Assembly (NCBI RefSeq): GCF_022539665.2 | Contig: NC_081334.1 | Coordinates: 310,001-374,000 of the forward strand | Direction: 5' to 3' | Source: Daphnia carinata | Lineage: Eukaryota | Length of the DNA: 64,000 bases | Shown: positions 1-64,000 of the stretch, in pieces | How positions within the stretch are numbered: position 1 is the stretch's first letter | Layout of the letters: every line of letters starts with the position of its first letter | Program-made: the position numbers and the translations under genes | Notes under the pieces: generated by a model | What the model saw: only the letters and a program-made list of their open reading frames with translations | Databases searched by the model: none | Told to the model about the DNA's origin: nothing

Positions 1-108
1 GGTAATCACGAGCTTTAGAATCCTCTGCTTCCTTGATAAAATCTGAAAAATATGAATTGTTTAAATTCTCTTCCAGAATTGTACATATTAAATGCATTTC
101 AAAATGTG

Positions 109-294
109 CTAACGCCCACACTTACAGATGAAATCCCAAACATTAAGATGGGATTTTCCCATGCGGTCATTCAGCCACCGGTGCCACGATTCCACCAAAT
201 TATTGGTCCGGTTCACCAGGCCAAAAACACTGAAAACTTGCGATGACCATGTTCTTCCTTTCATTTCAAAGCAATATAAATAAAAAAAATTCAT
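109..294 (-). mobile_element. Mutator (MULE) transposase C-terminal fragment
   Basis: VFSVFGLVNRTNNLVESWHRWLN...LNVWDFI matches the W-S-x(n)-RTNN-x2-E-x-W/F-H motif around the last catalytic Glu of MULE transposases. Fragment only. Confidence 0.6.
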
Positions 295-740
295 TTAATT
301 ATTTTATAGTTGTTGAATGCATTTCGCTATCTAAATATTTGGTTTAACAAATTTCTTCACACTGATACACCATGCACTTGGGTCCAGTCTTTAAGAAAGC
401 AGAGAAATAAAGAAGCAACAAGCACAAAACAACTAACCTCAGGATGGAATCATCGCGGCGCCACCGGCTTTTACACCGGCTGTATTGCACTAAGCACTCC
501 GCTATCATTAAAAATGATTTTGGATGCAGAAGCGAAGAGCAATTTCGGCATAAATCCATTTAATGTGTGGCAATAGATTTTGTGCTATCACCAGGTTTAA
601 CGTTGATCTACTGTTGGTGTGCCAAGGGATGGCATTGAGCAAATCTACCATCGCTTGAGAATACCCATGTCGCTATAGTTCATTGAAAACCTAAGAGAAT
701 TTATTTTGCTGATGCCGCCATTGTAGTATACGGTAAAAGA

Positions 741-1243
741 GTTGAATCTTGTTCAAAAGAAACCTTTTCAATGACGAGCTGGACTGCCTTTTTGAATTCT
801 GAGATATTCCCCATTATCAAAAGGGTGTCTAATGAATCAACCAAAGTAAGAGAGTAATTTCCAAGGACATCATTAATGTTGATATTAGATCTGTATAACA
901 TTGAAATTTAACAACACAGTCATTTGATAAAGACTTAAAAAGATAATTCTGTTGCTTACGGATTATCATAGTCAGGACCTCTTCCATTGCAAAATATAGG
1001 ATTGAGCTCGTCCAAGGGAAAGGCAAGATTCATATTGTTACCATATCCAAAATAGAACATTTTTTGGGTTTCATTGACCATCTCTAGCCATAAGCTTTCT
1101 GGAAAATGTGAATATTTGAGCTGAAAATCTTCATTCCAATTCGCCAATGACGTCAAGCAAGGTTGGACTAAAGGCGATAAAATCATTGGTAGGATAAGAC
1201 ACGGACAAACGAAGGCACACGAGTTTCCTGTAACTCCAATCAT
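741..1243 (-). pseudogene. EDEM1: Truncated ER degradation-enhancing alpha-mannosidase-like (EDEM1, GH47) 5' fragment
   Basis: MFYFGYGNNMNLAFPLDELNPIFCNGRGPDYDNP, then GT-AG intron 891-959, then [50 protein letters not shown]. Similarity stops before the catalytic VFE motif. Confidence 0.85.
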
Positions 1244-1535
1244 TTCTTGTTTGCAGAATTGTTGACATGGCTATACAAGCTGCATTACGGTACTCCATGC
1301 CACGCATCCATTTGGTACTGGAAGGATTAAACGCAAATATACGGCAAAGGAAATCGAAATGAAAAGTAAGCGAAAGCCAGGCGGAGTTTAAGTTGACACT
1401 GTTCAAGATCTTATTGGTCAACCGACTTCTCTGTCAGTTCGTCAACACGAAAGTGTAAATACCAAATTCGTCTGCTGAAGGAATTTGAAGTGGCGTCAAG
1501 TTGCCAATTACACCGATGGAACCTTGGTGTATTAG

Positions 1536-2050
1536 CATGGTGTACAAGGAGGGTGACAGAACTCTTCGTTATAACGGCCTATCTCGGCTGAAGGCTATTT
1601 GTGGTCCAGGTTACCTATAGTGTACCTACTTGAAAAATTTTCTAAGTCCAAACAAGTGGACATGTACCATTAATAGAATGTGGAAGAAGTGAAAAAAAAT
1701 CTTGTTTATACTTGTTGCTTCTTAACAAAATAAAAATCAAAAAAACTTTGGCCATTTTACGTTAGGAAAGGAGAAAAAAGAATGATTTTTACTGGGTTCT
1801 AACTCGAGACCCTCGTACTGCAATCGAGTATTCTATCCACTAGACCACTGTACTTGTACAGGTTTTCTTACCGTGACGCTAGTATATCTCCTCCCTTGCC
1901 ATTCAGTGGTTGGCGAAGTTCCTAAGTAGTTCCGATGGTGGCGTTGGCTATAAGTCTCCTCAATTAGGCCACACCCACCCCTCTGAAAACAGGCTTCATT
2001 GGAGATAGGCCTTAAAATGGAGAGTTCGTTCACCATCCTTGTACACCATG
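1536..2050. mobile_element. Related MITE inserted into the left TIR of the outer copy
   Basis: TIR CATGGTGTACAAGGA...TCCTTGTACACCATG. 7-bp TSD GTATTAG at 1529-1535 and 2051-2057. Internal sequence is homologous to 2060-2730. Confidence 0.8.
1788..1854 (-). other. Degenerate tRNA-like module (Cys/GCA-like) inside MITE
   Basis: Minus strand TGGTCTAGTGG (A box)...TCGATTGCAGTACGA...GAGTTAGAACC (B-box-like). Confidence 0.5.
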
Positions 2051-2459
2051 GTATTAGTAATGGTGGGACAACTCTTCGTTATAACGGCCTATCCGGCTGA
2101 AGGCTATTTGTGGTCCAGGTGACCTATAGTCAGAGACGCTTAGTGGCCGATATTGAATAAAAAGTAAAAGCTGCACCTACTTGAAAAATTTTCTAAGTCC
2201 AAACACGGGGACATGTCCCATTATCCCATTACCTTTTACATATCAAAATTAACTTCTAACCTTTGTGTAGTTATATTATCGCATTTTTATGTTTAGTCCG
2301 TATAGAATGTGGAAAAAGTGGAAAAAAACTTGTTTGTACTTGTCGCTCCTTAACAAAATAAAAATCAACAACATTGGTAACTAATATAGAATTGAAATGT
2401 GTGGGAAAACAGTGGAAAGTGAAAAAAAAAACGTTAGGAAAGGAGAAAAAAGAAAGATT

Positions 2460-2525
2460 TATACTGGGTTTGAACTCGAGACTCCCGTACTGCAGTCGAT
2501 TGTTCTATCCATTAGACCACTGTAT
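2460..2525 (-). other. Degenerate tRNA-like module (Cys/GCA-like) inside MITE
   Basis: Minus strand TGGTCTAATGG...TCGACTGCAGTACGG...GAGTTCAAACC (B box). Confidence 0.55.
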
Positions 2526-2910
2526 TTGAAGTTAATCTCCTACCGCAACACTAGTAGATCTCCTCCTTTGCCATTCCGTGGTTGGCGAATAATCTAGTTC
2601 GTAAATAGTTCCGATGGTGGCGTTGGCTATAAGTCTCCTCAGTTAGGCCACACCCACCTCCTCTGAAAACAGGCTTCATTCGAGATAGGCCTTAAAATGG
2701 AGAGTTGTCCCACCATTACTAATACACCATGATGGAACGCTTTACGATTGCCCGAAAGTCCACTAGTTCAACCGGCCAACGCCTCAAATCAGCTGACTAT
2801 TTTGTAGATTGTAGCATCAAACGCGGTGAATTGGTTGATGGCAACAGTTGAAGAATCCTTTTAAACTGCTAGACAAGTCAGTCAGACAGATCAGTTGGAA
2901 TGCGCGTCGA

Positions 2911-3279
2911 ATGCGCATCTTTCACGCAAAATTGCTCGAAAACCGTGATAGGCATATCGAGCAATTGCAACGAAGAATTGAAGAATTGGAGAAACGCGCT
3001 GACAAGGACGTAGAAGTAGTCGGCCCTGATTACTACAAACTCTTGGGAGTCGAGCGTAACGCTGGATCTAGTGAAATTAAGTCGGCGTATTACGCAAAAT
3101 CACGAATCCATCATCCCGACAAGCATCGAGACTCGCCCGACCAGAAGAAGCATGAAACCATTTTCAAAACTATTAAGTATGGCTACGAAGTCATATCTAA
3201 TAGCCATTCGCGGCGAAAATATGATAAATGGCTCGACATGACATCGGTTCGACTGGCCCATCAAGAGAAGTATTGTTAA
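2911..3279 (+). CDS. Small intronless J-domain (DnaJ) protein with N-terminal coiled coil
   Basis: DYYKLLGVERNA...EIKSAY...HHPDK...YEVISNSHSRRKYD is a complete J domain with HPD. First ATG at 2911. Confidence 0.75.
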   Translation: MRIFHAKLLENRDRHIEQLQRRIEELEKRADKDVEVVGPDYYKLLGVERNAGSSEIKSAYYAKSRIHHPDKHRDSPDQKKHETIFKTIKYGYEVISNSHSRRKYDKWLDMTSVRLAHQEKYC

Positions 3280-3664
3280 CAGATTTCCAACTCTCCGATG
3301 ATAAGCAGATGTGCAGGTATACCTTACACACAAGAACACCTCACAACCTTTCTTAAACCCTTTGGCTTGACTTTTAAGTCACGAGTAGTAACGTAAAGCG
3401 CCGTGCCTGTTACTGCCCAGTCAGCGTCCATGTGAGTCTTGGGAACGATGTTTTGTCATCTTCCCTCGACTCTGCTGGGATGTTCTGACATCGGGTAATT
3501 ACATGCACCTGTGTAGTTCTGTCTGCACGGGAATTTACGTTACTACATTGAAATTCCACTCTTGCCTCTTCGTCGAAGATGGAAACCAAAATTCAGGTGT
3601 GCAAGATTGCCATTATACCATTCTTAACTACGACCGGCTATAAAAGGATCTGATCGAGCGGCTT

Positions 3665-3929
3665 TATCTTACGCCGGTCACCTTCCATCGAGATTTGCGA
3701 TTTACCTGTGCCAGCTGCTGAGGTCGTTCCCGGAGCACGTGCTGGTATAATTGCTGCTGATGATGCAATTGTAGAAGTGGCGGCTGCAGACGCACCTGTT
3801 CGGCCCGTTCGAGTGGAATACCAAAGTCGCATGGCTATTAGGGCGAGGGCACGGTCAGAGAAAGATGCTCTGCAAAAGGCCGGAGTACAATCCGACAAGG
3901 TCGAGTAGATTAAGGCACGTGAAACTACG
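3665..3929 (+). repeat. Donor of 265-bp segment duplicated at 6906-7170
   Basis: Identical by eye to 6906-7170, and the 66-aa ORF translations in the track are identical. Confidence 0.95.
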
Positions 3930-5201
3930 GACGGCAAAGTGGACATTGAGCCGAGCCGTGCACTGCCGTTGGCCGCTGCACAACCACCTTCGCAGTGGAC
4001 GCCAAGTTCCGATCCCCTTGTACCAACCAACAAAGAGGATGTTCCGGATCCTGAATACATCTTCCATCAAGGTTTATAACTTACCTACACCGATTGTTAA
4101 ACCCACTGGCGAACGTTCATCCGTTCCCATCCGACACCAGTGTGTCGTTGAAGTTTCCAACTCAGTAGGCGATCAATCGGCCGCTTCCCCAACAACCCGC
4201 TCATTGAGCGTTTTTTTTTCTTTTCGTTTTTTTCCCCTTAAAAAAACTATGTACATTCTATTCCGGCTTCAATTGTATCTTCTTCAGAGTAATCAGTTTA
4301 ATTGCCCCTTTTTTTAAAAAGCAAAGACAACGAATCAAAATTCTTGTACATTTGTATTTCGGCTTGATTTATGTATGCTTTAAGCTTTGATGTCACTTTC
4401 TTTCAATCACAATCCAAAGGAACTGGCCGACGAACCCGTAATGGAGTTGTTTTCACTGCAGTGCGTGGCAACTACCAATACTGTAACGCTTCTGTTCCAT
4501 TTGTCTTCTTCACGGCTCAAGTTTGCGTGCCATTGGCGGGATGGTGAGCAATATTGCCATCTCCCCACCTGCATGCACCCGCGGAAGGAGACCACTACGA
4601 GAATTGATTGTCTCGTGATGATGGCAGGGCGTTGCAGGTAGTTTTTCCTCCACGGCAGTGATCAGCTACCTTTACGGGGGAATTTTATCCTTAAACGATT
4701 CGGACCGATTCTGGAAGTGCGTGTGCGAGAAGAGCTAATCAAAGTTTCGTTTGTCTTTGCTAAACAAATATTTTTCTGCTACTCAAAATTCCCCATACAT
4801 TTTCTTCTTTTTGATCAATAAAATTCATACTTAAACATATAACCATTGTGTTTTGACTTTTATTACTTCAAGTCAGTTCCGTTTTATCCCACTCCAACGT
4901 GGCGTTGTTCGAAACGTTATTCACGTGAAGAACTCATTCCAAGCGGTATCGATAATGGGGCTGTTTTTCGTAGAAAGCACAGAGATTTGGAAAATTACAT
5001 CGATGTATTGGACTTGTGTATTGGGTTAGCAGGCAAAGTTATTTTTCTTATGGGGGTAACGAACCAGTGGACTTAATCTATGAAAACTTTTCTAAATGAA
5101 TGAATAAATAAAAATAATAATAAATAATGAATAAATGAATGAAATCTTTTTTAAAACATTCACTTTTCGTAAAATATTGAGATGGACTATTATGCACTCG
5201 T

Positions 5202-5395
5202 TGTGATGACTCCGTTTAGCATTAACCCGCGGTAGCCACCAAGCGGCCAAGGTAAACGGTAATCATCGTAAGAGATCCCACCTCACACGGGAAATCAGTC
5301 TGGTATGATCTAATACAAGTATCACACACCAATTCAACTCTCGCCTCTCTCTCTTATCTCACTTCTATTCGGCGCAGCCTGAATAGGTTATCACA
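5202..5395 (+). repeat. 5' LTR of element 1 (194 bp)
   Basis: Matches the 3' LTR, with about 4 substitutions, once the MITE is removed. Confidence 0.95.
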
Positions 5396-5534
5396 TGGCG
5401 CAGATGGTAAACTGATCAGGACAAGATCTTTATTTCCACCAAAGGACAGATACGTACCTCCACTCACAAAACTTACGGTAATTCATCCATCAAGACTCTG
5501 CTTGAAATTCTCTCTCTGGTGTACCTCATCGTTC

Positions 5535-8500
5535 CTGAACTGCGGAAAGACCGGACACTTCGCGGCCGTGTGTAGGAGCCCTAAACGGGCCCAAGGCAAA
5601 AAGGCAGCGTTGAGAGTATACGGGTCAGCTCCGCAAGAGCTTCATTGGCCCCTGTATCCGCCGACGAGATGGTGAAACTCTCCGTCTCGCCTCGACGCGG
5701 CCATACACGAACCAAAGTGGTCACATTTCTACCGGACATAGGGGCAGAAATAGACGCCATACCCTCCGCTGTCTTCCACGAGAGCTTCAGCAACACTAAG
5801 CTACTGGACGCGGAACCCCCGGAGACAGCAATCGGAACCCCAATCGAAAGCGACGGTGCTTTCCCGGCCACGCTCAGCTGGACAACGACGGACGACCAGA
5901 CACAACTAGTCGAGACGACGGTCCACGTACTGAAGAACTTAAGACAAGCAGTTCTATAAAAAAAGACACAGATGGCTTTTGGGATGCTGCCATCCGGGTA
6001 CCCACACACACGGATCGACCGGATCAGCACAGAACCACGAGGGATGGACAACAACACATCGGTACCCACACCACTACCCGCCGACAACAGCCAAATCACA
6101 CTGGCCGCAAAAAACGGAAAAGGACCTCCAGGATCTGCTGAGCGAGTTCCCCGACATTTTCGATGGAAGATGTCGCCCCATGGCCGGCGAGCCATGCCAT
6201 TTCAAGCTAGTAGACGGGGCCAACCCTGTCACCATACGCGGATCACGCCCTATCGCGGACCCGCTGATGCCAGCCCTCAAGAAAGAGCTAGAAACCCTGG
6301 AAGAGCAGGGCGTTACAAAGAAGGTCACAGAGCCGACAGCATGGATCCACCCCATCGTCTTGGTTCCGAAGAAAGATTCGGGAATCCGCCTCTGCGTGAA
6401 TTTTCGAATCCTCAACCAGTCGATCATCCGACCGAGGTTCGAGACGCCGACGCCGTTCCAGGCCGTCCGCACCATACCCGCCGGAATGAGATTCTTCAAA
6501 GTGGTGGACGCGCTGAAGGGTTACCACCAGGTACCCCTGGACGAAGAATCCAGTGCACTGAACACCTTCTCCACACCGTTTGGAAGGTACAAGTATCTCC
6601 GGCTCCCATTCGGAGTTACACACGGACGACCAAAATTCGACGACCTTCCGAACAGCCGGCGGATCGTCGAAGATATTCAAGTCCGCCATTATTCCGGCGC
6701 TCAGCCGACCACAACGTTAAACAGAGCCAAACTAAGTTCGGCGGATTTATCGTGGACGCTGATGGATTCAAGCCGGACCCCGACCTACTAAAAGCCATCA
6801 GTCACTTCCCGACGCCTAAAAACTCCACCGATGTAAGGTCATTCTTCGGCCTCTGCCAACAAGTCGGAAACTTTTCCACGCGCATCGCATCCGCCCTACT
6901 GCCGGTATCTTACGCCGGTCACCTTCCATCGAGATTTGCGATTTACCTGTGCCAGCTGCTGAGGTCGTTCCCGGAGCACGTGCTGGTATAATTGCTGCTG
7001 ATGATGCAATTGTAGAAGTGGCGGCTGCAGACGCACCTGTTCGGCCCGTTCGAGTGGAATACCAAAGTCGCATGGCTATTAGGGCGAGGGCACGGTCAGA
7101 GAAAGATGCTCTGCAAAAGGCCGGAGTACAATCCGACAAGGTCGAGTAGATTAAGGCACGTGAAACTACGACCCCGCTACCGCTACTAAAAAAGGGGAAC
7201 ATATTCGAATGGACCACAAGCCACGAAACGGCATTTAAAGACGCTCGGATCGCTTTGTTTGACGTCTGCGACTTGGCCTTCTATGACACGGCCCAACCAA
7301 CTGCCCTACACGTCGACGCGTCCCGCCTTTTCGGCTTAGGATTTTTACTAAAACAACAGGACGCTGACGGCAGCTGGAGAACGGTCCAAGCCGGCTCGAG
7401 ATTTCTATCATCAGCCGAATCTCGGTATGCCATGATAGAGCTGGAGTGTCTAGCGGCAGCCTGGGCGATGATCAAATGCCGCCAATTCCTGGAAGGTCTC
7501 ACCACGTTTTGCCTGGTCACCGACCACAAACCGCTCATACCGATACCGAACGAATATTCGCTGGACAAAATAGACAACCCGCGGCTCCTTCGCCTGAGAT
7601 TGAAAATGCAACGCTTCGCATTCACGGCCCAATGGGTCCCCGGCAAATTAAACACTGGATCCGACGCCCTCAGCCGAGCACCCGTTGATCAGGCGATGAC
7701 AACTGACGAGCTGGCAGAAGGACCTCCCGCACGGATATCTCGTACCAGCATAGCCGGAATTATCGAAGGCTCCGACAGGGAAACCCTCGACCCGATCCTA
7801 GCCAAGATCCAGCCGGCCGCAATGACCGACCCCGTCATGCTTAGATTAAGAGACACCGTCCTGGCCGGCTTTCCCAACGACAAGTGCAACCTGCCACTCT
7901 CACTCCGACCGTTTTGGACGGTGCGCGACCGCCTAGCAATCGATGATACAGATGGGATGGTCGTCGTTGGATCCAGGGTCGTGATCCCTAAAGCACTCCA
8001 GCAAAACGTACTCAACGAGCTACTGAAGATGCAACAAGGAGCATCCAAACTTCGCCAGCGAGCCCGCTTATCAGTTTATTGGCCACATATGGATGTGGAC
8101 ATCGAAAATGCTGTGCGCACTAGCGACGATTGCGTTAGCCGGCTGCCGTCTCTTCCAAACGAGCCACTGCGTCCACATGCCCCAGCCACGCGCCCATTCG
8201 AACAGGTACATGCCGACCTGGGAGAATGGAGAGGTCGCCAGTTTCTGGTAATAGTGGACCAATACAGCGGATGGCCCCACGTAACCATGTTTCGGGACTG
8301 CCACACGACAGCCCGCCGAGTCATAGACGCGGTTCGGGCCTTCTTCACCGCCGCCGGCGTCCCGGTAAAATTTTGGTCCGACGGTGGACCCCAGTTCATC
8401 GCCGCAGAATTCAGAAAGTTCGTACAGGATTGGGGAGTCTCCGCCGGCATCTCGTCACCTCACTACCCCCAATCGAACGGAATCGCCGAGGCCGGTGTCA

Positions 8501-9113
8501 AAGCAATGAAGCAGCTCATCAAAGCTTCATGGAAATCCGGATCGTTCGACCAGGACACGTTCGACAGGGCCCTCCTCTTATTCCGCAACGCGCCACGCGC
8601 CGGCGCAGCATCGCCAGCGCAGTTGATCTTCAACCGCCCGATGCGCGACAGCCTTCCGGCCCACCGCCGATCATTCGCCCCCGAATGGCAGCGCTCTGCC
8701 GACACCATGAAAAACGAGCGAGACGAGCCAAGGCGGTCCAAATCGAACACTTCAACAGGACAGCCCACCAGTTACCACCGCTAGAAGTAGGAAATCACGT
8801 GGTGGTGCAGCATCCGGCCACCAAGTGCTGGGCCACACCGGGCATCATCGTAGAAATCGGCCCAAACCGAGACTACATGGTGAAAACTCCAGCCGGTCGA
8901 CTATACCGCCGCAACCGACGTTTTCTCCGCAAACGAATCCCGGTAATGCCCGGCCCGACGGAACCTGATTTGGTCCCACCCCATCCGAACATCCCCGAAT
9001 CGTCGGTACCGCCGCCGCAACCCTCACAGCAAAACAACACCTGCCCACCACGTCGCTCAACCAGCCGCCCGGTGCCGACAAGAAAATACCCAGCCAGTAC
9101 GTGGACCAAATAG
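5535..9113 (+). pseudogene. Disrupted gag-pol of element 1 (Zn knuckle, protease, RT, RNase H, integrase)
   Basis: NCGKTGHFAAVC; LPDIGA protease; RT PIVLVPKKDSGIRLCVNF...KGYHQVPL...TPFGRY; RNase H VDAS...TDHKPL; integrase HADL...SDGGPQF...SNGIAE. Frameshifts, deletions and an insertion; most of gag is missing. Confidence 0.9.
6906..7170 (+). repeat. Templated insertion copied from 3665-3929 into pol
   Basis: Interrupts pol between IASALLP and PLLKKGNIFEW. Confidence 0.9.
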
Positions 9114-9579
9114 ACCAGGGAACAACAGGCTTCATGACACGAGAGTGACTTGTGGGCGCATTTTGGCGTCTACTTTTAGTTCAACTTTTTCGGTGAACTT
9201 GCGTCAACTGTCCGGTAGATGGTTGAACCGGTTGACCGTTTTGGCGCCAACTGCAAGGGTAAGTTGAACTGAAAAAGTTGAACTTCTTCAACGGTGGTCC
9301 AAACTACCGTTGAGCTCTAGGTCAACCGTGGTAGAGCTAATTTTTTTTACGCATTTCGTTTTCTGTAGAAAATAAGTATTGCAACCTTGTTTATTGCAGA
9401 CGTTGTTTGTATTTTTAAACTTGATTTTCTTTTAATTTTTTTTTAGTTGTTTGAATTTACAGATTCAATCAAAATGGAAAGTCTTTTTTATTATGTAAGT
9501 GAAACAGAAGAAGTTATTCCAAAGAAAGAATGCTGGAATGGGAAAAAAACTGCCACACAAGTAGCAATTGATGCTGAGG

Positions 9580-12500
9580 CAGACTTGCCGTTGCGATTGT
9601 TTTTTTGATTTTGATCGCCGATCCGATCTTCACTGATTGATTTCGATCGGCGATTCGATCTTTTCCAAATGATTTGATTTGCGATAAAATTTCTGCGATT
9701 GCGATCATTTTTTAGCGACATCTGGCGGTCGAAATATCAATTAATTAAAAACAATTTTTGCTTAATAAAAACTAATTTGAACGAAATGAGATCGGGAATA
9801 ATTATCGTATTATATCGTATTATTTCTTATTTTCTCCTATCGCCCATGCATAACTCATGTTAATACGTATTCTATTTATACCAGATAAGATAACATTATG
9901 TTTAAAGCTAGTGCTATTGAAGACATCAATAAAAAAAATATTTCAAATCTGTAACCATCGTCTCTTGTTTATTTGAATTTCAAACAACATTAGCTCATTG
10001 ATTTATTGCCACTGTTCAAAAGCTGAAGAATTAACTTTTAAGAACAGTAGCATCTCAAAGTGTTTGTCACTTAATTTCAGTCGTTTGGGTGAATAAATTA
10101 GACCCGCTTGGCTAAACAATTTTTCGACTGCAGCTGAAGAAGGCAGGGCCACATTATATCGCCTGAAAAAATAATCAAAGACTTGCTTAATAGAAATGGA
10201 AAGAAAGAATATGACCTACTTGTAAATTAATGTCATCGTCGGATATTCCTTCAACTGGTCCAAATTGTGGCAGAAATTGAAATATTTTTCCACTTCATCA
10301 TTGGTTTGCTGTACTTTAATCTTCTTCGTAAGGGACGCAAAATAATTTTTCTTAATTCTTTTTTGGGGACTGGGATCTGACCGTGAAGATGATGTTCCAT
10401 CACTATTCTCGTCTGAGCTGTAAATGTATAAAAACATGTAAGTTAAGTACCATACTTTAATGCAACATTCACAAAGACATTACTTACGAATCACATTTTT
10501 CTAAAACCCCCTGCAAACGGCGGAATTCACATTGTAGCAAAAACTTCGCACGGCAAACATCTTCTTCTGAATCTAGCCAGGACAATTTAAACATGGGATT
10601 GGATATCGCAGCCAATCTCAGTTCGTTGTCTGCAAACATAGTTTGAAACCTAAATCAGTGTAAAAAGATTATTATGAGCTGGATAATACAAAATGTAAAA
10701 GGTTACCTAATATGAAAAGCATCCAATAAGCTCGTCAATAAAGGCTGACAAAGAATAATGGAAGCATCGTCTTTGAGCGTTTTCAAATTGTTTATCAAAA
10801 CCACAAGAGTTGGCAGTAGGAATCCCATACCCACATTTTTTTCGGCCTGTAAAATGTCCAGCGCTTCTGCCACCGATTTCATGATGGAAACGAACTCGTT
10901 CAAAAAACGTTCTTCACCTTGTGTGATAGGCGTGATGTTGAAATCTTCAAATAATTTTCGCATTGCACGACCTTTTTTGTTGTGAAGTCGAACAAAGCAG
11001 CAGATTGCGGAATATTCGGAATTCCATCGCGTTTCGTTTTTCAGCACTAACAGCCTACCCAAGTGGCGAATGACAGTGTCGGAATTCAAAGAACTGGAAC
11101 TCTGCTTGTTCCACAGCTTGTTCAGTTTTTCAAATGCGCCGGTTTTCAGTTTTAGGAAATTGTAGTCTTGAATTTTTTGGACATCTACTTTGGAGACCAG
11201 ATTCAATAGATGACAAGCGCATCTTCTGTGAACCGGAAGGGTCGCGTTAACAAAAAGTGATTCCTCCGATTCGATAAAATGGTCGTCCAAGATTTCACCC
11301 AGCTCTAAGAAAATCATATCTTCATCTTCTGATTCACCATCAAAGAATTCATCTTCTTCTTCCTCGGGAGTGTGGCATTCATAGTTGGGAAGTGTTGATC
11401 TTGCACCCTTTTCCTTGAAACATTTGATGAAATTCGATCCATTGTCGGTTGTTGATCCTCTTAATTTTCATTTCACTTCGTATTCCTCGTGTATGGATTC
11501 AATTACTTTGGACAACACATCAAAGGTGTGATGCCCAATAATGCGACGGGTGGCAAGGCACGCGCTTTTCCTTATTAGGGATTCACTATCGTACCAATGG
11601 ATAGTTTCCCCGAGGTAGGATCTCCTTCTACACGTCCAAGCATCCACAGTCGTCGCCGCATCAGTGCACTTTAACAGCGCATCCTTTAGCTGCAGTTTCA
11701 TTGCATAGTACTTAGTTTCCAGCATGTTAGTGAAAAATGTTCTTCCCCGCAACTGCAAGTGCGGTGCCAATTTCGAGATAAGTAACTGAAATCCTTTTCT
11801 TTCGACAATGTGCAGCGGGCACACGTCTTCGATGAGGAAATTCTGAATAAGAGAGAATATTAGTAAAAAGTAAAAAATTGAATTATGTGAACAAATTACC
11901 ATCACATAATTGTCTAAATCACTTTGTTTTGAAAGATGAGGTGTACTCGTACCACAATGTATGTATGAGTCATCCAAGTTTTCCTTTTCTTTTAAGCTGT
12001 TAACAGCTACGCTCCACTTGTCTTCGTGGCCGAGTTTATTGTCCGGATCATGTGACTAGAAAAATATTATTAGATGTAATGAAACTCTTCAAAAAACCTA
12101 CTCAATACATTACCAAGAAATGCCTTTTCGCATTGCATCTTGTGTTATGGAAAACCATAAGCAGTTTTGGAGATCCATCTTTTCTAATCTTCTCCTTGCA
12201 GCCTTCCATTAGGCATTCATACATACTAGCATTTTTTCCATGTGCCACTCGTACAAGCTCGAAATATTCACTAGGCAGCTGAAGTCTTTTTTCTGTTCTG
12301 GTATAGGGAAAGACAAACAAAAAAGAATGTTGGAAGAGCTACTTGAAAATAAACAGCTATGAAGACGTTAAATTGAATACTCATTAAACCTTTATCTATG
12401 TTATTCTTAAAATTGTTGTTTTACCTTTTATTGTAATCCAAACTTGTGTTAGAACTCAGAACTTCTCCAAGCTGACGTTTTGACATTGTATGAGTTTAGT

Positions 12501-13093
12501 GACCACTTCGCAGAAGACTCTTCACAATTGGTAGGCATACCGTCAGAGGTTAATGATACTACGTCCCACTGCAACATAGTTAAAGTATAAGCTTTGATAC
12601 TGTAATCATGTAATAATAGTATCATATTACCTTAGAAAGAATCCTGATGAATTAAATTTCAAAAAACCTACAATGTATACAGCACTGCACAGCCTAGTCA
12701 GTCAACACCTCTAGTCAGCAACTATATTGTTCTTGAAACTTCTTCGCAAACTTTAAATTTTAGTCAATTATATATACACTATCAAAATTATTGCATAATT
12801 ACCTTCAAGATGTGAAACATGTGTTCAAGATTTGAAATAGCGTCATCACCAACTAAATTTTACAAGCTCTAGTACTGTGAATGAGGGCTAAACAGCTTCC
12901 TCAGGCAAAATGTTTCACAAAAATTTATATGAGTTCTAAACTCCTACGTTTGGTGGCGCAAAATTCAATCGGAATCAACGATCAACGAAAAAATCAAATC
13001 AAAATGAAATCAAAATCAAAATGAAAAGATTTGATCGTCGATCGTTTTTTTGATCGTAATCGGTGATCGAAGATCGCGATCGCGGCAAGTCTG
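9580..13093 (-). mobile_element. hAT DNA transposon
   Basis: TIR CAGACTTGCCG; 8-bp TSD TGCTGAGG (9572-9579, 13094-13101); GATC-rich subterminal repeats. Confidence 0.95.
10003..12486 (-). pseudogene. Multi-exon hAT transposase with one visible nonsense codon
   Basis: BED-like Zn finger, TVDAWT, TDNGSN, CACHLLNL, ETRWNS and dimerisation domain PSSAAVEKLFS. In-frame TGA at 11468-11470. 5' start uncertain. Confidence 0.85.
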
Positions 13094-13884
13094 TGCTGAG
13101 GCTACCGAAAGTTTTTTGGGTAAGTTATTATATTATACTTAGTTCATTTAAAATTTATAATTTAAAACATCAACCCATTTACATTTAGGTTTATTAAAAG
13201 ATAAATGGGCAATGTTAAGCGATTCGAAGACAGGCAAACGGCAAATTTGGCACTGCATAGCCACTGAACTAGAAAAAGCTGGATTTTCTATTCGTGGCAG
13301 TGACAAAATTCAAACGTGCGAGACCAAATGGGAAAATCTACGCAAAGAATATAGAGGCTACATTTCTAAAAATATTGATTTATGAAAATGTCAGATTCAC
13401 TTTCTTCACTGGATGATTGGATTTCATTGTAAATATATTGCGACAGAAGAAGACATAATGTTTTTATCTGCCATATTACCTAAATTTATATAAATGTTAT
13501 TATACATAGTCACTTCAATCAATAATAAAATACTTACAAATATTTAGGATGAAGTTTTTAGATAATAAGATGGTTGTATTAATTTTAACTTTGACAATTA
13601 TAAAATCGTACAATGTTACACAGAATGTAAACAAAAATAAGCAGACGAAAATGTAGCAGGCAGCCACCTGGCGGATGTCAATTGACATTAACTGTCATTT
13701 TACCGTAAACTAGTAGTTCAGCTGGGCAGTTCAACCTCAGGCCGTTTTAACGTCAACCACTCACAATAGTTGAACCAAAAAGGTTGAACTAACGGTTGAC
13801 GCTAAAATGCGCCCTGTATCCCCCCAGCCCCGTGTACACCCTCGGCTTTCGAAAAAAAAAAAAAAAAAAAAAAAAAAACGGACA

Positions 13885-14667
13885 TGTGATGACTCCGTTT
13901 AGCATTAACCCGCGTTAGCCACCAAGCGGCCAAGGTAAACGGTAATCCCAGATATAAGGGAGATGGGACACTTAATGGGAAAGCCGCCATGACAGATTTT
14001 GGCACTCCATCTAGCGGCTAATTCCCTCCCTTTCTCAATAGCAGACGAATTCCCTGCAAGCAAGCATTGTTACAGGCGGCTGATTTGAAATGGTCACGGA
14101 GAGTTAGACAATACGCCAGTTGATGACACACAAAAGAAAGTTTCATTACTAAAAGTAAATTGTAACAACTTGTAAACTGAGGCTGGGTATTTTGCAGGAT
14201 AAAATTTGATAATTACCTAACAAGTTCCCTGGAGACAATTCAATAGAAACTGGAATGGAAAGTATTTTTAGCCAAAAATTCCAGAAAATCGACCCCTTTT
14301 GATTCTTCGAGTTTTCAACGCCCTCCGAGTCACAGAACTTTTGTTGTGTGTTTTTATCTGGCGAAATGTCCGACTTTCCTTTCTCATATTCAAATTAGCC
14401 GCCTGTCACATTGGTTCCTTGCAGGGAATTCGACTGCTAATGATGAAGGGAGGGAATTAGCCGCTAGATGCTGCCCCAAAAAGTGTCATGGCGGCTTTAA
14501 CACGGTAGTGTCCCATCTCCTTATCTCTGGGTAATCATCGTAAGAGATCCCACCTCACACGGGAAATCAGTCTGGTATGATCTAATACAAGTATCACACA
14601 CCAATTCAACTCTCGCCTCTCTCTCTTATTTCACTACTATTCGGCGCAGCCTAAATAGGTTATCACA
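13885..14667 (+). repeat. 3' LTR of element 1, interrupted by MITE
   Basis: 13885-13946 plus 14536-14667 reconstitute the 5' LTR sequence. Confidence 0.95.
13947..14531. mobile_element. MITE with CCC termini and 4-bp TSD TAAT
   Basis: TIR CCCAGA(T/G)ATAAGG...GAGATGGGACAC, extended by imperfect ~120-bp inverted subterminal sequence. The intact 5' LTR shows the empty site. Confidence 0.9.
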
Positions 14668-15153
14668 CTCGTCCTTGAGTAAACGATTCATCTGAATTTG
14701 CATGTAGGATTCTAGAATCCTCATAGATGTCTCTCACATGGTGTCAACACCAAAATAAGTTAACTCATTGACGCATAGTGTCGCACTTTTAGTTCAATAA
14801 ATAAATCGTTGAAAAAGAAAGTTAAAAAAAAAAACCTTTGTAGCGATAAAACATCAAAGAGCATTTCAACTGCAAACAAATGCATTATTTACTACAAGAA
14901 GACCAGGAGCTATACACATTTTTTGAAGCACAATCGTCTTTAACGTAAGATGCACGTAAGAGCTTTGCAGACGACGTTGGCTTTCCGTGAACCGACAAAC
15001 TTGTTGTTGTAAGCTAACATAAGTTTGATTGTCAAAAGAGCCTGCAGATAATCCATTAATGGTCTTTATTAGTTATCTGTAACTTCTCACGAGGCTGATT
15101 GATTTTAAGGTTCATAGAACATGGTACCTATTCCTTTTGGCCATACCTATCAT

Positions 15154-15623
15154 CAGACTTGCCGCGCCGATCAATTTTCCGATCGCGATCTCCGATCCGA
15201 TCTTTTGAGTTTGATCGGATCGCCCGATCTGATCAAACTGCGAAAGATCGGATCGGCGATCAAACTTTGCCGATTATTTTTAGCGATCATTTTTGTGCAG
15301 CATCTAACGGTAAAAATTTACACTGTTTCGCGAAAATAGCATTGGCTGTCACAGCGACAGTCACTGGCGGCCATTGAGGGTGAACACTAAACAGTTTCCT
15401 TCAATTGGCATTCGCATAAATAGCAGTGAAATAGAACCCTGCGGCTGAAAATCTACAACTAGATGGCGAAAAGTTTGATCGCTAAAAACGATCGGATCGC
15501 GATCAATTTTTTGGGATCGCCGATCCGATCTCCGATCTTTTTCAAAAGATCGGATCGGCGATCAATTTTTTGATCGGAGATCGGATCGGCGATCAATTTT
15601 TGATCGCGATCGCGGCAAGTCTG
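15154..15623. mobile_element. hAT-derived MITE
   Basis: Same TIR (CAGACTTGCCG) as the hAT at 9580; 8-bp TSD CCTATCAT; dense GATCG repeats. Confidence 0.95.
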
Positions 15624-15718
15624 CCTATCATAATGATCATGGCCTTTGTTAAGGGTCTCGAGAAAGCACGGAGAAAAGAAACGATCCAGCACGTTGAAGT
15701 GACACCCTTTGAACTTAG

Positions 15719-16443
15719 TGTAAAGCATCTTCCCGTGTGGGAAGATGGACTTTACCGAAATTAAGACAATAAATGTAAATCGAACTCGAGGCGTTTTACC
15801 CACAATGACGTCTGTGTTTATTATAAGCTAGGACATAAGAAATAAAAAGACAAGAGAACAAAAGACGAGAAGAAACATTCAGAAAACAAGTTAAAAGAGG
15901 GAACAATTAAACAGGGTCTTACCGTGAACTCACGAGTGAAAGAATGGAAGATAAAATGACACAAGACGAGCTTGGAATTCAGCTTCCACACAGACAGAGT
16001 TTGGAACGCAAGAATTGGCACAGAACGTCTGAGAAGACTCAAGACGAGAACGAGTTTTCTACTCAAAGGTTTGGTTACTGAAACATTAATTAAGGCACAA
16101 TACTACTCAAATAAGCAAGAAAAAATGACTTAGGGCAACTACTCGGCACGGCTGCAACAACTTGTCTGATCTTCCTCAGATGCTGGGTTAACCACGGAAC
16201 TTTGCATATTGCAAAGTGGCGTGATTGGGAGGAGCTTGTAGGCTTCACGCGGTTAACCAATCAAAAGGACGCGTTCAATATGGTGTGATATTGGTGACGT
16301 ATCGTCTGCGTGAATCAGCTTGCAGGTGTTCATCTAGGTCAGCTGCACTGCGTATAGTGTTGCAATTGTCGTGCCCAGACTTGTATTTACTACTGAAGCA
16401 AAAGCGAGAAAAGTTAAAGTAAGATATATTCGGCTTCGTTACA
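15719..16443 (-). repeat. 3' LTR of element 2
   Basis: TGT...ACA, direct repeat of 27727-28451. Confidence 0.97.
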
Positions 16444-16476
16444 TCACTCCCGGCGGCGTGAGATTACGTCCCGTAA

Positions 16477-17523
16477 TCAGAGTTGATGCATCGGAATCGA
16501 TTCGGGAGCCGCAGGTCTTGGATCATCGGAAGGGCGACAGCAGACAGCCCAGATGAGGGTAAAAAGACCGCAGGCATAGCAAATGCGCAAGAAGATAAGC
16601 ACCAAAAGACATAAAATGCCGATGAAGAAATAATTCGTGATGGTGTCCCACCAAGATGTATAAGTTCCGACACTGGCTGATGTCATTAAGACGGTCGACG
16701 CACTGTATTTGTGGTGTAAGGCAAATTCAGGTGCAGGATGTTCATTAATCGCGGCGGCTATATCGGCCATAATGTTCATATGATTTAGCATATTGTCAGT
16801 ATATGCCGGGTTGCTTCGATGGTCGTAGTCGAGAAACTCGACATTTTCATACCGAAAAGAATGTGCAAGTGTTTGTTCCGGTAACACAATGTTTGCTTCG
16901 ATTGGTTTCCATGTGTCGTTACGGAAGGCGTAAGGTTTGTCGTTAAAATTAACGAAACCGTTAGTCCAATAACAAGGGGAATATTTAACAAGTTCCCATC
17001 CGTCGAGATTAATGGTGTAATTTTGAAATTTCGGCTGCGGTCCGCAAGATGTCAGTATAGTCTCAAATGTAACATTTAAAGTTTTACATTGAATTAATAC
17101 AACTGTTTTTCCAAAGGCCTGTAATTTCGTGCATTGTGGTAAATTTAACTGCGAAGCTGCTAACCATCCGTTATATTGAGCCGTTGTAACGGCCCTTTCG
17201 TGTTTGGCCTTGCGAGCTTCACATTGCATTAGTCGAATTTGTCTTGCTAATTCATTTTCATGATCAGTAAGTTGGTCTCGAATATATTGTATATTCGCGG
17301 GTACGTTTAAATTTTCATCGGTAGATGGCGCCGGAGTCTCCAAAGTGGTTGGTAAATTTTCCATGATGGCCGCCGCCGAAACGGTGAGTTTCGATTGGCC
17401 GATGATCTCGAACGACGAAGTTCTATTCTGAATTCTAAGTATTTTTATGCGGTGACTGGTGTCATTGGGAAGAAGAAAGAATAATCTCAATGATGCAAAA
17501 GAAAAATTCGGGAAACAATGCAT
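16477..17523 (-). CDS. env: env-like glycoprotein (putative class III gB/chuvirus-like, C-terminal half)
   Basis: Lies just upstream of the PPT. Heptad helix ending QCE, Cys-rich beta region, several N-x-S/T sites and a C-terminal TM (YFFIGILCLLVLIFL). No clear signal peptide, so the true start is uncertain. Confidence 0.75.
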   Translation of the reverse strand: MHCFPNFSFASLRLFFLLPNDTSHRIKILRIQNRTSSFEIIGQSKLTVSAAAIMENLPTTLETPAPSTDENLNVPANIQYIRDQLTDHENELARQIRLMQCEARKAKHERAVTTAQYNGWLAASQLNLPQCTKLQAFGKTVVLIQCKTLNVTFETILTSCGPQPKFQNYTINLDGWELVKYSPCYWTNGFVNFNDKPYAFRNDTWKPIEANIVLPEQTLAHSFRYENVEFLDYDHRSNPAYTDNMLNHMNIMADIAAAINEHPAPEFALHHKYSASTVLMTSASVGTYTSWWDTITNYFFIGILCLLVLIFLRICYACGLFTLIWAVCCRPSDDPRPAAPESIPMHQL

Positions 17524-17728
17524 CGATTAGACAGGAGAAGAAGAAAATGCATGATATAATTGTAACGACGGGGAAAAACACAGGTCAATTTTCATTAGAG
17601 TGACACAAAGGCGCATACGGATAGGGTACAAGGCAAGTGAAACACGAGCAAGGGAAGAGAAAAAAAGGGCGCGCTTGGTGGGCTTGGAGGGTGCATTTTT
17701 CCTAAGCTCAACGTAAGGCGTAACACAG

Positions 17729-17800
17729 ATGCTAATAGCTCAAAAGGTAGAGCGCTCGGCTGTGATGCTGTGGGTCTGAGGTTCGAATCCTCAGTAGGAC
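17729..17800 (+). other. tRNA-like Pol III module (His/GTG-like), antisense to element 2
   Basis: Well-formed D arm TAGCTCAAAAGGTAGAGC and T arm TGAGG-TTCGAAT-CCTCA; acceptor and anticodon stems degenerate. Confidence 0.7.
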
Positions 17801-18442
17801 TAGATAACTCATCCATTAATGAGGGTTCTAACCTACGAAAAAGGTTATACTTCATTCTTTATGGTAAATAAAACGACGCGAAAGCTAACTTTTATTTTCT
17901 AAGTCCAACGCATGAGAAATGGTATGGGGAAAGAAGTAAAAGGGCGCTAAAGGGAATGAAACATATGGGGAAGAAAGAGAAGCGGCTCGTGCGAGACAAG
18001 GGAAATTTGTCCCAGACACACGGAGTTGGGGAAAAATAGGCGGAAGATAAAATTTTGGGAGCTTATGTCTATTGTTTTGTTTAGAAGGACCAAAGGGGCA
18101 GGGAAGAACTGCATGAAATGAGAGAGACGAGAAGTTAAAAGAAGAAAAGGAGAAGAAGAAAAAGAAAATTTAGGGGGGAGTTTCAGAGAATTCTAATTTG
18201 TATAGTAAAGTCGAACGCATGAGAATATCTTTCCCATGCGCCGCTATAGGGAGGGCCCTCTTTTTTTTTTTTTTTTTTCTTTTACTTGTTGTCTTTTGGA
18301 TGGAAATCTTATGGATCGTGACATATTTATTTAAAATCAAGTGGGGCGAGTATTGTTGGTAGCTGGGTGTATTTTTTTTGTTAGGAAACATATGACAGCA
18401 TACAGATACATTCGGGATTGGGGTTACAAGGGAAGACAAAAT

Positions 18443-18805
18443 TCAATTTTCTTCCGGCGGCGGAATGGGACGGCGGTTTTCCGGGTCCAGATCCAGGATT
18501 GAAGCAAATACTTCGGTTGCCTGGCTCCATTCTTCACGTTCGAGGAGTTGAACGAGTTCCTCCGTGCGAGCTCTCGTCAGCCTGGCGATTCTCCACCGAT
18601 TTTGGAGATGGTGCTGGAAGTTTCTCAGCCCTGATCCGGATGGGCGCCGGTGGTCTAGGGCTTCCCGCATGGCCCGGTCCTTCTCTTCCACTGTTGAAGA
18701 GGTGCTAGTAGCTTCCGCCACTATGAAGGATCGTTCAGCGGTAAGACCGTGACAGATTCGTTTCCAAGGAGGCATCCCCGTTTGACGGGAGTGATTTTCG
18801 GCCAT
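18443..18805 (-). CDS. Accessory ORF A of element 2 (120 aa, unknown function)
   Basis: ATG start; TATA-like CATATAAG ~100 nt upstream; AATAAA downstream; shares the E-W-x2-A-x6-ILDLDP-x2-R motif with ORF B. Confidence 0.7.
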   Translation of the reverse strand: MAENHSRQTGMPPWKRICHGLTAERSFIVAEATSTSSTVEEKDRAMREALDHRRPSGSGLRNFQHHLQNRWRIARLTRARTEELVQLLEREEWSQATEVFASILDLDPENRRPIPPPEEN

Positions 18806-19139
18806 CGTGTAGAATAGCAGTGGTTCTCTTGGTAGCTTTGGTAGTGCTGTTGATCTCCAGTGATGAATTGAGAGTGGAGGCTCAGCGTTCGAACCGCGTT
18901 GACTTATATGGTCAAACCTTCCACTTGTAGGTTACCACTTCTTCACATCTATGTTTTTTTTGTTTTTTTTTTTTTTTTTTTCAAAAGTTCGAGTTCAACA
19001 CTAAGTCCCTCGAGGTGGCCCTCGATTGTTTTAGCAGGTGTCAGTTTTCGCTGCCGTTGTCATGAGGGGAATTATTTATTGCTGTGTAGGGTCGAGTAGC
19101 ATTCTTCCAAGGGCGCACATGGTTCGTTTTTCTTTCATT

Positions 19140-19180
<41 letters not shown>

Positions 19181-19326
19181 ATTCACTACTGTTTATTAAA
19201 TGGTTATAGAGAAAGAAGGAAAAGTGAAAGAAGAAATGACGAAGTATAGTGCTTCTACACGTGAATAGGGTTGATTAGGCGTAAATTGGGTATATCAACT
19301 TGAGAGGGATTCGGGGTATAGGCGTT

Positions 19327-19396
19327 GGCTACGTGGCATAACGTTAGAGCTTCTGACTTCGACTCGGGAGTCTTAAGTTCGAATCACGCCGTGACC
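19327..19396 (+). other. tRNA-like module (Arg/TCG-like)
   Basis: Acceptor GGCTACG/CGTGACC; anticodon arm TCTGA-CTTCGAC-TCGGG; B box GTTCGAATC; T stem unpaired. Confidence 0.65.
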
Positions 19397-19799
19397 TTGA
19401 CTAAGAATTTAACTGGTAGATTCCTCTTGAGTTGCTGAGGGTAGCTAATTCTTAATTGTTATTCTGTGGGTTGATTAACAATAAATGTTAAAAATTCTAA
19501 TTATCCTGTTTCAAATTTTCGAATGTTGCTGAGTATTGAAATTTATATTTATACAACTATATGGATAGTTGTTATAGCCCTAGAATATGGTTCAGAATTC
19601 GAAGGTTCAAACCGCGCTATGATCATAGCTCGAAAAATTTTGTAAGTACCTCACGAGTTGCGAAGCTGATGAATTTATAACTAGTTTGCTATGATTGAAA
19701 AATTTTTTATTAGATATTTGAAGGTTCTGGTTTGGGCTGAGATTGTTTTGATATATAAGATGGGGTGTACATATATCTCTAGACGCCATAGCGACACAG

Positions 19800-19946
19800 C
19801 CCTCGACCACCACTCGGGAGTCTCAGGTTCGAGTCTCGGCTCAGCCTTCATTGCAAACCTTAAAATGAACTATTTTCTTTTTTTTCTAAAATTAGAGTTG
19901 TGAAAACTTGAGGGTCTTTGGTTCAATCCTTGCCTCGGCTGTTTTT
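19800..19946 (+). other. Two further tRNA 3'-half-like modules with B boxes
   Basis: CTCGACCACCACTCGGGAGTCTCAGGTTCGAGTC, and GAGGGTCTTTGGTTCAATCC...CGGC followed by a T6 run. Confidence 0.45.
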
Positions 19947-20270
19947 TGAAATACCCCTAAATCGATATGTTAGCTTTTATTTTTTTTATTTTCCTACATT
20001 TCCTTTTTCCTTTTTCATTCGCCTGTTCTAGATCGTCGGTTTATTTAAAAGTTTGTTTTAAATAGTAATATAATAAAAGATCTATGCATCCTACTGTGTT
20101 TATTCGATTTACTTTTGTAGAGAATATAATGTGAAGGGGGAAACAAAATTGTTGGATAGAGTCCTAGCCTATGGGGAATAAACACATGTTTCTACTGGGG
20201 TAGGGGTAAATAAGGGGAAAGAGAAAAATGTCTTGTTCGTGGTCTTGATCCTTTTTTGTTTTCCGTTTTC

Positions 20271-20705
20271 TTATTGTGGGATGGTGATAGGGTCGCGCCT
20301 CGGTCTTTTACGACCAGTGTCCCACTGCTCAGGCAAAAAGCTGTAAAGAGGGGGGTAGCGCTTTGTTGGATCCAAATCCAGAATTTTTTTCAGGGTGTTG
20401 ACTGCTCCCTCCCAATCTTCGGTGTAAAGATTGGTATTTAGTTGACGGATGAACGCAGCCGTGCGTTCCTCGATATGGCGCTCGTAGCGGTCACGTTCCA
20501 TGTCCCATTTTTCCATGTCGTCGAGCTCCGGGGACTGAGGCGTTTGGCTGACGATGTTGCTAGATTTGTCCGGAACGGGCGTCCAATCGGCGTAGACGGG
20601 GATGGCAGCCATTGGTGCCATCACTTTCTCTGCTTGCTCGTCGGCACTTAGCCACTCGCAAGCTGCCTGGGATTGCTGGTTAGCAGAGTTAGCGCACGGG
20701 TCCAT
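20271..20705 (-). CDS. Accessory ORF B of element 2 (144 aa from first ATG, unknown function)
   Basis: AAAAATG context; TATA-like GTATTTAA ~100 nt upstream; EDWEGAVNTLKKILDLDPTKR is paralogous to ORF A. Confidence 0.7.
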   Translation of the reverse strand: MDPCANSANQQSQAACEWLSADEQAEKVMAPMAAIPVYADWTPVPDKSSNIVSQTPQSPELDDMEKWDMERDRYERHIEERTAAFIRQLNTNLYTEDWEGAVNTLKKILDLDPTKRYPPLYSFLPEQWDTGRKRPRRDPITIPQ

Positions 20706-20862
20706 TTTTCGGGATTTTTTAAAATTGTGGAGCACAATTGAGGAGAACTTTACTCAACAAGTGTCGAAAACGTTGTGAAGTCCCTTTGAAATGTCTCGCT
20801 GTTAAATACACGACGGTTGTTATGTGATCGTTTTGATTTTGTTTCGACGAAAATGTACTCTT

Positions 20863-23800
20863 CTAATTCCTATAACGCATTGGTAGTTTTCGATTTCTTT
20901 GCGGGCGTCCGGTAGCATGTTGGGGTGGCAGTATTTCTTGCTGACTGATGGCAGGCGCCACCTGTCGGGCGTCAGATTCAAGATTAATCACCGCAGCTGC
21001 GTTGTTTCCGTGAATTGTTGTGGTGTTCTTTGTTTTATTGGACGCACCAACATGAGTTGACTCATTATCGTCTGAAGTATATATTCCTTGGGTTTCGCTG
21101 ACGATATGAGAATGTTTATTGTTTTGGGTGGCGGCCATTTGCAATTCCGCTGCCTCCAATTCCACAGTTTCCAATTCCACACTTTCCGCATCCATACTTT
21201 CAACATTTCTTTCCGTACCCACATTTACTGTTTCCAAAGGTTCCAATTCCATATTTTCCCATTCACTCGCGTTTCGCTCTATGTTTTCCATAGTTTCGAT
21301 TGTTTGGGTGGAAATCGATTTACGAAATCGATTCTCGAACTTCGAAGGCGTCTCGATAGGGGGACAATGTTCGTCTTTCCATAACATTGTTTCGTACAGG
21401 GGTTTTAGGCGGTTAACATGAGTGCGTTGACAAATGTATGAATTATCAGCAATATCTACTGTATTATTGGAATATACTTTTACAATTCTATAAGGACCTT
21501 TATATTTAGAGGTAAATTTCCTACTATCGCCCTCTTTGACTACTCTAATATCTAATAATACCCTATCTCCTACCACATATTGTTTTACATTTGCTCTTTT
21601 ATTATATTGTTCCTTCTGACGTTTTCTTGCTTTTTCGCTCTCCTCACGGACGCGTTGGAAACTATAACGTAAGCGATCAGCTAAATTACCTACGTAATCT
21701 GATGCGGAGATAAATGTTTTTGGGGAAGCGTCAAGGAATTCATTAATAGGTATATTAGGATCTCTACCGTGCAGTAAATAATATGGGGTTTCACATGTCG
21801 AAGAATGGACAGAACTACGGTAAGCAAATAAAACATCATCCAGCATATCTTCCCAATTCTCATGTTCTCCATCTTTTAATTCCTTTCTCAACATTGTGGT
21901 CAATGTTCGATTAAATCTCTCAGTTTCGCCATTGCTAGCTGGATTGTAAGCAGTTGTTAACTTTTGATCAATTTTTAATTTCTTACAGAAGTAACGGAAT
22001 AATTTGGACGTGAAATTAGTTCCACGATCGGAAAGGATGGCTTTAGGCATACCATGTCTAACTATAATTGTTTTATATACACAATCTGCTGTCGTCTGCG
22101 CTGTTTGATCTTTTAACGCAATAGCCTCTACCCACCGGCTAAAATAATCGGTAATAACTAAAATATAATTATTTCCATTAGGTGAAGCCGGCGTAATAGG
22201 ACCCAAAAAATCCATTCCAATGACCTGGAAAGGGGCCTTTGCTATTTCATGAGGATGCAACAATGCTTTATATGAAGAAGAAGTGTTGGCAATGCACACC
22301 TCACAAGCTTGACAGTATTCTTTAATTTCCTTTCTCATATTCGGCCAATAATAATGATTCTTTATTTTCAAATAGGTTTTATAAAAAGCTAAATGCCCAC
22401 CCATCGGTGCGTCATGTAGTTCTTTGAGCACTAGATGGCGTAACGATGCAGGCAAGACTAACTGATGGTTAGTTTCGTTTCTTTTGCTATCGGTAGATGG
22501 CAGCACGTGCCGGTAAAGTGTTCCATCAATAACTTCAAAATACTCAATTTCTTTCACCCAATCTGGTTTAGATTGAAGAAAAGCTTGATCAAGTTCTCCG
22601 TTATCCAAATAATTACGAATGGCTATGCAAAGCTCATCGTCCAACTGTTTTTCACAAATTAAGGTAATATTGCTCACTGTTTGGATACTAGCTATTTTTA
22701 AGCGGGACAGGCAATCTGCGTTTTGGTGAACACGTCCTGGCCTATATTTCAATTCATAATTCGTTGCGGCCAATAGTATAGCCCATCTCCCTAATCTACC
22801 ATTATTATCTTTCTGTTCTTTAAGCCATTGCAAGGGACGGTGGTCACTAATAATTTCAAAGGGTTTATCTAATAGGTAATGCCTAAAATGCTTAATGGCA
22901 TCTACGACTGCTAAGGCTTCCTTTTCTGTCGTACTATAATTCGATTCTGCTTTTGTCAACTGTCTACTGGAATAGGCTATGGGATGTTCCTGGCCATTTT
23001 GAATTTGGGATAGCACTGCTCCAATACCGTAGTCGCAGGCATCGGTGAAAAGAATAAATTTTTCATTGAAATTGGGGTAAGCAAGAACTGGTGGCGTTAC
23101 TAGAGAATTGCGCAATTTCTCGAAAGCAACTTGTTCCTCAGGTCCCCAATAAAAAGGCTTTCTGCTAAGATCTTTATGCGTTAATCGAGTTAACGGTTTG
23201 GCAATTGATCCAAAATCTTTAATAAATCTTCTGTAATATCCAGCTAATCCGAGAAACGATCTGATTTCGTCGACTGAAGTCGGTGTTTTATAATTGACTA
23301 TTTTGTCAATTTTGCTCGGATCCGGTTTAATACCATCGGTCGATATTACGTGACCTAGATAATTTACTGAGCGTTTAATAAACTGGCATTTCTTGAGTTT
23401 CAATTTCAGATTAGCATCTCGTAATAATTCAAAAATTTCTCGAATATCACGTAAATGATCGTCGAAAGTGTCTGAAAAGATGATAACGTCATCCAAATAA
23501 ACTAATGTTTTACGCCCCAAGACGTCTCTCAGTACGTAGTTCATTAGCCGTTGGAATGTGGCCGGTGCATTGCACAAACCAAATGCCATACGTTTAAATT
23601 CGTAGAGGTTGTTTTCTACCACAAACGCTGTTTTTTCAATAGCTGGATCGTCAATTTGAATTTGCCAATAGCCTGAAGCTAAATCAAGAGTTGTGAAAAA
23701 TTTCTTCCCATATAATTTGTCTAATGTTTCGTCTATTCTAGGCATAGGGAATGAATCTTTTTTCGTAATGCTATTCAATTTTCTATAATCAACACAAAAT

Positions 23801-24909
23801 CTTTGTTCACCACCTTTCTTTTCTACTAAAACCACGGGTGAAGCCCATGGGGAATGCGAATATCGGATTACATCTGCATCAAGCATTTCTTGAATTTTAT
23901 CATCTAATAATTTCCTTTGGTTATTTGTTACTCTGTATGGGCGTTGTCGAATGGGGCCTCGTCCTTGTGTATCAATCGTATGTTTTATAAGGTTGGTGTT
24001 TCCTAATTCCGAATCTTTGGACGCAAACAAGTCGTGAAAGTCGAGTAATAATTTTGAAAGCGGTTCTTGAAATTCTGAATCTACTTCTGTGAGTAAAATT
24101 GGCTCAATTACTGGTTTAGGATTATCTTCTAATTTCGCTAACGAAATTTTTCCGATACAATGTTTAATTATTTCAATTACGCCTAATTTAGTGTTCCTAT
24201 GAATTTTGATTTGATGTAGTGAATGATTCTCGACCAAAATTTTATAAGTTCCATCTTCCGATACATTTCCGATAAATTCTTCGATATAAATGCCTGCTGG
24301 CAAATCTTGTGCTGGGGTAAATATAAATGCTGTATTTCGTGGGACATACGGAAATGAATCTTTCATTTCCGCTGCAATTACTGTCGACGTCTGACGAAAT
24401 AGCGTCGTCTTTTTGACCGTAGTAACCGCCATGTCGGGTACCTCAGAGATGGCTGATCCCTGCTCATCCCTCGCTAGGTAAATGCTTCTGGCTTCTCCGT
24501 CAAGCCGAAATCCGTGCTTCTGGATTGCATCCCATCCAAGGATACAGTCCTCAGAAACACCATTAGTTACAATAAATTCTTGTTCAAAAACTGTTTCTCC
24601 GTATCGTACGGGTAAAATAACTCCTCCCAGCGTATGTAATTTCTTCTCCCCTACATCATATAAATCGAAATCAAGTTGACTGCAGATCACCTGACCTCTA
24701 GGGGGTAACTTATTAAACATCCTCTCGTGGATAATACTTTTAGACGCGCCTGTATCAAATAATGCTTGTAACGGAATCTGGAATATTTTTAATGGAATTC
24801 TAGGGGTTGATTCATTCGTAATAGTGGTTAATTTTGCGACTTGTCGGGGTTTAATCTGAGGCTCGTTATCAACTGACCCGAAGCTACAGTTGATAGTTAC
24901 TGGTTTCCC
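20863..24909 (-). CDS. pol: pol of element 2 (PR-RT-RH-IN), expressed by -1 frameshift from gag
   Basis: LFDTGA protease (upstream of the track's ATG), YLDD RT, TDAC...SDHRPL RNase H, HHCC plus DDE integrase and GPY motif. Frame is open back to the slippery site. Confidence 0.97.
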   Translation of the reverse strand, partial: GKPVTINCSFGSVDNEPQIKPRQVAKLTTITNESTPRIPLKIFQIPLQALFDTGASKSIIHERMFNKLPPRGQVICSQLDFDLYDVGEKKLHTLGGVILPVRYGETVFEQEFIVTNGVSEDCILGWDAIQKHGFRLDGEARSIYLARDEQGSAISEVPDMAVTTVKKTTLFRQTSTVIAAEMKDSFPYVPRNTAFIFTPAQDLPAGIYIEEFIGNVSEDGTYKILVENHSLHQIKIHRNTKLGVIEIIKHCIGKISLAKLEDNPKPVIEPILLTEVDSEFQEPLSKLLLDFHDLFASKDSELGNTNLIKHTIDTQGRGPIRQRPYRVTNNQRKLLDDKIQEMLDADVIRYSHSPWASPVVLVEKKGGEQRFCVDYRKLNSITKKDSFPMPRIDETLDKLYGKKFFTTLDLASGYWQIQIDDPAIEKTAFVVENNLYEFKRMAFGLCNAPATFQRLMNYVLRDVLGRKTLVYLDDVIIFSDTFDDHLRDIREIFELLRDANLKLKLKKCQFIKRSVNYLGHVISTDGIKPDPSKIDKIVNYKTPTSVDEIRSFLGLAGYYRRFIKDFGSIAKPLTRLTHKDLSRKPFYWGPEEQVAFEKLRNSLVTPPVLAYPNFNEKFILFTDACDYGIGAVLSQIQNGQEHPIAYSSRQLTKAESNYSTTEKEALAVVDAIKHFRHYLLDKPFEIISDHRPLQWLKEQKDNNGRLGRWAILLAATNYELKYRPGRVHQNADCLSRLKIASIQTVSNITLICEKQLDDELCIAIRNYLDNGELDQAFLQSKPDWVKEIEYFEVIDGTLYRHVLPSTDSKRNETNHQLVLPASLRHLVLKELHDAPMGGHLAFYKTYLKIKNHYYWPNMRKEIKEYCQACEVCIANTSSSYKALLHPHEIAKAPFQVIGMDFLGPITPASPNGNNYILVITDYFSRWVEAIALKDQTAQTTADCVYKTIIVRHGMPKAILSDRGTNFTSKLFRYFCKKLKIDQKLTTAYNPASNGETERFNRTLTTMLRKELKDGEHENWEDMLDDVLFAYRSSVHSSTCETPYYLLHGRDPNIPINEFLDASPKTFISASDYVGNLADRLRYSFQRVREESEKARKRQKEQYNKRANVKQYVVGDRVLLDIRVVKEGDSRKFTSKYKGPYRIVKVYSNNTVDIADNSYICQRTHVNRLKPLYETMLWKDEHCPPIETPSKFENRFRKSISTQTIETMENIERNASEWENMELEPLETVNVGTERNVESMDAESVELETVELEAAELQMAATQNNKHSHIVSETQGIYTSDDNESTHVGASNKTKNTTTIHGNNAAAVINLESDARQVAPAISQQEILPPQHATGRPQRNRKLPMRYRN
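24867..24909 (-). promoter_or_regulatory. -1 ribosomal frameshift signal
   Basis: G GGA AAC heptamer in the gag frame, 7-nt spacer, then stem TATCAACTG/CAGTTGATA enclosing C(TTCG)G. Confidence 0.85.
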
Positions 24910-27692
24910 TGATGTTGAGGGGGCCCTGGAATATTAGGTCTTTGTGAATTCCTATATTTCGGACAATTATTAGACTTATGCCCAATTTCTCGGCAGGAGT
25001 AGCAGACTGGAGGCTGGGCTTGTTCCAGACTGTGACGCTGGAATTGACGACAGTTGAACTGAGTGTGACCGCGGTAACCACAAAATTTACAAGTTATTAT
25101 CTGCTGATCAGACCTGTCACTATTATTATGGTTAGGTGGCCTTGAGAAAGGGGGCGCAGCTTGCGTTTGTCTGTTTGGAAATCGAGGAGGTTGGTGTTGG
25201 TAAGGATTAAGATTATAATTGTTATTATTATAATTATCATTGGGGCGTTGCTGGGGAGGCCTCCAGTTCCTGCCTTGATCAGGGTTAATCGATTGAAATG
25301 AAACTTGTTTCCTATAAGGAGTTCCTGGTGTAGCAGAAGAATAATCTTTCCTATCTTGCTGGAGTTGTCTTACAGCCTGTGTGAGTTCGTGAATAACCTC
25401 CTTGATCTCATCTTTATCCGACTTTGGATTATCCCCTTGCTTATGGCTTTGGCGAATATTAGCAACGGCACTGCTTACAATTTCTTTCTGGTCAAGTAAC
25501 ATTTGCTTAAGTTCTTTTAATTCCGAATTTTTGTTGTTAAATGACTCGTCAATTGCCCTAACAAATTCATGCTTCTCGCGGTCTGTTTCTAGAGCTTCCA
25601 ACCGAACAGCATAGACGCGTGTTGCTGCCACGAGTTCGTTATAATCTTTAAATTCCTTATATCTGACTTTAGCTTGTAATTTTGAATCTAATCCTTCGAT
25701 AAATTTCTGCATGAGGATAACGGCGAAGGATTTTTCCATATACCCATCAGGATATGCCTTTTTAAAAATTTCCTGTAAACGATGAGCATAGTCAACAATT
25801 TTTTCTCCAGGTTTACGTTTAGCTTTATTGAATTTCTTAATGTACACATCAACATTTTCGTCTCCGTGGAAGTGATCGAGCAAAGCCGTTTTAATCGAAC
25901 CATAGTCGTATGGATGATTTTTAATTAAGGTTTGTATGACAGAAAAAGCTTTATCTGTAAATTTTGCACGCATCATTTGAATAATTTTCCCTTCAGACCA
26001 TCCTGCCCCATCAATTATACTCTCAAAAGATTCCAGCCAAGAGTCAAAACGAGAAATTGGACTTCCGGAAAAAGGAGGGAGAAGTTGTAGACGTGAAAAG
26101 GTATGCTGGTTGTTTTGCATATCATTCAAATCATTAACTGTAGCTGCCTTGATAGGGGAATAAGAGTAAGCCATATTGTCGGTAAAAAAAGTTACAGGGG
26201 AGTTTGGAGCTCCGTGATGGTGAGTTTGCGTGATGCCTGGGATGCGGTTTGAAACCGACCGGGATTCGCTTACTTTGTTGTCGGTCAGTTGTATCGACGG
26301 TTTTTGAATCGTAGTCGTTCTGTCTGGCGCTTGTCTGTCTGCTGTGATGATGTCGAACAAGTTGGGGTGATATCCGGCTCTTCCTGATTTTCCCGAATGG
26401 ACGATAGCAACTGTTTCAATTGTTTGGCAGTCTGGGTGAGTACGTTTTTGATGATGGACGATAGGTGCTTGTGGCACGGTCGTGCCACTCTCCGGAAGTG
26501 GGTCAATCTGTTTTCGAGCAGTAGCAGTTCGGGTAACAGTGGTTCCGAGCTGGTGATTGATTGTAGCTTCCTTAAGAACGAGAGTAGGTTTAGTATTGCC
26601 GTGAGAAGAGTCAGCTGGAATTCCAACAATGTTTTCTCCAGGTGGATCGAGAATTCGAATGTTTTCAGGATGAGGAACTCGTAATGCCTCTCTTCCTCGC
26701 TTGCTTGCGTTGTCACCTTCGGCACAATGCCGAAGAGGGCCTTGTCTTTGGCTGGTACGAACGTCTGTAGTTCCTCTATGCTGTACGTTTGTCCTAACAG
26801 GAACGTCGTAAACTGCCTCGCATACGTCGTAAAGGACGTTGTCAACTCGGTCGCCTGTTGGTCCGCCTTCCGCGTTGTCCGCTTTATCCTCCCGCTGGCC
26901 CTCACTTCTTGAATCGCAGCTAGGTATCTCAGGAACACTGTTGGCGTCTCCACGTCTGTCAGCAAATGTGGTTTGCCCAAGGGGCGGCTCCTCAGCCCGA
27001 AGTCGTTCAGTAGTTGGGTCAGCTGGCTCCAAATTTTCGGGTCGTGTGACTGGAAGTCCAACACCCTCTCCTTCAGACACTTGAGCGCTAATATTAGGGA
27101 TGGAATCGGACTCGACGGCGTCGGAAATACTTTGGATGGATTGCTCTGGATCTCGTGGTATAGGTGATGGAGACTCAGGTTGAGGTGATCGTCCATTCAC
27201 TGGGCTTTTCTTTTGAAAGAAGCTTAAAAGAGTACTCGAGAGGAGACTAGCCTTTGATTCGCTTTTCGTAGGTGATTTTGGAGGAGCAAGACGAGAAAAG
27301 AATTTAGCATAGACCGATCGTGGACGTTGAGTGGCTGCGGCGGTAGACTTAGCACGTGTACCAGTTTGTTTATGGGTGGGTTTAACGAACGGAGCGACTT
27401 CCTCATAAGCAGGATTCGACCGTAATTTACGTAACTGAGTATTATCTGTCTGCACTTTAGGTTTCAAAACAGGGGAAGCAGATTTCGTAACGACCTCAGT
27501 GTCTGCTTCTGACGCTTTACAGCCCTGAAACTTATCTAACGTGGACGAAGAACGACCTGGTAGTTTCTCAAAATCAATTAACTTAGCAACTGTTTCGTCG
27601 GTTATTTGAACCACTGGCGTTATGGGAACAAGGGGGGTGCTTACAGGTGTGCGAGGTATCTTATGGCCGCCATAAATAACATCATCAGTCAT
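24897..27692 (-). CDS. gag: gag of element 2 with long low-complexity N-terminal extension
   Basis: 931 aa; capsid-like LPPFSG...WLESFE region; two CCHC knuckles (CKFCGYRGHTQFNC, CYSCREIGHKSNNC). Confidence 0.92.
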   Translation of the reverse strand: MTDDVIYGGHKIPRTPVSTPLVPITPVVQITDETVAKLIDFEKLPGRSSSTLDKFQGCKASEADTEVVTKSASPVLKPKVQTDNTQLRKLRSNPAYEEVAPFVKPTHKQTGTRAKSTAAATQRPRSVYAKFFSRLAPPKSPTKSESKASLLSSTLLSFFQKKSPVNGRSPQPESPSPIPRDPEQSIQSISDAVESDSIPNISAQVSEGEGVGLPVTRPENLEPADPTTERLRAEEPPLGQTTFADRRGDANSVPEIPSCDSRSEGQREDKADNAEGGPTGDRVDNVLYDVCEAVYDVPVRTNVQHRGTTDVRTSQRQGPLRHCAEGDNASKRGREALRVPHPENIRILDPPGENIVGIPADSSHGNTKPTLVLKEATINHQLGTTVTRTATARKQIDPLPESGTTVPQAPIVHHQKRTHPDCQTIETVAIVHSGKSGRAGYHPNLFDIITADRQAPDRTTTIQKPSIQLTDNKVSESRSVSNRIPGITQTHHHGAPNSPVTFFTDNMAYSYSPIKAATVNDLNDMQNNQHTFSRLQLLPPFSGSPISRFDSWLESFESIIDGAGWSEGKIIQMMRAKFTDKAFSVIQTLIKNHPYDYGSIKTALLDHFHGDENVDVYIKKFNKAKRKPGEKIVDYAHRLQEIFKKAYPDGYMEKSFAVILMQKFIEGLDSKLQAKVRYKEFKDYNELVAATRVYAVRLEALETDREKHEFVRAIDESFNNKNSELKELKQMLLDQKEIVSSAVANIRQSHKQGDNPKSDKDEIKEVIHELTQAVRQLQQDRKDYSSATPGTPYRKQVSFQSINPDQGRNWRPPQQRPNDNYNNNNYNLNPYQHQPPRFPNRQTQAAPPFSRPPNHNNSDRSDQQIITCKFCGYRGHTQFNCRQFQRHSLEQAQPPVCYSCREIGHKSNNCPKYRNSQRPNIPGPPQHQGNQ
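26285..27196 (-). CDS. Overprinted 303-aa ORF in +1 frame of gag (unknown, Leu-rich helical)
   Basis: ATG-initiated and stop-free for 303 codons while the gag frame is also open; amphipathic composition. Confidence 0.6.
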   Translation of the reverse strand: MDDHLNLSLHHLYHEIQSNPSKVFPTPSSPIPSLILALKCLKERVLDFQSHDPKIWSQLTQLLNDFGLRSRPLGKPHLLTDVETPTVFLRYLAAIQEVRASGRIKRTTRKADQQATELTTSFTTYARQFTTFLLGQTYSIEELQTFVPAKDKALFGIVPKVTTQASEEERHYEFLILKTFEFSIHLEKTLLEFQLTLLTAILNLLSFLRKLQSITSSEPLLPELLLLENRLTHFRRVARPCHKHLSSIIKNVLTQTAKQLKQLLSSIRENQEEPDITPTCSTSSQQTDKRQTERLRFKNRRYN

Positions 27693-27726
27693 TGTGGTTG
27701 AGTTCGAGAAACCGCTGCCACCATAA

Positions 27727-28451
27727 TGTAAAGCATCTTCCCGTGTGGGAAGATGGACTTTACCGAAATTAAGACAATAAATGTAAATCGAACTCGAGGC
27801 GTTTTACCCACAATGACGTCTGTGTTTATTATAAGCTAGGACATAAGAAATAAAAAGACAAGAGAACAAAAGACGAGAAGAAACATTCAGAAAACAAGTT
27901 AAAAGAGGGAACAATTAAACAGGGTCTTACCGTGAACTCACGAGTGAAAGAATGGAAGATAAAATGACACAAGACGAGCTTGGAATTCAGCTTCCACACA
28001 GACAGAGTTTGGAACGCAAGAATTGGCACAGAACGTCTGAGAAGACTCAAGACGAGAACGAGTTTTCTACTCAAAGGTTTGGTTACTGAAACATTAATTA
28101 AGGCACAATACTACTCAAATAAGCAAGAAAAAATGACTTAGGGCAACTACTCGGCACGGCTGCAACAACTTGTCTGATCTTCCTCAGATGCTGGGTTAAC
28201 CACGGAACTTTGCATATTGCAAAGTGGCGTGATTGGGAGGAGCTTGTAGGCTTCACGCGGTTAACCAATCAAAAGGACGCGTTCAATATGGTGTGATATT
28301 GGTGACGTATCGTCTGCGTGAATCAGCTTGCAGGTGTTCATCTAGGTCAGCTGCACTGCGTATAGTGTTGCAATTGTCGTGCCCAGACTTGTATTTACTA
28401 CTGAAGCAAAAGCGAGAAAAGTTAAAGTAAGATATATTCGGCTTCGTTACA
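27727..28451 (-). repeat. 5' LTR of element 2
   Basis: Direct repeat of 15719-16443; followed on the - strand by the PBS at ~27712-27723. Confidence 0.97.
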
Positions 28452-30879
28452 TTAGGCTAAACCTAAAAACCAATGGAATGTCAGTGACAGCAGAAATACT
28501 GTCGTGAACATCTGTGAGCAGTTATATACCAAGGCTGGTAGGCCTACACATTCTCCTTTAAACAGATATGTGTTGGACTTCCTGTTACAACTTGGTAAAT
28601 TACTTTGGTTGTAGTCTTGATGCTGGTAAGTTTAAAATTAGGGAAAAGTTGTTGGCCAAAATAATGACTTTGTATCTCTAAAAAACAAGCCTTAGGACCA
28701 CCCCAGATGTGACATGAGAAAATACTACAAATAATAAATATAGTAAAACGATTACACGCGGGCACACAATTTTACGACGCCTGCGCCCTTTGGAAAATGA
28801 AGAGCGATCAATTTGGAGTCGCTGCATTGTTGAAAACCATTTTCTTTTAGCAATAGACAAGAAGACAGAGGATTGTTGTAGGAAGCAGTATTCTAACTGA
28901 CAACAAGTGTCTGATTCCTTGTATTTATCACCGCCTGAAGTGGATAACGGAAATGTCACGAGAACTGCAAACATCATCGATAGAGAACCTGTTTTTAGGA
29001 CCATCATGACGCACTCGTTTAACGACACGTTACAGTTTAACGACATATTCAATATGTCGTGGGGACGTAAGTTTCGAACAGAACGATCTTAGTTTATCTT
29101 AAAATAGTTCTGGCAGTTCTATATTGTAGATCTTTTACATTGCCCCATAGGTTTCTTGATACCTTGTGAAAATTGGCGTGAACCACAGCACATTCTTTTC
29201 CGGTTGGCTTACGGTTGCTTCTTCATTTCATGCCTGGCATCAGATCACTCTGTAGGCATTGTCACCATGCACGCCGCTCTTCTAGTAAGTAAATTCATAT
29301 CAATCTAATATAACAAGGTTTCCTTCTTTAAGTAATGTAAATGACGATTTCTATGCCAGTTGGTTTGTTATATTCTACTTGGGCCTGAAATATGCTCTGT
29401 ACTCCTGATATATTTTCTTGGACCTTTGGTTTCGTGTTCCTTAATTGTTGTCGACTGATGTACGATCTCTAACGTATACGGCCTATGCGTCTCGACCCAG
29501 AAGTAGAGGCCCTTTTTGCGCTTCTCTTCCAACCTCTTGGGGTAAGGTGTTCGAGATAGGTGCCATAGTAGTTTAAATTTGTTATTCAAAAGGTTGTATC
29601 AATAGATAAGTCGAATGGCATTCAAAAAGTTGGTGAGCCGAGAATACGCTGAGATCTCTACCCTATAACCTGGTAAAAAATCATTACTAGAAGATATTGT
29701 TAGCTCTGTTTTAATAAATTTCCTTTCTTAACCATGGGGGATTTTTATGCTCTTCAAAATCTTACACGCATTGATCGACTATCAATGATGCTTTCCGGAA
29801 AGGTATCGAAAATCGCTATTTTACATTTTTCTAAATCTTCTTGTACTCGTAATAACAACGTAAAAAACAGGTGCAAGTGGTATCCAACGGAACAATACTG
29901 CACACCATAGACGCAAAAGACTTTCTTGATTCTCCGGAATTTGAATCTAGTCGTGCTTCTATCGAAGACAAATTTCGGGTAAGCCAAGATCGTCATCAAG
30001 ATGATTTGAGCAGGATTTTACACAAGTTAAAATTTCCCCAGGTATCAATTGCTGCCACTGGAACAACGTGTCGTTACATCAGTTGGCAGAGATCAACCCT
30101 CGAATACCTTTTCGTCAAAGAAACAACTTTGGAAAATGTTTTTTTTTTGCGTTCTCGTCGCTAGGAAGGTGATTGACAAAGTCTTTGCCATGAACAAAAA
30201 AGTTTCACCGTTGTCCATAATTGGTCTATTAGTTGAATTAATCAAAATTAAAGCCTCAAAATTGTATTCCAGTTAACAGTTCAGAGAGGCCATCTGTTAG
30301 ATATCCGTCTGCCGGGAATCGCCAATTGTAGTTACGATTTGTCTCGAGAAACATCATCAAATGCATCATCAGATTTAAGTAATTTTGAAAACTAAACATT
30401 TGGCCAGTACGGCTGACTTAAAATTCCTTTAGATCTGACTTTCGTTCCACAGGCCCCTCACTGAAACTCCAGCAGAATGGGGGTTTGCCCAATTGTGTAC
30501 TCTCTCCAATGACTCGAGCAAAGAATTCTGAAACAGAATTCCACTGAATGTGGTCGATTTTACGAAAGATCTCCATCTGTTTTTTAAAATCTCATTACCA
30601 AGATTGATTATTGACTGTCAAGAAGAGCGGGTTGGAGCGGTTTTCGACGAAAAATTTATCATGGCGAAGGAAAACGAATGCCAAACGTCCACAAACAGAT
30701 TTTGTAAGCATCAAGCCTAAATGAACAGTTAAGTTGTTAAAATAACTTTTCTTCTTGATCTCATTCTTGTATAACAAAACCTGTACATCAATTATTAATC
30801 CAGTTTTTTACTTAAATATTGAATTAAATTACTGTTTACATTCCCGAATTAATTCAAATTTAGAACCAGAATAATTTAC

Positions 30880-31200
30880 TACCGCTTCAGCCTGGTAGTA
30901 GCTTGGAACTGAGTAGTACTTCTGTGCCTTGGTGTGGTAGCTATGAGTGGCATAGGTTGTTGGGTAGTATATCGGAACTTCAGTGTAATAGCTTGGTGCA
31001 GCATACGTTGTGGTGTAGTATTCGGGAGCCTCCGTAGTGTAGTATTGAGTAGGCCTCAATGTAAGAAGAAGGAGCGGCGTAAGTGGTGGCAGAGTACTTC
31101 GGAATTTCTGCATTGTAGCGTGTTGCAGCATAGGTTGTGGTGTATTCTAGAGCCTTTGTAGTGTAGTATTGTGGACCCTCCGTCTTGTAATACATGGGGG
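30880..31200 (-). pseudogene. Fragment of Tyr/Thr-rich repeat protein (YYTTTYAAPSYYTEAP type)
   Basis: Frameshifted repeats YYTTEAPEYYTTTYAAPSYYTEVP. I recognise this repeat type from Daphnia predicted proteins. Confidence 0.65.
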
Positions 31201-34200
31201 CCTCAGTATAGTCAATGGACTTTTTTCGTGTAGGCAGTGTGAAGTTTGTACTGAACGGTAAAAGGAACGTATACGTTCAATGGTAAATCCAATAGAGGCG
31301 GAATTTTCGAAAGCCATGGACAATGAACGGACAGCTAAATAATCAAAGACGTACAATTAGCCATCGAATTAGAAACACCAATTAACAATTTGAGGTACCT
31401 TGTGTTCGACAAAAGTTGCATCTTTTGATGCGGTGAAACCCAGGTCTGTCCTAATCTTTAAAGGATACGAAACCGTTTCAAAAGTGGCCATCGCAGGCAA
31501 AACAAGATCAAGTTCGCGCTGGAAAAGACTATCCGTTTTGGCAGTTGATCATCAGCCCCCTTGAAGAACACAATCGAAGAGTTTTCTCCTGAATGCACAA
31601 TTTAAAATTATGATATTAAAAAACAGTATGAGGTAATACAGAAATACGTTTTAGAATACCGTGCTGCCTGTGCGAACAGGCCTGCAGGGCAACTCACGTT
31701 CTGAATGAACACTAACCGTTGACTGCTAGCCACAAATTGACTAAGAACATCGCTGCCAGCGTGATCAGCCTATTAAAGCATACGTAATTATATGTCCCAA
31801 TGCCAACTGTTTGGGCTCTACGTCACCTTCATTTGCAGGGTCAATCGGTTGACACCAGGCACAATATTGACATCCTAAACACTCAGTTTGTGCGTGTATT
31901 CTTCCTTGATGACTGAAAGGTCGGTTGGTAGAAGCCCATGACTCACCTTACGTCTAGGAATTGATCGAGTTAGACTTCGAGTACGAGAACCGATAAAAAA
32001 AAAATACATAAAAAATACTTTACTCTAGGAGCTATTGGGCACTTGGACATACAAGTGCAACTGAACTTAGACTGCCATCTTGCTTAAGATGAAGTTGTTC
32101 CTTAATCGGAATAAAATCCGATGACGAAGTGTTTGCCTTTGTGGTTAAAGCAGAAACACCTAGCTTTTCGATCCCCTTTGCGTCAAGTGATTTTTCCGCC
32201 ACAGATCTTTTCCCAGCAGCTTTTGATTACTTGCTGTCGTCATTTGCATTCTTAACCGCTTTGACTGTTACGGTTGTTTCATTGCATTTTACAGGGCCAG
32301 GGAAATGGTTAACCACTTCCACTTCCACTTCGGCACGTACTATTGAGTCGCACAAAACCGAGCAAGGTTCCTTCAGGCTTGTATCGAACTGTATACGTAT
32401 ATCGACCAAATCCATCATGGAAGAGCAATTGATGGACCGGAACTCATCTATGAAAAAAATGAAAATTTATAGCTAATGGAAACAACGCATGCTGAAAAAT
32501 AACTAATACCTAGAGCTGATTGAAGTAAGTAGTTGAAATACTTCATACGAGTTTCAGCATTCAACGCTGGGTAGGCTGCGATATTAGAAGAAGCTTCAAT
32601 GAATCTGAGATTTGGCAGAATAATTATACCGTAGCTACTTAACACAGCCTATAGATTAATAATTACCTGACTTTATCGCCGATTTTCTGAAAGACTTCAG
32701 CAAGCTCATTTTTGAGGCTGACCAAGTTGCAGGTAAAAACGGGACAGATCTCGGCCAATCAAGCGTGCAGAACGCAACCGACCAAAGTGCTTAAAAGTTC
32801 TCATTGCCAGTTCACTCAGTTCCTGTAATTCATTTAGGCTTTTATGGATTATCCCATGTAAAAAATGTTTACCAAATAGTGCCTTGTAAATGCTTGGCTA
32901 GAGGAAAGAGCCTCGTTAAACTTATCGACAGGCGTGGGGCAGACAGCCGATTCATCTCCATAATCCGTGATGCCCGACGACGCAACGACAACTCGGCGCT
33001 ACCCACAGAAGCACCTGGAAGTAGACCACATTTGCGTCCCAGTTCGTAAAGCTTATCTTTCGCCATGTTCCAAAAAAGTGCAAACGACTCCATGGACTGC
33101 TTGCTAGTTGCTCCAGCGTGAGATTGGCAAGTCGATAAAACCTGGAGGCAAGTTAGCAGAATTCATGTTGGGATCACACCATCGACCGTGCTGACATTGA
33201 GTAATTTCAGTTCGTACATATAGCTCTGCACATATGACAAACACCGCCGAGCAACCTGAAACATTAACCGGATGTTAGATGTGGTAGAATTCAAGCAAAA
33301 CGAAGATGAAATACCTCGGCTGGTTTAGATGAAATAAGTAACAGAGCAGACTGTCTAGCAAACAGATAATTGCAAAAGTCGATAACCGACATTGTGTGGT
33401 TTTGGATCTTTTGACGTAATTCCATATTGAAAGTAGTTTTCGGATTCAGGCGTACGCCGGATCAGTCGTTGGGAGTTGCTTGAAAGGCCAAAAGCCAGCC
33501 CGGTGCATCTATAGAGGCCGTTAAGAACAAGCGTTAAGACTTGGCAAAGCCTAATTTAAATCACAAAAACTAACCACCAACAGCAGAGTTTAGAACAAAC
33601 TGCGTGAACAGAGCGTCCAGTTCATCATACTGCACTAAAGCTCCGTCGTATAACCCCAACATTTCAAATGTAAATGCAAGCTCTTCCTAATTACTGGTAA
33701 AAAAAAAAATATTATTTGAGTACAAGACAGTTATTTCCTGAGCTTATCTGTCATACCTGCAACAAGAAATAGTTACAGAAATTCCAGTTCAATTCATTGC
33801 AACGTTCCCGTTGAGTACGCACTGTTTCTTCAAACTTGGTTAGCGTACGACTAAACGCTGCCATTAGGGCTTGCCTCAGACGAAAACAAACGTTTGCCAA
33901 GATTCCGATGACTTTGTTTCCCCCTTAACTGGATCTATGACCGCTACATACACCTGAATAAAAAATATCGAAATAAACGAATGTAACGCCAAATACTACG
34001 TTACCAACTACCTTTCTGTTGTTTTCCCTCCAAAGTCGTTTTTAACTTTGTCTAGCACTGTTGTTCGAGAAAGAATTTGTTTACTTTTCTTAGAATCAGA
34101 GTTCTCTACAAGGATTATGAGCCAGTCTGAATATTCCACTTGTTTTATCGGAGTGAACCAAGTTTGAATGCTTTCTCAAACATTGGCTTTGTAAGTATCA

Positions 34201-34592
34201 ACATCCTGTAAGATGAGGCAAAAAGTGAGTAGTCAAAAGAATTTACAGTGCCCTTGTTTCGTACTTACTGGACATCCAACCCAATATGTACGAAGAACCT
34301 CAGCTCCTAATAGTTTTTTAAAACCTTTTGACTCTTCTTTGAATCCATCATTGTCAATCTTAAAGGGCTGGAAAGAAGCACTTAAAGTGACTGCTCTTGG
34401 TGGGCGCCCATAAGATCTTTTCCATTCTACTGTTTCTTGAGGTAAGCCTTGTACCACTGCAGATTCCAATGTACTAAAGAGTTGGGTATCTCCAGAATCT
34501 TTTTAATTTTTAAATTCACATAATTTTGGATATGCAAGAGTTCAAGTAGACGTTGACCTACAAGTAATAACAGGTTGTGTTTTAGAAGACAT
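31200..34592 (-). pseudogene. TRAPPC10: TRAPPC10 (TRAPPII subunit) multi-exon pseudogene, 3'-truncated
   Basis: MSSKTQPVIT..GD..LF...LPQETVEWKRSYGRPPR...YW; DWLIILVE; EELAFTFEMLGLYDGALVQYDELDALF. In-frame TGA at 34176-34178 and an apparent frameshift in the next exon. Confidence 0.88.
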
Positions 34593-35524
34593 GATGCACA
34601 TGACAGGTCAGCAAAACTTCTAGAAGCACAATCTAGGACACCATACGGTGGCTGTTGCAGAGATTCATTTCATCTATTGTGTCAACAAATCAAAATTAAT
34701 TAATTTATACAACGATCACGAATGATAATTTTTCATCGTATACCTTTCTCTCACCTATCCAACTACCTAACTAAACACCATCGCACTTATTATTATTAAA
34801 TCGTTTTAAGATAGCTTTCTACGTGGAACAAGAGTGGATGTCTAGAAATGCTTCGAACGAGAAACCTAAATAACTACCACAACCAAACAAACATATGCGT
34901 CCTGATCTTGATATATTAAAATATTTGTGAAATAAAGGAAAACGAGGAGGAAGAAAGAAACTGCCCATTCGTCTGCTAGACCTTAATTTCTGCGTTGCCA
35001 AGTAATTTATCGTTCATAATGTAGCGAAGTGCCATTCTAAGAAAAAATTGTAAAACATTAGAAAAAGGATCGAAATTCAAGGAAATGAAAAAGATGACAT
35101 ACCATACATTAATTTTAATTTTTTTCTTAACATAAAATTGGAATTGTGAAAATAAGATTAAATAAAATAAAATGATATGTGGTAAACAAGCACAGGACGA
35201 ATGAGAAAAGTCTGGAGCGCAGAATTCGATTAAAGGGGCGTGGTAACCAATCATATCAAGCCCCTATTCAAGGTTTCCAGGCGTAGCATATTTACTCTGT
35301 CATTTTGTTAGCTCTTTTTACTCTAGTTTTGTTTAGAATTAGAAACTAATCGATTGCTGTTGTAGATCTTGATGGGAAGTACAAGGTTCATTATTCCATT
35401 TATTGGTTTACCAGCTAATGCAAAAATTAAGTTAAGAGAACCTACTTAGAGAAGCGACATACGTCAACAGCGAAATTTTCGATGAAATTCACAGGTTAAA
35501 AGGGTTGAGTATCCCAACCTAGTA

Positions 35525-36252
35525 CAGTGCCGGTCCAGTTATAGAACCGGCCTGTGCGCGGTTCTATAACTGAATGGTTCTATAACCGAGCAGTCGATCT
35601 CAGAGCCACCTATCGTCGATTCTTTCACCACACAGATTTTGACAGTATGGGGATGTAAAAGCGAATAGCGCAGGGATAGTGCTGAGCTCTATGCAACTAC
35701 CCAGAATAGGGGGAAGGGGGTTCTCATATTAGAATTTAATATCTCAACCATTCCTGCATTATTTTTACCAACAATAGGGTTCTACCACAAAGAGGATGCC
35801 CCATCAACGATTGGTCATTATATTAGATACAGTGCCAGTCAACTTCTAGAAACCCTTAGCTATGGAACTGGCTCGGTTATCGAACCGATTTTTCTTTGCC
35901 GTGTTTCACCGCCCATAATTAATAAATGGGAAAAAAAACGACACGACGAGCAAAATGACACGAAAAATGTTGTTTTGTAATACAGTTATTTAAAAATTCT
36001 GAATTCGTTTGGAAGGCTATTATTTTACGTAAAGTCATTAAACCAATTTATACTATTGTCTAAAATTGATAAAACCAATTCCAATAACATTTGTTTGTAC
36101 GTTTTAAAGTGCGTAATCCGTTCATTCCAACCAAAATATATGGATTTAGTTCAAAATACGGCCAATGGCGGCGCTGAAACACGGCAAGGAAAAATCGGTT
36201 GATAACCGAGCTGGTTCTATAGCTAAGCGGTTCTATAAGTGGACCGGCACTG
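35525..36252. mobile_element. Tc1/mariner-like MITE (composite: two left ends at 35525 and 35830, one right end)
   Basis: TA|CAGTGCCGGTCCA...TGGACCGGCACTG|TA; ~85-bp inverted repeat between 35830 and 36252. Confidence 0.8.
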
Positions 36253-37352
36253 TAGTGGGAAGGTCGAAGGAAAGGTAAGTATAACAAAGAGACTCTGCGA
36301 TGCCGACCTTGCTCTATAGAGGTCACCATTAGAGATAGTATCAATAATGGTGTGCACCCATCCATACCCTGATGGTAGCTTGTCTACCTGCCGCTTTCGA
36401 GCTACAGATCAGGCATACCTCTACTTCAGAGTTACATACCCGCTGATCGGAGAACGAAGACTTCAGGAGTACACAACCGCTAACAGGGGAACCTAGGTTG
36501 GATTGGGCGAAGACTTCGGAATTACATAGGTGCCAGTAGGAAAATGAGGAGAGTCTCCGAAGAGTCTCTTTTTGCCTTGCAAGTTTGCTACCCTCGTTGA
36601 AAGATTTAATTCGGAAACACAAAATTTAACTGGGACAGTGTGTGTATCATTCGGTTAGAGACAGAAGCAATCACAAAGCAGCCAGAAACCAAATGAATGA
36701 CAATATCGGCACGAAGAAGGAAAAACAAGGAGGTTATTGTTAAAACATGCATGTCGAGCTTTTATTCAAATTCATTTCCAAGGAATAAGGGGAATGAGGG
36801 TTTCATATAAAAATAGCTGCAATCACAAGCCTGCCAATCACAAAGAAAAATCATTAACTAAATTTAAAGAAAAGCATTTCACAACCCCAAATAGTAATGA
36901 CAGCATCGAGAAAGTCGGATAAATAATCTTTGGGTGTCATAACCTGGTAACATAACGGAACTATACAGTCGGCTACGTTGAAAGAAGAGGCAGTTTTTTA
37001 TTTTTTATTTATTCGCTATTTTTTTAAAATCAAGAGTGGCGACACAACATAAAAAAACCAATAAAAAAATAAAAGGAAAAAATAGAAATCAGGTAAACTC
37101 AATGGCAAAAAAAGAAATGCTGAAAAAAAAAACACGAAAAAAATAACAGCTCCAACGTGCAGGTTGGAAAACGAAGGCTGTCAAATGCAAACGAGCCACG
37201 CCCTTTTGCTTATGTTATCGATTCCAATGTTTTGATAGATTCAAATAAATGTTCGTGTGTAGATCATGCTTTTGGTAAAGGCCAGCAGACCTTGGACATC
37301 GATTTTCAAGCTATAGGAATTACATTAAACGAAATAGAATAAAAGCTTTTAC

Positions 37353-37462
37353 CGGCTTCTCTTTCTCCGTAATCGTCCATGGATTCATTATCTTCGCTCT
37401 TGGGTGGCATTTTGGCACCGCTGCTCAAAGACGCTTTGCTGGGCGCCCGACTGCTATCGACT
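37353..37462 (-). pseudogene. Nrg: Neuroglian cytoplasmic-tail exon separated from the rest of the gene
   Basis: AG...GT-bounded VDSSRAPSKASLSSGAKMPPKSEDNESMDDYGEREA resembles the L1-family S-D-x-D-S-M-x-x-Y-G tail segment. Confidence 0.7.
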
Positions 37463-38251
37463 CTACACGTGAAAGCAAAACAAATATTCATATTGTTACG
37501 GAATCGTTGATTTTTCAACGATTCAAACGTCTAGCTTTCGTATCTGTGTAGGCAGAGAGACGTTTATCGAGTAGAAGAGTGGAACAGCTAGTTCATTGGC
37601 TGTACGGGGAAAAGATAGGTGTATCGAAGAAGCTCCTAGACTAAATGGTTAAGACGGTATTTCTATTCTTAGTTATTGTGTTGTATTACTTTACCGTACA
37701 GACCGTCCGGGTATTTATGTGGTTGATACGGACGGTCTGGTGAATCATGTTGTGTTGTGTTATTGTACAGATCGTCCGGGTATTTATGTCGTTGGTACGG
37801 ACGATCTGGGTATTGTTTCTTGGTTGTACCTGTTCGTGGTACTGGAAGCCAAGGTTGATAAAGTAGGACGTTGGTAAAGACGTCCGATTAAAAAAGACGC
37901 TGCGACACGCCGATAATTAGCAAAATGTGGCATTCCCTAGAATTCGTTTAACCCTAGAAATGGGGCGTATATCCTTCACGAGGGTATAAAAGCCCACACA
38001 TTTTTTACCCTAAGTTAGTTCTTGTCAGTTCCGTAGTTCTTAAGTCCTACTCAAGTTCTCAAGCGAGTTCTCTTCACGTTCCTGTATTTCAGTTAAGTAA
38101 AGTGTAGTTATTCTTCCTTTCTGTTATGCATTGTATTTTCCTCTTTTAGTTCAATACAATTCATTAACGAAGTAAAGTCCAGTGTGACAATTGGTGGAGA
38201 TGCAGCTCGTTACCCGTTGTTAACGAATTAGTGCTGCTTTAAAGATAGTCG

Positions 38252-39531
38252 ATGCAGAAGAAGAATAGCTCACGTTTACCTAGTTGCCCCCGGGATCCAA
38301 GTAGACGATTGCACCCGCTTCGTGACTTGCCCACCGCGCTGTCTGGTAACGAGACTACAGCAACTAACGAGGCACAAGATTCAGAAATTTCTACGTCAAG
38401 AGAAGATTTAGCGACGTCATCTACAGAGACGACTCGCCAGAGAGGTTTTGAAAATCTCGCAAGACAGTTAGAATCAAGTTCTGACTCTGAAGAAGATTTA
38501 ATAGAACCCACGCACCCGGTTGTTCCCACGATAGGACAACACATTTTTGGATCTCCAAGACAATTGCAAGAAACAGTCATGGCGGCTGTAAGAAAATTCA
38601 TAAGTCCACCTATTTTTCGAGGTAGCCCAACGGAAGACGCTCGTCAATGGTTAGAGCGCTACGAGACTATCTCTACCCACAATGGTTGAGGTGACGCGGA
38701 CAAACATAATAATTTTTGCATGTACTTGGATGATGCTGCAAGAAATTGGTTCTTGTGTGCAAGAGTGCCAAACGACTGACAAGATGTGGCAGCACAGCCG
38801 GCTGCCGGAGAAAACCAAGCAAGACCTGCAGTTCCCGGTCTACGTTCGGTATTTTTGAAAGAATTTCAGCCTAATTCTTATGGTCTTTTCCAAGAAACTA
38901 GACTAAGAAGTAGAACTCAAGGAGTGGATGAACCGACCACCAGATACTACTACGAAATTCTTAATCTTTGCAGACTGGTAGACCCGAACATGTCGGAAAT
39001 CCACCGACTAGAGCACCTTTTTAGAGGTCTTCGACCAGCACTTTTCAGAAAAATCTATCCTCAGAAGCCACAAACGTGTGAAGAATTCTTAGAACTGGCA
39101 AAAGTCTATACGGAGACATCGATGATGTCAGAAGCCAGAGGATGGAAGGACCCCGTGGCAGAACCACAAAAGTCGTTTGAACAAGTTCCAAACCTTTCGG
39201 TGGTCTATCCGGATCAACAAGTAGATCTTTTGTCTCTTGTGAAGTAATTCAAGAAACTTGTGAAAAATTGTTTAAAGAAGGCAGTCAAGAGCAAGCGAAA
39301 CCAAAAGGGCCGTTCAGAACCAAAGGACGCACAACAAGCGGTAAGCCACAGTGCTTTTACTGTAAAAAAGCAGGGCACATTGCCCGAAACTGTTTCAGAA
39401 ACCCTGAATCTGAGCAGTACAGAGGCCCAGCAAAGGACGCTGGGGCAGGCACAACTTCAAAAGAGAATCCATCTGTAAACTCAGTGGTTCAAGAGTTGGT
39501 GATGCCAGAAGAAAACAAAAATGGGTCAGAA
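38252..39531 (+). pseudogene. gag: gag of element 3 with stops/frameshift
   Basis: PPIFRGSPTEDARQWLERYE, RTQGVDEP, CFYCKKAGHIARNC; stops at ~38687, ~38777 and ~39245. Confidence 0.9.
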
Positions 39532-42500
39532 GATTGGCGGAGAAAAAGGCCCAGAAAAAGGCCCAGACGAAAAAGGCCCATACAAAAAAGGCCCACTTTA
39601 TTCCAAATTTTAAAGTTGGCCTTTTTCTCCATTAAACTGGGCCTTTTTCTCCGCTTAATTTCCATGTTCCTAAATCTTTATTGAGTTTCCAAAAAGTATT
39701 TCCCACTTCCTATTCCGTGGAAGTTGGAATATATAAAGGTTGCTGAAACCGTGACGTCCTGAAGGTAGATTTGTCTTGAAAATGTCGTTCTCTACAGAAA
39801 TAACAATAGGCTAGGATCGTCGACATTTTCAAGCCAAATCTAGCTTCAGGACGCCTCCACCTGAGGGCAGTATAAGCAGATGGAAACCATGAGCAATAAC
39901 AAAGTAACTAAATTGTGTTGAATTTGTATAAGATATAAGAATATTATTATATTTGTATAATATAAGAATTAAAATTTTCTTAAAATTTCAATAGACAATC
40001 ATAAGAATTTATTTTACTACATTTGTTTTTTGTACTACCTTTCAAGCCAAATCTAGCTTGAGGACGCCTCCACCTTAGGGCAGTCTAAGCAGAGAAAGTA
40101 TACAAAAAATCGTATGAAGCGTAGTTCAAAAAACAAACGTAGTAAAATAAACCCTTAAGATTGCCTATTGAAATTTTAAAAAAAATTAAGTCTTATATTA
40201 CAAATTCAATAAAATTTAGTTACTTTGTTATTGTTCATGGCCTCCATCTATCTGTGTAGTACGAAAATTCCATTGATAGCTTTGCTGTTATTGTCTGCTA
40301 GCATCGAAGCTAATACCGAAAAAATTCAGTGAAACAAGGGAAAAGGCCGTTATTGCAACAAAATGTTTGGTGCAATAGATTCTACGAAAAACTCCTTTTA
40401 TCATAAAGGACGGCTAGCTGCTTTAAAGAGGTAAGTTGAGTAAGCTCTTCTTCAGAGACTTACGTGCAGCTTGCAATCAAATTGTTGATGTGGAATATAT
40501 TATGCATTCTCATTCACATTCAATGTTTATTTTGTTTCCTAGGAGAACACAAAAAAAAATTGGCGTCAAGGATGTTTTGTTATACGGGATTATTGATTAT
40601 TACTAGGATCCAAGCATAAACCAAAGCCAAACTTAGGACTTGGTTAACCACTCAACAATTTTACTGTGAAAGGATGCAAAATTATGAAAGCGGTATAACA
40701 TTTTAGTAACCAATATGTCTTAGAATATCTTTACTTTGTTTTTGCATGATGCCAGGGGATCACCCAAACCATGCACCTTTCAGATTGGAGGTCTTAAATG
40801 GATGAATGTAATTGAAACGAGTTTTCATATTGAGCCTGAAAAAAAGGTATGTGAAGGGTCAAAACCTAATTTAAAAAATTTTCATACATTGTGGTTTTCT
40901 TGTGCATCATATAACAAAAACTGAGAGCATAAATTTGTTATTGGATTCTAGGGAAGAATGGATGACTGCTGTTGATTATGCTGCTGAACAGCTTCATACA
41001 GATCCTGATTGCAATGATTTGGATATGCCAGCCGTTTCTGAAAAAACACCAGGAACCATGCTTCCAATCCTTAAGAAATGGAAAAACAGCTAACAGCTAA
41101 GCTCTCGCTTTTCACAGGTATGTGTTAATCTTTACATTTAAGTAAGACCTGCCAGTTTATTCCATTGATTTTCAGGAAAAAAGCTGGATTTATCTGATAA
41201 GAAAACAAAAATCAAACTAAACGGAAGTTAAATGAAATGAAGAAAAAATTATAAAGCAAAAAGAAGAAGAGTAGGTCCTGAATTGCCAAACTTGCATGAG
41301 CAACCAAGGTAGCATCTGTGTCACCAACCTCTGTTCTTTCAGAGTTTGTCTAAACAGAAATTTCTGAACCAAGACTATCAAGTACATTGCCAACACCAAT
41401 TTTCAACAGTGAAGGCTGCCCAGTTTTCAGCAAATTTGATTTTGGAGAACTATTTAATCCCTCACCCATTCTGAAAAAGACCACTTTAGATCCATAATTG
41501 GCAACGATTAAAATGAAAAAAAAAAATACTTAAACAAAAAGTGAAAATCTTGGTAGGCCAAGCTGAAGGTGAGAATCCAGAAGCATGGAAGAAAAACAGG
41601 CTTGCAATGGTGCTCTACACATAGCTGAAGGTTTTCAGGTAAACTATCAATTTGACAAACATATTTGTTAGGTGTTCAAAACTTCTAACGTTTCTGTATT
41701 GCAATAGGTAGAAGACTGTGTGGAATTCCTTGGCAAATAAATAAAGAAACGAGGTAAAATCAAATCAGAAAATAAAATAAATTGGGCTGATCGCAACGAA
41801 GAAAAGGAAAAGAGAAAGGAATGACAACAGAAAAAGAGAAAGGAATGACAACAGAAAAAGAGAAAAGCCAACATTAAGAAAAAGAAACTGAAAAAAAAGA
41901 ACATACAGTGATTAAACCAAATCAAAAAAAGGAAAATTTATCGTATGAAATAATGATACCGACTCATAGATGAGCTAAACTCGTGTTCTTTCATGTGCAA
42001 GCCATGGCGCGACAGTCTTTTAGAAAAATACACTGGCATGCCTTTCATGATTTTGGAAAATTTGAAGAAAAAAATCTTAGATTCATTTTTAATTGTTTAG
42101 TGTCTTCACTATAGCAGACTCATAAAAACAGTCTTTCATGGTAGAAAATAATTAAAATTGATTTGTACTTGTTAATAGCTTTGTCAACTTTAGGTGCAAG
42201 GCTTCCTTATTGTTCATTGTAGTATGTGATGTGAATTAGGTAAACAATAGCAGCTGGAATATGTGCATAAGGGGAAAACAAGACACGAAGAACGTAAAAA
42301 ATTATTTATCATTGCTTGAAAACGCGAGTTCTCACCAGAGACGTAGTATATGGTTCTCTCGGACTAAAGGTGAGGTTACTCTTTAACAAAAGACTGCTCT
42401 TTACCAAAAGCCATTACTATTTAAGTTTGACTCATAGACGTTCTTATGCAAATTAAATATTCCAGTTATGCTAGAACTATTTATAGTTTTGCTGAAAAGC

Positions 42501-43382
42501 GCTCCAAGACAACAGTTAGCAGTAAAAGGCCTGGCATATTTATAGCAGTAGGTTATGATTTTAATACATTTATTGGGCTCTTTGTAATCGTGAAAAAATT
42601 GAAAATGTGATAAGGAAATAAATGGTATGAAAATCAATATTGAATTACAATATTCTTTCTTTTTGTCCTTATCGCAAACGATAGTTTAAGCTTGTAGTGT
42701 TCTTCCTCAAAAAATTATTTATCAAATGTTAATAATAATGAACTAGTCTTCGTATTAACATATCTTTGTTCCCAGCAACCACAAAAGCCCCGCGGAACTC
42801 ATTCAGTTTCCGTATTCATAACAAATCAGTGGTCTTAACCTATGGAATAAGTATCGACAAAGAGAAGTTATAATGAAGATGGATTTAGAGTTGGGGGGAA
42901 TGATCAAAGAGGGTGGACAGAACAAGGCTAAGTGCGGAAAACTTATAATTCTTATATTATATTTAAAGAAGCTAAAGTAGTTCAATAAATAAAAATTGTG
43001 AAAAATGAACTTTATTTAACGGGATATTAGCAATAGATAGATACTAACATAATCCGAAATCCGATAGCTACATAATAAATAATCAAAGATTAACTAGCGT
43101 ATATACGCTAACATTGTTTCATATGGGCAAACCTTATAGAAGGTCACGGTTTCAGCAACCTTTATATATTCCAACTTCCACGGAATAGGAAGTGGGAAAT
43201 ACTTTTTGGAAACTCAATAAAGATTTATGAAAATGGAAATTAAGCGGAGAAAAAGGCCCAGTTTAATGGAGAAAAAGGCCCACTTTAAAATTTGGAATAA
43301 AGTGGGCCTTTTTTGTATGGGCCTTTTTCGTCTGGGCCTTTTTCGCGGGCCTTTTTCGTCTGGGCCTTTTTCTCCGACCTCC
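39532..43382. mobile_element. Non-autonomous long-TIR DNA transposon (MULE-like) carrying host gene fragments
   Basis: ~225-bp TIRs with AAAAAGGCCC repeats; TSD GGTCAGAA(GA), 8-10 bp; removal restores the gag-protease frame NGSEDYIL. Confidence 0.88.
40403..40996 (+). pseudogene. Akt: Captured Akt/PKB PH-domain fragment with introns
   Basis: IKDG*LL*R|GEHKKNWR...PLNNFTVKGCKIMK...PKPCTFQIGGLKWMNVIETSFHIE...REEWMTAV aligns by eye with the Akt PH domain. Confidence 0.8.
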
Positions 43383-46300
43383 GGTCAGAAGACTACATTT
43401 TAAATCTAAACCCTGCAAGATTGATTAAAGAAAAAGTGAAGTGCGGTAAGGAAACAGCTACGGCGTTGATTGATACAGGAGCTGCAGTTACAGTGATTTC
43501 TCCTGAATTATTGAAAAAAGCGGGGTTCGTGGAAAAACCCCGGAGTGGGCCGAAAATTCGCCTTGTAAATGGTCATACTCTGTCCCCACAGAGTACAGCT
43601 GACATTGTAGCAACCCACAAGGGTAAAACTATCAAAGGAAACGCGATAGTCATGCCAATGTCGGGTTTTGAACTACTATTAGGAAATGATTCCCTACAAC
43701 AATTTCAAGCTATTCACATTGATTACGAGTCACAGGAATTGTCGTTTACGACAGGAAAGTTGCCACTTGCAGATGCAGAAATCTCGCTTATTCAAACAGA
43801 AGAAGCCAAAGAAAGTAAACTGGTTACAAAAGATCGTCAAGAGATACCAGCATACTCAATCAAGCAAGTTTCAACAACAGTTTCCAGCAAGATGGAAGGT
43901 TCCTGCATTGTGACACCCTCAGAGTCATTGCTAGCGACAAGTAGCCTATCAACTGGTCATGCACTAGTACAAAAAGATTTAGAAAAAATCCCTGTTGCTA
44001 ACTTGTCACCGAAAACGATTTGGCTAGAAAAAGGAGTGACCTTAGGGACGTTAGAAGAACATCCTGAGGCAAAAGAGGTAGAAAACAAGCCAAGCAGTCC
44101 TAGCAATGGACACCTCACTCAAGGAACAAGATTTGAATCAAGATGAAAAGCAATTGTTAGAACACCTAGAAGAAAGAATTGGAACGGGTCTAACAAAGGA
44201 AGAGAAAGCAGAAACGCAAAAAATTCTCGAAGAATTTATCCATTGCTTTGCTCTAAATGAAGATGATTTGGGATACTGTGCAGTAGTCAAACATGACATC
44301 AATACTGGGACAGCTTCCCCAATTCATCAACTCCCTTGCAAAAGTGCTTGGAAGGAAAGAGCTGTAAGGCAAAATCAAGTAGAAGGAATGTTACGTCGAG
44401 GAGTAATTGAACCGTCTGACAGTCCTTGGTCTTCCCCAGTGGTTCTGGTGAAGAAGAAAGACGGAACTTGGCGTTTTTGTGTAGATTATCGCAAGCTCAA
44501 CGCGGTAACAGTTAAAGACTCCTACCCCTTACCACGCATAGCTGATACACTAAGTCGGCTAGAAGGGGCTACATTTTTTCAAGTATGGATTTGCAAGCAG
44601 GATACCACCAAGTTCCAGTGGTTAGCAGTGATAGACCGAAGACAGCCTTCATCACTGCAGATGGATTGTATCAGTTTCGCACTCTTCCGTTTGGTCTAAC
44701 TAATGCCCCAGACACTTTTCAGAGAGCCATGGACATTATTTTGGCTGGACTTCGCTGGACAACATGTCTGATACACCTGGATGACGTCATAATCTACTCA
44801 GCAACATTCCAACAACACTTGGAACGTCTTCGTTGAGTGCTGAGTTGCCTTATGAAAGCTGGTTTGAAACTAAAGTGGTCAAAATGCTCGTTCCTAGAGC
44901 ACACTCTGAAAGTGTTGGGACATCTGATTTCAAAAGACGGTGTAGCACCAGATCCTGAAAAGCTCGAGGCAGTCTCGAACTTCCCATCACCAAGTGAAGG
45001 CCATTCAACAGCAAACAAAGTTAAACGAGTGCAAAGTTTTTTGGGCCTATGTTCTTACTATCGACGTCATATCCAAGGCTTCGCTTCAATTGCTCGCCCA
45101 CTCACGTCACTCACGAAGAAAGAAATTTCGTTTGTGTGGGGAGAAGATCAGGCTAACAGTTTCAATGCCCTGAAAAAAGCGCTCACCTCATCTCCAGTTT
45201 TGGCCCATCCCAACTACGACTTTCCGATGGAAATTTTCCCTGACGCCTGCGAATACGGGATTGGAGGTGTACTGGCCCAGCGCATAGAAGAAGCAGAACG
45301 TCCCATCGCATACGCCAGCCGTTTACTGACTAAATCGGAAGTGAACTATTCGATAACTGAAAAAGAGTGTCTTGCATTAGTGTGGTGTCTCTCCAAGTTC
45401 AGATGTTTTGTGTGGGGCTGCAAAGTGAAAGTCGTCACAGATCATCAAGCTCTATGTTGGTTGATGAGCAAAAAAGACCTAGCAGGTCGTTTAGCACGTT
45501 GGAGCTTATCGCTACAAGAATACGATATCACGATCGTATATCGCAGTGGAAAAACGCACGACAACGCAGATTGTCTTTCAAGAAATCCATTACCAAAAAC
45601 GGAGGAGCAAGAAGACGACCGCTGTGTCGTCATAGGGGCACTAACTGATGACCCAACACGCGCTGAAGAAGAAAACGAGTCCCTAGCAGACAAGCAAAAA
45701 GTCTGCAGTAATTGGAATCAGCTAATTCAAAAAATCCAAAGTGGAAAAGCAAGAGTGAAAAATTTCGTGATGAACAATGGCAAACTCTACAAAGAAACTA
45801 TAAAGAATGGGAAAAGTTATAGAAGATTGTGCGTACCTGTTGACTATCGTGAGAGAATCCTATACGCCTACCATGACGACATCGTTTCCGGTCACCTTGG
45901 GATCAGTCGCACTCTACAAAAAATTTGTGATCGTTACTACTGGCCGAAGATGACACTGGACATAGTTCGTCATGTGCAGAGTTGCGTACACTGTAAGAGC
46001 AGAAAAGGAGTTCCAGACAAACCCCCAGGACTTCTACAATGCATCAAAGTGGAAAGACCGTTTCAAAAAGTAGGAATGGACCTTCTAGGGCCATTCCCGC
46101 TCTCCACAAAAGGAAACAGAATGATTATAGTGGCAGTGGATTACCTAACCAAATGGGTAGAGTTGAAAGCCATGCCCACTGGAAAGGCAGATGACGTGGC
46201 AGAATTCTTCGTTCACCAACTCCTTCTACGCCATGGGGCCCCAGAACAAATCATCACGGATCGGGGAAAGTGCTTCATCGCCGATCTAACTCAAGCTGTC

Positions 46301-47160
46301 GTCAAGAAACTGCTCACCAACCACAAGACGACTTCCAGTTATCACCCCCAGGCAAATGGAGCAGTGGAGAGAATGAACCATATATTGGCAGCAATGCTCT
46401 CAATGTACGTCAGCAGTGATCAACGAGATTGGGATGAAACTCTGCAGTATGTTTGCTTTGTATACAACACAGCTAGACAAGAGTCTACTGGATACTCACC
46501 ATTCTTCCTCCTCTACGGACGTGAACCCAGACTCCCTATTGACTTGGAGTTGGAAGCAGATCCAAATCCATTGCTGGAAGAAGAGGAAGCGACAATGGGA
46601 TATGCAGATCGCCTAATAACTGACCTAGCAGCAGCTAGAGAAAAACTGAAAATTAGAATGCAGCGTGTACAGCAAAAGCAAAAAGAAACTTACGATGCAC
46701 GCCATAGAGAATTGTCATTCAAAGAAGGAGATTTGGTGTTGGTCTACAAGCCTGTGCGTAAAGTGGGAAAATCAGAAAAACTTCTTCATCGTTGGCTAGG
46801 ACCATTCAAAGTGTTGAGACAGACCACACCAGTGAGCTATGAAGTGATATCGGCAACTGGCCGAGGTAAAACAGATATCGTTCACGTAGTGCGGATGAAA
46901 TCATTCCATGAAGCTGTGACGAGCCCTAGCATCACCGAAGAAACTTCAGAGAAAGAAGATGAAAATCAGCAGGAAAAAGAAACACAAGAGATACCTACTT
47001 CAAGTGATCCACAACCTCAGGCTGATCCAGAAGAAACACTAGCGGAGCGGAGCAGTGAAACACCGGACATCGAAGAAAATGATGTGGTCACGCCCACTCC
47101 GGAAGTAATCACGCCAACGTCAACTAGAAGACCCACTCGTAGCAGAAGACCTCCAGCCAG
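43383..47160 (+). pseudogene. pol: pol of element 3 (PR, RT, RNase H, IN)
   Basis: LIDTGA, HLDD, PDAC...TDHQAL, HHCC/DDE and GPF motifs; frameshifts near 44110 and 44580; stop at 44834. Confidence 0.93.
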
Positions 47161-49030
47161 ATATTTAACTCTATTGGTGCCGTTCCTCATTTTCCTGATT
47201 GGGCCGCTGTCAACCAACTCACTGCTCCTGAGAGAAAATTCAATATTCAAACAACAAACTGATGTGGCGTTCAGTGAATCATCATGGACCATCGTAACAG
47301 ACCTTGACTTGGGAGTAGCTGATACGGCAACAGCATACTTAAAGCAGAAAATAACCCAGCAACAAGCAGTGGCAGAGAAGTGGAAGAATACAGGTTCACG
47401 ACCACAACGGATAGCAGCCAGAAGAATCGCTAGCAGAACAGAAACAATCCTAAGGGGAATGGAAAATGTAGCAGACAGATTGACAAACATCAGAAAGGCC
47501 TTGAATACTAACCAAAAAAGTCGTCGAAGTCTCGTCGACGGTGGAGGATCAATCCTGAAATGGCTGTTTGGAGTTTCAACACAAAAAGATTTAGAAGAAT
47601 TAAATAATCAAGTACAACTTGTTGCTCGAGATCAGAGAGAAGTAATTCACATCATCGATAAGCAAGCAACAATAGTAAATGAATCACTTTGGGAGTCCAG
47701 AACAAACGCAAAACTCATCAGAGAGCTGCGAGGCCAATACTCCATGTTAAGCAATGTGACTACAAACCTCATGGACAGAATGGTGAAGATAGAAGAGCTA
47801 GAACTAAATCACTTCGAGTATTACATCCAACTGGATGAAACATTTGAAGCGATGAACCAGATCTTGCAGTGGCTACAACATTTGGCCGATAGTCTCGACG
47901 TCGGTTTCAGTCAATTGGCCAACGGACATTTGGCACCACAAATTGTTTCCCCAGCAAGATTCAACAAAGTTATTAAAATAATAAACGAGAAATTACCAAG
48001 GGGATGGTCTATCTCCAGTGATGAGCTTTGGGTCGCCTATCGAGAATCAACGGTCACCGTGGCGGCTATGGAAAACTCGTTTCGCCTCTTCATAAATGTT
48101 CCCATCTTCGATCACAGCCCGCAGTTCAAGCTTTTCGAAATAATCAACCTTCCAGCAGCTACTGACAACGGAACGCATGGTGTCTTGTTTGGAAATCTCC
48201 CAGCAAACCTTGCTGTATCTGCCGACCTCGAAACGTATCTGGAACTATCCAAAGAAGATGTAAAGGATTGCACTAAGATAGGACGACCACTGTGTAAATT
48301 CCATACCGGCATCAGCAAGAGAACAGCCCGAAAGTCTTGTGCAATAGCTGTCTTTTTAAACGATTCGGCCCGAATCAACACACAATGCAAAAGGAAGTTC
48401 ACAGACTGGCGCGGGCCCGAAGTAGTCTACATGGGATCCAATCAGTGGGTCTATTCAGCAACAAAGAAGCACGAGATTGTGTTCTCATGTCCAGCAGGAG
48501 GAGAGCAGCCACCTTTGAGAACAACAACGTTACCAGCTGTAGGAATGTTTGAAGTACCTCTGGGATGCACCGCTCGAACCGAAGAATGGGTATTTCCAGC
48601 CAGCATGGAAGGAAGCGTAACAGCGCCAAAACTACAAGCAATTGTGCTTCCAACAGTGAAAATCTTTGCACAAGATGTCCAAGAAGCCGAAGGAAAAAAG
48701 CACAATTTCGTCGAGCTTCAACGAGAAAACACTACATCTGTAGACATAATCAGTCAGCTGCTCCATCGCAACGCACAAGCAACGTTGCCATCTGAAATGA
48801 CTGGAGAGCAAATTCATAATTTAATTATGGAAAAACAAAAACAAAAAGAATTTTACCTTACTCGTTATCCTTACGAGTTAGTGGCTTTCAATATTATCTT
48901 GATGTGCGGAATAGTGTTCCTAGTGCTTAAATTCTACATGTTGCATAAGCGTCTCATTGCTCATGAGCAATGTGAGAACGCTCAACCCGGAGACCCCGGG
49001 AGGGATGAAGTGGAGACTGAGAATCTCTAA
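47161..49030 (+). CDS. env: Baculovirus-F/errantivirus-like env, in frame with integrase
   Basis: Hydrophobic YLTLLVPFLIFLIG, furin-like KSRR followed by fusion-peptide-like SLVDGGGSILKWLFGVS, heptad repeats, Cys-rich region and C-terminal TM. Confidence 0.88.
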
Positions 49031-49119
49031 AAGAAAATTGTTAGTGATAAAAAAGAAAAAACAACTGCTGTTTGAAAAGTGAAAAAAGTGTATTATTTTG
49101 AAAGCAAGAAAATCTACAA

Positions 49120-49650
49120 TCATTCTTCACGATTATTGTTTAAATCTAAAAAGTCGTCGTCGTGTTCCTCAAACGCAGCGTCCAAAACAGCAAGCCAAAC
49201 GAGCCGAGCTTCTACCCGTGCTTGTGCTTCAGCTTGGGTGATCTCCCGGTAGAAGTCCGAACGGCGAGGAGTGGTGTGGTAAATGTCCTGATTGGACTCA
49301 AACCACCAAAGGAGACGCGCGTGGAGATGACAAAAGTAATCCCGGTATTTCGCATACCCAGGATACGTGCTAAAAAGAGGAGAGAAACGTTAGCATGAAC
49401 GAACAAACCAATCAAAGAAGAATACTTACCTGTAGTAATAGTCATTTATCCACGGGGCGTCAACGATTAAAGGAGAGCCCAAAAGGACATTGTCTTCAAA
49501 CACTTTAGTGAAGATGTCCCGAAACTCCGCACGGTCATACAGATTTAGCCGAACGAAAGGGCTCCTAAAACTGGAAAACCTATCCGCGAAACACACGAGA
49601 GCACATGCATAAGCGGGAAGATTGGCAAGAACCGAATCGAGCGTGAACAT
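49120..49650 (-). CDS. Antisense two-exon accessory gene of element 3 (156 aa, unknown function)
   Basis: Exon 1 49650-49430, 60-nt intron GTAAGT...CTAAC...TTTTTAG (49429-49370), exon 2 49369-49120; the spliced frame is open. CAAAAATG start, Inr TCAGTT and TATA-like CATAAGAA upstream. Confidence 0.8.
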
Positions 49651-49834
49651 TTTTGGGCTGAGGTGAACAACGAACTGAAGACGGAAGATAGCAGTTGAAT
49701 TTCTTATGCATCTTAACGTCGTAGTTTACCTTTTTTCACACCTAGGTGTGAATTGCTAATTATAGTCGTCTTTATTACGTTTGTATTGCCTCCGTAGTCC
49801 TAGAAAATTCCTTTTCGATAGAAGCACATTTCAT

Positions 49835-50046
49835 TGTATGCTTGACTTCTATTATAGTTGTTCCTCTACCTCGCTAGAGCGACCGCGCTTTATCGTATGC
49901 TTGACTTCTACTATAGCTGTCCCTTCACCTCTGTAAAGCAACCACGCGCTTTTGTACGATTGACTTTTACTGTAGTTGTCCCTTCACCGTACTAAAATCG
50001 ACCTCGCTCTATCGTATGCTTTTTCATTACTATAGTTACTCACTCT
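49835..50046. repeat. ~59-bp tandem repeat, ~3.5 diverged copies
   Basis: GTATGCTTGACTTCTA(C/T)TATAG(T/C)TGT(T/C)CC... recurs at ~49836, 49895, 49953 and 50014. Confidence 0.8.
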
Positions 50047-50167
50047 CTATTAGCCTTAGGGTTATTTTGAAATTTACAGGTATCTTTCCCCATTATTTGT
50101 TTATGCTCTTGATTTCCTTTTTTGATTGTTAGTACAGTCGGGTCGCCTGTCTTGAAGAAGGGGGACC

Positions 50168-50555
50168 TGTCGCGAGGGGAAAATCGCGTTGTGGTTGCCA
50201 TTTCTGGAAAGGGGCGTCAGCCAACGTTTAATTGTTTACAATACAGCTTCCCTTGAAAAAAGACGCTGCGACACGCCGATAATTAGCAAAAAGTGGCATT
50301 CCCTAGAATTCGTTTAACCCTAGAAATGGGGCGTATATCCTTCACGAGGGTATAAAAGCCCACACATTTTTTACCCTAAGTTAGTTCTTCTCAGTTCTGT
50401 AGTTCTTAAGTCCTACTCAAGTTCTCAAGCGAGTTCTCTTTACGTTCCTGTATTTCAGTTAAGTAAAGTGTAGTTATTCTTCCTTTCTGTTATGCATTGT
50501 ATTTTCCCCTTTTAGTTCAATACAATTCATTAACGAAGTAAAGTCCAGTGTGACA
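50168..50555 (+). repeat. 3' LTR of element 3
   Basis: TGT...ACA; 50256-50555 matches 37890-38189 with ~5 substitutions; TATAAAA box inside. Confidence 0.93.
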
Positions 50556-53555
50556 ATATTTTCCATCTCTGTTTCGCTTAATGATGCAGACGAGGACCAA
50601 GACCAAGAGCAACAATGCAAGGGCCAGCATCATGCCGATAAACCATACGGTAGAGGCGACGGCGGATGATCCTTGGATATAAGGTCCATCTGAACATTTG
50701 GAAATAAATTGACATTAAAGACAAATGTTTATGTAAATTTTGTCTCAACTTTCTGGCAACTCACCGGCGTACATCTCGACTTCTTCGGGGTCGTTTTCGG
50801 TAAAGTAATCGCAATCAACGACGACGGCGCCAATTTCGTACAGTTGATTGGGTTCCAGGTCGCGTAAAATGAGGAAATTTTCGTCAAACTCATCTTCGCT
50901 TTTAATGTAGATAGTCTTGCCCTTGCGTCTGAACTGGACAAAAAAGTGAGATCCCGGTTGGCCATCGACTTTCGTATGCCAGACGACTTTGATGGCCGGC
51001 ATACCGTTGTCCAATGTAACCTGGTTCCATGTGAATTGAGGCTGATCGGGTGGATTGCCATTGCGAGTGCTCCTTTCAATGTAATAACTCTTAAAGCGCA
51101 AAAAAAGCAGTAGAACATTAGCCAACTCCATTTTCTCTTAAAAAATAGTTTTTCAAAAAATGAACTTACTCGTTACCCTCGCTAGCGATCGTCATTGCTT
51201 TCATGTGGAGGCGGTATATCGTGTTGGGTTCGAGATCTGCCAGTTTAGCCCGCGTCTGCAGTCGGGTCTCGGATTGGCGGTTCCCTTTTGATCTGGGGTC
51301 CAATTTTCGTGCCTTCTACTTTCTCGTAGAAAATCTCTAGAAAGCAGAGGAACCAAGAGGAGCAGCTTCAAAATAGTCCACTGGTCCAGGCCCTAGAACA
51401 CATGAATTTTTTTTGTTTACATTCGTATTAGAATCGTATTAGAATCGTATTAGTATTCGCATTAGAAAAAAAAAGCTTGTTAGTATTTCTTAAAAAATGA
51501 CCCTTAGGGAGCGATTAGTTTTTACCTTGCACAGAGTCCGTGTTGTATGGATTCCACGAAAGGATGGCGCTTCATTCGTCAATAATTTGGTTCAACGTGA
51601 AATTGGACGGTGCCTCTAACGGCCGTCTTCTCCAGAGTACCCGTAACTTCTTGAACTGCCACGTTGGCCTCACCAACCTAATTGAACGCCACTACTGGAA
51701 ATACAAAAGAGAGACAAAGAGTTTGAACGACATCCAATTTTTCAATGAATAAGTAAATGAATTTTACCTTTGATACGATAGCGTTTGAAAGTGGGTTGAT
51801 TCGGTATGAGGATGGATGACTGTCTCCAGCCGGAAATCATTTCGATGTTTCAGTCTTCTCCAGGTATGTCTCGTCGCCAGAAAACGCGATAGTGAAAGTT
51901 GCTTCTGTTGTGTTCGATCTCGGGCACCGGGTTCCACGTGACAACCAAATTAGTGGGCTAAGTGCCACGGCCCTCTACATTCGGGATTCTTATTCGGCAC
52001 GTCTGGAGGCGTCGTGCACATGGACGAGTGATCCGATGGAAGCGAAGGGCCGATCTTGTTGCGCGCAATCACGCGGAATGTGTAATTAGACCAAGGGCTC
52101 ATCTCGACTTTGAACCGCGTTTCCGTGGCCGGCACGTTCTCGAAAGACACCTCCCAGCTGTCGGGTGTGAAGCTCGTGTTGAATTGGATCGTGTAGGTCA
52201 AGATTGGAGCTCGATTGTCGCCCGAAGGAGTCCATTCTATAGCTGCGTCGCGGTTATTGCACTGGATGCCAACCATTCTGGGCCGGTTGGGAACATCTGT
52301 CGAAGCAAAATTGCGCATCGTGATGAGCATTAAAAAAACCGCATCGAGGGCAAAGCGAAACTGGAAAAATTATTACCTTGAACTTGATGAGAGTGGCCTT
52401 GGCCTCTGCCATGTCCAGGATGGTTTTTACACGGCATGTGTAGTCGCCCGTGTCCAACTCTGTCGTCTTCATGATGATCAGCGACGAGTTCTGCAACTGG
52501 ACGAAGCGTGGCTCTTGCTCAAAATTGATCAACTGGTCCGCGTGGAGCCACTCGATCGTCATGTTCAGCGACGAGTCGGCTACGCGTTACATCGGAAAGT
52601 GGCCGTCTGCCCGGCAGCCACTTCATAGTCTTCGGGTCCGTCTCTGATGACGGTGCGCTCTTAATAAATAAATGCCGAGAACTTTAGACGTAAGGTTTTT
52701 CGTTTCCCCTCACTGGAAGAAAATCATGAAATGGGCAGCTAATTAACCTTTCACGATCAGAGTTCCATTGGCATTGGCTGATCCGAATGTGTTGGTTCCG
52801 TGACACGAATATACACCAGCGTCTGTAAAGGTCATATCCCTAAAGATGTCTCTACAGCGTCTGTAAAGTCACATCCCCAGAAAAGAATATGAAAAATAAA
52901 TTCTATTAATAAAGTATACGATGCAGAGTGAGAAAAGCGTGCAGATTAATACGCAACACGCCCGAAATATTGGACCATCTTTTAAACAATAGCCCAGCTG
53001 TTTAGAGCTGAAGCGGAAAATGCGGTTGGAAAAGAAGAGGGGAAGGTGGACGTCAAAAGCAGCTGGCCTCACAATACAATTTGAATATCGTTTTCTTCCG
53101 TTCAAAAAAAGCGCCACGATAGGACGTAAGCTTATTTTGAAAAAAACAAAACAAAAAGACGGTATACCTAATTTCCAGATCACCGCTGTCCATAACGCGA
53201 TAGCGGCCGCCTGTCAATTCCAACCCGTCGCGGATCCATTTGACGAGCGGTTTGGGTGAGCCAAAGGCTTTGCACGTCAGATTGACGGCCGATCCGTCGA
53301 CGGTTGCCGTGTCGTCCGGTGAGTCTTCGATGTCGGGCGCCAATGCCAACACGTTCAAGTAGACATCCTCGTAGACGTAGCCGATTCTGTTGGTCGCGTT
53401 GCATCCGTAGTTGCCCGTGTCACCCTTATGCAGCCGCCTGATGACGATGCGATTGGGGAAAACTTTGCGGCTTGGGTGGACGGCCGTCTCTTCGATTGGT
53501 TTGCTATTGTGGATCCATTTGATTTCGGTGGCAGGCGAGCCGCCACCGCCGGCCT
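50556..53555 (-). pseudogene. Nrg: Neuroglian/L1CAM-like internal fragment (Ig, FN3, TM exons)
   Basis: DTGNYGCNATNRIGYVYEDVYLNV, GDNRAPIL..TIQFNTSFTP, MSPWSNYTFRVIARNKIGPS, WFIGMMLALALLLLVLVLVCIIKRNRDGKY. Frameshifts; cut by LTRs at both ends. Confidence 0.92.
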
Positions 53556-53976
53556 CAAGAGAAAATGAATCATTATGTAAAGCATTCTTTTAGCAATGGA
53601 AAGAATGACTTTACATTATTTAAGACAAATTGTAGTTTAGAAAATTAAACTCGGAAGGCGTTACCACAATGTCGAATATATTTGATTCTAATAGGCCAGA
53701 AGGATAATAAAAGAATACACAATTATACGATATAAATGGGAAACGGAAATATAAAAGTGGAGTTATGCGAGTTTAGTCTTACCGTCACCGCTGTGGCGAA
53801 AATAGAATAAGATGTCGAACGTTGTAAGAAAAAGAGTAGAGAAAAAAACAGGACTTGTCGGTCGCACAAGAAGCGATGAGAAGCACTCCCAATAATTATT
53901 CAACAAGAACAAATTGAACTCGCTGGATTTGAAGAATTAGAACAACACTTGTAGCACTAAGGGTGAGAACTAGAAC

Positions 53977-56900
53977 TTGGGTAGCCGGTGAAATAGGACT
54001 GAAACGAAATAGGACTGGAGAAATTAAAACTTTTAGAACAGTCCTATTTCTCCTCGGCATCAGTCCTATTCCTCCTTAGAAATAGTCCTATTTATTTTAT
54101 TTTGTTCCCATAGGAACGATATGTCTCCAATCCGGTAGGCAACATATTGCGTAAGAGCGTCAGCTTATATCCATTTCCCTTTGTAAAAAGCCGATGGTGT
54201 TAACTCATAACTTAAATGGTTCACCAAACATTTATCTTTTATCCTATTTTAATTTAAATTGCAGGGGACCATTAAATATGTTATATCTAATATAGTTCAT
54301 TTAATAAAATACTACAACGGCCACACCAGAAATATTTATTAAATTTTTCCTACTTTTTAGTGCATAAATAACTTTTCCAGTTGCACTCATGTGGTACTTG
54401 CTCATACAATTATCAGCAACGAATAACAAGCAAGTCTTACCATATCGGTAGCGCTCTAACCTGTGACACGAGTAGTCCTATGTTTGATTCTGCGTGGTTA
54501 CATTTCTTCTGAGGTTTTTAATAACATTTGCGGTTAAGTTAACTATGAATAGTAGAAGAATGTTAATGAATCTTCGCATGTATGAAAGCTAGTTCCTTAC
54601 CAGGAGCAAGAAGAACTGTTGAGATACAAGAGAATGGATGAGAGAGGAGATGGTAGATAACGGTAGATGGGCGAAAAATAAATGATTTGTAATTTAACAT
54701 TTTAACAATTTCTCAACTTCTTTACCAGGAAGAGGATTCTACCACCGAAGTGGATGGCCGAGCATGACATAGCATTACTCATCAAGTGACGTATGCCAAA
54801 GGATTAAGTTAATATTTATATTGACTTTGAAATAAAATTGATGAAGAAGATTTATGGGTGCTAAAGCCGAGGAAGTTGAAGATGGTTGCCGGTGGCGAAT
54901 AGAAAGAAGAGATTTGCAGAAGTAAAAGATCACCGGCTTTAGCAGATTAAATCTTATAGGTGCTTAAGACATAGAGGCCGAAGATTTATGCCGGCGGCGA
55001 ATCGAAAGCAAAGATTTAGGAAGGTCAGAGATCTTCGGATTAAGCAGCTTCAGACTTATGGTTGCACCACATTTAATGACTACTCCATACGACCTTGTAT
55101 CCCGGAAGCTGATGACGCTTGCCTGCGGCGAATTGAAAGAAAAGCTTTACGTAAATCCAGGTAATCTTCACTCACCGCAACAGCAAGAAGCGCTTCCTTC
55201 CTATTTGCCGAGAGGTGTAATTTCGTTTGGCTCCTCGCCTTTTTGGCAGACTATATATATGGATACAATAATACCAACAACTTTAATAGTTCGTCTTAGA
55301 CTTCGATCTAGCACTTACCATTACCATGTCTTCAGCTCGCTTTCAATGTTCGGGATGCAAATCCAGTGTTATCGGCCGGAAGCAATTCTGCGTTTGCCTA
55401 GGCTGCCATGTTCCTGTCCATCGTCTTTGTTGTGGTGTTACCTTCCATAAGGGTGTTTCGCCTTCATGGAAGGAGTTCAGCAACTTTTATCGGTGCGCCA
55501 TGTGTTCTAGTGGTAGTGCAGTCCTAGGTTCCACCGAAGATGTAGCGGATGTTGATGGTGCAGTAGCTGGGGGATCAAAAGGCGATGTAGCTGTTGTTGC
55601 TGTTGCTGGTTCTGAAGGTGGTCGTCCTAAGAGATTGCTGAAGCCAAGGAGCATTTTCGACCCTTCCGACGTAGGCAAGAAAAAGCCTCTAGTTCCAGCT
55701 TCTCCACGTCGTCCCTCATCACCACGACAACGATCAACTCCTCGCACATCTCCTCAGACTAATTCTCCGCGTCGTCCAGCAACTCCGTCTTCTCCACCCT
55801 CCCCACTTTCTCCGTTGACAATGTCACCATTGGTGAGTCTTGTTGTGTCTCCTTTTCTTTTTATGTTGTCTCCTCTTCTTAGGTCAACTCCTCCAGTTCC
55901 ACCACCACGACGAGGACGCAGGGCCCAACCTCAGCTACTAGACCAGTCGCCAGAAGCTGCAATCCCAAGGAGTTCATATGCAAGCGATGGAAGAAGAGAG
56001 GAAACATTTGCCGAACCCAGCGAATCGACAATGGAGGTATATATTTCTTCTTTATCGCAACATGTCTTAGTATTTTATTAACTAAACGTTTTTGTTAGCA
56101 ATCATCGCATGAGGAACCGACGGAGGCATCCTACAAGATTCATGACGAAGGAACGAACAAGGGACTCCATAAGCTTACTGATGGATTAGGTAATAATTCG
56201 AATATAATTGCTAATTGAATAAGACTAAAAGAGGAATTCCTTTCTTACTATAGGATTTTGCTTCAGCAAAAAAGCCATCAGTAAGAGCACATATACATGG
56301 CGCTGTACCTCCCGACCTTCTGGAAACCCATGTAAAGCGATCGTGAAACAAAAGAAAACCCCCCTTTTGGATTGTTTGCTTAATTACAATAATGCTGACT
56401 TCACCCTTGTTCCCCACGATCAAGAGAACACCCACAATCACCCACCAGACATTGGAAACCAGAAAAGGGTAAGTGTTTTTAGAAAAAAGTAATTTGAGTT
56501 TCTAAATGTGTAACTTGCAATATTTATACATAGGTTGACATCTTTAGAGAATCGAAGGAAGCCTGCGTCGATCAACAGTTTACGGACCCCAGGGAGATCT
56601 TATTTACCGAACTGAAGAAACGCAAGTCCATAGAGGGAAGACACATGCCGGATGCTGATTTGGCCACTCGTCGTTTACGGTACATTAAATAATAAATTAT
56701 ATCAATGATTATGGTTAACGATTAAACTTTATATTCCAGTTACAAGAGAGCGAAGGTTATGCCCGCTAATCCCAGGAAAGATGACCCTTTCTTTCCTGTA
56801 GTGGAGAATTTCTTCCCACCCGACTGGTATCAGGGCGCCATCTTTGCTGGAACGGCCCAAGACCGTGCCCGGCACCTTCTGTTCTTCACCCCTACCATGA

Positions 56901-59900
56901 AGCGCCAACTAGAAGACTGCAAGACATGGTTTATGGACGCAACATTCTATTTTGTTGATGAACCCATCAAACAGGTGCGTTTAATTATCTTGATAATGTA
57001 ACCAAATTTAATTTTAACCTATTTCTCTCTATATAGCTCTTCACGATCAATGGGTTCATCAAAAACGACAAGAATGAAATAAAGCAAGTACCCTTATTGT
57101 TTTGTTGCATGACCAGGAGAAGAGCAGCCGACTATAGCGCTGTTTTCGAGAAGATAAAGGTATAGATACTATCTCATTTACAAATAGTTTGTTATGTAAA
57201 AATAATAAATTTTATATTGTTATAGGATATAATCCCCCTTCCTAGAGTCCAGCGGATCGTGACCGATTTCGAACGTGCTATATTTACGGCTGTCCGCAGG
57301 CACTTTGTGGATTGCCAGCACTTTGGCTGCAATTTCCACTGGTGCCAAGCCGTTCAGAAAAAGGTCCGGGATCTTCACCTTGCCACCCTCTACAACAACA
57401 AGGGACCGAATCCAGTGCGAGACTTTGTGTTTCGCCTGCTATGTCTTGCATATCTTCCAGGTAAATAGCACACAAATGTTATATTTAATTGTCATGAATA
57501 ACATTTGTGAACTTTTTGTAGCTGGTAAAATTCCTGGTGTGTTTGACGCGTTGAAGAGCTCAGCACCTAGCGAACTTCCAGCACTCATGGATTATATGGA
57601 GCGGAATTGGATTCGGGGCAAGTTCTGGACTCCTGAGAACTGGTCATGCTTCAACATCTTAACGCGTACCAATAAGGACTGTGAAGGAATGCACCACCAA
57701 TGGAACAAGGTAATTTAAATTTGAACAATAATATGTAATGAATAATTAATAACAAAAATGTTTGTAGTTGGCAGGTAGATCTAATTTAAAATTCTACAAG
57801 ATGACAATGGTATTGCGGAAACTGGCCGAAGAAGTTTCCCTTACTAGCACGCTACTCTGCCATGAAAAAATAAGGGCTCACTGGAAGAAAGAGACCCGAC
57901 TTAAGAATTCCGTACTGTTCCAGCTTTGGGTGCGCTATCAAAATAATGAGGTATGTTTTCTAAATTTACAAGAAAAAAAATTTCCCTATAACTAATCATT
58001 GTTTTTGCAGCTATCTACAATGGATCTACTAGAAGAAATAGTTTTAGAGCTTAGATCATCTTTTCCCGCTATTGTTTCCTCACATGCCCTTAATGTTGCT
58101 ATAAATAATATTAATGATGAACTAGATATGTCTATAATTGAATAACATTTGTTTGTTTGTAACATGTATTTTATTTGACGAATGTTTACAAATTAAAATA
58201 CTTTATAAATAAACTTACATAATCTCAATTGACTTTTTTATTTTAATGTAATATGTAATGTAATACATCATGCTTGAATTATTACGATAATACTTGTTGT
58301 GCAAGCGACGACTAATGTGCCGATTGATGGTTTTGGTTCGTGGCCACAATTCCCGAGAAGATGATTGTTCTAAAAAAAATAAAATTGCAATAATTATACC
58401 AATGTACTCCATATAACTATAAATGAATTTACCTTGCATGTTTAAATCCTTCCAACCATTTACCAAACGAGTGATAAGAGAAAGCAAAAGCTTTCAATTG
58501 TCCGGAAGAATGGTTTAAGAATTCGTTGATCAGAGCTCCCTATGAAAAAAGAAAAATAAAATTAATGAAAAAGGCAAAAAAAGAACTTAAGAAATAAAAA
58601 AACATTAAACCGGCCTGAGTAAACTGTAAAAAAATTGCCACGCAAAACCTACAAAGAAGAAAAAGAAGAAAAAAAATTTAGTAAAACATAAGCAAAGTTC
58701 AGTTGAAACACAATAAAAAAAAGTAAAAGCATTAAGTGACGTGAAGTATAGTTAGGTAGCATACCCATAATTTGTAGATGTAATTAAATAACTATCGTAA
58801 ATATTTCGAATCCTAGTCGGCCTACGTCCCGACTAAGATATCTATTTAACTGAAGGTCCACTGACCTGGGTCAGACAATTGGTTTCACGACGACATTGTG
58901 AAACCAATCCCGATACCTGTGCCCATTGAGGTGACAAGTCTCAATGCCCTTACACTTAAATTAACAATGCCAGCACTCGAACCGTTGCCTATCCGTTCCG
59001 AACCTGATACAATGTGTCCGGGTACGGCCCAGCACTAGTGAAATAGAAAATGTACTTACGGTTTGCGACTCCTTAGAAACAATCCGCAGCTGGGTAGGAA
59101 CTGGGCAGGCCGCTTGACACGAACAACTGATGATTAGCACATTCACAGCACATTCACGGCACATTCGAAGCACCGTCGACAACCTACACCACGAAGATCT
59201 AAATACTGACTGGCTGAAATGCTGAAACCGCATGTGAAAATTGGGAAGTCAGAACTACCATTATTTGCCATTTCAGTAGTATTACCCTAAACACCAGTAA
59301 TTGTTTTCTCCCAAAAATTCTTTCATAGAATAATTATTAAAAACCTCATAAGAAATGTAACCACTCAGAATCGAACATAGGACTACAAGTGTCACAGGTT
59401 AGAGCGCTACCGATATGGTAAATCTTGCTTGTTATTCGTTGCTGATAATTGTATGAGCAAGTACAACATGTGTGCAACTGGAAAAGTTATTTATGCACTA
59501 AAGTAAGAAAAATTTAATAAATATTTCTGGTGTGGCCGTTGTAGTATTTTATTAAATGAACTATATTAGATATAACATATTTAATGGTCCCCTGCAATTT
59601 AAATTAAAATAGGATAAAAGATAAATGTTTGGTGAACCATTTAAGTTATGAGTTAACACCATCGGCTTTTTACAAAGGGAAATGGATATAAGCCGACGCT
59701 CTTACGCAATATGTTGCCTACCGGATTGGAGGCATGTCGTTCCTACGGGAACAAAATAAAATAAATAGGACTATTTCTAAGGAGAAATAGGACTGATGCC
59801 GAGGAGAAATAGGACTGGCCTAAAAGTTTTAAAAAGGCAGTCCTATTTCTCCCAGTCCTTTTTCTCCGGTAGAAATAGGGCTGGAATTTTTCAGTCCTAT

Positions 59901-59944
59901 TTCTCCAGTCCTATTTCGTTTCAGTCCTGTTTCACCGCCAATCG
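53977..59944 (+). mobile_element. Mutator (MULE) DNA transposon with ~550-600-bp TIRs
   Basis: Inverted repeats ~53980-54525 and ~59335-59943 with AAATAGGACT repeats; candidate TSD GAACTAGAAC in a repetitive flank (ends +/-3 bp). Confidence 0.9.
55326..58140 (+). CDS. Multi-exon PHD-FLYWCH-MULE transposase (integrity uncertain)
   Basis: N-terminal C4HC3-like finger; YTWRC FLYWCH-like segment; WFMDATF, VTDFERA, GCNFHWCQA and WSCF...RTNKDCEGMH. Confidence 0.8.
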
Positions 59945-60389
59945 GAACTAGAACAGAAGATAACTGAAAAACTGAGGAACTGAAGAACTGAAGCGAACTA
60001 ACTTTTGGGAACAAAAAGGGCATTCTTTTATACTTTCACAAGATTGAGGAAAACATAGCATTTTCGTCAGATGATTCCGGATGCGGAATGTCGCACACGC
60101 ATTTCGTATTCATGGAAATGCATGGCGCGATGTCCTACGCATCTAGCACATCCAATCAGCAATAAGCAGGATGTCAAATGTAATATAAAAAAATAGATTT
60201 CGACGAAAGGGCATCAACACTTGAAGTACGATATTTATAAGACGTAATTTTTCAAAAGAAGGGCAATGGACGTAACATATAATTATATTAATAAGAACAA
60301 CAAACAGACAACAATATAATTCAAAGATTGTATTCTTCTCATGGCTTCGTTACATCACTCCCGGCGGTGCGAGATTACGTCCCGTAATC

Positions 60390-61005
60390 AGACTTGGTAA
60401 GCGAAATCCGGTTCTGGTTCTTGAATTGGGCGACAGCATAACTTGCTGTTAAGTCCGAAAAATCCACAGCCATAACAAATGCGTAAGAAAAGTAGACCCA
60501 GGAGGCAGAGTACGCCGATGAAGAAATAATTTTTAATAGTTTCCCATCAACTGGTATAAGTAGTCACTCCCAGATGCAGATAACAAAACGTTGGTGACAC
60601 TTGGACGATTATTGGTTGAAAACTCACTCGGCGAATGTTCATTCATCGCTGCGGCAATATCAGCCATTATACTCATGTGATCCATAATAGTTTCACTATA
60701 CGCAGGGTTACTTTTATGTTCATAGTCGAAAAATTTCACGTCTTCATACCGAAAAGAATGCGCAAGAGTTTGTACCGGTAATACGATACTTGCGTTCACG
60801 GGCTTCCAAGTGTTATTGCGAACCCATAAGGTATGTCATTGAAGTTCACAAATCCATTGGTCCAAGAACACGGCGAGTATTTCACGAGTTCCCAACCGTC
60901 TAAATTAATTGTACAGTTTTTAAAGTTTGGTTGCGGACCGCAAGATTACGAAGAAGTTACGACGGTTTCAAAGGTCACATTTAAAGGTTTGCACGTTATA
61001 CTACA
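60390..61005 (-). pseudogene. env: env remnant of element 4
   Basis: CGPQP...LDGWELVKYSPC and TLAHSFRYEDVKFFDYEHKSNPAY are homologous to 16477-17523; frameshifted. Confidence 0.88.
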
Positions 61006-62359
61006 TTTTCGATGATTCAGTATAATCGCATACGATCGCTTCTAAGGCTCGAACATTAAGCCCATAAAGACATAGCAGTAAGACAATTGGAAAAGGCGAC
61101 ATTTCTACATATGTCAGAAATACAAAGAAAAAAACATAGGGAAAATTAAACAGAGTAGTGGCCAAAAATATTCTACATCAACATTGGGTTTTTTATAGTT
61201 TTGATTATATATATATTGTTGAAATAAAATAAAAGGCAAAGAAAGAAGAGAAAAGAAAGTAAAAGTAAATAAGAAAAAAAAATTTCGACGACTCTGAAAG
61301 GTCAACGGTTTCCCGTCGGCTTTTCAGTAGCTGCGCTATGGTAAAAGATAGGAAAATAAAAGGGTATCGCATTATAACTGTGTTTTCGGGCATAAGGAAA
61401 ATTTATTTTTAATCGAAAGTGGTATCGTTGGAAAGAGAAGATAATCTTAATTATAGAAAAGAGAAAAATGTTAAAACAGTTTATGGTTTAGCGAGGTGGA
61501 CAAGAAAAAATTAAAAATTCTAAGGAGGAAAAGTTTTGCCGTGCAAGGTCATACACTGCAGTGTGGAAACGAAAGGGAAAGTGAAAACTAGTGTGTGCAA
61601 GAGTTGAGAACTAAAATGCAAAGTGTTGGAGCTACGACTTTGGAGAGTGTAAAGGAAAAGAGATTCACAGGGGAAATAAAACGCAAGGAAATTCTACATC
61701 GTTATTTAGGAAAAATTTTCGTTTGTCAAATGCTACTTGTTGGGTTTTAATATCTTGTTATTTTTCGAAATTATACTACTACTCATTTTACGGCACTGGG
61801 AGAGGGAGATTTTATAAAAGACATACACTATAGAGAAAATGGGAAAAGATCAAGTATTATAAAACATTGTTCTACTGAATACAAAATAATGATTGAATGA
61901 AGAAGGGTGCCAGAAAAGTATCATAAGGAAGCATACGGCACATAAGAAAAACGTATTGTTCGTTTGTTTGTTTTTTTTTGTTTTTTTTTTGTTTTTTTTT
62001 TCACAATTGAACTCGTTTCCAAGAGCACCCATTTATTGTTTATGTATTTTTTTTTTGATGAATATGCTCATGTATAAATGGTTCTGTTTATCTTTTGTCT
62101 GTTATCGAGATAATTATTCGTTTTTATTTATTTTTCTTTTTTTCGAATTACGGGATAAGCATGAAGTCAAACGTGTTGTATCGAACTTCAATAAGGTATA
62201 TGCTAATAGCGAGTATAGACGGTTAGTAATTGTATAATCTGGCTTAGCTTGGTTAAAATTGGTTAATAGGTTAACGGTTATACAGAGTTCGTCCCCTGAC
62301 TGTTTTTTTTTTCTTTGCAGATAAATGTACTTTTTCTTCCCTTTATGAATTTTAGTTAT

Positions 62360-63780
62360 TTTTAATCGTGATAAACAATCTGCATTTTGATGAATACGCC
62401 CCGGCTTATACTTGAATTCATAATTTAATAAAATTGGGATACACGAGAACTGGTGGTGTCACTAAAGAAGTGCGCAATTTCTCAAAAGCGATTAGTTCTT
62501 CGGGTCCCCATGTAAAAGGTTTCCAACTAAGATCTGTACTTTATACTCCAAAATTTTTCGTTGATTATTTGTAACTCAATAAGGGCGTTGCTGAATAGGG
62601 GCCTCGTCCTTCTGTATCAATTGTTTGTTTTATAAGATTAATTTTCCCTAATTCTGAATCTTTTGATGCTAGCAAGACGTGAAAGTTATTTACTAATTTT
62701 GAGAGCGGGGCTTAAAATTCAGAGTCGACTTCTGAAATTAAAACTGGCTCAGCTTCTGCTTTAGGGTTATCTTCCAATTTCACTAGAGAAATTTTTCGAC
62801 AACGTTATTAATAATTTCAATTTCGCCTAATGCAGTGTTTCTAGGAATTTTGATTTGATGCAATTAATGATTATCGACCATAATTTTATAAGTTCCATCT
62901 CCCGATACATTTCCAATAAATTCTTCAATATAAATGTCTGCTGGCAAATTGTTTGCTGGGGTAAATATAAGTGCTGCACTAGGGGGGACATACGGAAATG
63001 AACCTTTCATCTGCGCTGCAATTACTATCGACGTCTGACGAAATAACGTCGTCTTTTTGACCGTAGCAACTGCCATGTCCGGTACCCTAGAGATGGCTGA
63101 TCCCTGCTCATCCCTTGCTAAATAAATGCTCCTGGCCTCTCCGTCAAGCCGAAAACCGTGCTTCTGGATTGCATCCCATCCAAGGATACAGTCTGCAGAA
63201 ACACCATTTGTAATAATAAACTCCTGTCGTAAAACTGACTCTCCGTATCGTACGGGCGATGTAACTGTTCCCAGCGTGTGTAACTTCTTCTCCCCTACAT
63301 CATACAAATCGAAATCAAGCTGACTGCAGATCACTTGACCTCTCGGGGGTAACTTCTTGAATAATCTCTCATGAATAATTTTAGGCGCGTCTGTATCAAA
63401 TAATGCCTGTAACGGGATCTGAAAAAAATTGTAATGGAATTCTTGGGGTCTATCCATTCGTTATAGGGGTTAATTTTGCGACTTGTCGGGATTTAATGTG
63501 AGGCTGCCTATCAACTGACCCGAAGTTACAATTGATAATTATTGGTTTCCATGACGCTGAAAGGGACCTAGAATATTAGGTCTATGGGAGTTTTTGAACT
63601 CAGTACAAGTATTAGATTTATGTTCGAATTCACGACAAGTATAATAGATTGGAAGCTGATATTGTTCCAAGTTCTGACGCTGAAATTGATGACAATTGGA
63701 CTGACTGTGTCCATGATTTCTTCAAAAATTGCAAACTACTATAGGCTGATCTGATCTGTAATTAACATCGTTAGCTGGTC
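62360..63780 (-). pseudogene. pol: gag-pol remnants of element 4
   Basis: The 62864-63457 translation is highly similar to the protease region of element 2 pol; large deletions remove most of RT/IN. Confidence 0.9.
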
Positions 63781-64000
63781 TGAAGAGAACTGAAGAACTG
63801 AAGAGAACTAACTTTTGGGAACAAAAAGGGCATTCTTTTATACTACCACAAGATTGAGGGAAACATAGCATTTCCGTCAGATGACTCCGGATGCGTAGGA
63901 CATCGCACACGCATTTCGTATTCATGGAAATGCATGGCGCGATGTACTACGCATCTAGCACATCCAATCAGCAATAAGCAGGATGTCAAATGTAATATAA

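Follow-up and report, generated by a model that had tools for sequence, protein, structure and literature searches.

A recent Ty3/Gypsy insertion in Daphnia carinata with a 5'-deleted gB-type env and conserved accessory genes

The window analyzed here, a 64,000-nucleotide stretch of Daphnia carinata contig NC_081334.1, contains a 12.7 kb LTR retrotransposon on the minus strand (15719–28451; Table 1). It has the features that define a Ty3/Gypsy element: direct LTRs with TG...CA ends, a target-site duplication and a primer-binding site, and a zinc-knuckle gag followed by protease, reverse transcriptase (RT), RNase H and integrase. Reading along the minus strand, pol is followed by accessory cassette A, the tRNA-like modules M5 to M2 (between cassettes A and B), cassette B, module M1 (between cassette B and env), and env. 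A sequence-only reading of the locus had described a young element with identical LTRs and had suggested a search for insertion polymorphism, and both points were borne out. Comparison of the 5' and 3' LTRs showed no differences over 725 bp. A contig of DNA run X1, with a depth of 39.9, joins position 15714 directly to 28452, with four shared letters, corresponding to the empty site. Pieces of the element are present in the same run at a depth of 3–5 and with identical sequence (for example, 365/365 in ORF B). Run X2 yielded no matching pieces. Thus, the insertion is not fixed. The low-depth pieces may derive from rare carriers, from another locus, or from carry-over from the source sample.

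Table 1. Positions of the element's features and of its decayed relative, in window coordinates.
Feature	Position	Strand	Remarks
5' LTR	27727..28451	minus	725 bp, TG...CA ends
3' LTR	15719..16443	minus	725 bp, TG...CA ends
Target-site duplication TTAG	28452..28455; other copy 15715-15718
Primer-binding site (PBS), tRNA-Leu type	27712..27723	minus	follows 5' LTR
Candidate polypurine tract (PPT)	16444..16451	minus	short purine-rich tract before 3' LTR; identical sequence in neighbouring relative
gag	24897..27692	minus	931 aa from first ATG
Overprinted ORF	26285..27196	minus	303 aa; +1 frame of gag
Predicted -1 frameshift heptamer, gag to pol	24903..24909	minus	G GGA AAC; sequence and fold
pol (protease, RT, RNase H, integrase)	20863..24933	minus	domain search
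Accessory cassette A	20271..20808	minus	TATTTAA at 20808, ATG 20705, 144-aa ORF (20271-20705)
Module M5	19873-19951	plus	B box
Module M4	19775-19856	plus	B box
Module M3	19554-19634	plus	B box
Module M2	19325-19405	plus	B box; Rfam tRNA 25.0 bits at 19327-19397
Accessory cassette B	18443..18908	minus	TATAAG at 18908, ATG 18805, 120-aa ORF (18443-18805)
Module M1	17729..17801	plus (antisense to element)	A and B boxes; Rfam RF00005 29.8 bits; first T4 at 17890
Non-coding segment marking the deletion junction	17440..17577	minus	homology to neighbouring relative
env C-terminal half, gB/chuvirus-type	16477..17440	minus	central helix to transmembrane segment; frame open
Decayed relative	about 53575..64000	minus	LTR split by 5.9-kb DNA transposon

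The gag protein starts with a long, low-complexity N-terminal half, followed by a capsid-like region and a CCHC knuckle. It was matched by the Pfam family zf-CCHC and, below the cut-off, by PNMA and Retrotrans_gag. Both gag and pol are open, and the domains follow the Gypsy order, as had been stated in the sequence-only reading. The description of the element as intact holds for these two genes, but not for env, which has neither a signal peptide nor its fusion domains (see below). The frameshift heptamer is located two codons ahead of the gag stop codon, with a hairpin downstream, and Pol is very probably produced by a -1 frameshift at this site.

The ORF overprinted on gag had also been noted from the letters alone. 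None of 2000 nulls in each of three tests reached its length (one permutation got as far as 300 codons), and both frames are open beyond chance in the overlap. The protein has 26 homologues at E ≤ 0.001, several of which aligned from residue 1, and of ten homologues whose records were checked, four are named proteins of D. magna. Given its length and these homologues, the ORF is a real gene. Of 40 proteins taken from the homologues and their clusters, three also match the gag frame, in or just before the overlap, so the dual coding looks ancestral to the subgroup. In the more distant relatives L011, L012, L014 and L019, where gag DNA is present, no overprinted ORF was detected. A ribosome coming from the primer site would meet six ATGs ahead of the overprinted one, which has a stop codon directly in front of it, and the ORF is therefore likely to be translated from a separate subgenomic mRNA. 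(Frameshifting from gag into the overprinted frame was set aside on account of this stop codon, and an 850-aa fusion, P0093, was read as a single frameshifted copy, since its cluster mates are split.)

AlphaFold predicted a confident, all-helical bundle for the overprinted protein, with a pLDDT of 84.7 and a pTM of 0.80. Foldseek returned nothing at E ≤ 0.001, the best structural matches (Z of 10–11) were to helical bundles of a generic kind, the STAT coiled coil among them, and a search of the Atlas gave only sub-0.9 matches to DUF2465. The modeled protein thus lacks a specific fold match, and no function could be obtained from its fold. A parallel exists in Cer1 of C. elegans, which has been placed among the Ty3/gypsy elements (PMC13524379), and which encodes CERV, an accessory protein that is partly in another frame from gag and is needed for export of the genomic RNA (PMC10309623). 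However, CERV is a 517-aa protein made from a five-exon mRNA and has globular M and G domains (PMC10309623), whereas the overprinted protein is encoded in one 303-codon frame and is predicted to be entirely helical; the likeness is without demonstrated homology. We tentatively suggest that the overprinted protein might be an adaptor, either regulatory or associated with the particle, that has a CERV- or Rev-like role and would be made from a subgenomic mRNA.

Two further ORFs, A and B, are found in the 3333 bp spacer between pol and env. They are divergent paralogues with a common C-terminal motif. A profile from which A and B had been left out was run against 2117 ORFs. It recovered ORF B at E = 8e-7 and ORF A at E = 5.5e-5, and these were the only matches after the ORF of the related locus L001. 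The family has 15 database matches, including D. pulex gene models and proteins; these homologues surfaced only after the L001 ORF had joined the query alignment. ORF A alone found no locus in the JGI metagenomes, and the A+B alignment matched no protein. Both ORFs match the family over about 40–55 C-terminal residues only, and could therefore be decaying.

The conserved core of the family is predicted to consist of a helical hairpin and, after it, a proline-rich tail, and on balance we favor products that would act as small adaptors, made apart from gag-pol. The family had no match in BFVD or the Atlas and no Pfam family above the cut-off. Other invertebrate LTR elements also have additional ORFs: the extra ORF3 types of bdelloid elements are enzymes or membrane proteins (PMC5408684), and env-less Drosophila elements that reportedly infect the germline are a further case (PMC11952523). 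Sequence searches of the PDB gave no match, and none of six window proteins had an exact-sequence entry in the protein collection. The 42-residue hairpin gave Z scores of 5.8–5.9 to the C-terminal domain of Vta1 and the UVR domain of UvrB, among many ties, and the comparison of the family with Pfam Vta1_C gave E = 0.2. We treat the connection to ESCRT that this likeness to Vta1 might suggest as a weak lead and have kept it out of the evidence.

The predicted TATA motif is 103 nt from the ATG in both cassettes, and in cassette B an initiator-like motif is found at +33. Minus-strand transcripts would start near 20776 (A) and 18875 (B), and an AATAAA site follows each of the two ORFs. All four annotated relatives (L001, L004, L009 and L014) have a TATA motif with an initiator 31–35 nt downstream, 63–99 nt before the accessory ATG; the background of this motif is 2.5–8% of spacer positions. 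Since both TATA motifs in A and B are variants, and the initiator of A was let into the pattern only after it had been seen, the assignment of promoters in the element is made by analogy with these relatives. On this basis, cassettes A and B are probably short Pol II genes, each with its own TATA and initiator, that arose through duplication of a single cassette. The two "self-promoted" accessory ORFs of the sequence-only reading are thus real and belong to a conserved family, but what speaks for self-promotion is a pair of variant TATA motifs.

The tRNA-like modules in the spacer were recognized by their B boxes. The pattern RGTTCRANYC occurs five times on the plus strand of the spacer, compared to 0.13 expected, a number reached by none of 1000 shuffles. 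The plus strand of the window outside the spacer has one further match, and both LTRs have none. M1 scores above the Rfam tRNA threshold and M2 just below it. Several acceptor-stem pairs are broken in the Rfam alignments, and ARAGORN called no tRNA in the element; judged by the requirement for an intact cloverleaf, the modules are not functional tRNA genes. A good A box is present in M1 only; in M2–M5 the A boxes are degenerate, while the B boxes are clear. M2, M3 and M4, which are spaced at 228 and 222 bp and related beyond the box (z of 2.9–6.9), represent an old tandem duplication of about 225 bp. In these three modules, 6/6 columns of the B-box core are invariant, compared to 23/71 elsewhere, a comparison that is biased by the modules having been found through their B boxes. 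Outside of the box, the pairwise identity has dropped to 44–58%, showing that the array is much older than the insertion. The modules described as Pol III-like are thus real and above chance, but both boxes occur only in M1, and the modules are not supported as a family trait: L001 and L004, the closest relatives, have no such module, L014 has a single candidate that was itself built into the search model, and Rfam found no tRNA-like match in 13 related loci and ARAGORN none in 28.

B boxes bound by TFIIIC can serve as barrier sites. The modules could, quite possibly, be such TFIIIC-binding barriers or roadblocks, keeping the cassettes apart without giving rise to functional RNA. We rank this reading level with a second one, in which the modules are neutral passengers, i.e., heads of tRNA pseudogenes or SINEs that came to lie in a spacer free of constraint and underwent tandem duplication, next to protein cassettes that are nevertheless real. 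Passive pickup is plausible, since similar tRNA-like pieces are found in two other types of repeat in the window: the terminal repeats of a DNA transposon (54436–54507 and 59349–59425) and a different repeat (1781–1847 and 2453–2521). The piece in the latter repeat type also shares the stretch preceding the B box with M2 and M4. Another tRNA-like piece is found on a separate contig in run X1. The lack of modules in L001 and L004 also fits with passengers, as does the predicted folding, which was no better than that of shuffles in seven of eight stretches (best z, -1.7). Passengers would not be expected, however, to keep their B-box cores while the remainder diverged by 42–56%, nor to lie, all five, on one strand and between the cassettes.

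Some complex retroviruses carry clusters of Pol III microRNAs, and we considered whether the modules might likewise be Pol III genes, with small antisense RNAs as their products. M1, with its A and B boxes, has a T4 tract about 160 nt from the predicted start, and T4 tracts would yield RNAs of 72–190 nt for all five modules. However, considering the degenerate A boxes of M2–M5, the lack of stable hairpins in three extended folds (after M1, M2 and M4), and the mostly unrelated sequences downstream of the boxes, we find small-RNA genes unlikely and rank them below both barriers and passengers.

In env, homology to other env proteins starts only at about 17427–17445 and runs downward from there, and the N-terminal ≈260 residues of the full-length relatives have no match anywhere in the element. 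The remnant therefore has no signal peptide and no domains I–II, including the fusion-loop domain I. The adjoining non-coding segment (17440–17577) is homologous to DNA of the neighbouring relative that lies about 300 bp ahead of its env, with an alignment score of 83.5, compared to a maximum of 49 in 300 shuffles. From the position of this upstream homology, roughly 1.1 kb has been lost, including the signal peptide and the fusion-loop domains, and the claim of an intact gag-pol-env set must be given up. We found 56 env homologues, and all the named ones are from D. magna, D. pulex or D. sinensis, in line with a Daphnia host. The Monjiviricetes fusion family PF24664 was matched by six of the 21 homologues scanned, all below the cut-off (best E = 3e-6), while the Pfam scan of the element's own env ORF gave no match and a search of IMG/VR gave no env relative. 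Among 28 related metagenome loci, 23 have the N-terminal half of env, three do not, and two have no upstream DNA; a single env ORF of 551–657 codons is present in 14 of the 28.

The env remnant is almost certainly incapable of fusing membranes by itself, and with the front half lost, the element would be likely to retrotranspose within cells. Alternatively, the shortened env could have been selected as a small membrane protein that either blocks related elements or aids passage from cell to cell. Approximately 316 homologous codons are still open and the transmembrane segment is intact, there are in-frame ATGs at 17523 and 17364, and the related locus L020 likewise has an open env that is short at its 5' end. 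Nevertheless, we consider this improbable, since the signal peptide is missing (the N-terminal hydropathy peak is 1.75, compared to 2.5–2.7 in three relatives), and a recent deletion in a young element accounts for the open frame without any selection.

The decayed relative keeps an env remnant, with a signal-peptide region near 61007–61108, as well as part of pol and the 3' end of gag. It is 82% identical to the element over the end of gag and the protease, and 70% identical over env. Neither an accessory-ORF match nor an antisense B-box module was found in this copy. The copy at 53576–64000 had been taken to show that the element belongs to a family, and the kinship is indeed evident. The architecture, on the other hand, cannot be confirmed from a copy that is split by a transposon and that lacks the integrase and most of gag.

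An integrase tree was calculated from 11 rows (at least 280 aligned residues each) comprising only the window element and related loci. The element groups with L001 and L004, with a support of 100/99. Both loci have a pol-env spacer of ≈1.9 kb and an accessory ORF directly after pol. In L001, which has a full env, this is a 202-aa ORF that carries the A/B motif. The L004 ORF is unrelated to A (E = 0.13), and the ORFs of L004, L009 and L014 do not match the A/B profile. There are nine distinct loci with a complete pol-env interval (counting without L012, a repeat of L011); three of these have a spacer of 1.9–2.1 kb, in each case with an accessory ORF after pol, and the other six have a short spacer and no accessory ORF. 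Thus, the slot after pol recurs, while its content varies. A search of the spacer against the 28 related loci with blastn and tblastx gave no match. Judging from the sequence comparisons, the accessory cassette is a trait of the lineage and not a secondary insertion. That the spacer content was inserted secondarily into this copy, or is an assembly artefact, is very unlikely: although none of the X1 pieces listed covers the whole element, L001 carries the accessory family at the same position, the internal triplication predates the identical LTRs by far, and X1 contains identical spacer pieces along with a variant of ORF A that is 94% identical. The sequence-only reading had named a spacer unique to this copy as an outcome that would speak against its proposal; for the accessory cassette, this is not what was found.

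Branchiopod errantiviruses with a herpesvirus (HSV) gB-type env were described by Chary and Hayashi (PMC13524379), with Cdub_errantivirus_6 and Dpul_errantivirus_3 as examples. They share with the element the common gag-pol-env order of Ty3/Gypsy elements and a cladoceran host. Several near-identical copies in a genome are typical of the group, though not a requirement for membership. The 12-nt Leu primer-binding site listed for Cdub_errantivirus_6 and Dpul_errantivirus_3 is complementary to the PBS of the element, and Ceriodaphnia and D. pulicaria gB-type elements are listed with the same Leu primer 12-mer in the supplement (PMC13524379). The env of the element lies downstream of pol and is homologous to class III fusogens of the gB/chuvirus type, and the domain I–II motifs in the supplement match, by eye, the N-terminal halves of the env homologues (PMC13524379). 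Unlike the gB-type errantiviruses, the element has an env without domains I–II, rather than an untruncated env with a signal peptide and fusion-loop domain I, and it is 12.7 kb long, compared to about 9.8–11.3 kb between LTR ends for Cdub_errantivirus_6 and Dpul_errantivirus_3 (PMC13524379). It is an env-deleted derivative of this group, rather than an intact member. The proposal of an undescribed lineage could not be upheld, since gB-type errantiviruses that share the 12-nt Leu primer site are already on record from both Daphnia and Ceriodaphnia (PMC13524379).

With its conserved genes beyond gag, pol and env, the element resembles a complex retrovirus in its gene content, but comparable traits have been described before in Gypsy elements of invertebrates (PMC10309623, PMC4402516), and the analogy that had been drawn is tempered by the precedents of Cer1 CERV and the Tor internal promoters. 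The Tor3b/4b elements of Oikopleura, which are of the Gypsy type, have an internal promoter that lies within pol or behind it; that promoter drives env, whereas the predicted promoters of the element precede small accessory ORFs (PMC4402516). Pol III boxes derived from small RNAs are found in the Helenus, Ajax and Cassandra TRIMs, in which conservation extends to the boxes but not to a foldable RNA (PMC10886601). Those elements are short and non-autonomous, with their boxes in the LTR (PMC10886601), while the boxes described here are internal, multiple and antisense, and lie beside an intact gag-pol. Being 12.7 kb long and coding, with no B box in its LTRs, the element does not belong with TRIMp3 (Helenus/Cassandra).

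The main text of PMC13524379 makes no mention of accessory, overlap, sORF, tRNA-like or extra ORF, and its supplements make none of accessory or additional ORFs. In the literature covered, we found no description of the Daphnia accessory families or of the combination of features; annotation may exist in Repbase, Dfam or GyDB, in subscription journals, or in supplements on bioRxiv. The accessory genes are real and, it appears, undescribed. The B-box array is specific to this branch.

Taken together, the locus is best read, with a probability of about 0.6, as a recently inserted Ty3/Gypsy element that belongs to the gB-env errantiviruses of branchiopods, is missing the front half of env and probably retrotransposes within cells, and that carries lineage-conserved accessory genes predicted to be expressed apart from gag-pol. 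A bolder and rather doubtful extension is that these elements constitute a Daphnia errantivirus clade with a modular accessory genome, in which swappable, self-promoted mini-genes follow pol, a folded regulator is encoded on gag, and, in this branch, captured B boxes act as TFIIIC barriers that would keep the cassettes independently active and resist silencing by the host. If so, regulatory complexity of retroviral grade would have evolved separately in a crustacean Gypsy lineage.

In a genus that serves as a tractable model, the element and its relatives present two families of conserved proteins that are uncharacterized, together with a TATA/initiator cassette that recurs. Should the accessory genes prove to be expressed and regulatory, a further lineage of animal retroelements would have evolved accessory-gene complexity on its own, and these genes would be candidates for functions in anti-silencing, RNA export or budding. 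The B-box array would allow a test of whether tRNA promoters captured by transposons serve them as chromatin barriers, and the present copy provides a snapshot of env loss with the accessory genes kept. In surveys of Gypsy elements that carry an env, three ORFs are annotated and the sequence between them is left undescribed; the prefilter in PMC13524379 admitted pol-env gaps of up to 1000 nt, widened by hand to 3000 nt. Gypsy elements of 12.9–13.4 kb have already been reported from D. pulex (PMC2996953).

A second Gypsy element bearing env lies on the forward strand of the window (43301-49030), and its env is of the other type, being baculovirus F-like. The protease and RT of this element are found in separate frames, upstream of the 1397-codon frame listed in the table.

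Features in the window outside the young Ty3/Gypsy element
Feature	Position	Strand	Details
Duplicated repeat	1530-2731		short inverted segments
tRNA-like A/B-box piece, then T tract	1781-1847, 2453-2521	-	inside 1530-2731 repeat
Direct repeats	3665-3929, 6906-7170		265 bp, identical; within 3665-9113
Further Gypsy pol region (RNase H, integrase)	7150-8784		within 3665-9113
Direct repeats of second env-carrying element	37890-38191 / 50256-50557		98%
Nested insert in second env-carrying element	39542-43357		3.8 kb, inverted ends
RNase H, integrase and baculovirus F-like env	within 43301-49030	+	single 1397-codon frame
Immunoglobulin I-set exon	53053-53589	-	directly adjoins LTR of the decayed relative
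DNA transposon	53985-59869		5.9 kb, within LTR of the decayed relative

The immunoglobulin I-set exon abuts the LTR of the young element's decayed relative, which places that relative within a host gene for an Ig-domain protein or next to one. The inverted repeats of the DNA transposon that splits this LTR are 540 bp long and 94% identical, and each contains a tRNA-like B-box piece; a doubtful tRNA-Ser was also called inside the transposon by ARAGORN (59120-59199). The tRNA-like piece of the 1530-2731 repeat shares the stretch before the B box with M2 and M4, two of the five antisense modules in the pol-env spacer of the young element.

In the metagenome locus L014, a distant relative of the young element, a 103-aa cysteine-rich ORF directly follows pol, with a predicted promoter upstream that consists of a textbook TATA and a TCAGTT initiator (4530-4911 for promoter motifs and ORF together). 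The slot after pol is thus the same, but the accessory gene is different. In another related locus, L020, the env (823-1929) lacks its N-terminal half, as does that of the young element, and is still open over 368 codons.

In X1, the DNA sequencing run with the empty site, the host flanks near 28689-29000 diverge from the window by ≈5%, plus indels, whereas the low-depth pieces of the young element are identical to it. Mixed genotypes, carry-over or recent spread could each account for this mismatch.

What the first reader, a model, noticed from the sequence alone, without database searches (positions are those of the whole stretch)
26285..27196. 303-aa protein overprinted on the gag N-terminal extension
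Two frames on the same strand are open for over 900 nt. The gag frame encodes disordered-looking P/S/T-rich sequence and the +1 frame a Leu-rich, helical-looking protein, the usual asymmetry of viral overprinting. The ORF ends ~110 nt before an internal gag ATG (26174) that precedes the capsid-like domain, so it may be a real extra gene.
Basis: partly seen in the sequence, partly recalled or inferred. Interest (0 to 1): 0.75.

Follow-up and report, generated by a model that had tools for sequence, protein, structure and literature searches.

The report
Hidden second gene inside retrotransposon gag
A young, intact jumping gene of water-flea type carries a second, previously unnamed protein-coding frame entirely inside its gag gene; relatives keep it, it is predicted to fold into a helical bundle resembling part of the immune-signalling protein STAT, and it likely serves as a virus-like accessory protein aimed at the host cell.

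The parts
26285..27196 (-). ORF X, 303 aa, +1 frame nested in gag. Predicted helical N-domain (about 1-100), four-helix bundle (about 109-270), disordered basic tail (about 275-303)
24897..27692 (-). long gag, 931 aa: about 506-aa extension without internal Met, then capsid-like (PNMA/Retrotrans_gag) domain and zinc knuckle
26172..26174 (-). internal gag ATG with A at -3 and G at +4; likely start of a short Gag of about 425 aa
   Evidence: Met here in 20 of 23 gags, all 20 with A at -3
27727..28451 (-). 5' LTR, 725 bp, TG...CA ends; initiator-like TCAGT at 28089 (one of five), AATAAA at 27830
27925..27933 (-). candidate splice donor in the leader (first intron base 27930); only G|GT[AG]AG match in 28452-16400
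   Evidence: use not tested
27200..27240 (-). candidate splice acceptors just upstream of X (AG at 27223 and 27210, 8 of 12 pyrimidines each); no ATG between 27309 and 27197
   Evidence: weak, use not tested
27711..27723 (-). primer-binding-site-like stretch beginning TGG, 3 nt after the 5' LTR (tRNA-Leu match is recalled, not tested)
24903..24909 (-). slippery heptamer of XXXYYYZ type at the gag end; pol is in the -1 frame
20863..24933 (-). pol: protease, RT, RNase H, integrase (Ty3/gypsy order), uninterrupted
20271..20705 (-). small ORF, 144 aa, no Pfam family
18443..18805 (-). small ORF, 120 aa; C-terminus resembles that of the 144-aa ORF by eye
16477..17523 (-). env-like ORF, 348 aa, hydrophobic C-terminal segment; weak Monjiviricetes_fusion match (E 0.14)
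15719..16443 (-). 3' LTR, 0 mismatches in 725 to the 5' LTR; 4-bp target-site duplication TTAG

Best explanation
ORF X is a conserved reading frame nested in the +1 frame of gag in a family of Daphnia-type Ty3/gypsy elements; it likely encodes a folded, dispensable accessory protein that would bind host proteins through a predicted STAT-coiled-coil-like bundle and so likely blunt a host defence or signalling response. Shown: the open frame, its conservation in place, stronger constraint on X than on Gag in close pairs, and an X-less lineage. Real gene about 0.93. Predicted: the fold. Inferred: full-length RNA gives long Gag from 27692 and Gag-Pol by -1 frameshift. A sub-genomic RNA, probably spliced from the leader donor at 27930 to an acceptor just before 27196, puts X first. 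X's weak start lets ribosomes scan an AUG-poor kilobase to the strong internal AUG 26174 and make a short Gag. This route about 0.55. Inferred: X arose by overprinting the disordered Gag extension (about 0.7). Inferred: host-directed adaptor or decoy function (about 0.35).
Confidence: 0.55

Rival explanations
1. X is a Rev/Rex/CERV-like regulator: made from a spliced RNA, it would bind the unspliced genomic RNA with its basic tail and promote its export.
For: Single strong donor in the leader of a multi-ORF element. Basic clusters of 6-10 R/K in 15 residues in 12 of 12 X proteins examined, in the tail in most. Above the gag-imposed null in the window (9 of 3000) and P0055 (27 of 3000). Precedent in a gypsy element: CERV (PMC10309623).
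Against: Tail basicity is not above null in P0060 (492 of 3000) or P0001 (1664 of 3000). The tail is not alignable. CERV's invariant Cys loop and G-like domain are absent. CERV is required for export, whereas an X-less lineage exists.
Confidence: 0.28
2. X descends from a captured host STAT fragment (N-domain plus coiled-coil domain) placed upstream of an older short gag; the long Gag extension was overprinted on it later.
For: The C-domain aligns end to end with STAT coiled-coil domains, chain 138-335, after an about 100-residue helical domain. X is the more constrained frame in close pairs. The internal gag Met is conserved like an old start.
Against: Codon usage points to gag as the older frame. 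Identity to STAT is 9-13%. The gag 1-165 region is itself conserved at 23-59% and present in X-less elements. The N-domain was not folded or searched alone.
Confidence: 0.18
3. X is a structural co-factor of the particle, a matrix-like or chaperone partner of Gag or of the env-like protein.
For: Co-expression with short Gag is implied by the start contexts. The element carries an env-like ORF. Only capsid-like and zinc-knuckle domains were found in gag.
Against: X is absent from a lineage with an intact gag core. The best fold matches are not retroviral structural proteins.
Confidence: 0.12
4. The +1 frame is an untranslated by-product of composition or of RNA-level constraint.
For: Pro/Thr-rich, Leu/Ile/Val-poor Gag lowers the +1 stop rate; synonymous permutations reach 303 codons in up to 42 of 5000. 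No expression data.
Against: Homologues at 22-47% identity stay open and alignable for about 270 aa with conserved residues. X is more conserved than Gag in close pairs. Confident fold. Conserved start position.
Confidence: 0.05

Closest known systems
CERV of the C. elegans Ty3/gypsy element Cer1 (PMC10309623; abstract, passages, sections 7 and 15 read)
   Same: Accessory gene of a gypsy element with a long Gag; uses a reading frame other than gag's for one exon; no homologues outside its host group.
   Different: CERV has five exons and shares exons 1-3 in frame with Gag, with a Cys loop and a G-protein-like domain. X is one uninterrupted 303-codon ORF wholly in +1, all-helical, without conserved Cys, and is lost in one lineage.
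Paramyxovirus C proteins overlapping PNT (PMC3934983; abstract and section 27 read)
   Same: Helical, dispensable accessory protein on an overlapping frame of the N-terminal part of an essential protein; proposed de novo overprinting; C helps block host antiviral response.
   Different: RNA virus, not a retroelement. No homology seen. X is predicted ordered over about 270 aa, and its expression likely needs a sub-genomic RNA.
STAT coiled-coil domain (STAT1/2/3/5 structures)
   Different: 9-13% identity; X has no DNA-binding or SH2 domain; homology not established.
Deltaretrovirus Rex, predicted de novo by overprinting (PMC3744397; abstract read); HIV-1 Rev (as described in PMC10309623 section 15)
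   Same: Overlapping accessory gene of a reverse-transcribing element; basic stretch.
   Different: X is a large folded two-domain protein nested in gag; RNA binding and export signal not shown.

Membership tests
Ty3/gypsy LTR retrotransposon (host element) | Direct LTRs with TG...CA ends and target-site duplication | tested here: met
   725 bp, 0 mismatches, TSD TTAG
Ty3/gypsy LTR retrotransposon (host element) | gag (capsid-like plus zinc knuckle), then PR-RT-RNase H-integrase | tested here: met
   capsid-like hits are below Pfam cut-off (PNMA E 2.6e-5), zf-CCHC above
Overprinted (overlapping) gene | Alternative frame longer than chance | tested here: met
Overprinted (overlapping) gene | Frame and position conserved in relatives, with constraint on its protein | tested here: met
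   protein level only, 4 of 11 pairs alignment-independent
Overprinted (overlapping) gene | Novel frame has codon usage further from the rest of the element | tested here: met
   (my RSCU version, not the paper's exact test): difference -0.59, bootstrap interval -0.82 to -0.36
Overprinted (overlapping) gene | Translated in vivo | not testable with these tools
   no expression data available
CERV | Cys loop with invariant cysteines | tested here: not met
   no Cys among invariant or near-invariant columns
CERV | G-protein-like globular domain | tested here: not met
   model has only helices, no strand of 3 or more residues
CERV | Spliced mRNA sharing exons with gag; needed for genomic RNA export | not testable with these tools
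   candidate donor and acceptors only
Rev/Rex-type exporter | Arginine-rich RNA-binding motif | tested here: inconclusive
   above null in 2 of 4 X/Gag pairs
Rev/Rex-type exporter | Leucine-rich export signal | tested here: inconclusive
   pattern matches occur throughout, mostly inside predicted helices, at varying places
STAT family | Coiled-coil four-helix bundle fold | tested here: met
STAT family | Sequence homology to STAT domains | tested here: inconclusive
   not listed; no profile-profile test possible
STAT family | DNA-binding and SH2 domains | tested here: not met
   X ends about 30 disordered residues after the bundle
STAT family | STAT N-terminal domain fold in residues 1-100 | not tested
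   structure-prediction cap spent before this idea arose

The most novel reading that the evidence does not exclude
Daphnia gypsy elements carry a STAT mimic, a truncated N-domain plus coiled-coil decoy either captured from the host or evolved de novo, hidden in the +1 frame of gag. It is co-translated with a short Gag by leaky scanning and lets the element suppress JAK/STAT-linked defence or silencing.
Probability: 0.2. Interest if true: 0.9.

Novelty: new variant of a known kind. Interest (0 to 1): 0.72.

Why it matters
Long, folded, fully nested overlapping genes are a mark of complex viruses and are rarely described in animal LTR retrotransposons. Standard annotation misses this one: several Daphnia gene models splice the two frames into chimeras (P0014, P0020, P0023, P0024). 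It defines a new protein family with intact young copies and natural X-less relatives in a model crustacean. That makes two questions testable: whether a 270-residue ordered protein can arise by overprinting, and whether retrotransposons encode antagonists of host signalling.

Tried and rejected
No host genome was held. No sequencing run was listed: none listed, not none exists. Word-index searches found nothing for X or full gag; the exhaustive HMMER search and the core-region search did. No DNA of relatives was retrieved: metagenome scans 14 and 48, viral scans 16, 17, 33, 38, 46. No Pfam family at cut-off for X or its homologues. No PDB sequence match below E 0.07; STAT was not listed in any. 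Foldseek on the whole model: nothing at E 0.001 or better in PDB or BFVD (56, 57). ESM Atlas offered FAM98/RLL/HAUS7 look-alikes at 0.79-0.87 with low recognition; P0001 gave no usable hit and these families were not in the VIA top 50 lists, so I dropped the lead. Homodimer job: no answer, score 0.00, alignment not used; no evidence either way. RVxF-like motifs occur at inconsistent places, dropped. Leaky scanning to X from the full-length RNA rejected: 10 ATGs lie between 28090 and X's start. Literature searches that listed no report of this ORF: (titles and abstract starts seen; PMC2996953 passages read, no such ORF in them). Repbase and GyDB annotations and subscription papers were not searchable; no supplements were read.

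Full report
Context. The finding lies in a 12.7-kb minus-strand LTR element. Its LTRs (27727-28451 and 15719-16443) are identical over 725 bp, end in TG...CA and are flanked by a 4-bp duplication, so the copy is very young. It holds gag (27692-24897, 931 aa), pol in the -1 frame with protease, RT, RNase H and integrase in Ty3/gypsy order, a slippery heptamer at the gag end, two small ORFs and an env-like ORF with a weak Monjiviricetes fusion match. No host genome was held. All named relatives are Daphnia, so the host is inferred to be a Daphnia.

Observation. ORF X (27196-26285, 303 aa) is fully nested in gag, in +1, from gag codon 166. The +1 frame has 9 stops in the 165 codons before it, none in X and 14 in the 462 after. 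With the Gag protein fixed and codon use from the rest of the element, 8.9 stops are expected and P(none) is about 1e-5. Permutation tests gave 0-42 of 5000 across five variants.

Relatives. phmmer over 1.84 billion representatives gave 26 hits. I looked up 20 of them: 9 are named D. magna, the rest are unnamed metagenome or assembly records, with D. galeata and D. pulex members in two clusters. Several are open for 235-424 aa from an equivalent start at 22-47% identity. A search with the Gag core returned 32 proteins, including Gags of 879-1025 aa. No DNA could be fetched, so I asked which residues the +1 frame of each Gag allows. Ungapped diagonals pair P0076 with P0060 (295 of 306), P0062 with P0001 (159 of 165), P0068 with P0055 (155 of 163) and P0079 with P0009 (81 of 87); +2 controls scored at most 21. 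A profile likelihood on 9 Gags (the window plus 8 of the 32) gave 82-251 bits in +1 for 7, against at most 24 for shuffles. Five of the 7 may have close kin in the profile; the window (own row removed, 157 bits) and P0070 (82 bits) are the independent cases. P0080 and P0083 have the same Gag N-terminus and core but no X block (17-18 bits). They group with X-bearing P0079 at 90/95 support, with X-bearing families outside, which suggests loss.

Selection. On columns fixed by the X alignment, X is more identical than Gag in 11 of 11 pairs, but that choice favours X. On columns fixed by the Gag alignment, X still wins in the 4 closest pairs (45.6 vs 38.1, 35.5 vs 23.4, 54.4 vs 35.1, 53.5 vs 37.2%) and loses in the 7 distant ones, where the alignments disagree. 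The four close pairs are the fair test. Neutral drift, or selection on Gag alone, would not make X the more conserved frame (inference from the genetic code).

Expression (inferred). Ten ATGs precede X on the full-length RNA, so scanning from the cap is unlikely. The leader holds the only strong donor match in 12 kb (27930), no ATG lies between the initiator-like site at 28089 and that donor, and none between 27309 and X. Two mediocre acceptors lie just upstream of X. X's start has a pyrimidine at -3 in 16 of 16 Gags where I located it by motif. Only one ATG occurs in the 1019 nt from X's start to the internal gag ATG (9.8 expected). X proteins hold 7 internal Met in 3222 residues. The internal gag Met is present in 20 of 23 scorable Gags, always with A at -3; 10 of 33 rows lacked a scorable core motif and were dropped. 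These sequences are related, so the counts overstate independence. Together they fit a sub-genomic RNA read by leaky scanning into X and a short Gag; the purine -3 rule is established knowledge.

Origin. Codon usage of the gag frame resembles pol (r 0.28) while X's does not (r -0.44), which by the criterion of PMC3744397 (abstract read) marks X as the new frame. Dual constraint can distort this. The ordered-accessory-over-essential-N-terminus pattern matches paramyxovirus C/PNT (PMC3934983, abstract and section 27). Capture of a STAT fragment upstream of an older short gag remains open at about 0.18.

Function (inferred). I commit to a dispensable, host-directed adaptor or decoy (about 0.35), from the STAT-like bundle, the X-less lineage and the C-protein analogy. 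A Rev/CERV-like exporter is close behind (about 0.28): basic tails are common but exceed the Gag-imposed null in only 2 of 4 pairs, and CERV's Cys loop and G-like domain (PMC10309623) are absent.

Novelty. An overlapping accessory gene in a gypsy element has a precedent in CERV, and this scan noted a spliced analogue in a fungal element (unchecked). X itself has no family, and nine literature searches listed no description of it; Repbase and subscription papers could not be checked. Verdict: very likely a real gene, a new variant of a known kind, interest 0.72.

Noticed in passing
window 20705-20271 and 18805-18443 (-): Two small ORFs between pol and the env-like ORF share a similar C-terminal motif by eye, suggesting duplicated accessory genes; no Pfam family.
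   Followed up: partly
window 17523-16477 (-): env-like ORF matches only positions 313-391 of the 653-position Monjiviricetes fusion profile (E 0.14); it may be just the C-terminal part of a fusion protein.
   Followed up: partly
window 27736-27689 (-): Short upstream ORF spanning the LTR end and primer-binding site; its stop overlaps the gag ATG, a possible stop-restart control.
   Followed up: no
window 27930-27836 (-): Donor plus strong acceptor inside the LTR define a possible intron of about 95 nt that removes two upstream ATGs.
   Followed up: no
window about 60340-63710: Degenerate second copy of the family (pol, gag end and env-like pieces at 74-86% identity), without the X region in the window.
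   Followed up: partly
proteins P0014, P0020, P0023, P0024, P0041, P0065: Public D. magna gene models switch between the gag frame and the X frame, so annotation hides the overlap.
   Followed up: partly
proteins P0080, P0083: Gags of about 590 aa lacking the whole X block, in clusters of 31 and 8 members; natural controls for X function.
   Followed up: partly
window 53985-59869 and 39542-43357: Long inverted repeats (540 bp at 94%; 215 bp at 98%) that look like ends of other transposons.
   Followed up: no
window 30829-31276 (-): Tyr/Thr-rich repetitive ORFs in two frames.
   Followed up: no
window 59120-59199 (-): tRNA-Ser(CGA) call by ARAGORN.
   Followed up: no

What the first reader, a model, noticed from the sequence alone, without database searches (positions are those of the whole stretch)
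49120..49710. Intact spliced antisense gene inside an LTR retrotransposon
Between env and the 3' LTR, on the opposite strand, lie a TATA-like box, Inr TCAGTT, CAAAAATG, exon 1, a 60-nt intron with canonical donor, CTAAC branch point and pyrimidine tract, and exon 2. They join into MFTLDSVLANLP...WINDYYYS-TYPGYAKYRDYFCHLHARLLWWFE...DLNNNREE (156 aa). An intron can survive retrotransposition when antisense to the genomic RNA. The gene is undamaged while gag/pol have several lesions. It is conceptually like HTLV-1 HBZ; I recognise no homologue.
Basis: partly seen in the sequence, partly recalled or inferred. Interest (0 to 1): 0.85.

Follow-up and report, generated by a model that had tools for sequence, protein, structure and literature searches.

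The report
Backward spliced gene in water-flea retroelement
A retrovirus-like jumping gene of water fleas carries, on its opposite strand behind the envelope gene, a small predicted two-exon gene from a conserved, unnamed protein family that likely acts as an accessory factor for the element, probably by regulating it or blunting host silencing.

Summary
The anatomy is real: minus-strand ATG 49650, 221-nt exon 1, 60-nt GT-AG intron (49429-49370), exon 2 to stop 49120, 156 codons; 0 of 1000 shuffles reach that length. It lies between an F-type env and the 3' LTR of a Daphnia Ty3/gypsy errantivirus. Two distant loci keep the intron at the same codon and phase, with synonymous sites saturated or nearly so. 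In D. magna 4 of 10 closest homologues sit within two locus tags of an env homologue (expected 0.03); 0 of 25 distant ones do. No Pfam, PDB or fold match; predicted small, acidic, helical, non-membrane protein. No RNA data could be examined, so splicing and function are unproven. 'Intact while gag/pol decay' is not evidence (chance about 0.7). Antisense extra genes are known in plant and fungal LTR elements and HTLV; this is a new protein family in an animal env-bearing element.

The parts
37890..38189 (+). 5' LTR remnant (its first ~88 nt are missing relative to the 3' LTR)
   Evidence: 297/302 identity to 50256-50557; 50150-50255 has no second copy in the window
38192..38203 (+). Primer-binding site, tRNA-Ala type
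   Evidence: reverse complement contains GCTGCATCTCCA, the PBS listed for Dmag_errantivirus_1 and _3 in PMC13524379 supplementary file 1
38249..39542 (+). gag, broken (two in-frame stops, one frame change, cut by an insertion)
   Evidence: Retrotrans_gag weak, zf-CCHC; tblastn with D. magna homologues
39543..43355 (.). 3.8-kb insertion with ~218-nt terminal inverted repeats, at the gag/pol border
   Evidence: inverted repeat I2, 96%; boundaries
43356..44836 (+). protease and RT, broken (two frame changes, one stop)
   Evidence: gag-asp_proteas; tblastn frames
44837..49030 (+). Open 1397-codon frame: end of RT, RNase H, integrase, then F-type env in frame (signal-peptide-like stretch near 47153, basic cleavage-like site near 47516)
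   Evidence: RT_RNaseH, rve, Baculo_F E=6.6e-22
49120..49369 (-). Antisense gene exon 2 (coding, with stop); holds the family motif YPGYA-x-YRD...ARLLWW-x-ES-x-x-D
   Evidence: 55-63% identity to D. magna proteins
49370..49429 (-). Predicted 60-nt phase-2 GT-AG intron
   Evidence: same position and phase in L001 (57 nt) and L002 (112 nt); same junction in RefSeq model XP_059350954.1
49430..49650 (-). Antisense gene exon 1 (coding), ATG at 49650
   Evidence: 38% identity over 74 aa to D. magna P0003 from Met1, E=2e-10
49673..49678 (-). Initiator-like TCAGTT (predicted start region)
   Evidence: also upstream of exon 1 in L002 (575), absent in L001; weak alone
49701..49708 (-). Weak TATA-like CATAAGAA about 30 nt upstream of the Inr
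   Evidence: position only, conservation not shown
49739..49748 (.). Palindrome CACCTAGGTG upstream of the gene
   Evidence: the same 10-mer upstream in L001 (31), none in L002
49834..49988 (+). 59-nt tandem repeat, 2.6 copies
   Evidence: TRF, D20
50154..50165 (+). Polypurine tract
   Evidence: sequence directly before the TG of the LTR
50168..50555 (+). 3' LTR (TG...CA, 388 nt)
50556..53600 (-). Host neuroglian-like exons (Ig, fn3, TM); a coding exon ends abruptly at the LTR
   Evidence: Pfam I-set/fn3; P0001 tblastn to 50556

Best explanation
The element carries, on the strand opposite gag-pol-env, a conserved predicted two-exon gene for a small acidic protein, predicted to be helical, that likely works as an accessory factor helping the element stay expressed against host silencing. 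Shown: the two-exon frame, its place between env and the 3' LTR, a multi-copy Daphnia protein family, one intron position kept across distant members, and neighbouring env genes for the closest subfamily. Inferred: it is transcribed from the integrated DNA by an internal promoter; the intron survives because the packaged genomic RNA is the other strand and shows the spliceosome no such intron; the protein acts through a conserved aromatic surface that binds a partner protein, since it is net acidic and has no membrane segment. An mRNA of this polarity would have the same sense as the host's antisense piRNAs and so would escape slicing by them (extrapolated from Drosophila), which would suit a counter-silencing or activating role. 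My odds: real coding gene 0.93; carried by this element family 0.85; positive regulator or counter-silencing role about 0.45.
For: Anatomy and chance test. Full-length D. magna homologues align from Met1 across the junction. 34 representatives at E<=0.001; subfamily representatives 29-65% identical; clusters of 12 and 17 near-identical members spread over many D. magna contigs, and one D. carinata protein at 4 loci, as expected of a mobile gene. Same phase-2 intron in L001 and L002 with lengths 57 and 112 nt; unspliced-style records end at DYYFR/DFYY or start with Phe-rich text just before the exon-2 motif. pS 0.65-1.0 versus pN 0.09-0.47 in four blocks. Locus tags beside env homologues: OUZ56_026262/026261, APZ42_032112/032111, OUZ56_010368/010369, OUZ56_005736/005738; 4 of 35 tags, expected 0.09, 0 of 20000 draws (tags). 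Published Daphnia F-type errantiviruses leave 1,009-1,431 nt between env and LTR (7 of 14 rows usable; window 1,138). Two AlphaFold2 models of D. magna homologues agree in helix layout, pLDDT 77.6 and 81.6. pI 4.5-5.1 in 8 of 9 homologues, maximum 19-residue hydropathy 1.56. piRNA polarity: PMC13269885 passages.
Against: No RNA evidence was examined. 0 of 25 locus tags of the distant subfamilies lie within 3 tags of an env hit, and 6 of 10 of the closest do not; tags give no strand; the uniform null ignores clustering of transposons. L002 shows no env in 1.45 kb downstream, has inverted repeats on both sides and an LTR-like stretch downstream in the same direction as the gene. The env-LTR gap is similar in HSV-type elements (392-1,353 nt, 5 of 10 rows), so it is unspecific. 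L001/L002 were picked by protein similarity, which inflates the dN/dS signal, and one opposite-strand frame shows a similar ratio. Nothing ties the protein to a target or pathway; sense piRNAs and chromatin silencing could still hit this transcript.
Confidence: 0.55

Rival explanations
1. Self-restraint, HBZ-like: the element-borne protein and/or its antisense RNA dampens LTR transcription or seeds antisense small RNAs, limiting harm to the host.
For: Same anatomy evidence. HBZ, APH-2, -3 and -4 are spliced antisense products that lower LTR activity (PMC10186651 passages); PMC7264820 proposes dsRNA-based regulation. The antisense stop lies only 90 nt from the env stop, so the transcripts converge.
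Against: Conservation follows the protein frame, not the RNA; no Rfam match; no bZIP or basic DNA-binding region; the mRNA would overlap mainly the element's 3' non-coding region.
Confidence: 0.2
2. Structural or trafficking helper: the protein assists Env processing, particle assembly or export of genomic RNA (as CERV does for Cer1).
For: Found next to env in every linked case; animal LTR elements do encode such helpers (PMC10309623 abstract; 10.1101/2025.03.14.642691 passages).
Against: No membrane segment, net acidic; a separate antisense promoter would uncouple it from gag/env output; the cited helpers are sense-strand.
Confidence: 0.12
3. A captured host or other-transposon gene that rides several kinds of repeat; its presence in this element is incidental, and at this locus any transcript is read-through from the neuroglian-like gene.
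For: Intron and Inr look like a host gene; L002 context differs; 0 of 25 distant tags near env; the host gene lies on the same strand and RefSeq fuses it to these exons.
Against: No single-copy or non-Daphnia homologue among 13 named of 17 looked-up representatives; own ATG conserved from Met1; the closest env homologue and the closest protein homologue are neighbours in two D. magna assemblies.
Confidence: 0.1
4. Chance ORF or annotation artefact without function.
For: No domain or fold match; no RNA seen; intactness expected by chance.
Against: 0 of 1000 shuffles; family with conserved intron and synonymous saturation; consistent fold prediction.
Confidence: 0.03

Closest known systems
Antisense additional ORFs between pol and 3' LTR (aORF-3R): maize Grande gene23, rice RIRE2, Retand TRP28 ORFs, PvRetro13, Botrytis Boty brtn (PMC7264820 main text; PMC11963269 and PMC8365987 passages)
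   Same: Antisense gene in the 3' internal region, conserved in a family, function unknown; Grande gene23 has its own internal promoter.
   Different: Animal host; element also has a true F-type env; conserved spliceosomal intron; no TRP28 or other Pfam match; acidic rather than predicted DNA-binding. Whether brtn has introns I only recall and did not check.
Daphnia ENV_F errantiviruses with tRNA-Ala PBS (Chary and Hayashi, PMC13524379; abstract, passages, section 15, supplementary file 1 rows)
   Same: Ty3/gypsy gag-pol plus F-type env, same PBS 12-mer as Dmag_errantivirus_1 and _3, similar LTR length and env-LTR gap.
   Different: The paper's main text has 0 occurrences of 'antisense' or 'small ORF'; this copy is damaged and was not matched to a listed element.
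HTLV-1 HBZ and HTLV-2/3/4 APH proteins (PMC10186651 passages)
   Same: Spliced antisense protein gene in the 3' part of an env-bearing retroelement.
   Different: HBZ starts in the 3' LTR and is a bZIP factor; here the predicted start is ~490 nt inside and no bZIP is found; no sequence relation.
Accessory proteins of animal LTR retrotransposons: Cer1 CERV (PMC10309623 abstract), MDG1-group sORF1/sORF2 (10.1101/2025.03.14.642691 passages), bdelloid ORF3s (PMC5408684 passages)
   Same: Small extra proteins encoded by invertebrate Ty3/gypsy elements.
   Different: Those are sense-strand products (sORFs upstream of gag; sORF2 is a membrane protein); no similarity was detected or expected here.

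Membership tests
Env-F Ty3/gypsy errantivirus (the element) | gag, then PR-RT-RH-IN order | tested here: met
   Pfam; tblastn
Env-F Ty3/gypsy errantivirus (the element) | F-type env downstream of pol | tested here: met
   PF12259 E=6.6e-22, residues 804-1379
Env-F Ty3/gypsy errantivirus (the element) | LTRs, tRNA PBS, polypurine tract | tested here: met
   5' LTR truncated, so the target-site duplication could not be read
Env-F Ty3/gypsy errantivirus (the element) | Placement in the published POL tree | not tested
   no tree built
Antisense aORF-3R of LTR retrotransposons | ORF antisense to gag-pol between pol and 3' LTR | tested here: met
Antisense aORF-3R of LTR retrotransposons | Present in most copies of the family | tested here: inconclusive
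   no genome held; 4 of 10 closest and 0 of 25 distant tags near env
Antisense aORF-3R of LTR retrotransposons | Conserved at protein level | tested here: met
   (three loci only, chosen by protein similarity)
Antisense aORF-3R of LTR retrotransposons | Transcribed from its own antisense promoter | not testable with these tools
   no RNA run could be laid on the locus
Retand TRP28 antisense ORFs | TRP28 (PF04195) domain | tested here: not met
   no such Pfam hit in either exon or in 27 aligned homologues
HBZ/APH antisense proteins | Spliced antisense transcript in the 3' proviral region | tested here: inconclusive
   predicted from DNA and conservation; no reads
HBZ/APH antisense proteins | Start sites within the 3' LTR | tested here: inconclusive
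   Inr-like motif lies ~490 nt inside the LTR border; true start unmapped
HBZ/APH antisense proteins | bZIP domain (HBZ) | tested here: not met
   no Pfam bZIP hit; net acidic
HBZ/APH antisense proteins | Nuclear protein that lowers LTR activity | not testable with these tools
   needs bench work
MDG1 sORF2-like fusogen | Sense ORF with a transmembrane helix and polybasic tail | tested here: not met
   antisense; maximum KD19 1.56; net acidic
Any known fold | Significant structural match | tested here: inconclusive
   best VIA Z 3.4 (rmsd 5.1, 78 aligned) and 6.3 (rmsd 2.5, 53 aligned, C-terminal helices only)

The most novel reading that the evidence does not exclude
Daphnia errantiviruses are 'complex' retroelements: the whole lineage keeps an intron-containing antisense gene for a protein of a new fold that is made while the LTR is silenced, escapes antisense piRNAs by its polarity, and disarms host silencing or switches the element on - an invertebrate counterpart, of independent origin, to retroviral antisense regulators.
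Probability: 0.3. Interest if true: 0.85.

Novelty: new variant of a known kind. Interest (0 to 1): 0.63.

Why it matters
Antisense extra genes of LTR elements have been an open question in plants and fungi (function undetermined per PMC7264820), and none turned up for Daphnia or for errantiviruses in my ten literature searches. Here is a compact, multi-copy, conserved example in a crustacean with RNAi and public transcriptomes, so expression, location, partners and effect on silencing are directly testable. It also shows that dozens of 'uncharacterized' Daphnia gene models, and one 'neuroglian-like' RefSeq model, are likely retroelement genes.

Tried and rejected
No genome held, so copies could not be mapped. 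No RNA holder listed; this blank is not evidence, and no reads could be laid. No Pfam family for either exon or for 27 homologues beyond two single weak hits, E 0.064 and 0.25; none in PHROGs for 6 homologues; no PDB sequence match at E<=10; no Foldseek match at E<=0.001 in PDB or BFVD; VIA wide searches gave only low or generic helical matches, the conserved core was not folded alone. ESM Atlas: 0.90-score fungal clusters without common family for P0003, nothing for P0038; treated as noise. No Rfam match in 49000-50600. Viral contigs: no relative in 4 scans. L003 is a 17-residue match in bacterial intergenic DNA, dropped as chance. P0029 (505-aa repeat) is a likely false hit among the 34. No similarity to a small ORF of the window's other LTR element. 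No significant DNA match of LTR or promoter regions between window and L001/L002 (best 26 of 500 shuffles reach the score). The bacterial promoter scan is irrelevant and unused. The 'intact versus decayed' argument was rejected. Literature searches listed no paper on this gene; Repbase and Dfam could not be searched, most subscription papers are missing, and figures of PMC13524379 and the supplements of the bioRxiv preprint were not seen.

Full report
Observation. The sum is 156 codons. In 1000 dinucleotide shuffles of the env-to-LTR region none gave a strict-consensus spliced ORF this long (maximum 113). The promoter motifs are weak alone: TCAGTY occurs 80 times in the window against 71 expected.

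The element. Pfam finds protease, RNase H, integrase and, in frame behind integrase, a baculovirus-F-type env (E 6.6e-22). A polypurine tract precedes a 388-nt 3' LTR (50168-50555); the 5' LTR lacks its first ~88 nt and is 297/302 identical to the rest. The PBS equals the tRNA-Ala-type 12-mer listed for two D. magna F-type errantiviruses in supplementary file 1 of PMC13524379. Exon 2 is 100% identical to part of a D. carinata RefSeq protein, so the window is likely D. carinata. gag has two stops, a frame change and a 3.8-kb insertion with inverted ends; protease-RT has two frame changes and a stop; the following 4,194 nt are open. With about 6 point lesions in 6,966 nt, a 471-nt gene escapes with probability about 0.67, so its intactness says nothing about selection on this copy.

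The family. A search with exon 2 gave 3 proteins among 194 candidates: the chimeric RefSeq model XP_059350954.1, which joins neuroglian-like exons to the end of exon 1 and then uses the same junction, and two D. magna proteins of 154 and 173 aa that match exon 1 from Met1 (38% over 74 aa, E 2e-10) and exon 2 (63%). An exhaustive search with one of these gave 34 representatives at E<=0.001. I looked up 17 of the 34; 13 carry an organism name, all Daphnia; 4 are unnamed, one of them (P0029) probably a false hit. Clusters hold 12 and 17 near-identical members on many D. magna contigs, and one D. carinata protein stands at 4 loci. Subfamily representatives are 29-65% identical and share YPGYA-x-YRD and ARLLWW-x-ES-x-x-D just after the junction.

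The intron is old. Two metagenome loci (2 of 191 pattern matches) each show a phase-2 GT-AG intron at the same codon, 57 nt in L001 and 112 nt in L002. Records that look unspliced end at DYYFR or DFYY, or open with Phe-rich text right before the exon-2 motif, as a translated pyrimidine tract would. Between window, L001 and L002, pS is 0.65-1.0 and pN 0.09-0.47 in four blocks of 10-42 codons. Caveats: three loci, picked by protein similarity; one opposite-strand frame gives a similar ratio; L002 has a frameshift and no clear ATG.

Does it travel with the element? Without a genome I used locus tags. The best env homologue in one D. magna assembly is OUZ56_026261, next to OUZ56_026262, a close homologue of the small protein; in another assembly APZ42_032111 (RT and env) is next to APZ42_032112; two more pairs are 010368/010369 and 005736/005738. 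That is 4 of 35 tags within two places of 36 env tags, against 0.09 expected (0 of 20000 uniform draws); 4 of 10 in the closest subfamily, 0 of 25 in the others. Tags give no strand, the null ignores clustering of transposons, gene totals were assumed from the highest tags seen, and both env searches scored only about 8,000 candidates, so distant envs may be missing. Published Daphnia F-type elements leave 1,009-1,431 nt between env and LTR (7 of 14 rows; 3 without LTR and 4 with inconsistent offsets dropped), like the window's 1,138, but HSV-type rows overlap that range (5 of 10 rows). Against a uniform picture, L002 has no env downstream, is flanked by inverted repeats, and has an LTR-like stretch downstream in the gene's own direction.

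The protein. No Pfam, PHROG or PDB sequence match. AlphaFold2 models of two D. magna homologues have the same helix layout with pLDDT 77.6 and 81.6 and no meaningful structural neighbour; this does not prove a new fold. Eight of nine full-length homologues have pI 4.5-5.1, both window exons are acidic, aromatic content is 16-19%, and no 19-residue window exceeds hydropathy 1.56: a soluble protein that more likely binds a protein than nucleic acid or membrane (inference).

Mechanism. Shown: frame, position, family, intron conservation, linkage of the nearest subfamily. Inferred: an internal antisense promoter; survival of the intron because the copied RNA is the opposite strand; a benefit to the element, since the gene has been kept through deep divergence of multi-copy families. 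In Drosophila, Aub-bound antisense piRNAs slice sense transposon RNA while Ago3 slices antisense RNA (PMC13269885 passages); an antisense mRNA with its own promoter would escape the first arm and could be made when the LTR is quiet. I therefore put a counter-silencing or activating role first (about 0.45 given the gene), ahead of HBZ-like restraint, a particle or export helper, and incidental capture. No result here identifies a target.

Comparison and novelty. Antisense ORFs between pol and the 3' LTR are known in Grande, RIRE2, Retand, PvRetro13 and Boty, with unknown function and, for Grande, an own promoter (PMC7264820, parts 1-2 of 3 read; PMC11963269 and PMC8365987 passages). HBZ and APH are spliced antisense products starting in the 3' LTR (PMC10186651 passages). 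Animal Ty3/gypsy accessory proteins CERV, sORF1/2 and rotifer ORF3s are sense-strand (PMC10309623 abstract; bioRxiv 2025.03.14.642691 passages; PMC5408684 passages). The errantivirus survey that covers Daphnia has no occurrence of 'antisense' in its main text, nor has the D. pulex LTR survey (PMC2996953 passages); a Drosophila errantivirus review uses the word only for piRNAs in the passages shown (PMC3383448). Ten searches listed no description of this gene; Repbase and Dfam were out of reach. Earlier AI notes report similar arrangements in other genomes; they are unchecked leads and only suggest that the kind recurs. Verdict: a real and conserved gene, a new protein family, a new variant of a known kind; interest 0.63, held down by the lack of RNA and functional evidence.

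Noticed in passing
window 15716-28023 (minus strand): A second LTR element with repeats 100% identical over 300 nt, long gag- and pol-like frames, and two small sense ORFs (20271-20753, 18443-18931) between pol and an env-like ORF (16477-17526); the two are related (33% over 51 aa, E 6e-6) and have no Pfam hit. Possible further accessory genes.
   Followed up: partly
window 60458-63723: Decayed relative (74-86%) of that second element.
   Followed up: no
window 50556-53600 and RefSeq XP_059350954.1: The element cuts a neuroglian-like coding exon just after its membrane segment; the RefSeq model fuses it to the antisense exons; no downstream neuroglian motif was found in the window with recalled motifs.
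   Followed up: partly
window 38249-49030: All lesions cluster in gag, protease and RT while 4,194 nt of RH-IN-env are open, and the 5' LTR is truncated; recombination, assembly error or retention of env are possible.
   Followed up: no
window 49735-49752 and L001:31-40: Palindrome CACCTAGGTG (part of an 18-nt perfect palindrome in the window) upstream of the gene in two distant members, absent in L002; could be a dimeric factor site or an RNA hairpin.
   Followed up: partly
L002:241-279, 1871-1914, 2116-2452: Homologue flanked by inverted repeats, with a purine tract and an LTR-like stretch downstream in the same direction as the gene; no env.
   Followed up: partly
window 39543-43355; 54024-59832: Two insertions with long terminal inverted repeats; the first has no frame of its own over 100 codons.
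   Followed up: no
window 2839-3279: ORF with a DnaJ domain (E 1.3e-17) next to repeats.
   Followed up: no
window 5202-14667 and 10703-12055: A third, fragmented LTR element with pol frames, containing two minus-strand frames that resemble a hAT-type transposase by recall (no Pfam hit for the one scanned).
   Followed up: no
P0026/P0028/L002 subfamily: These members end in a basic tail (RRPRPY-like) whereas most others end acidic, so subfamilies may differ in location or role.
   Followed up: no
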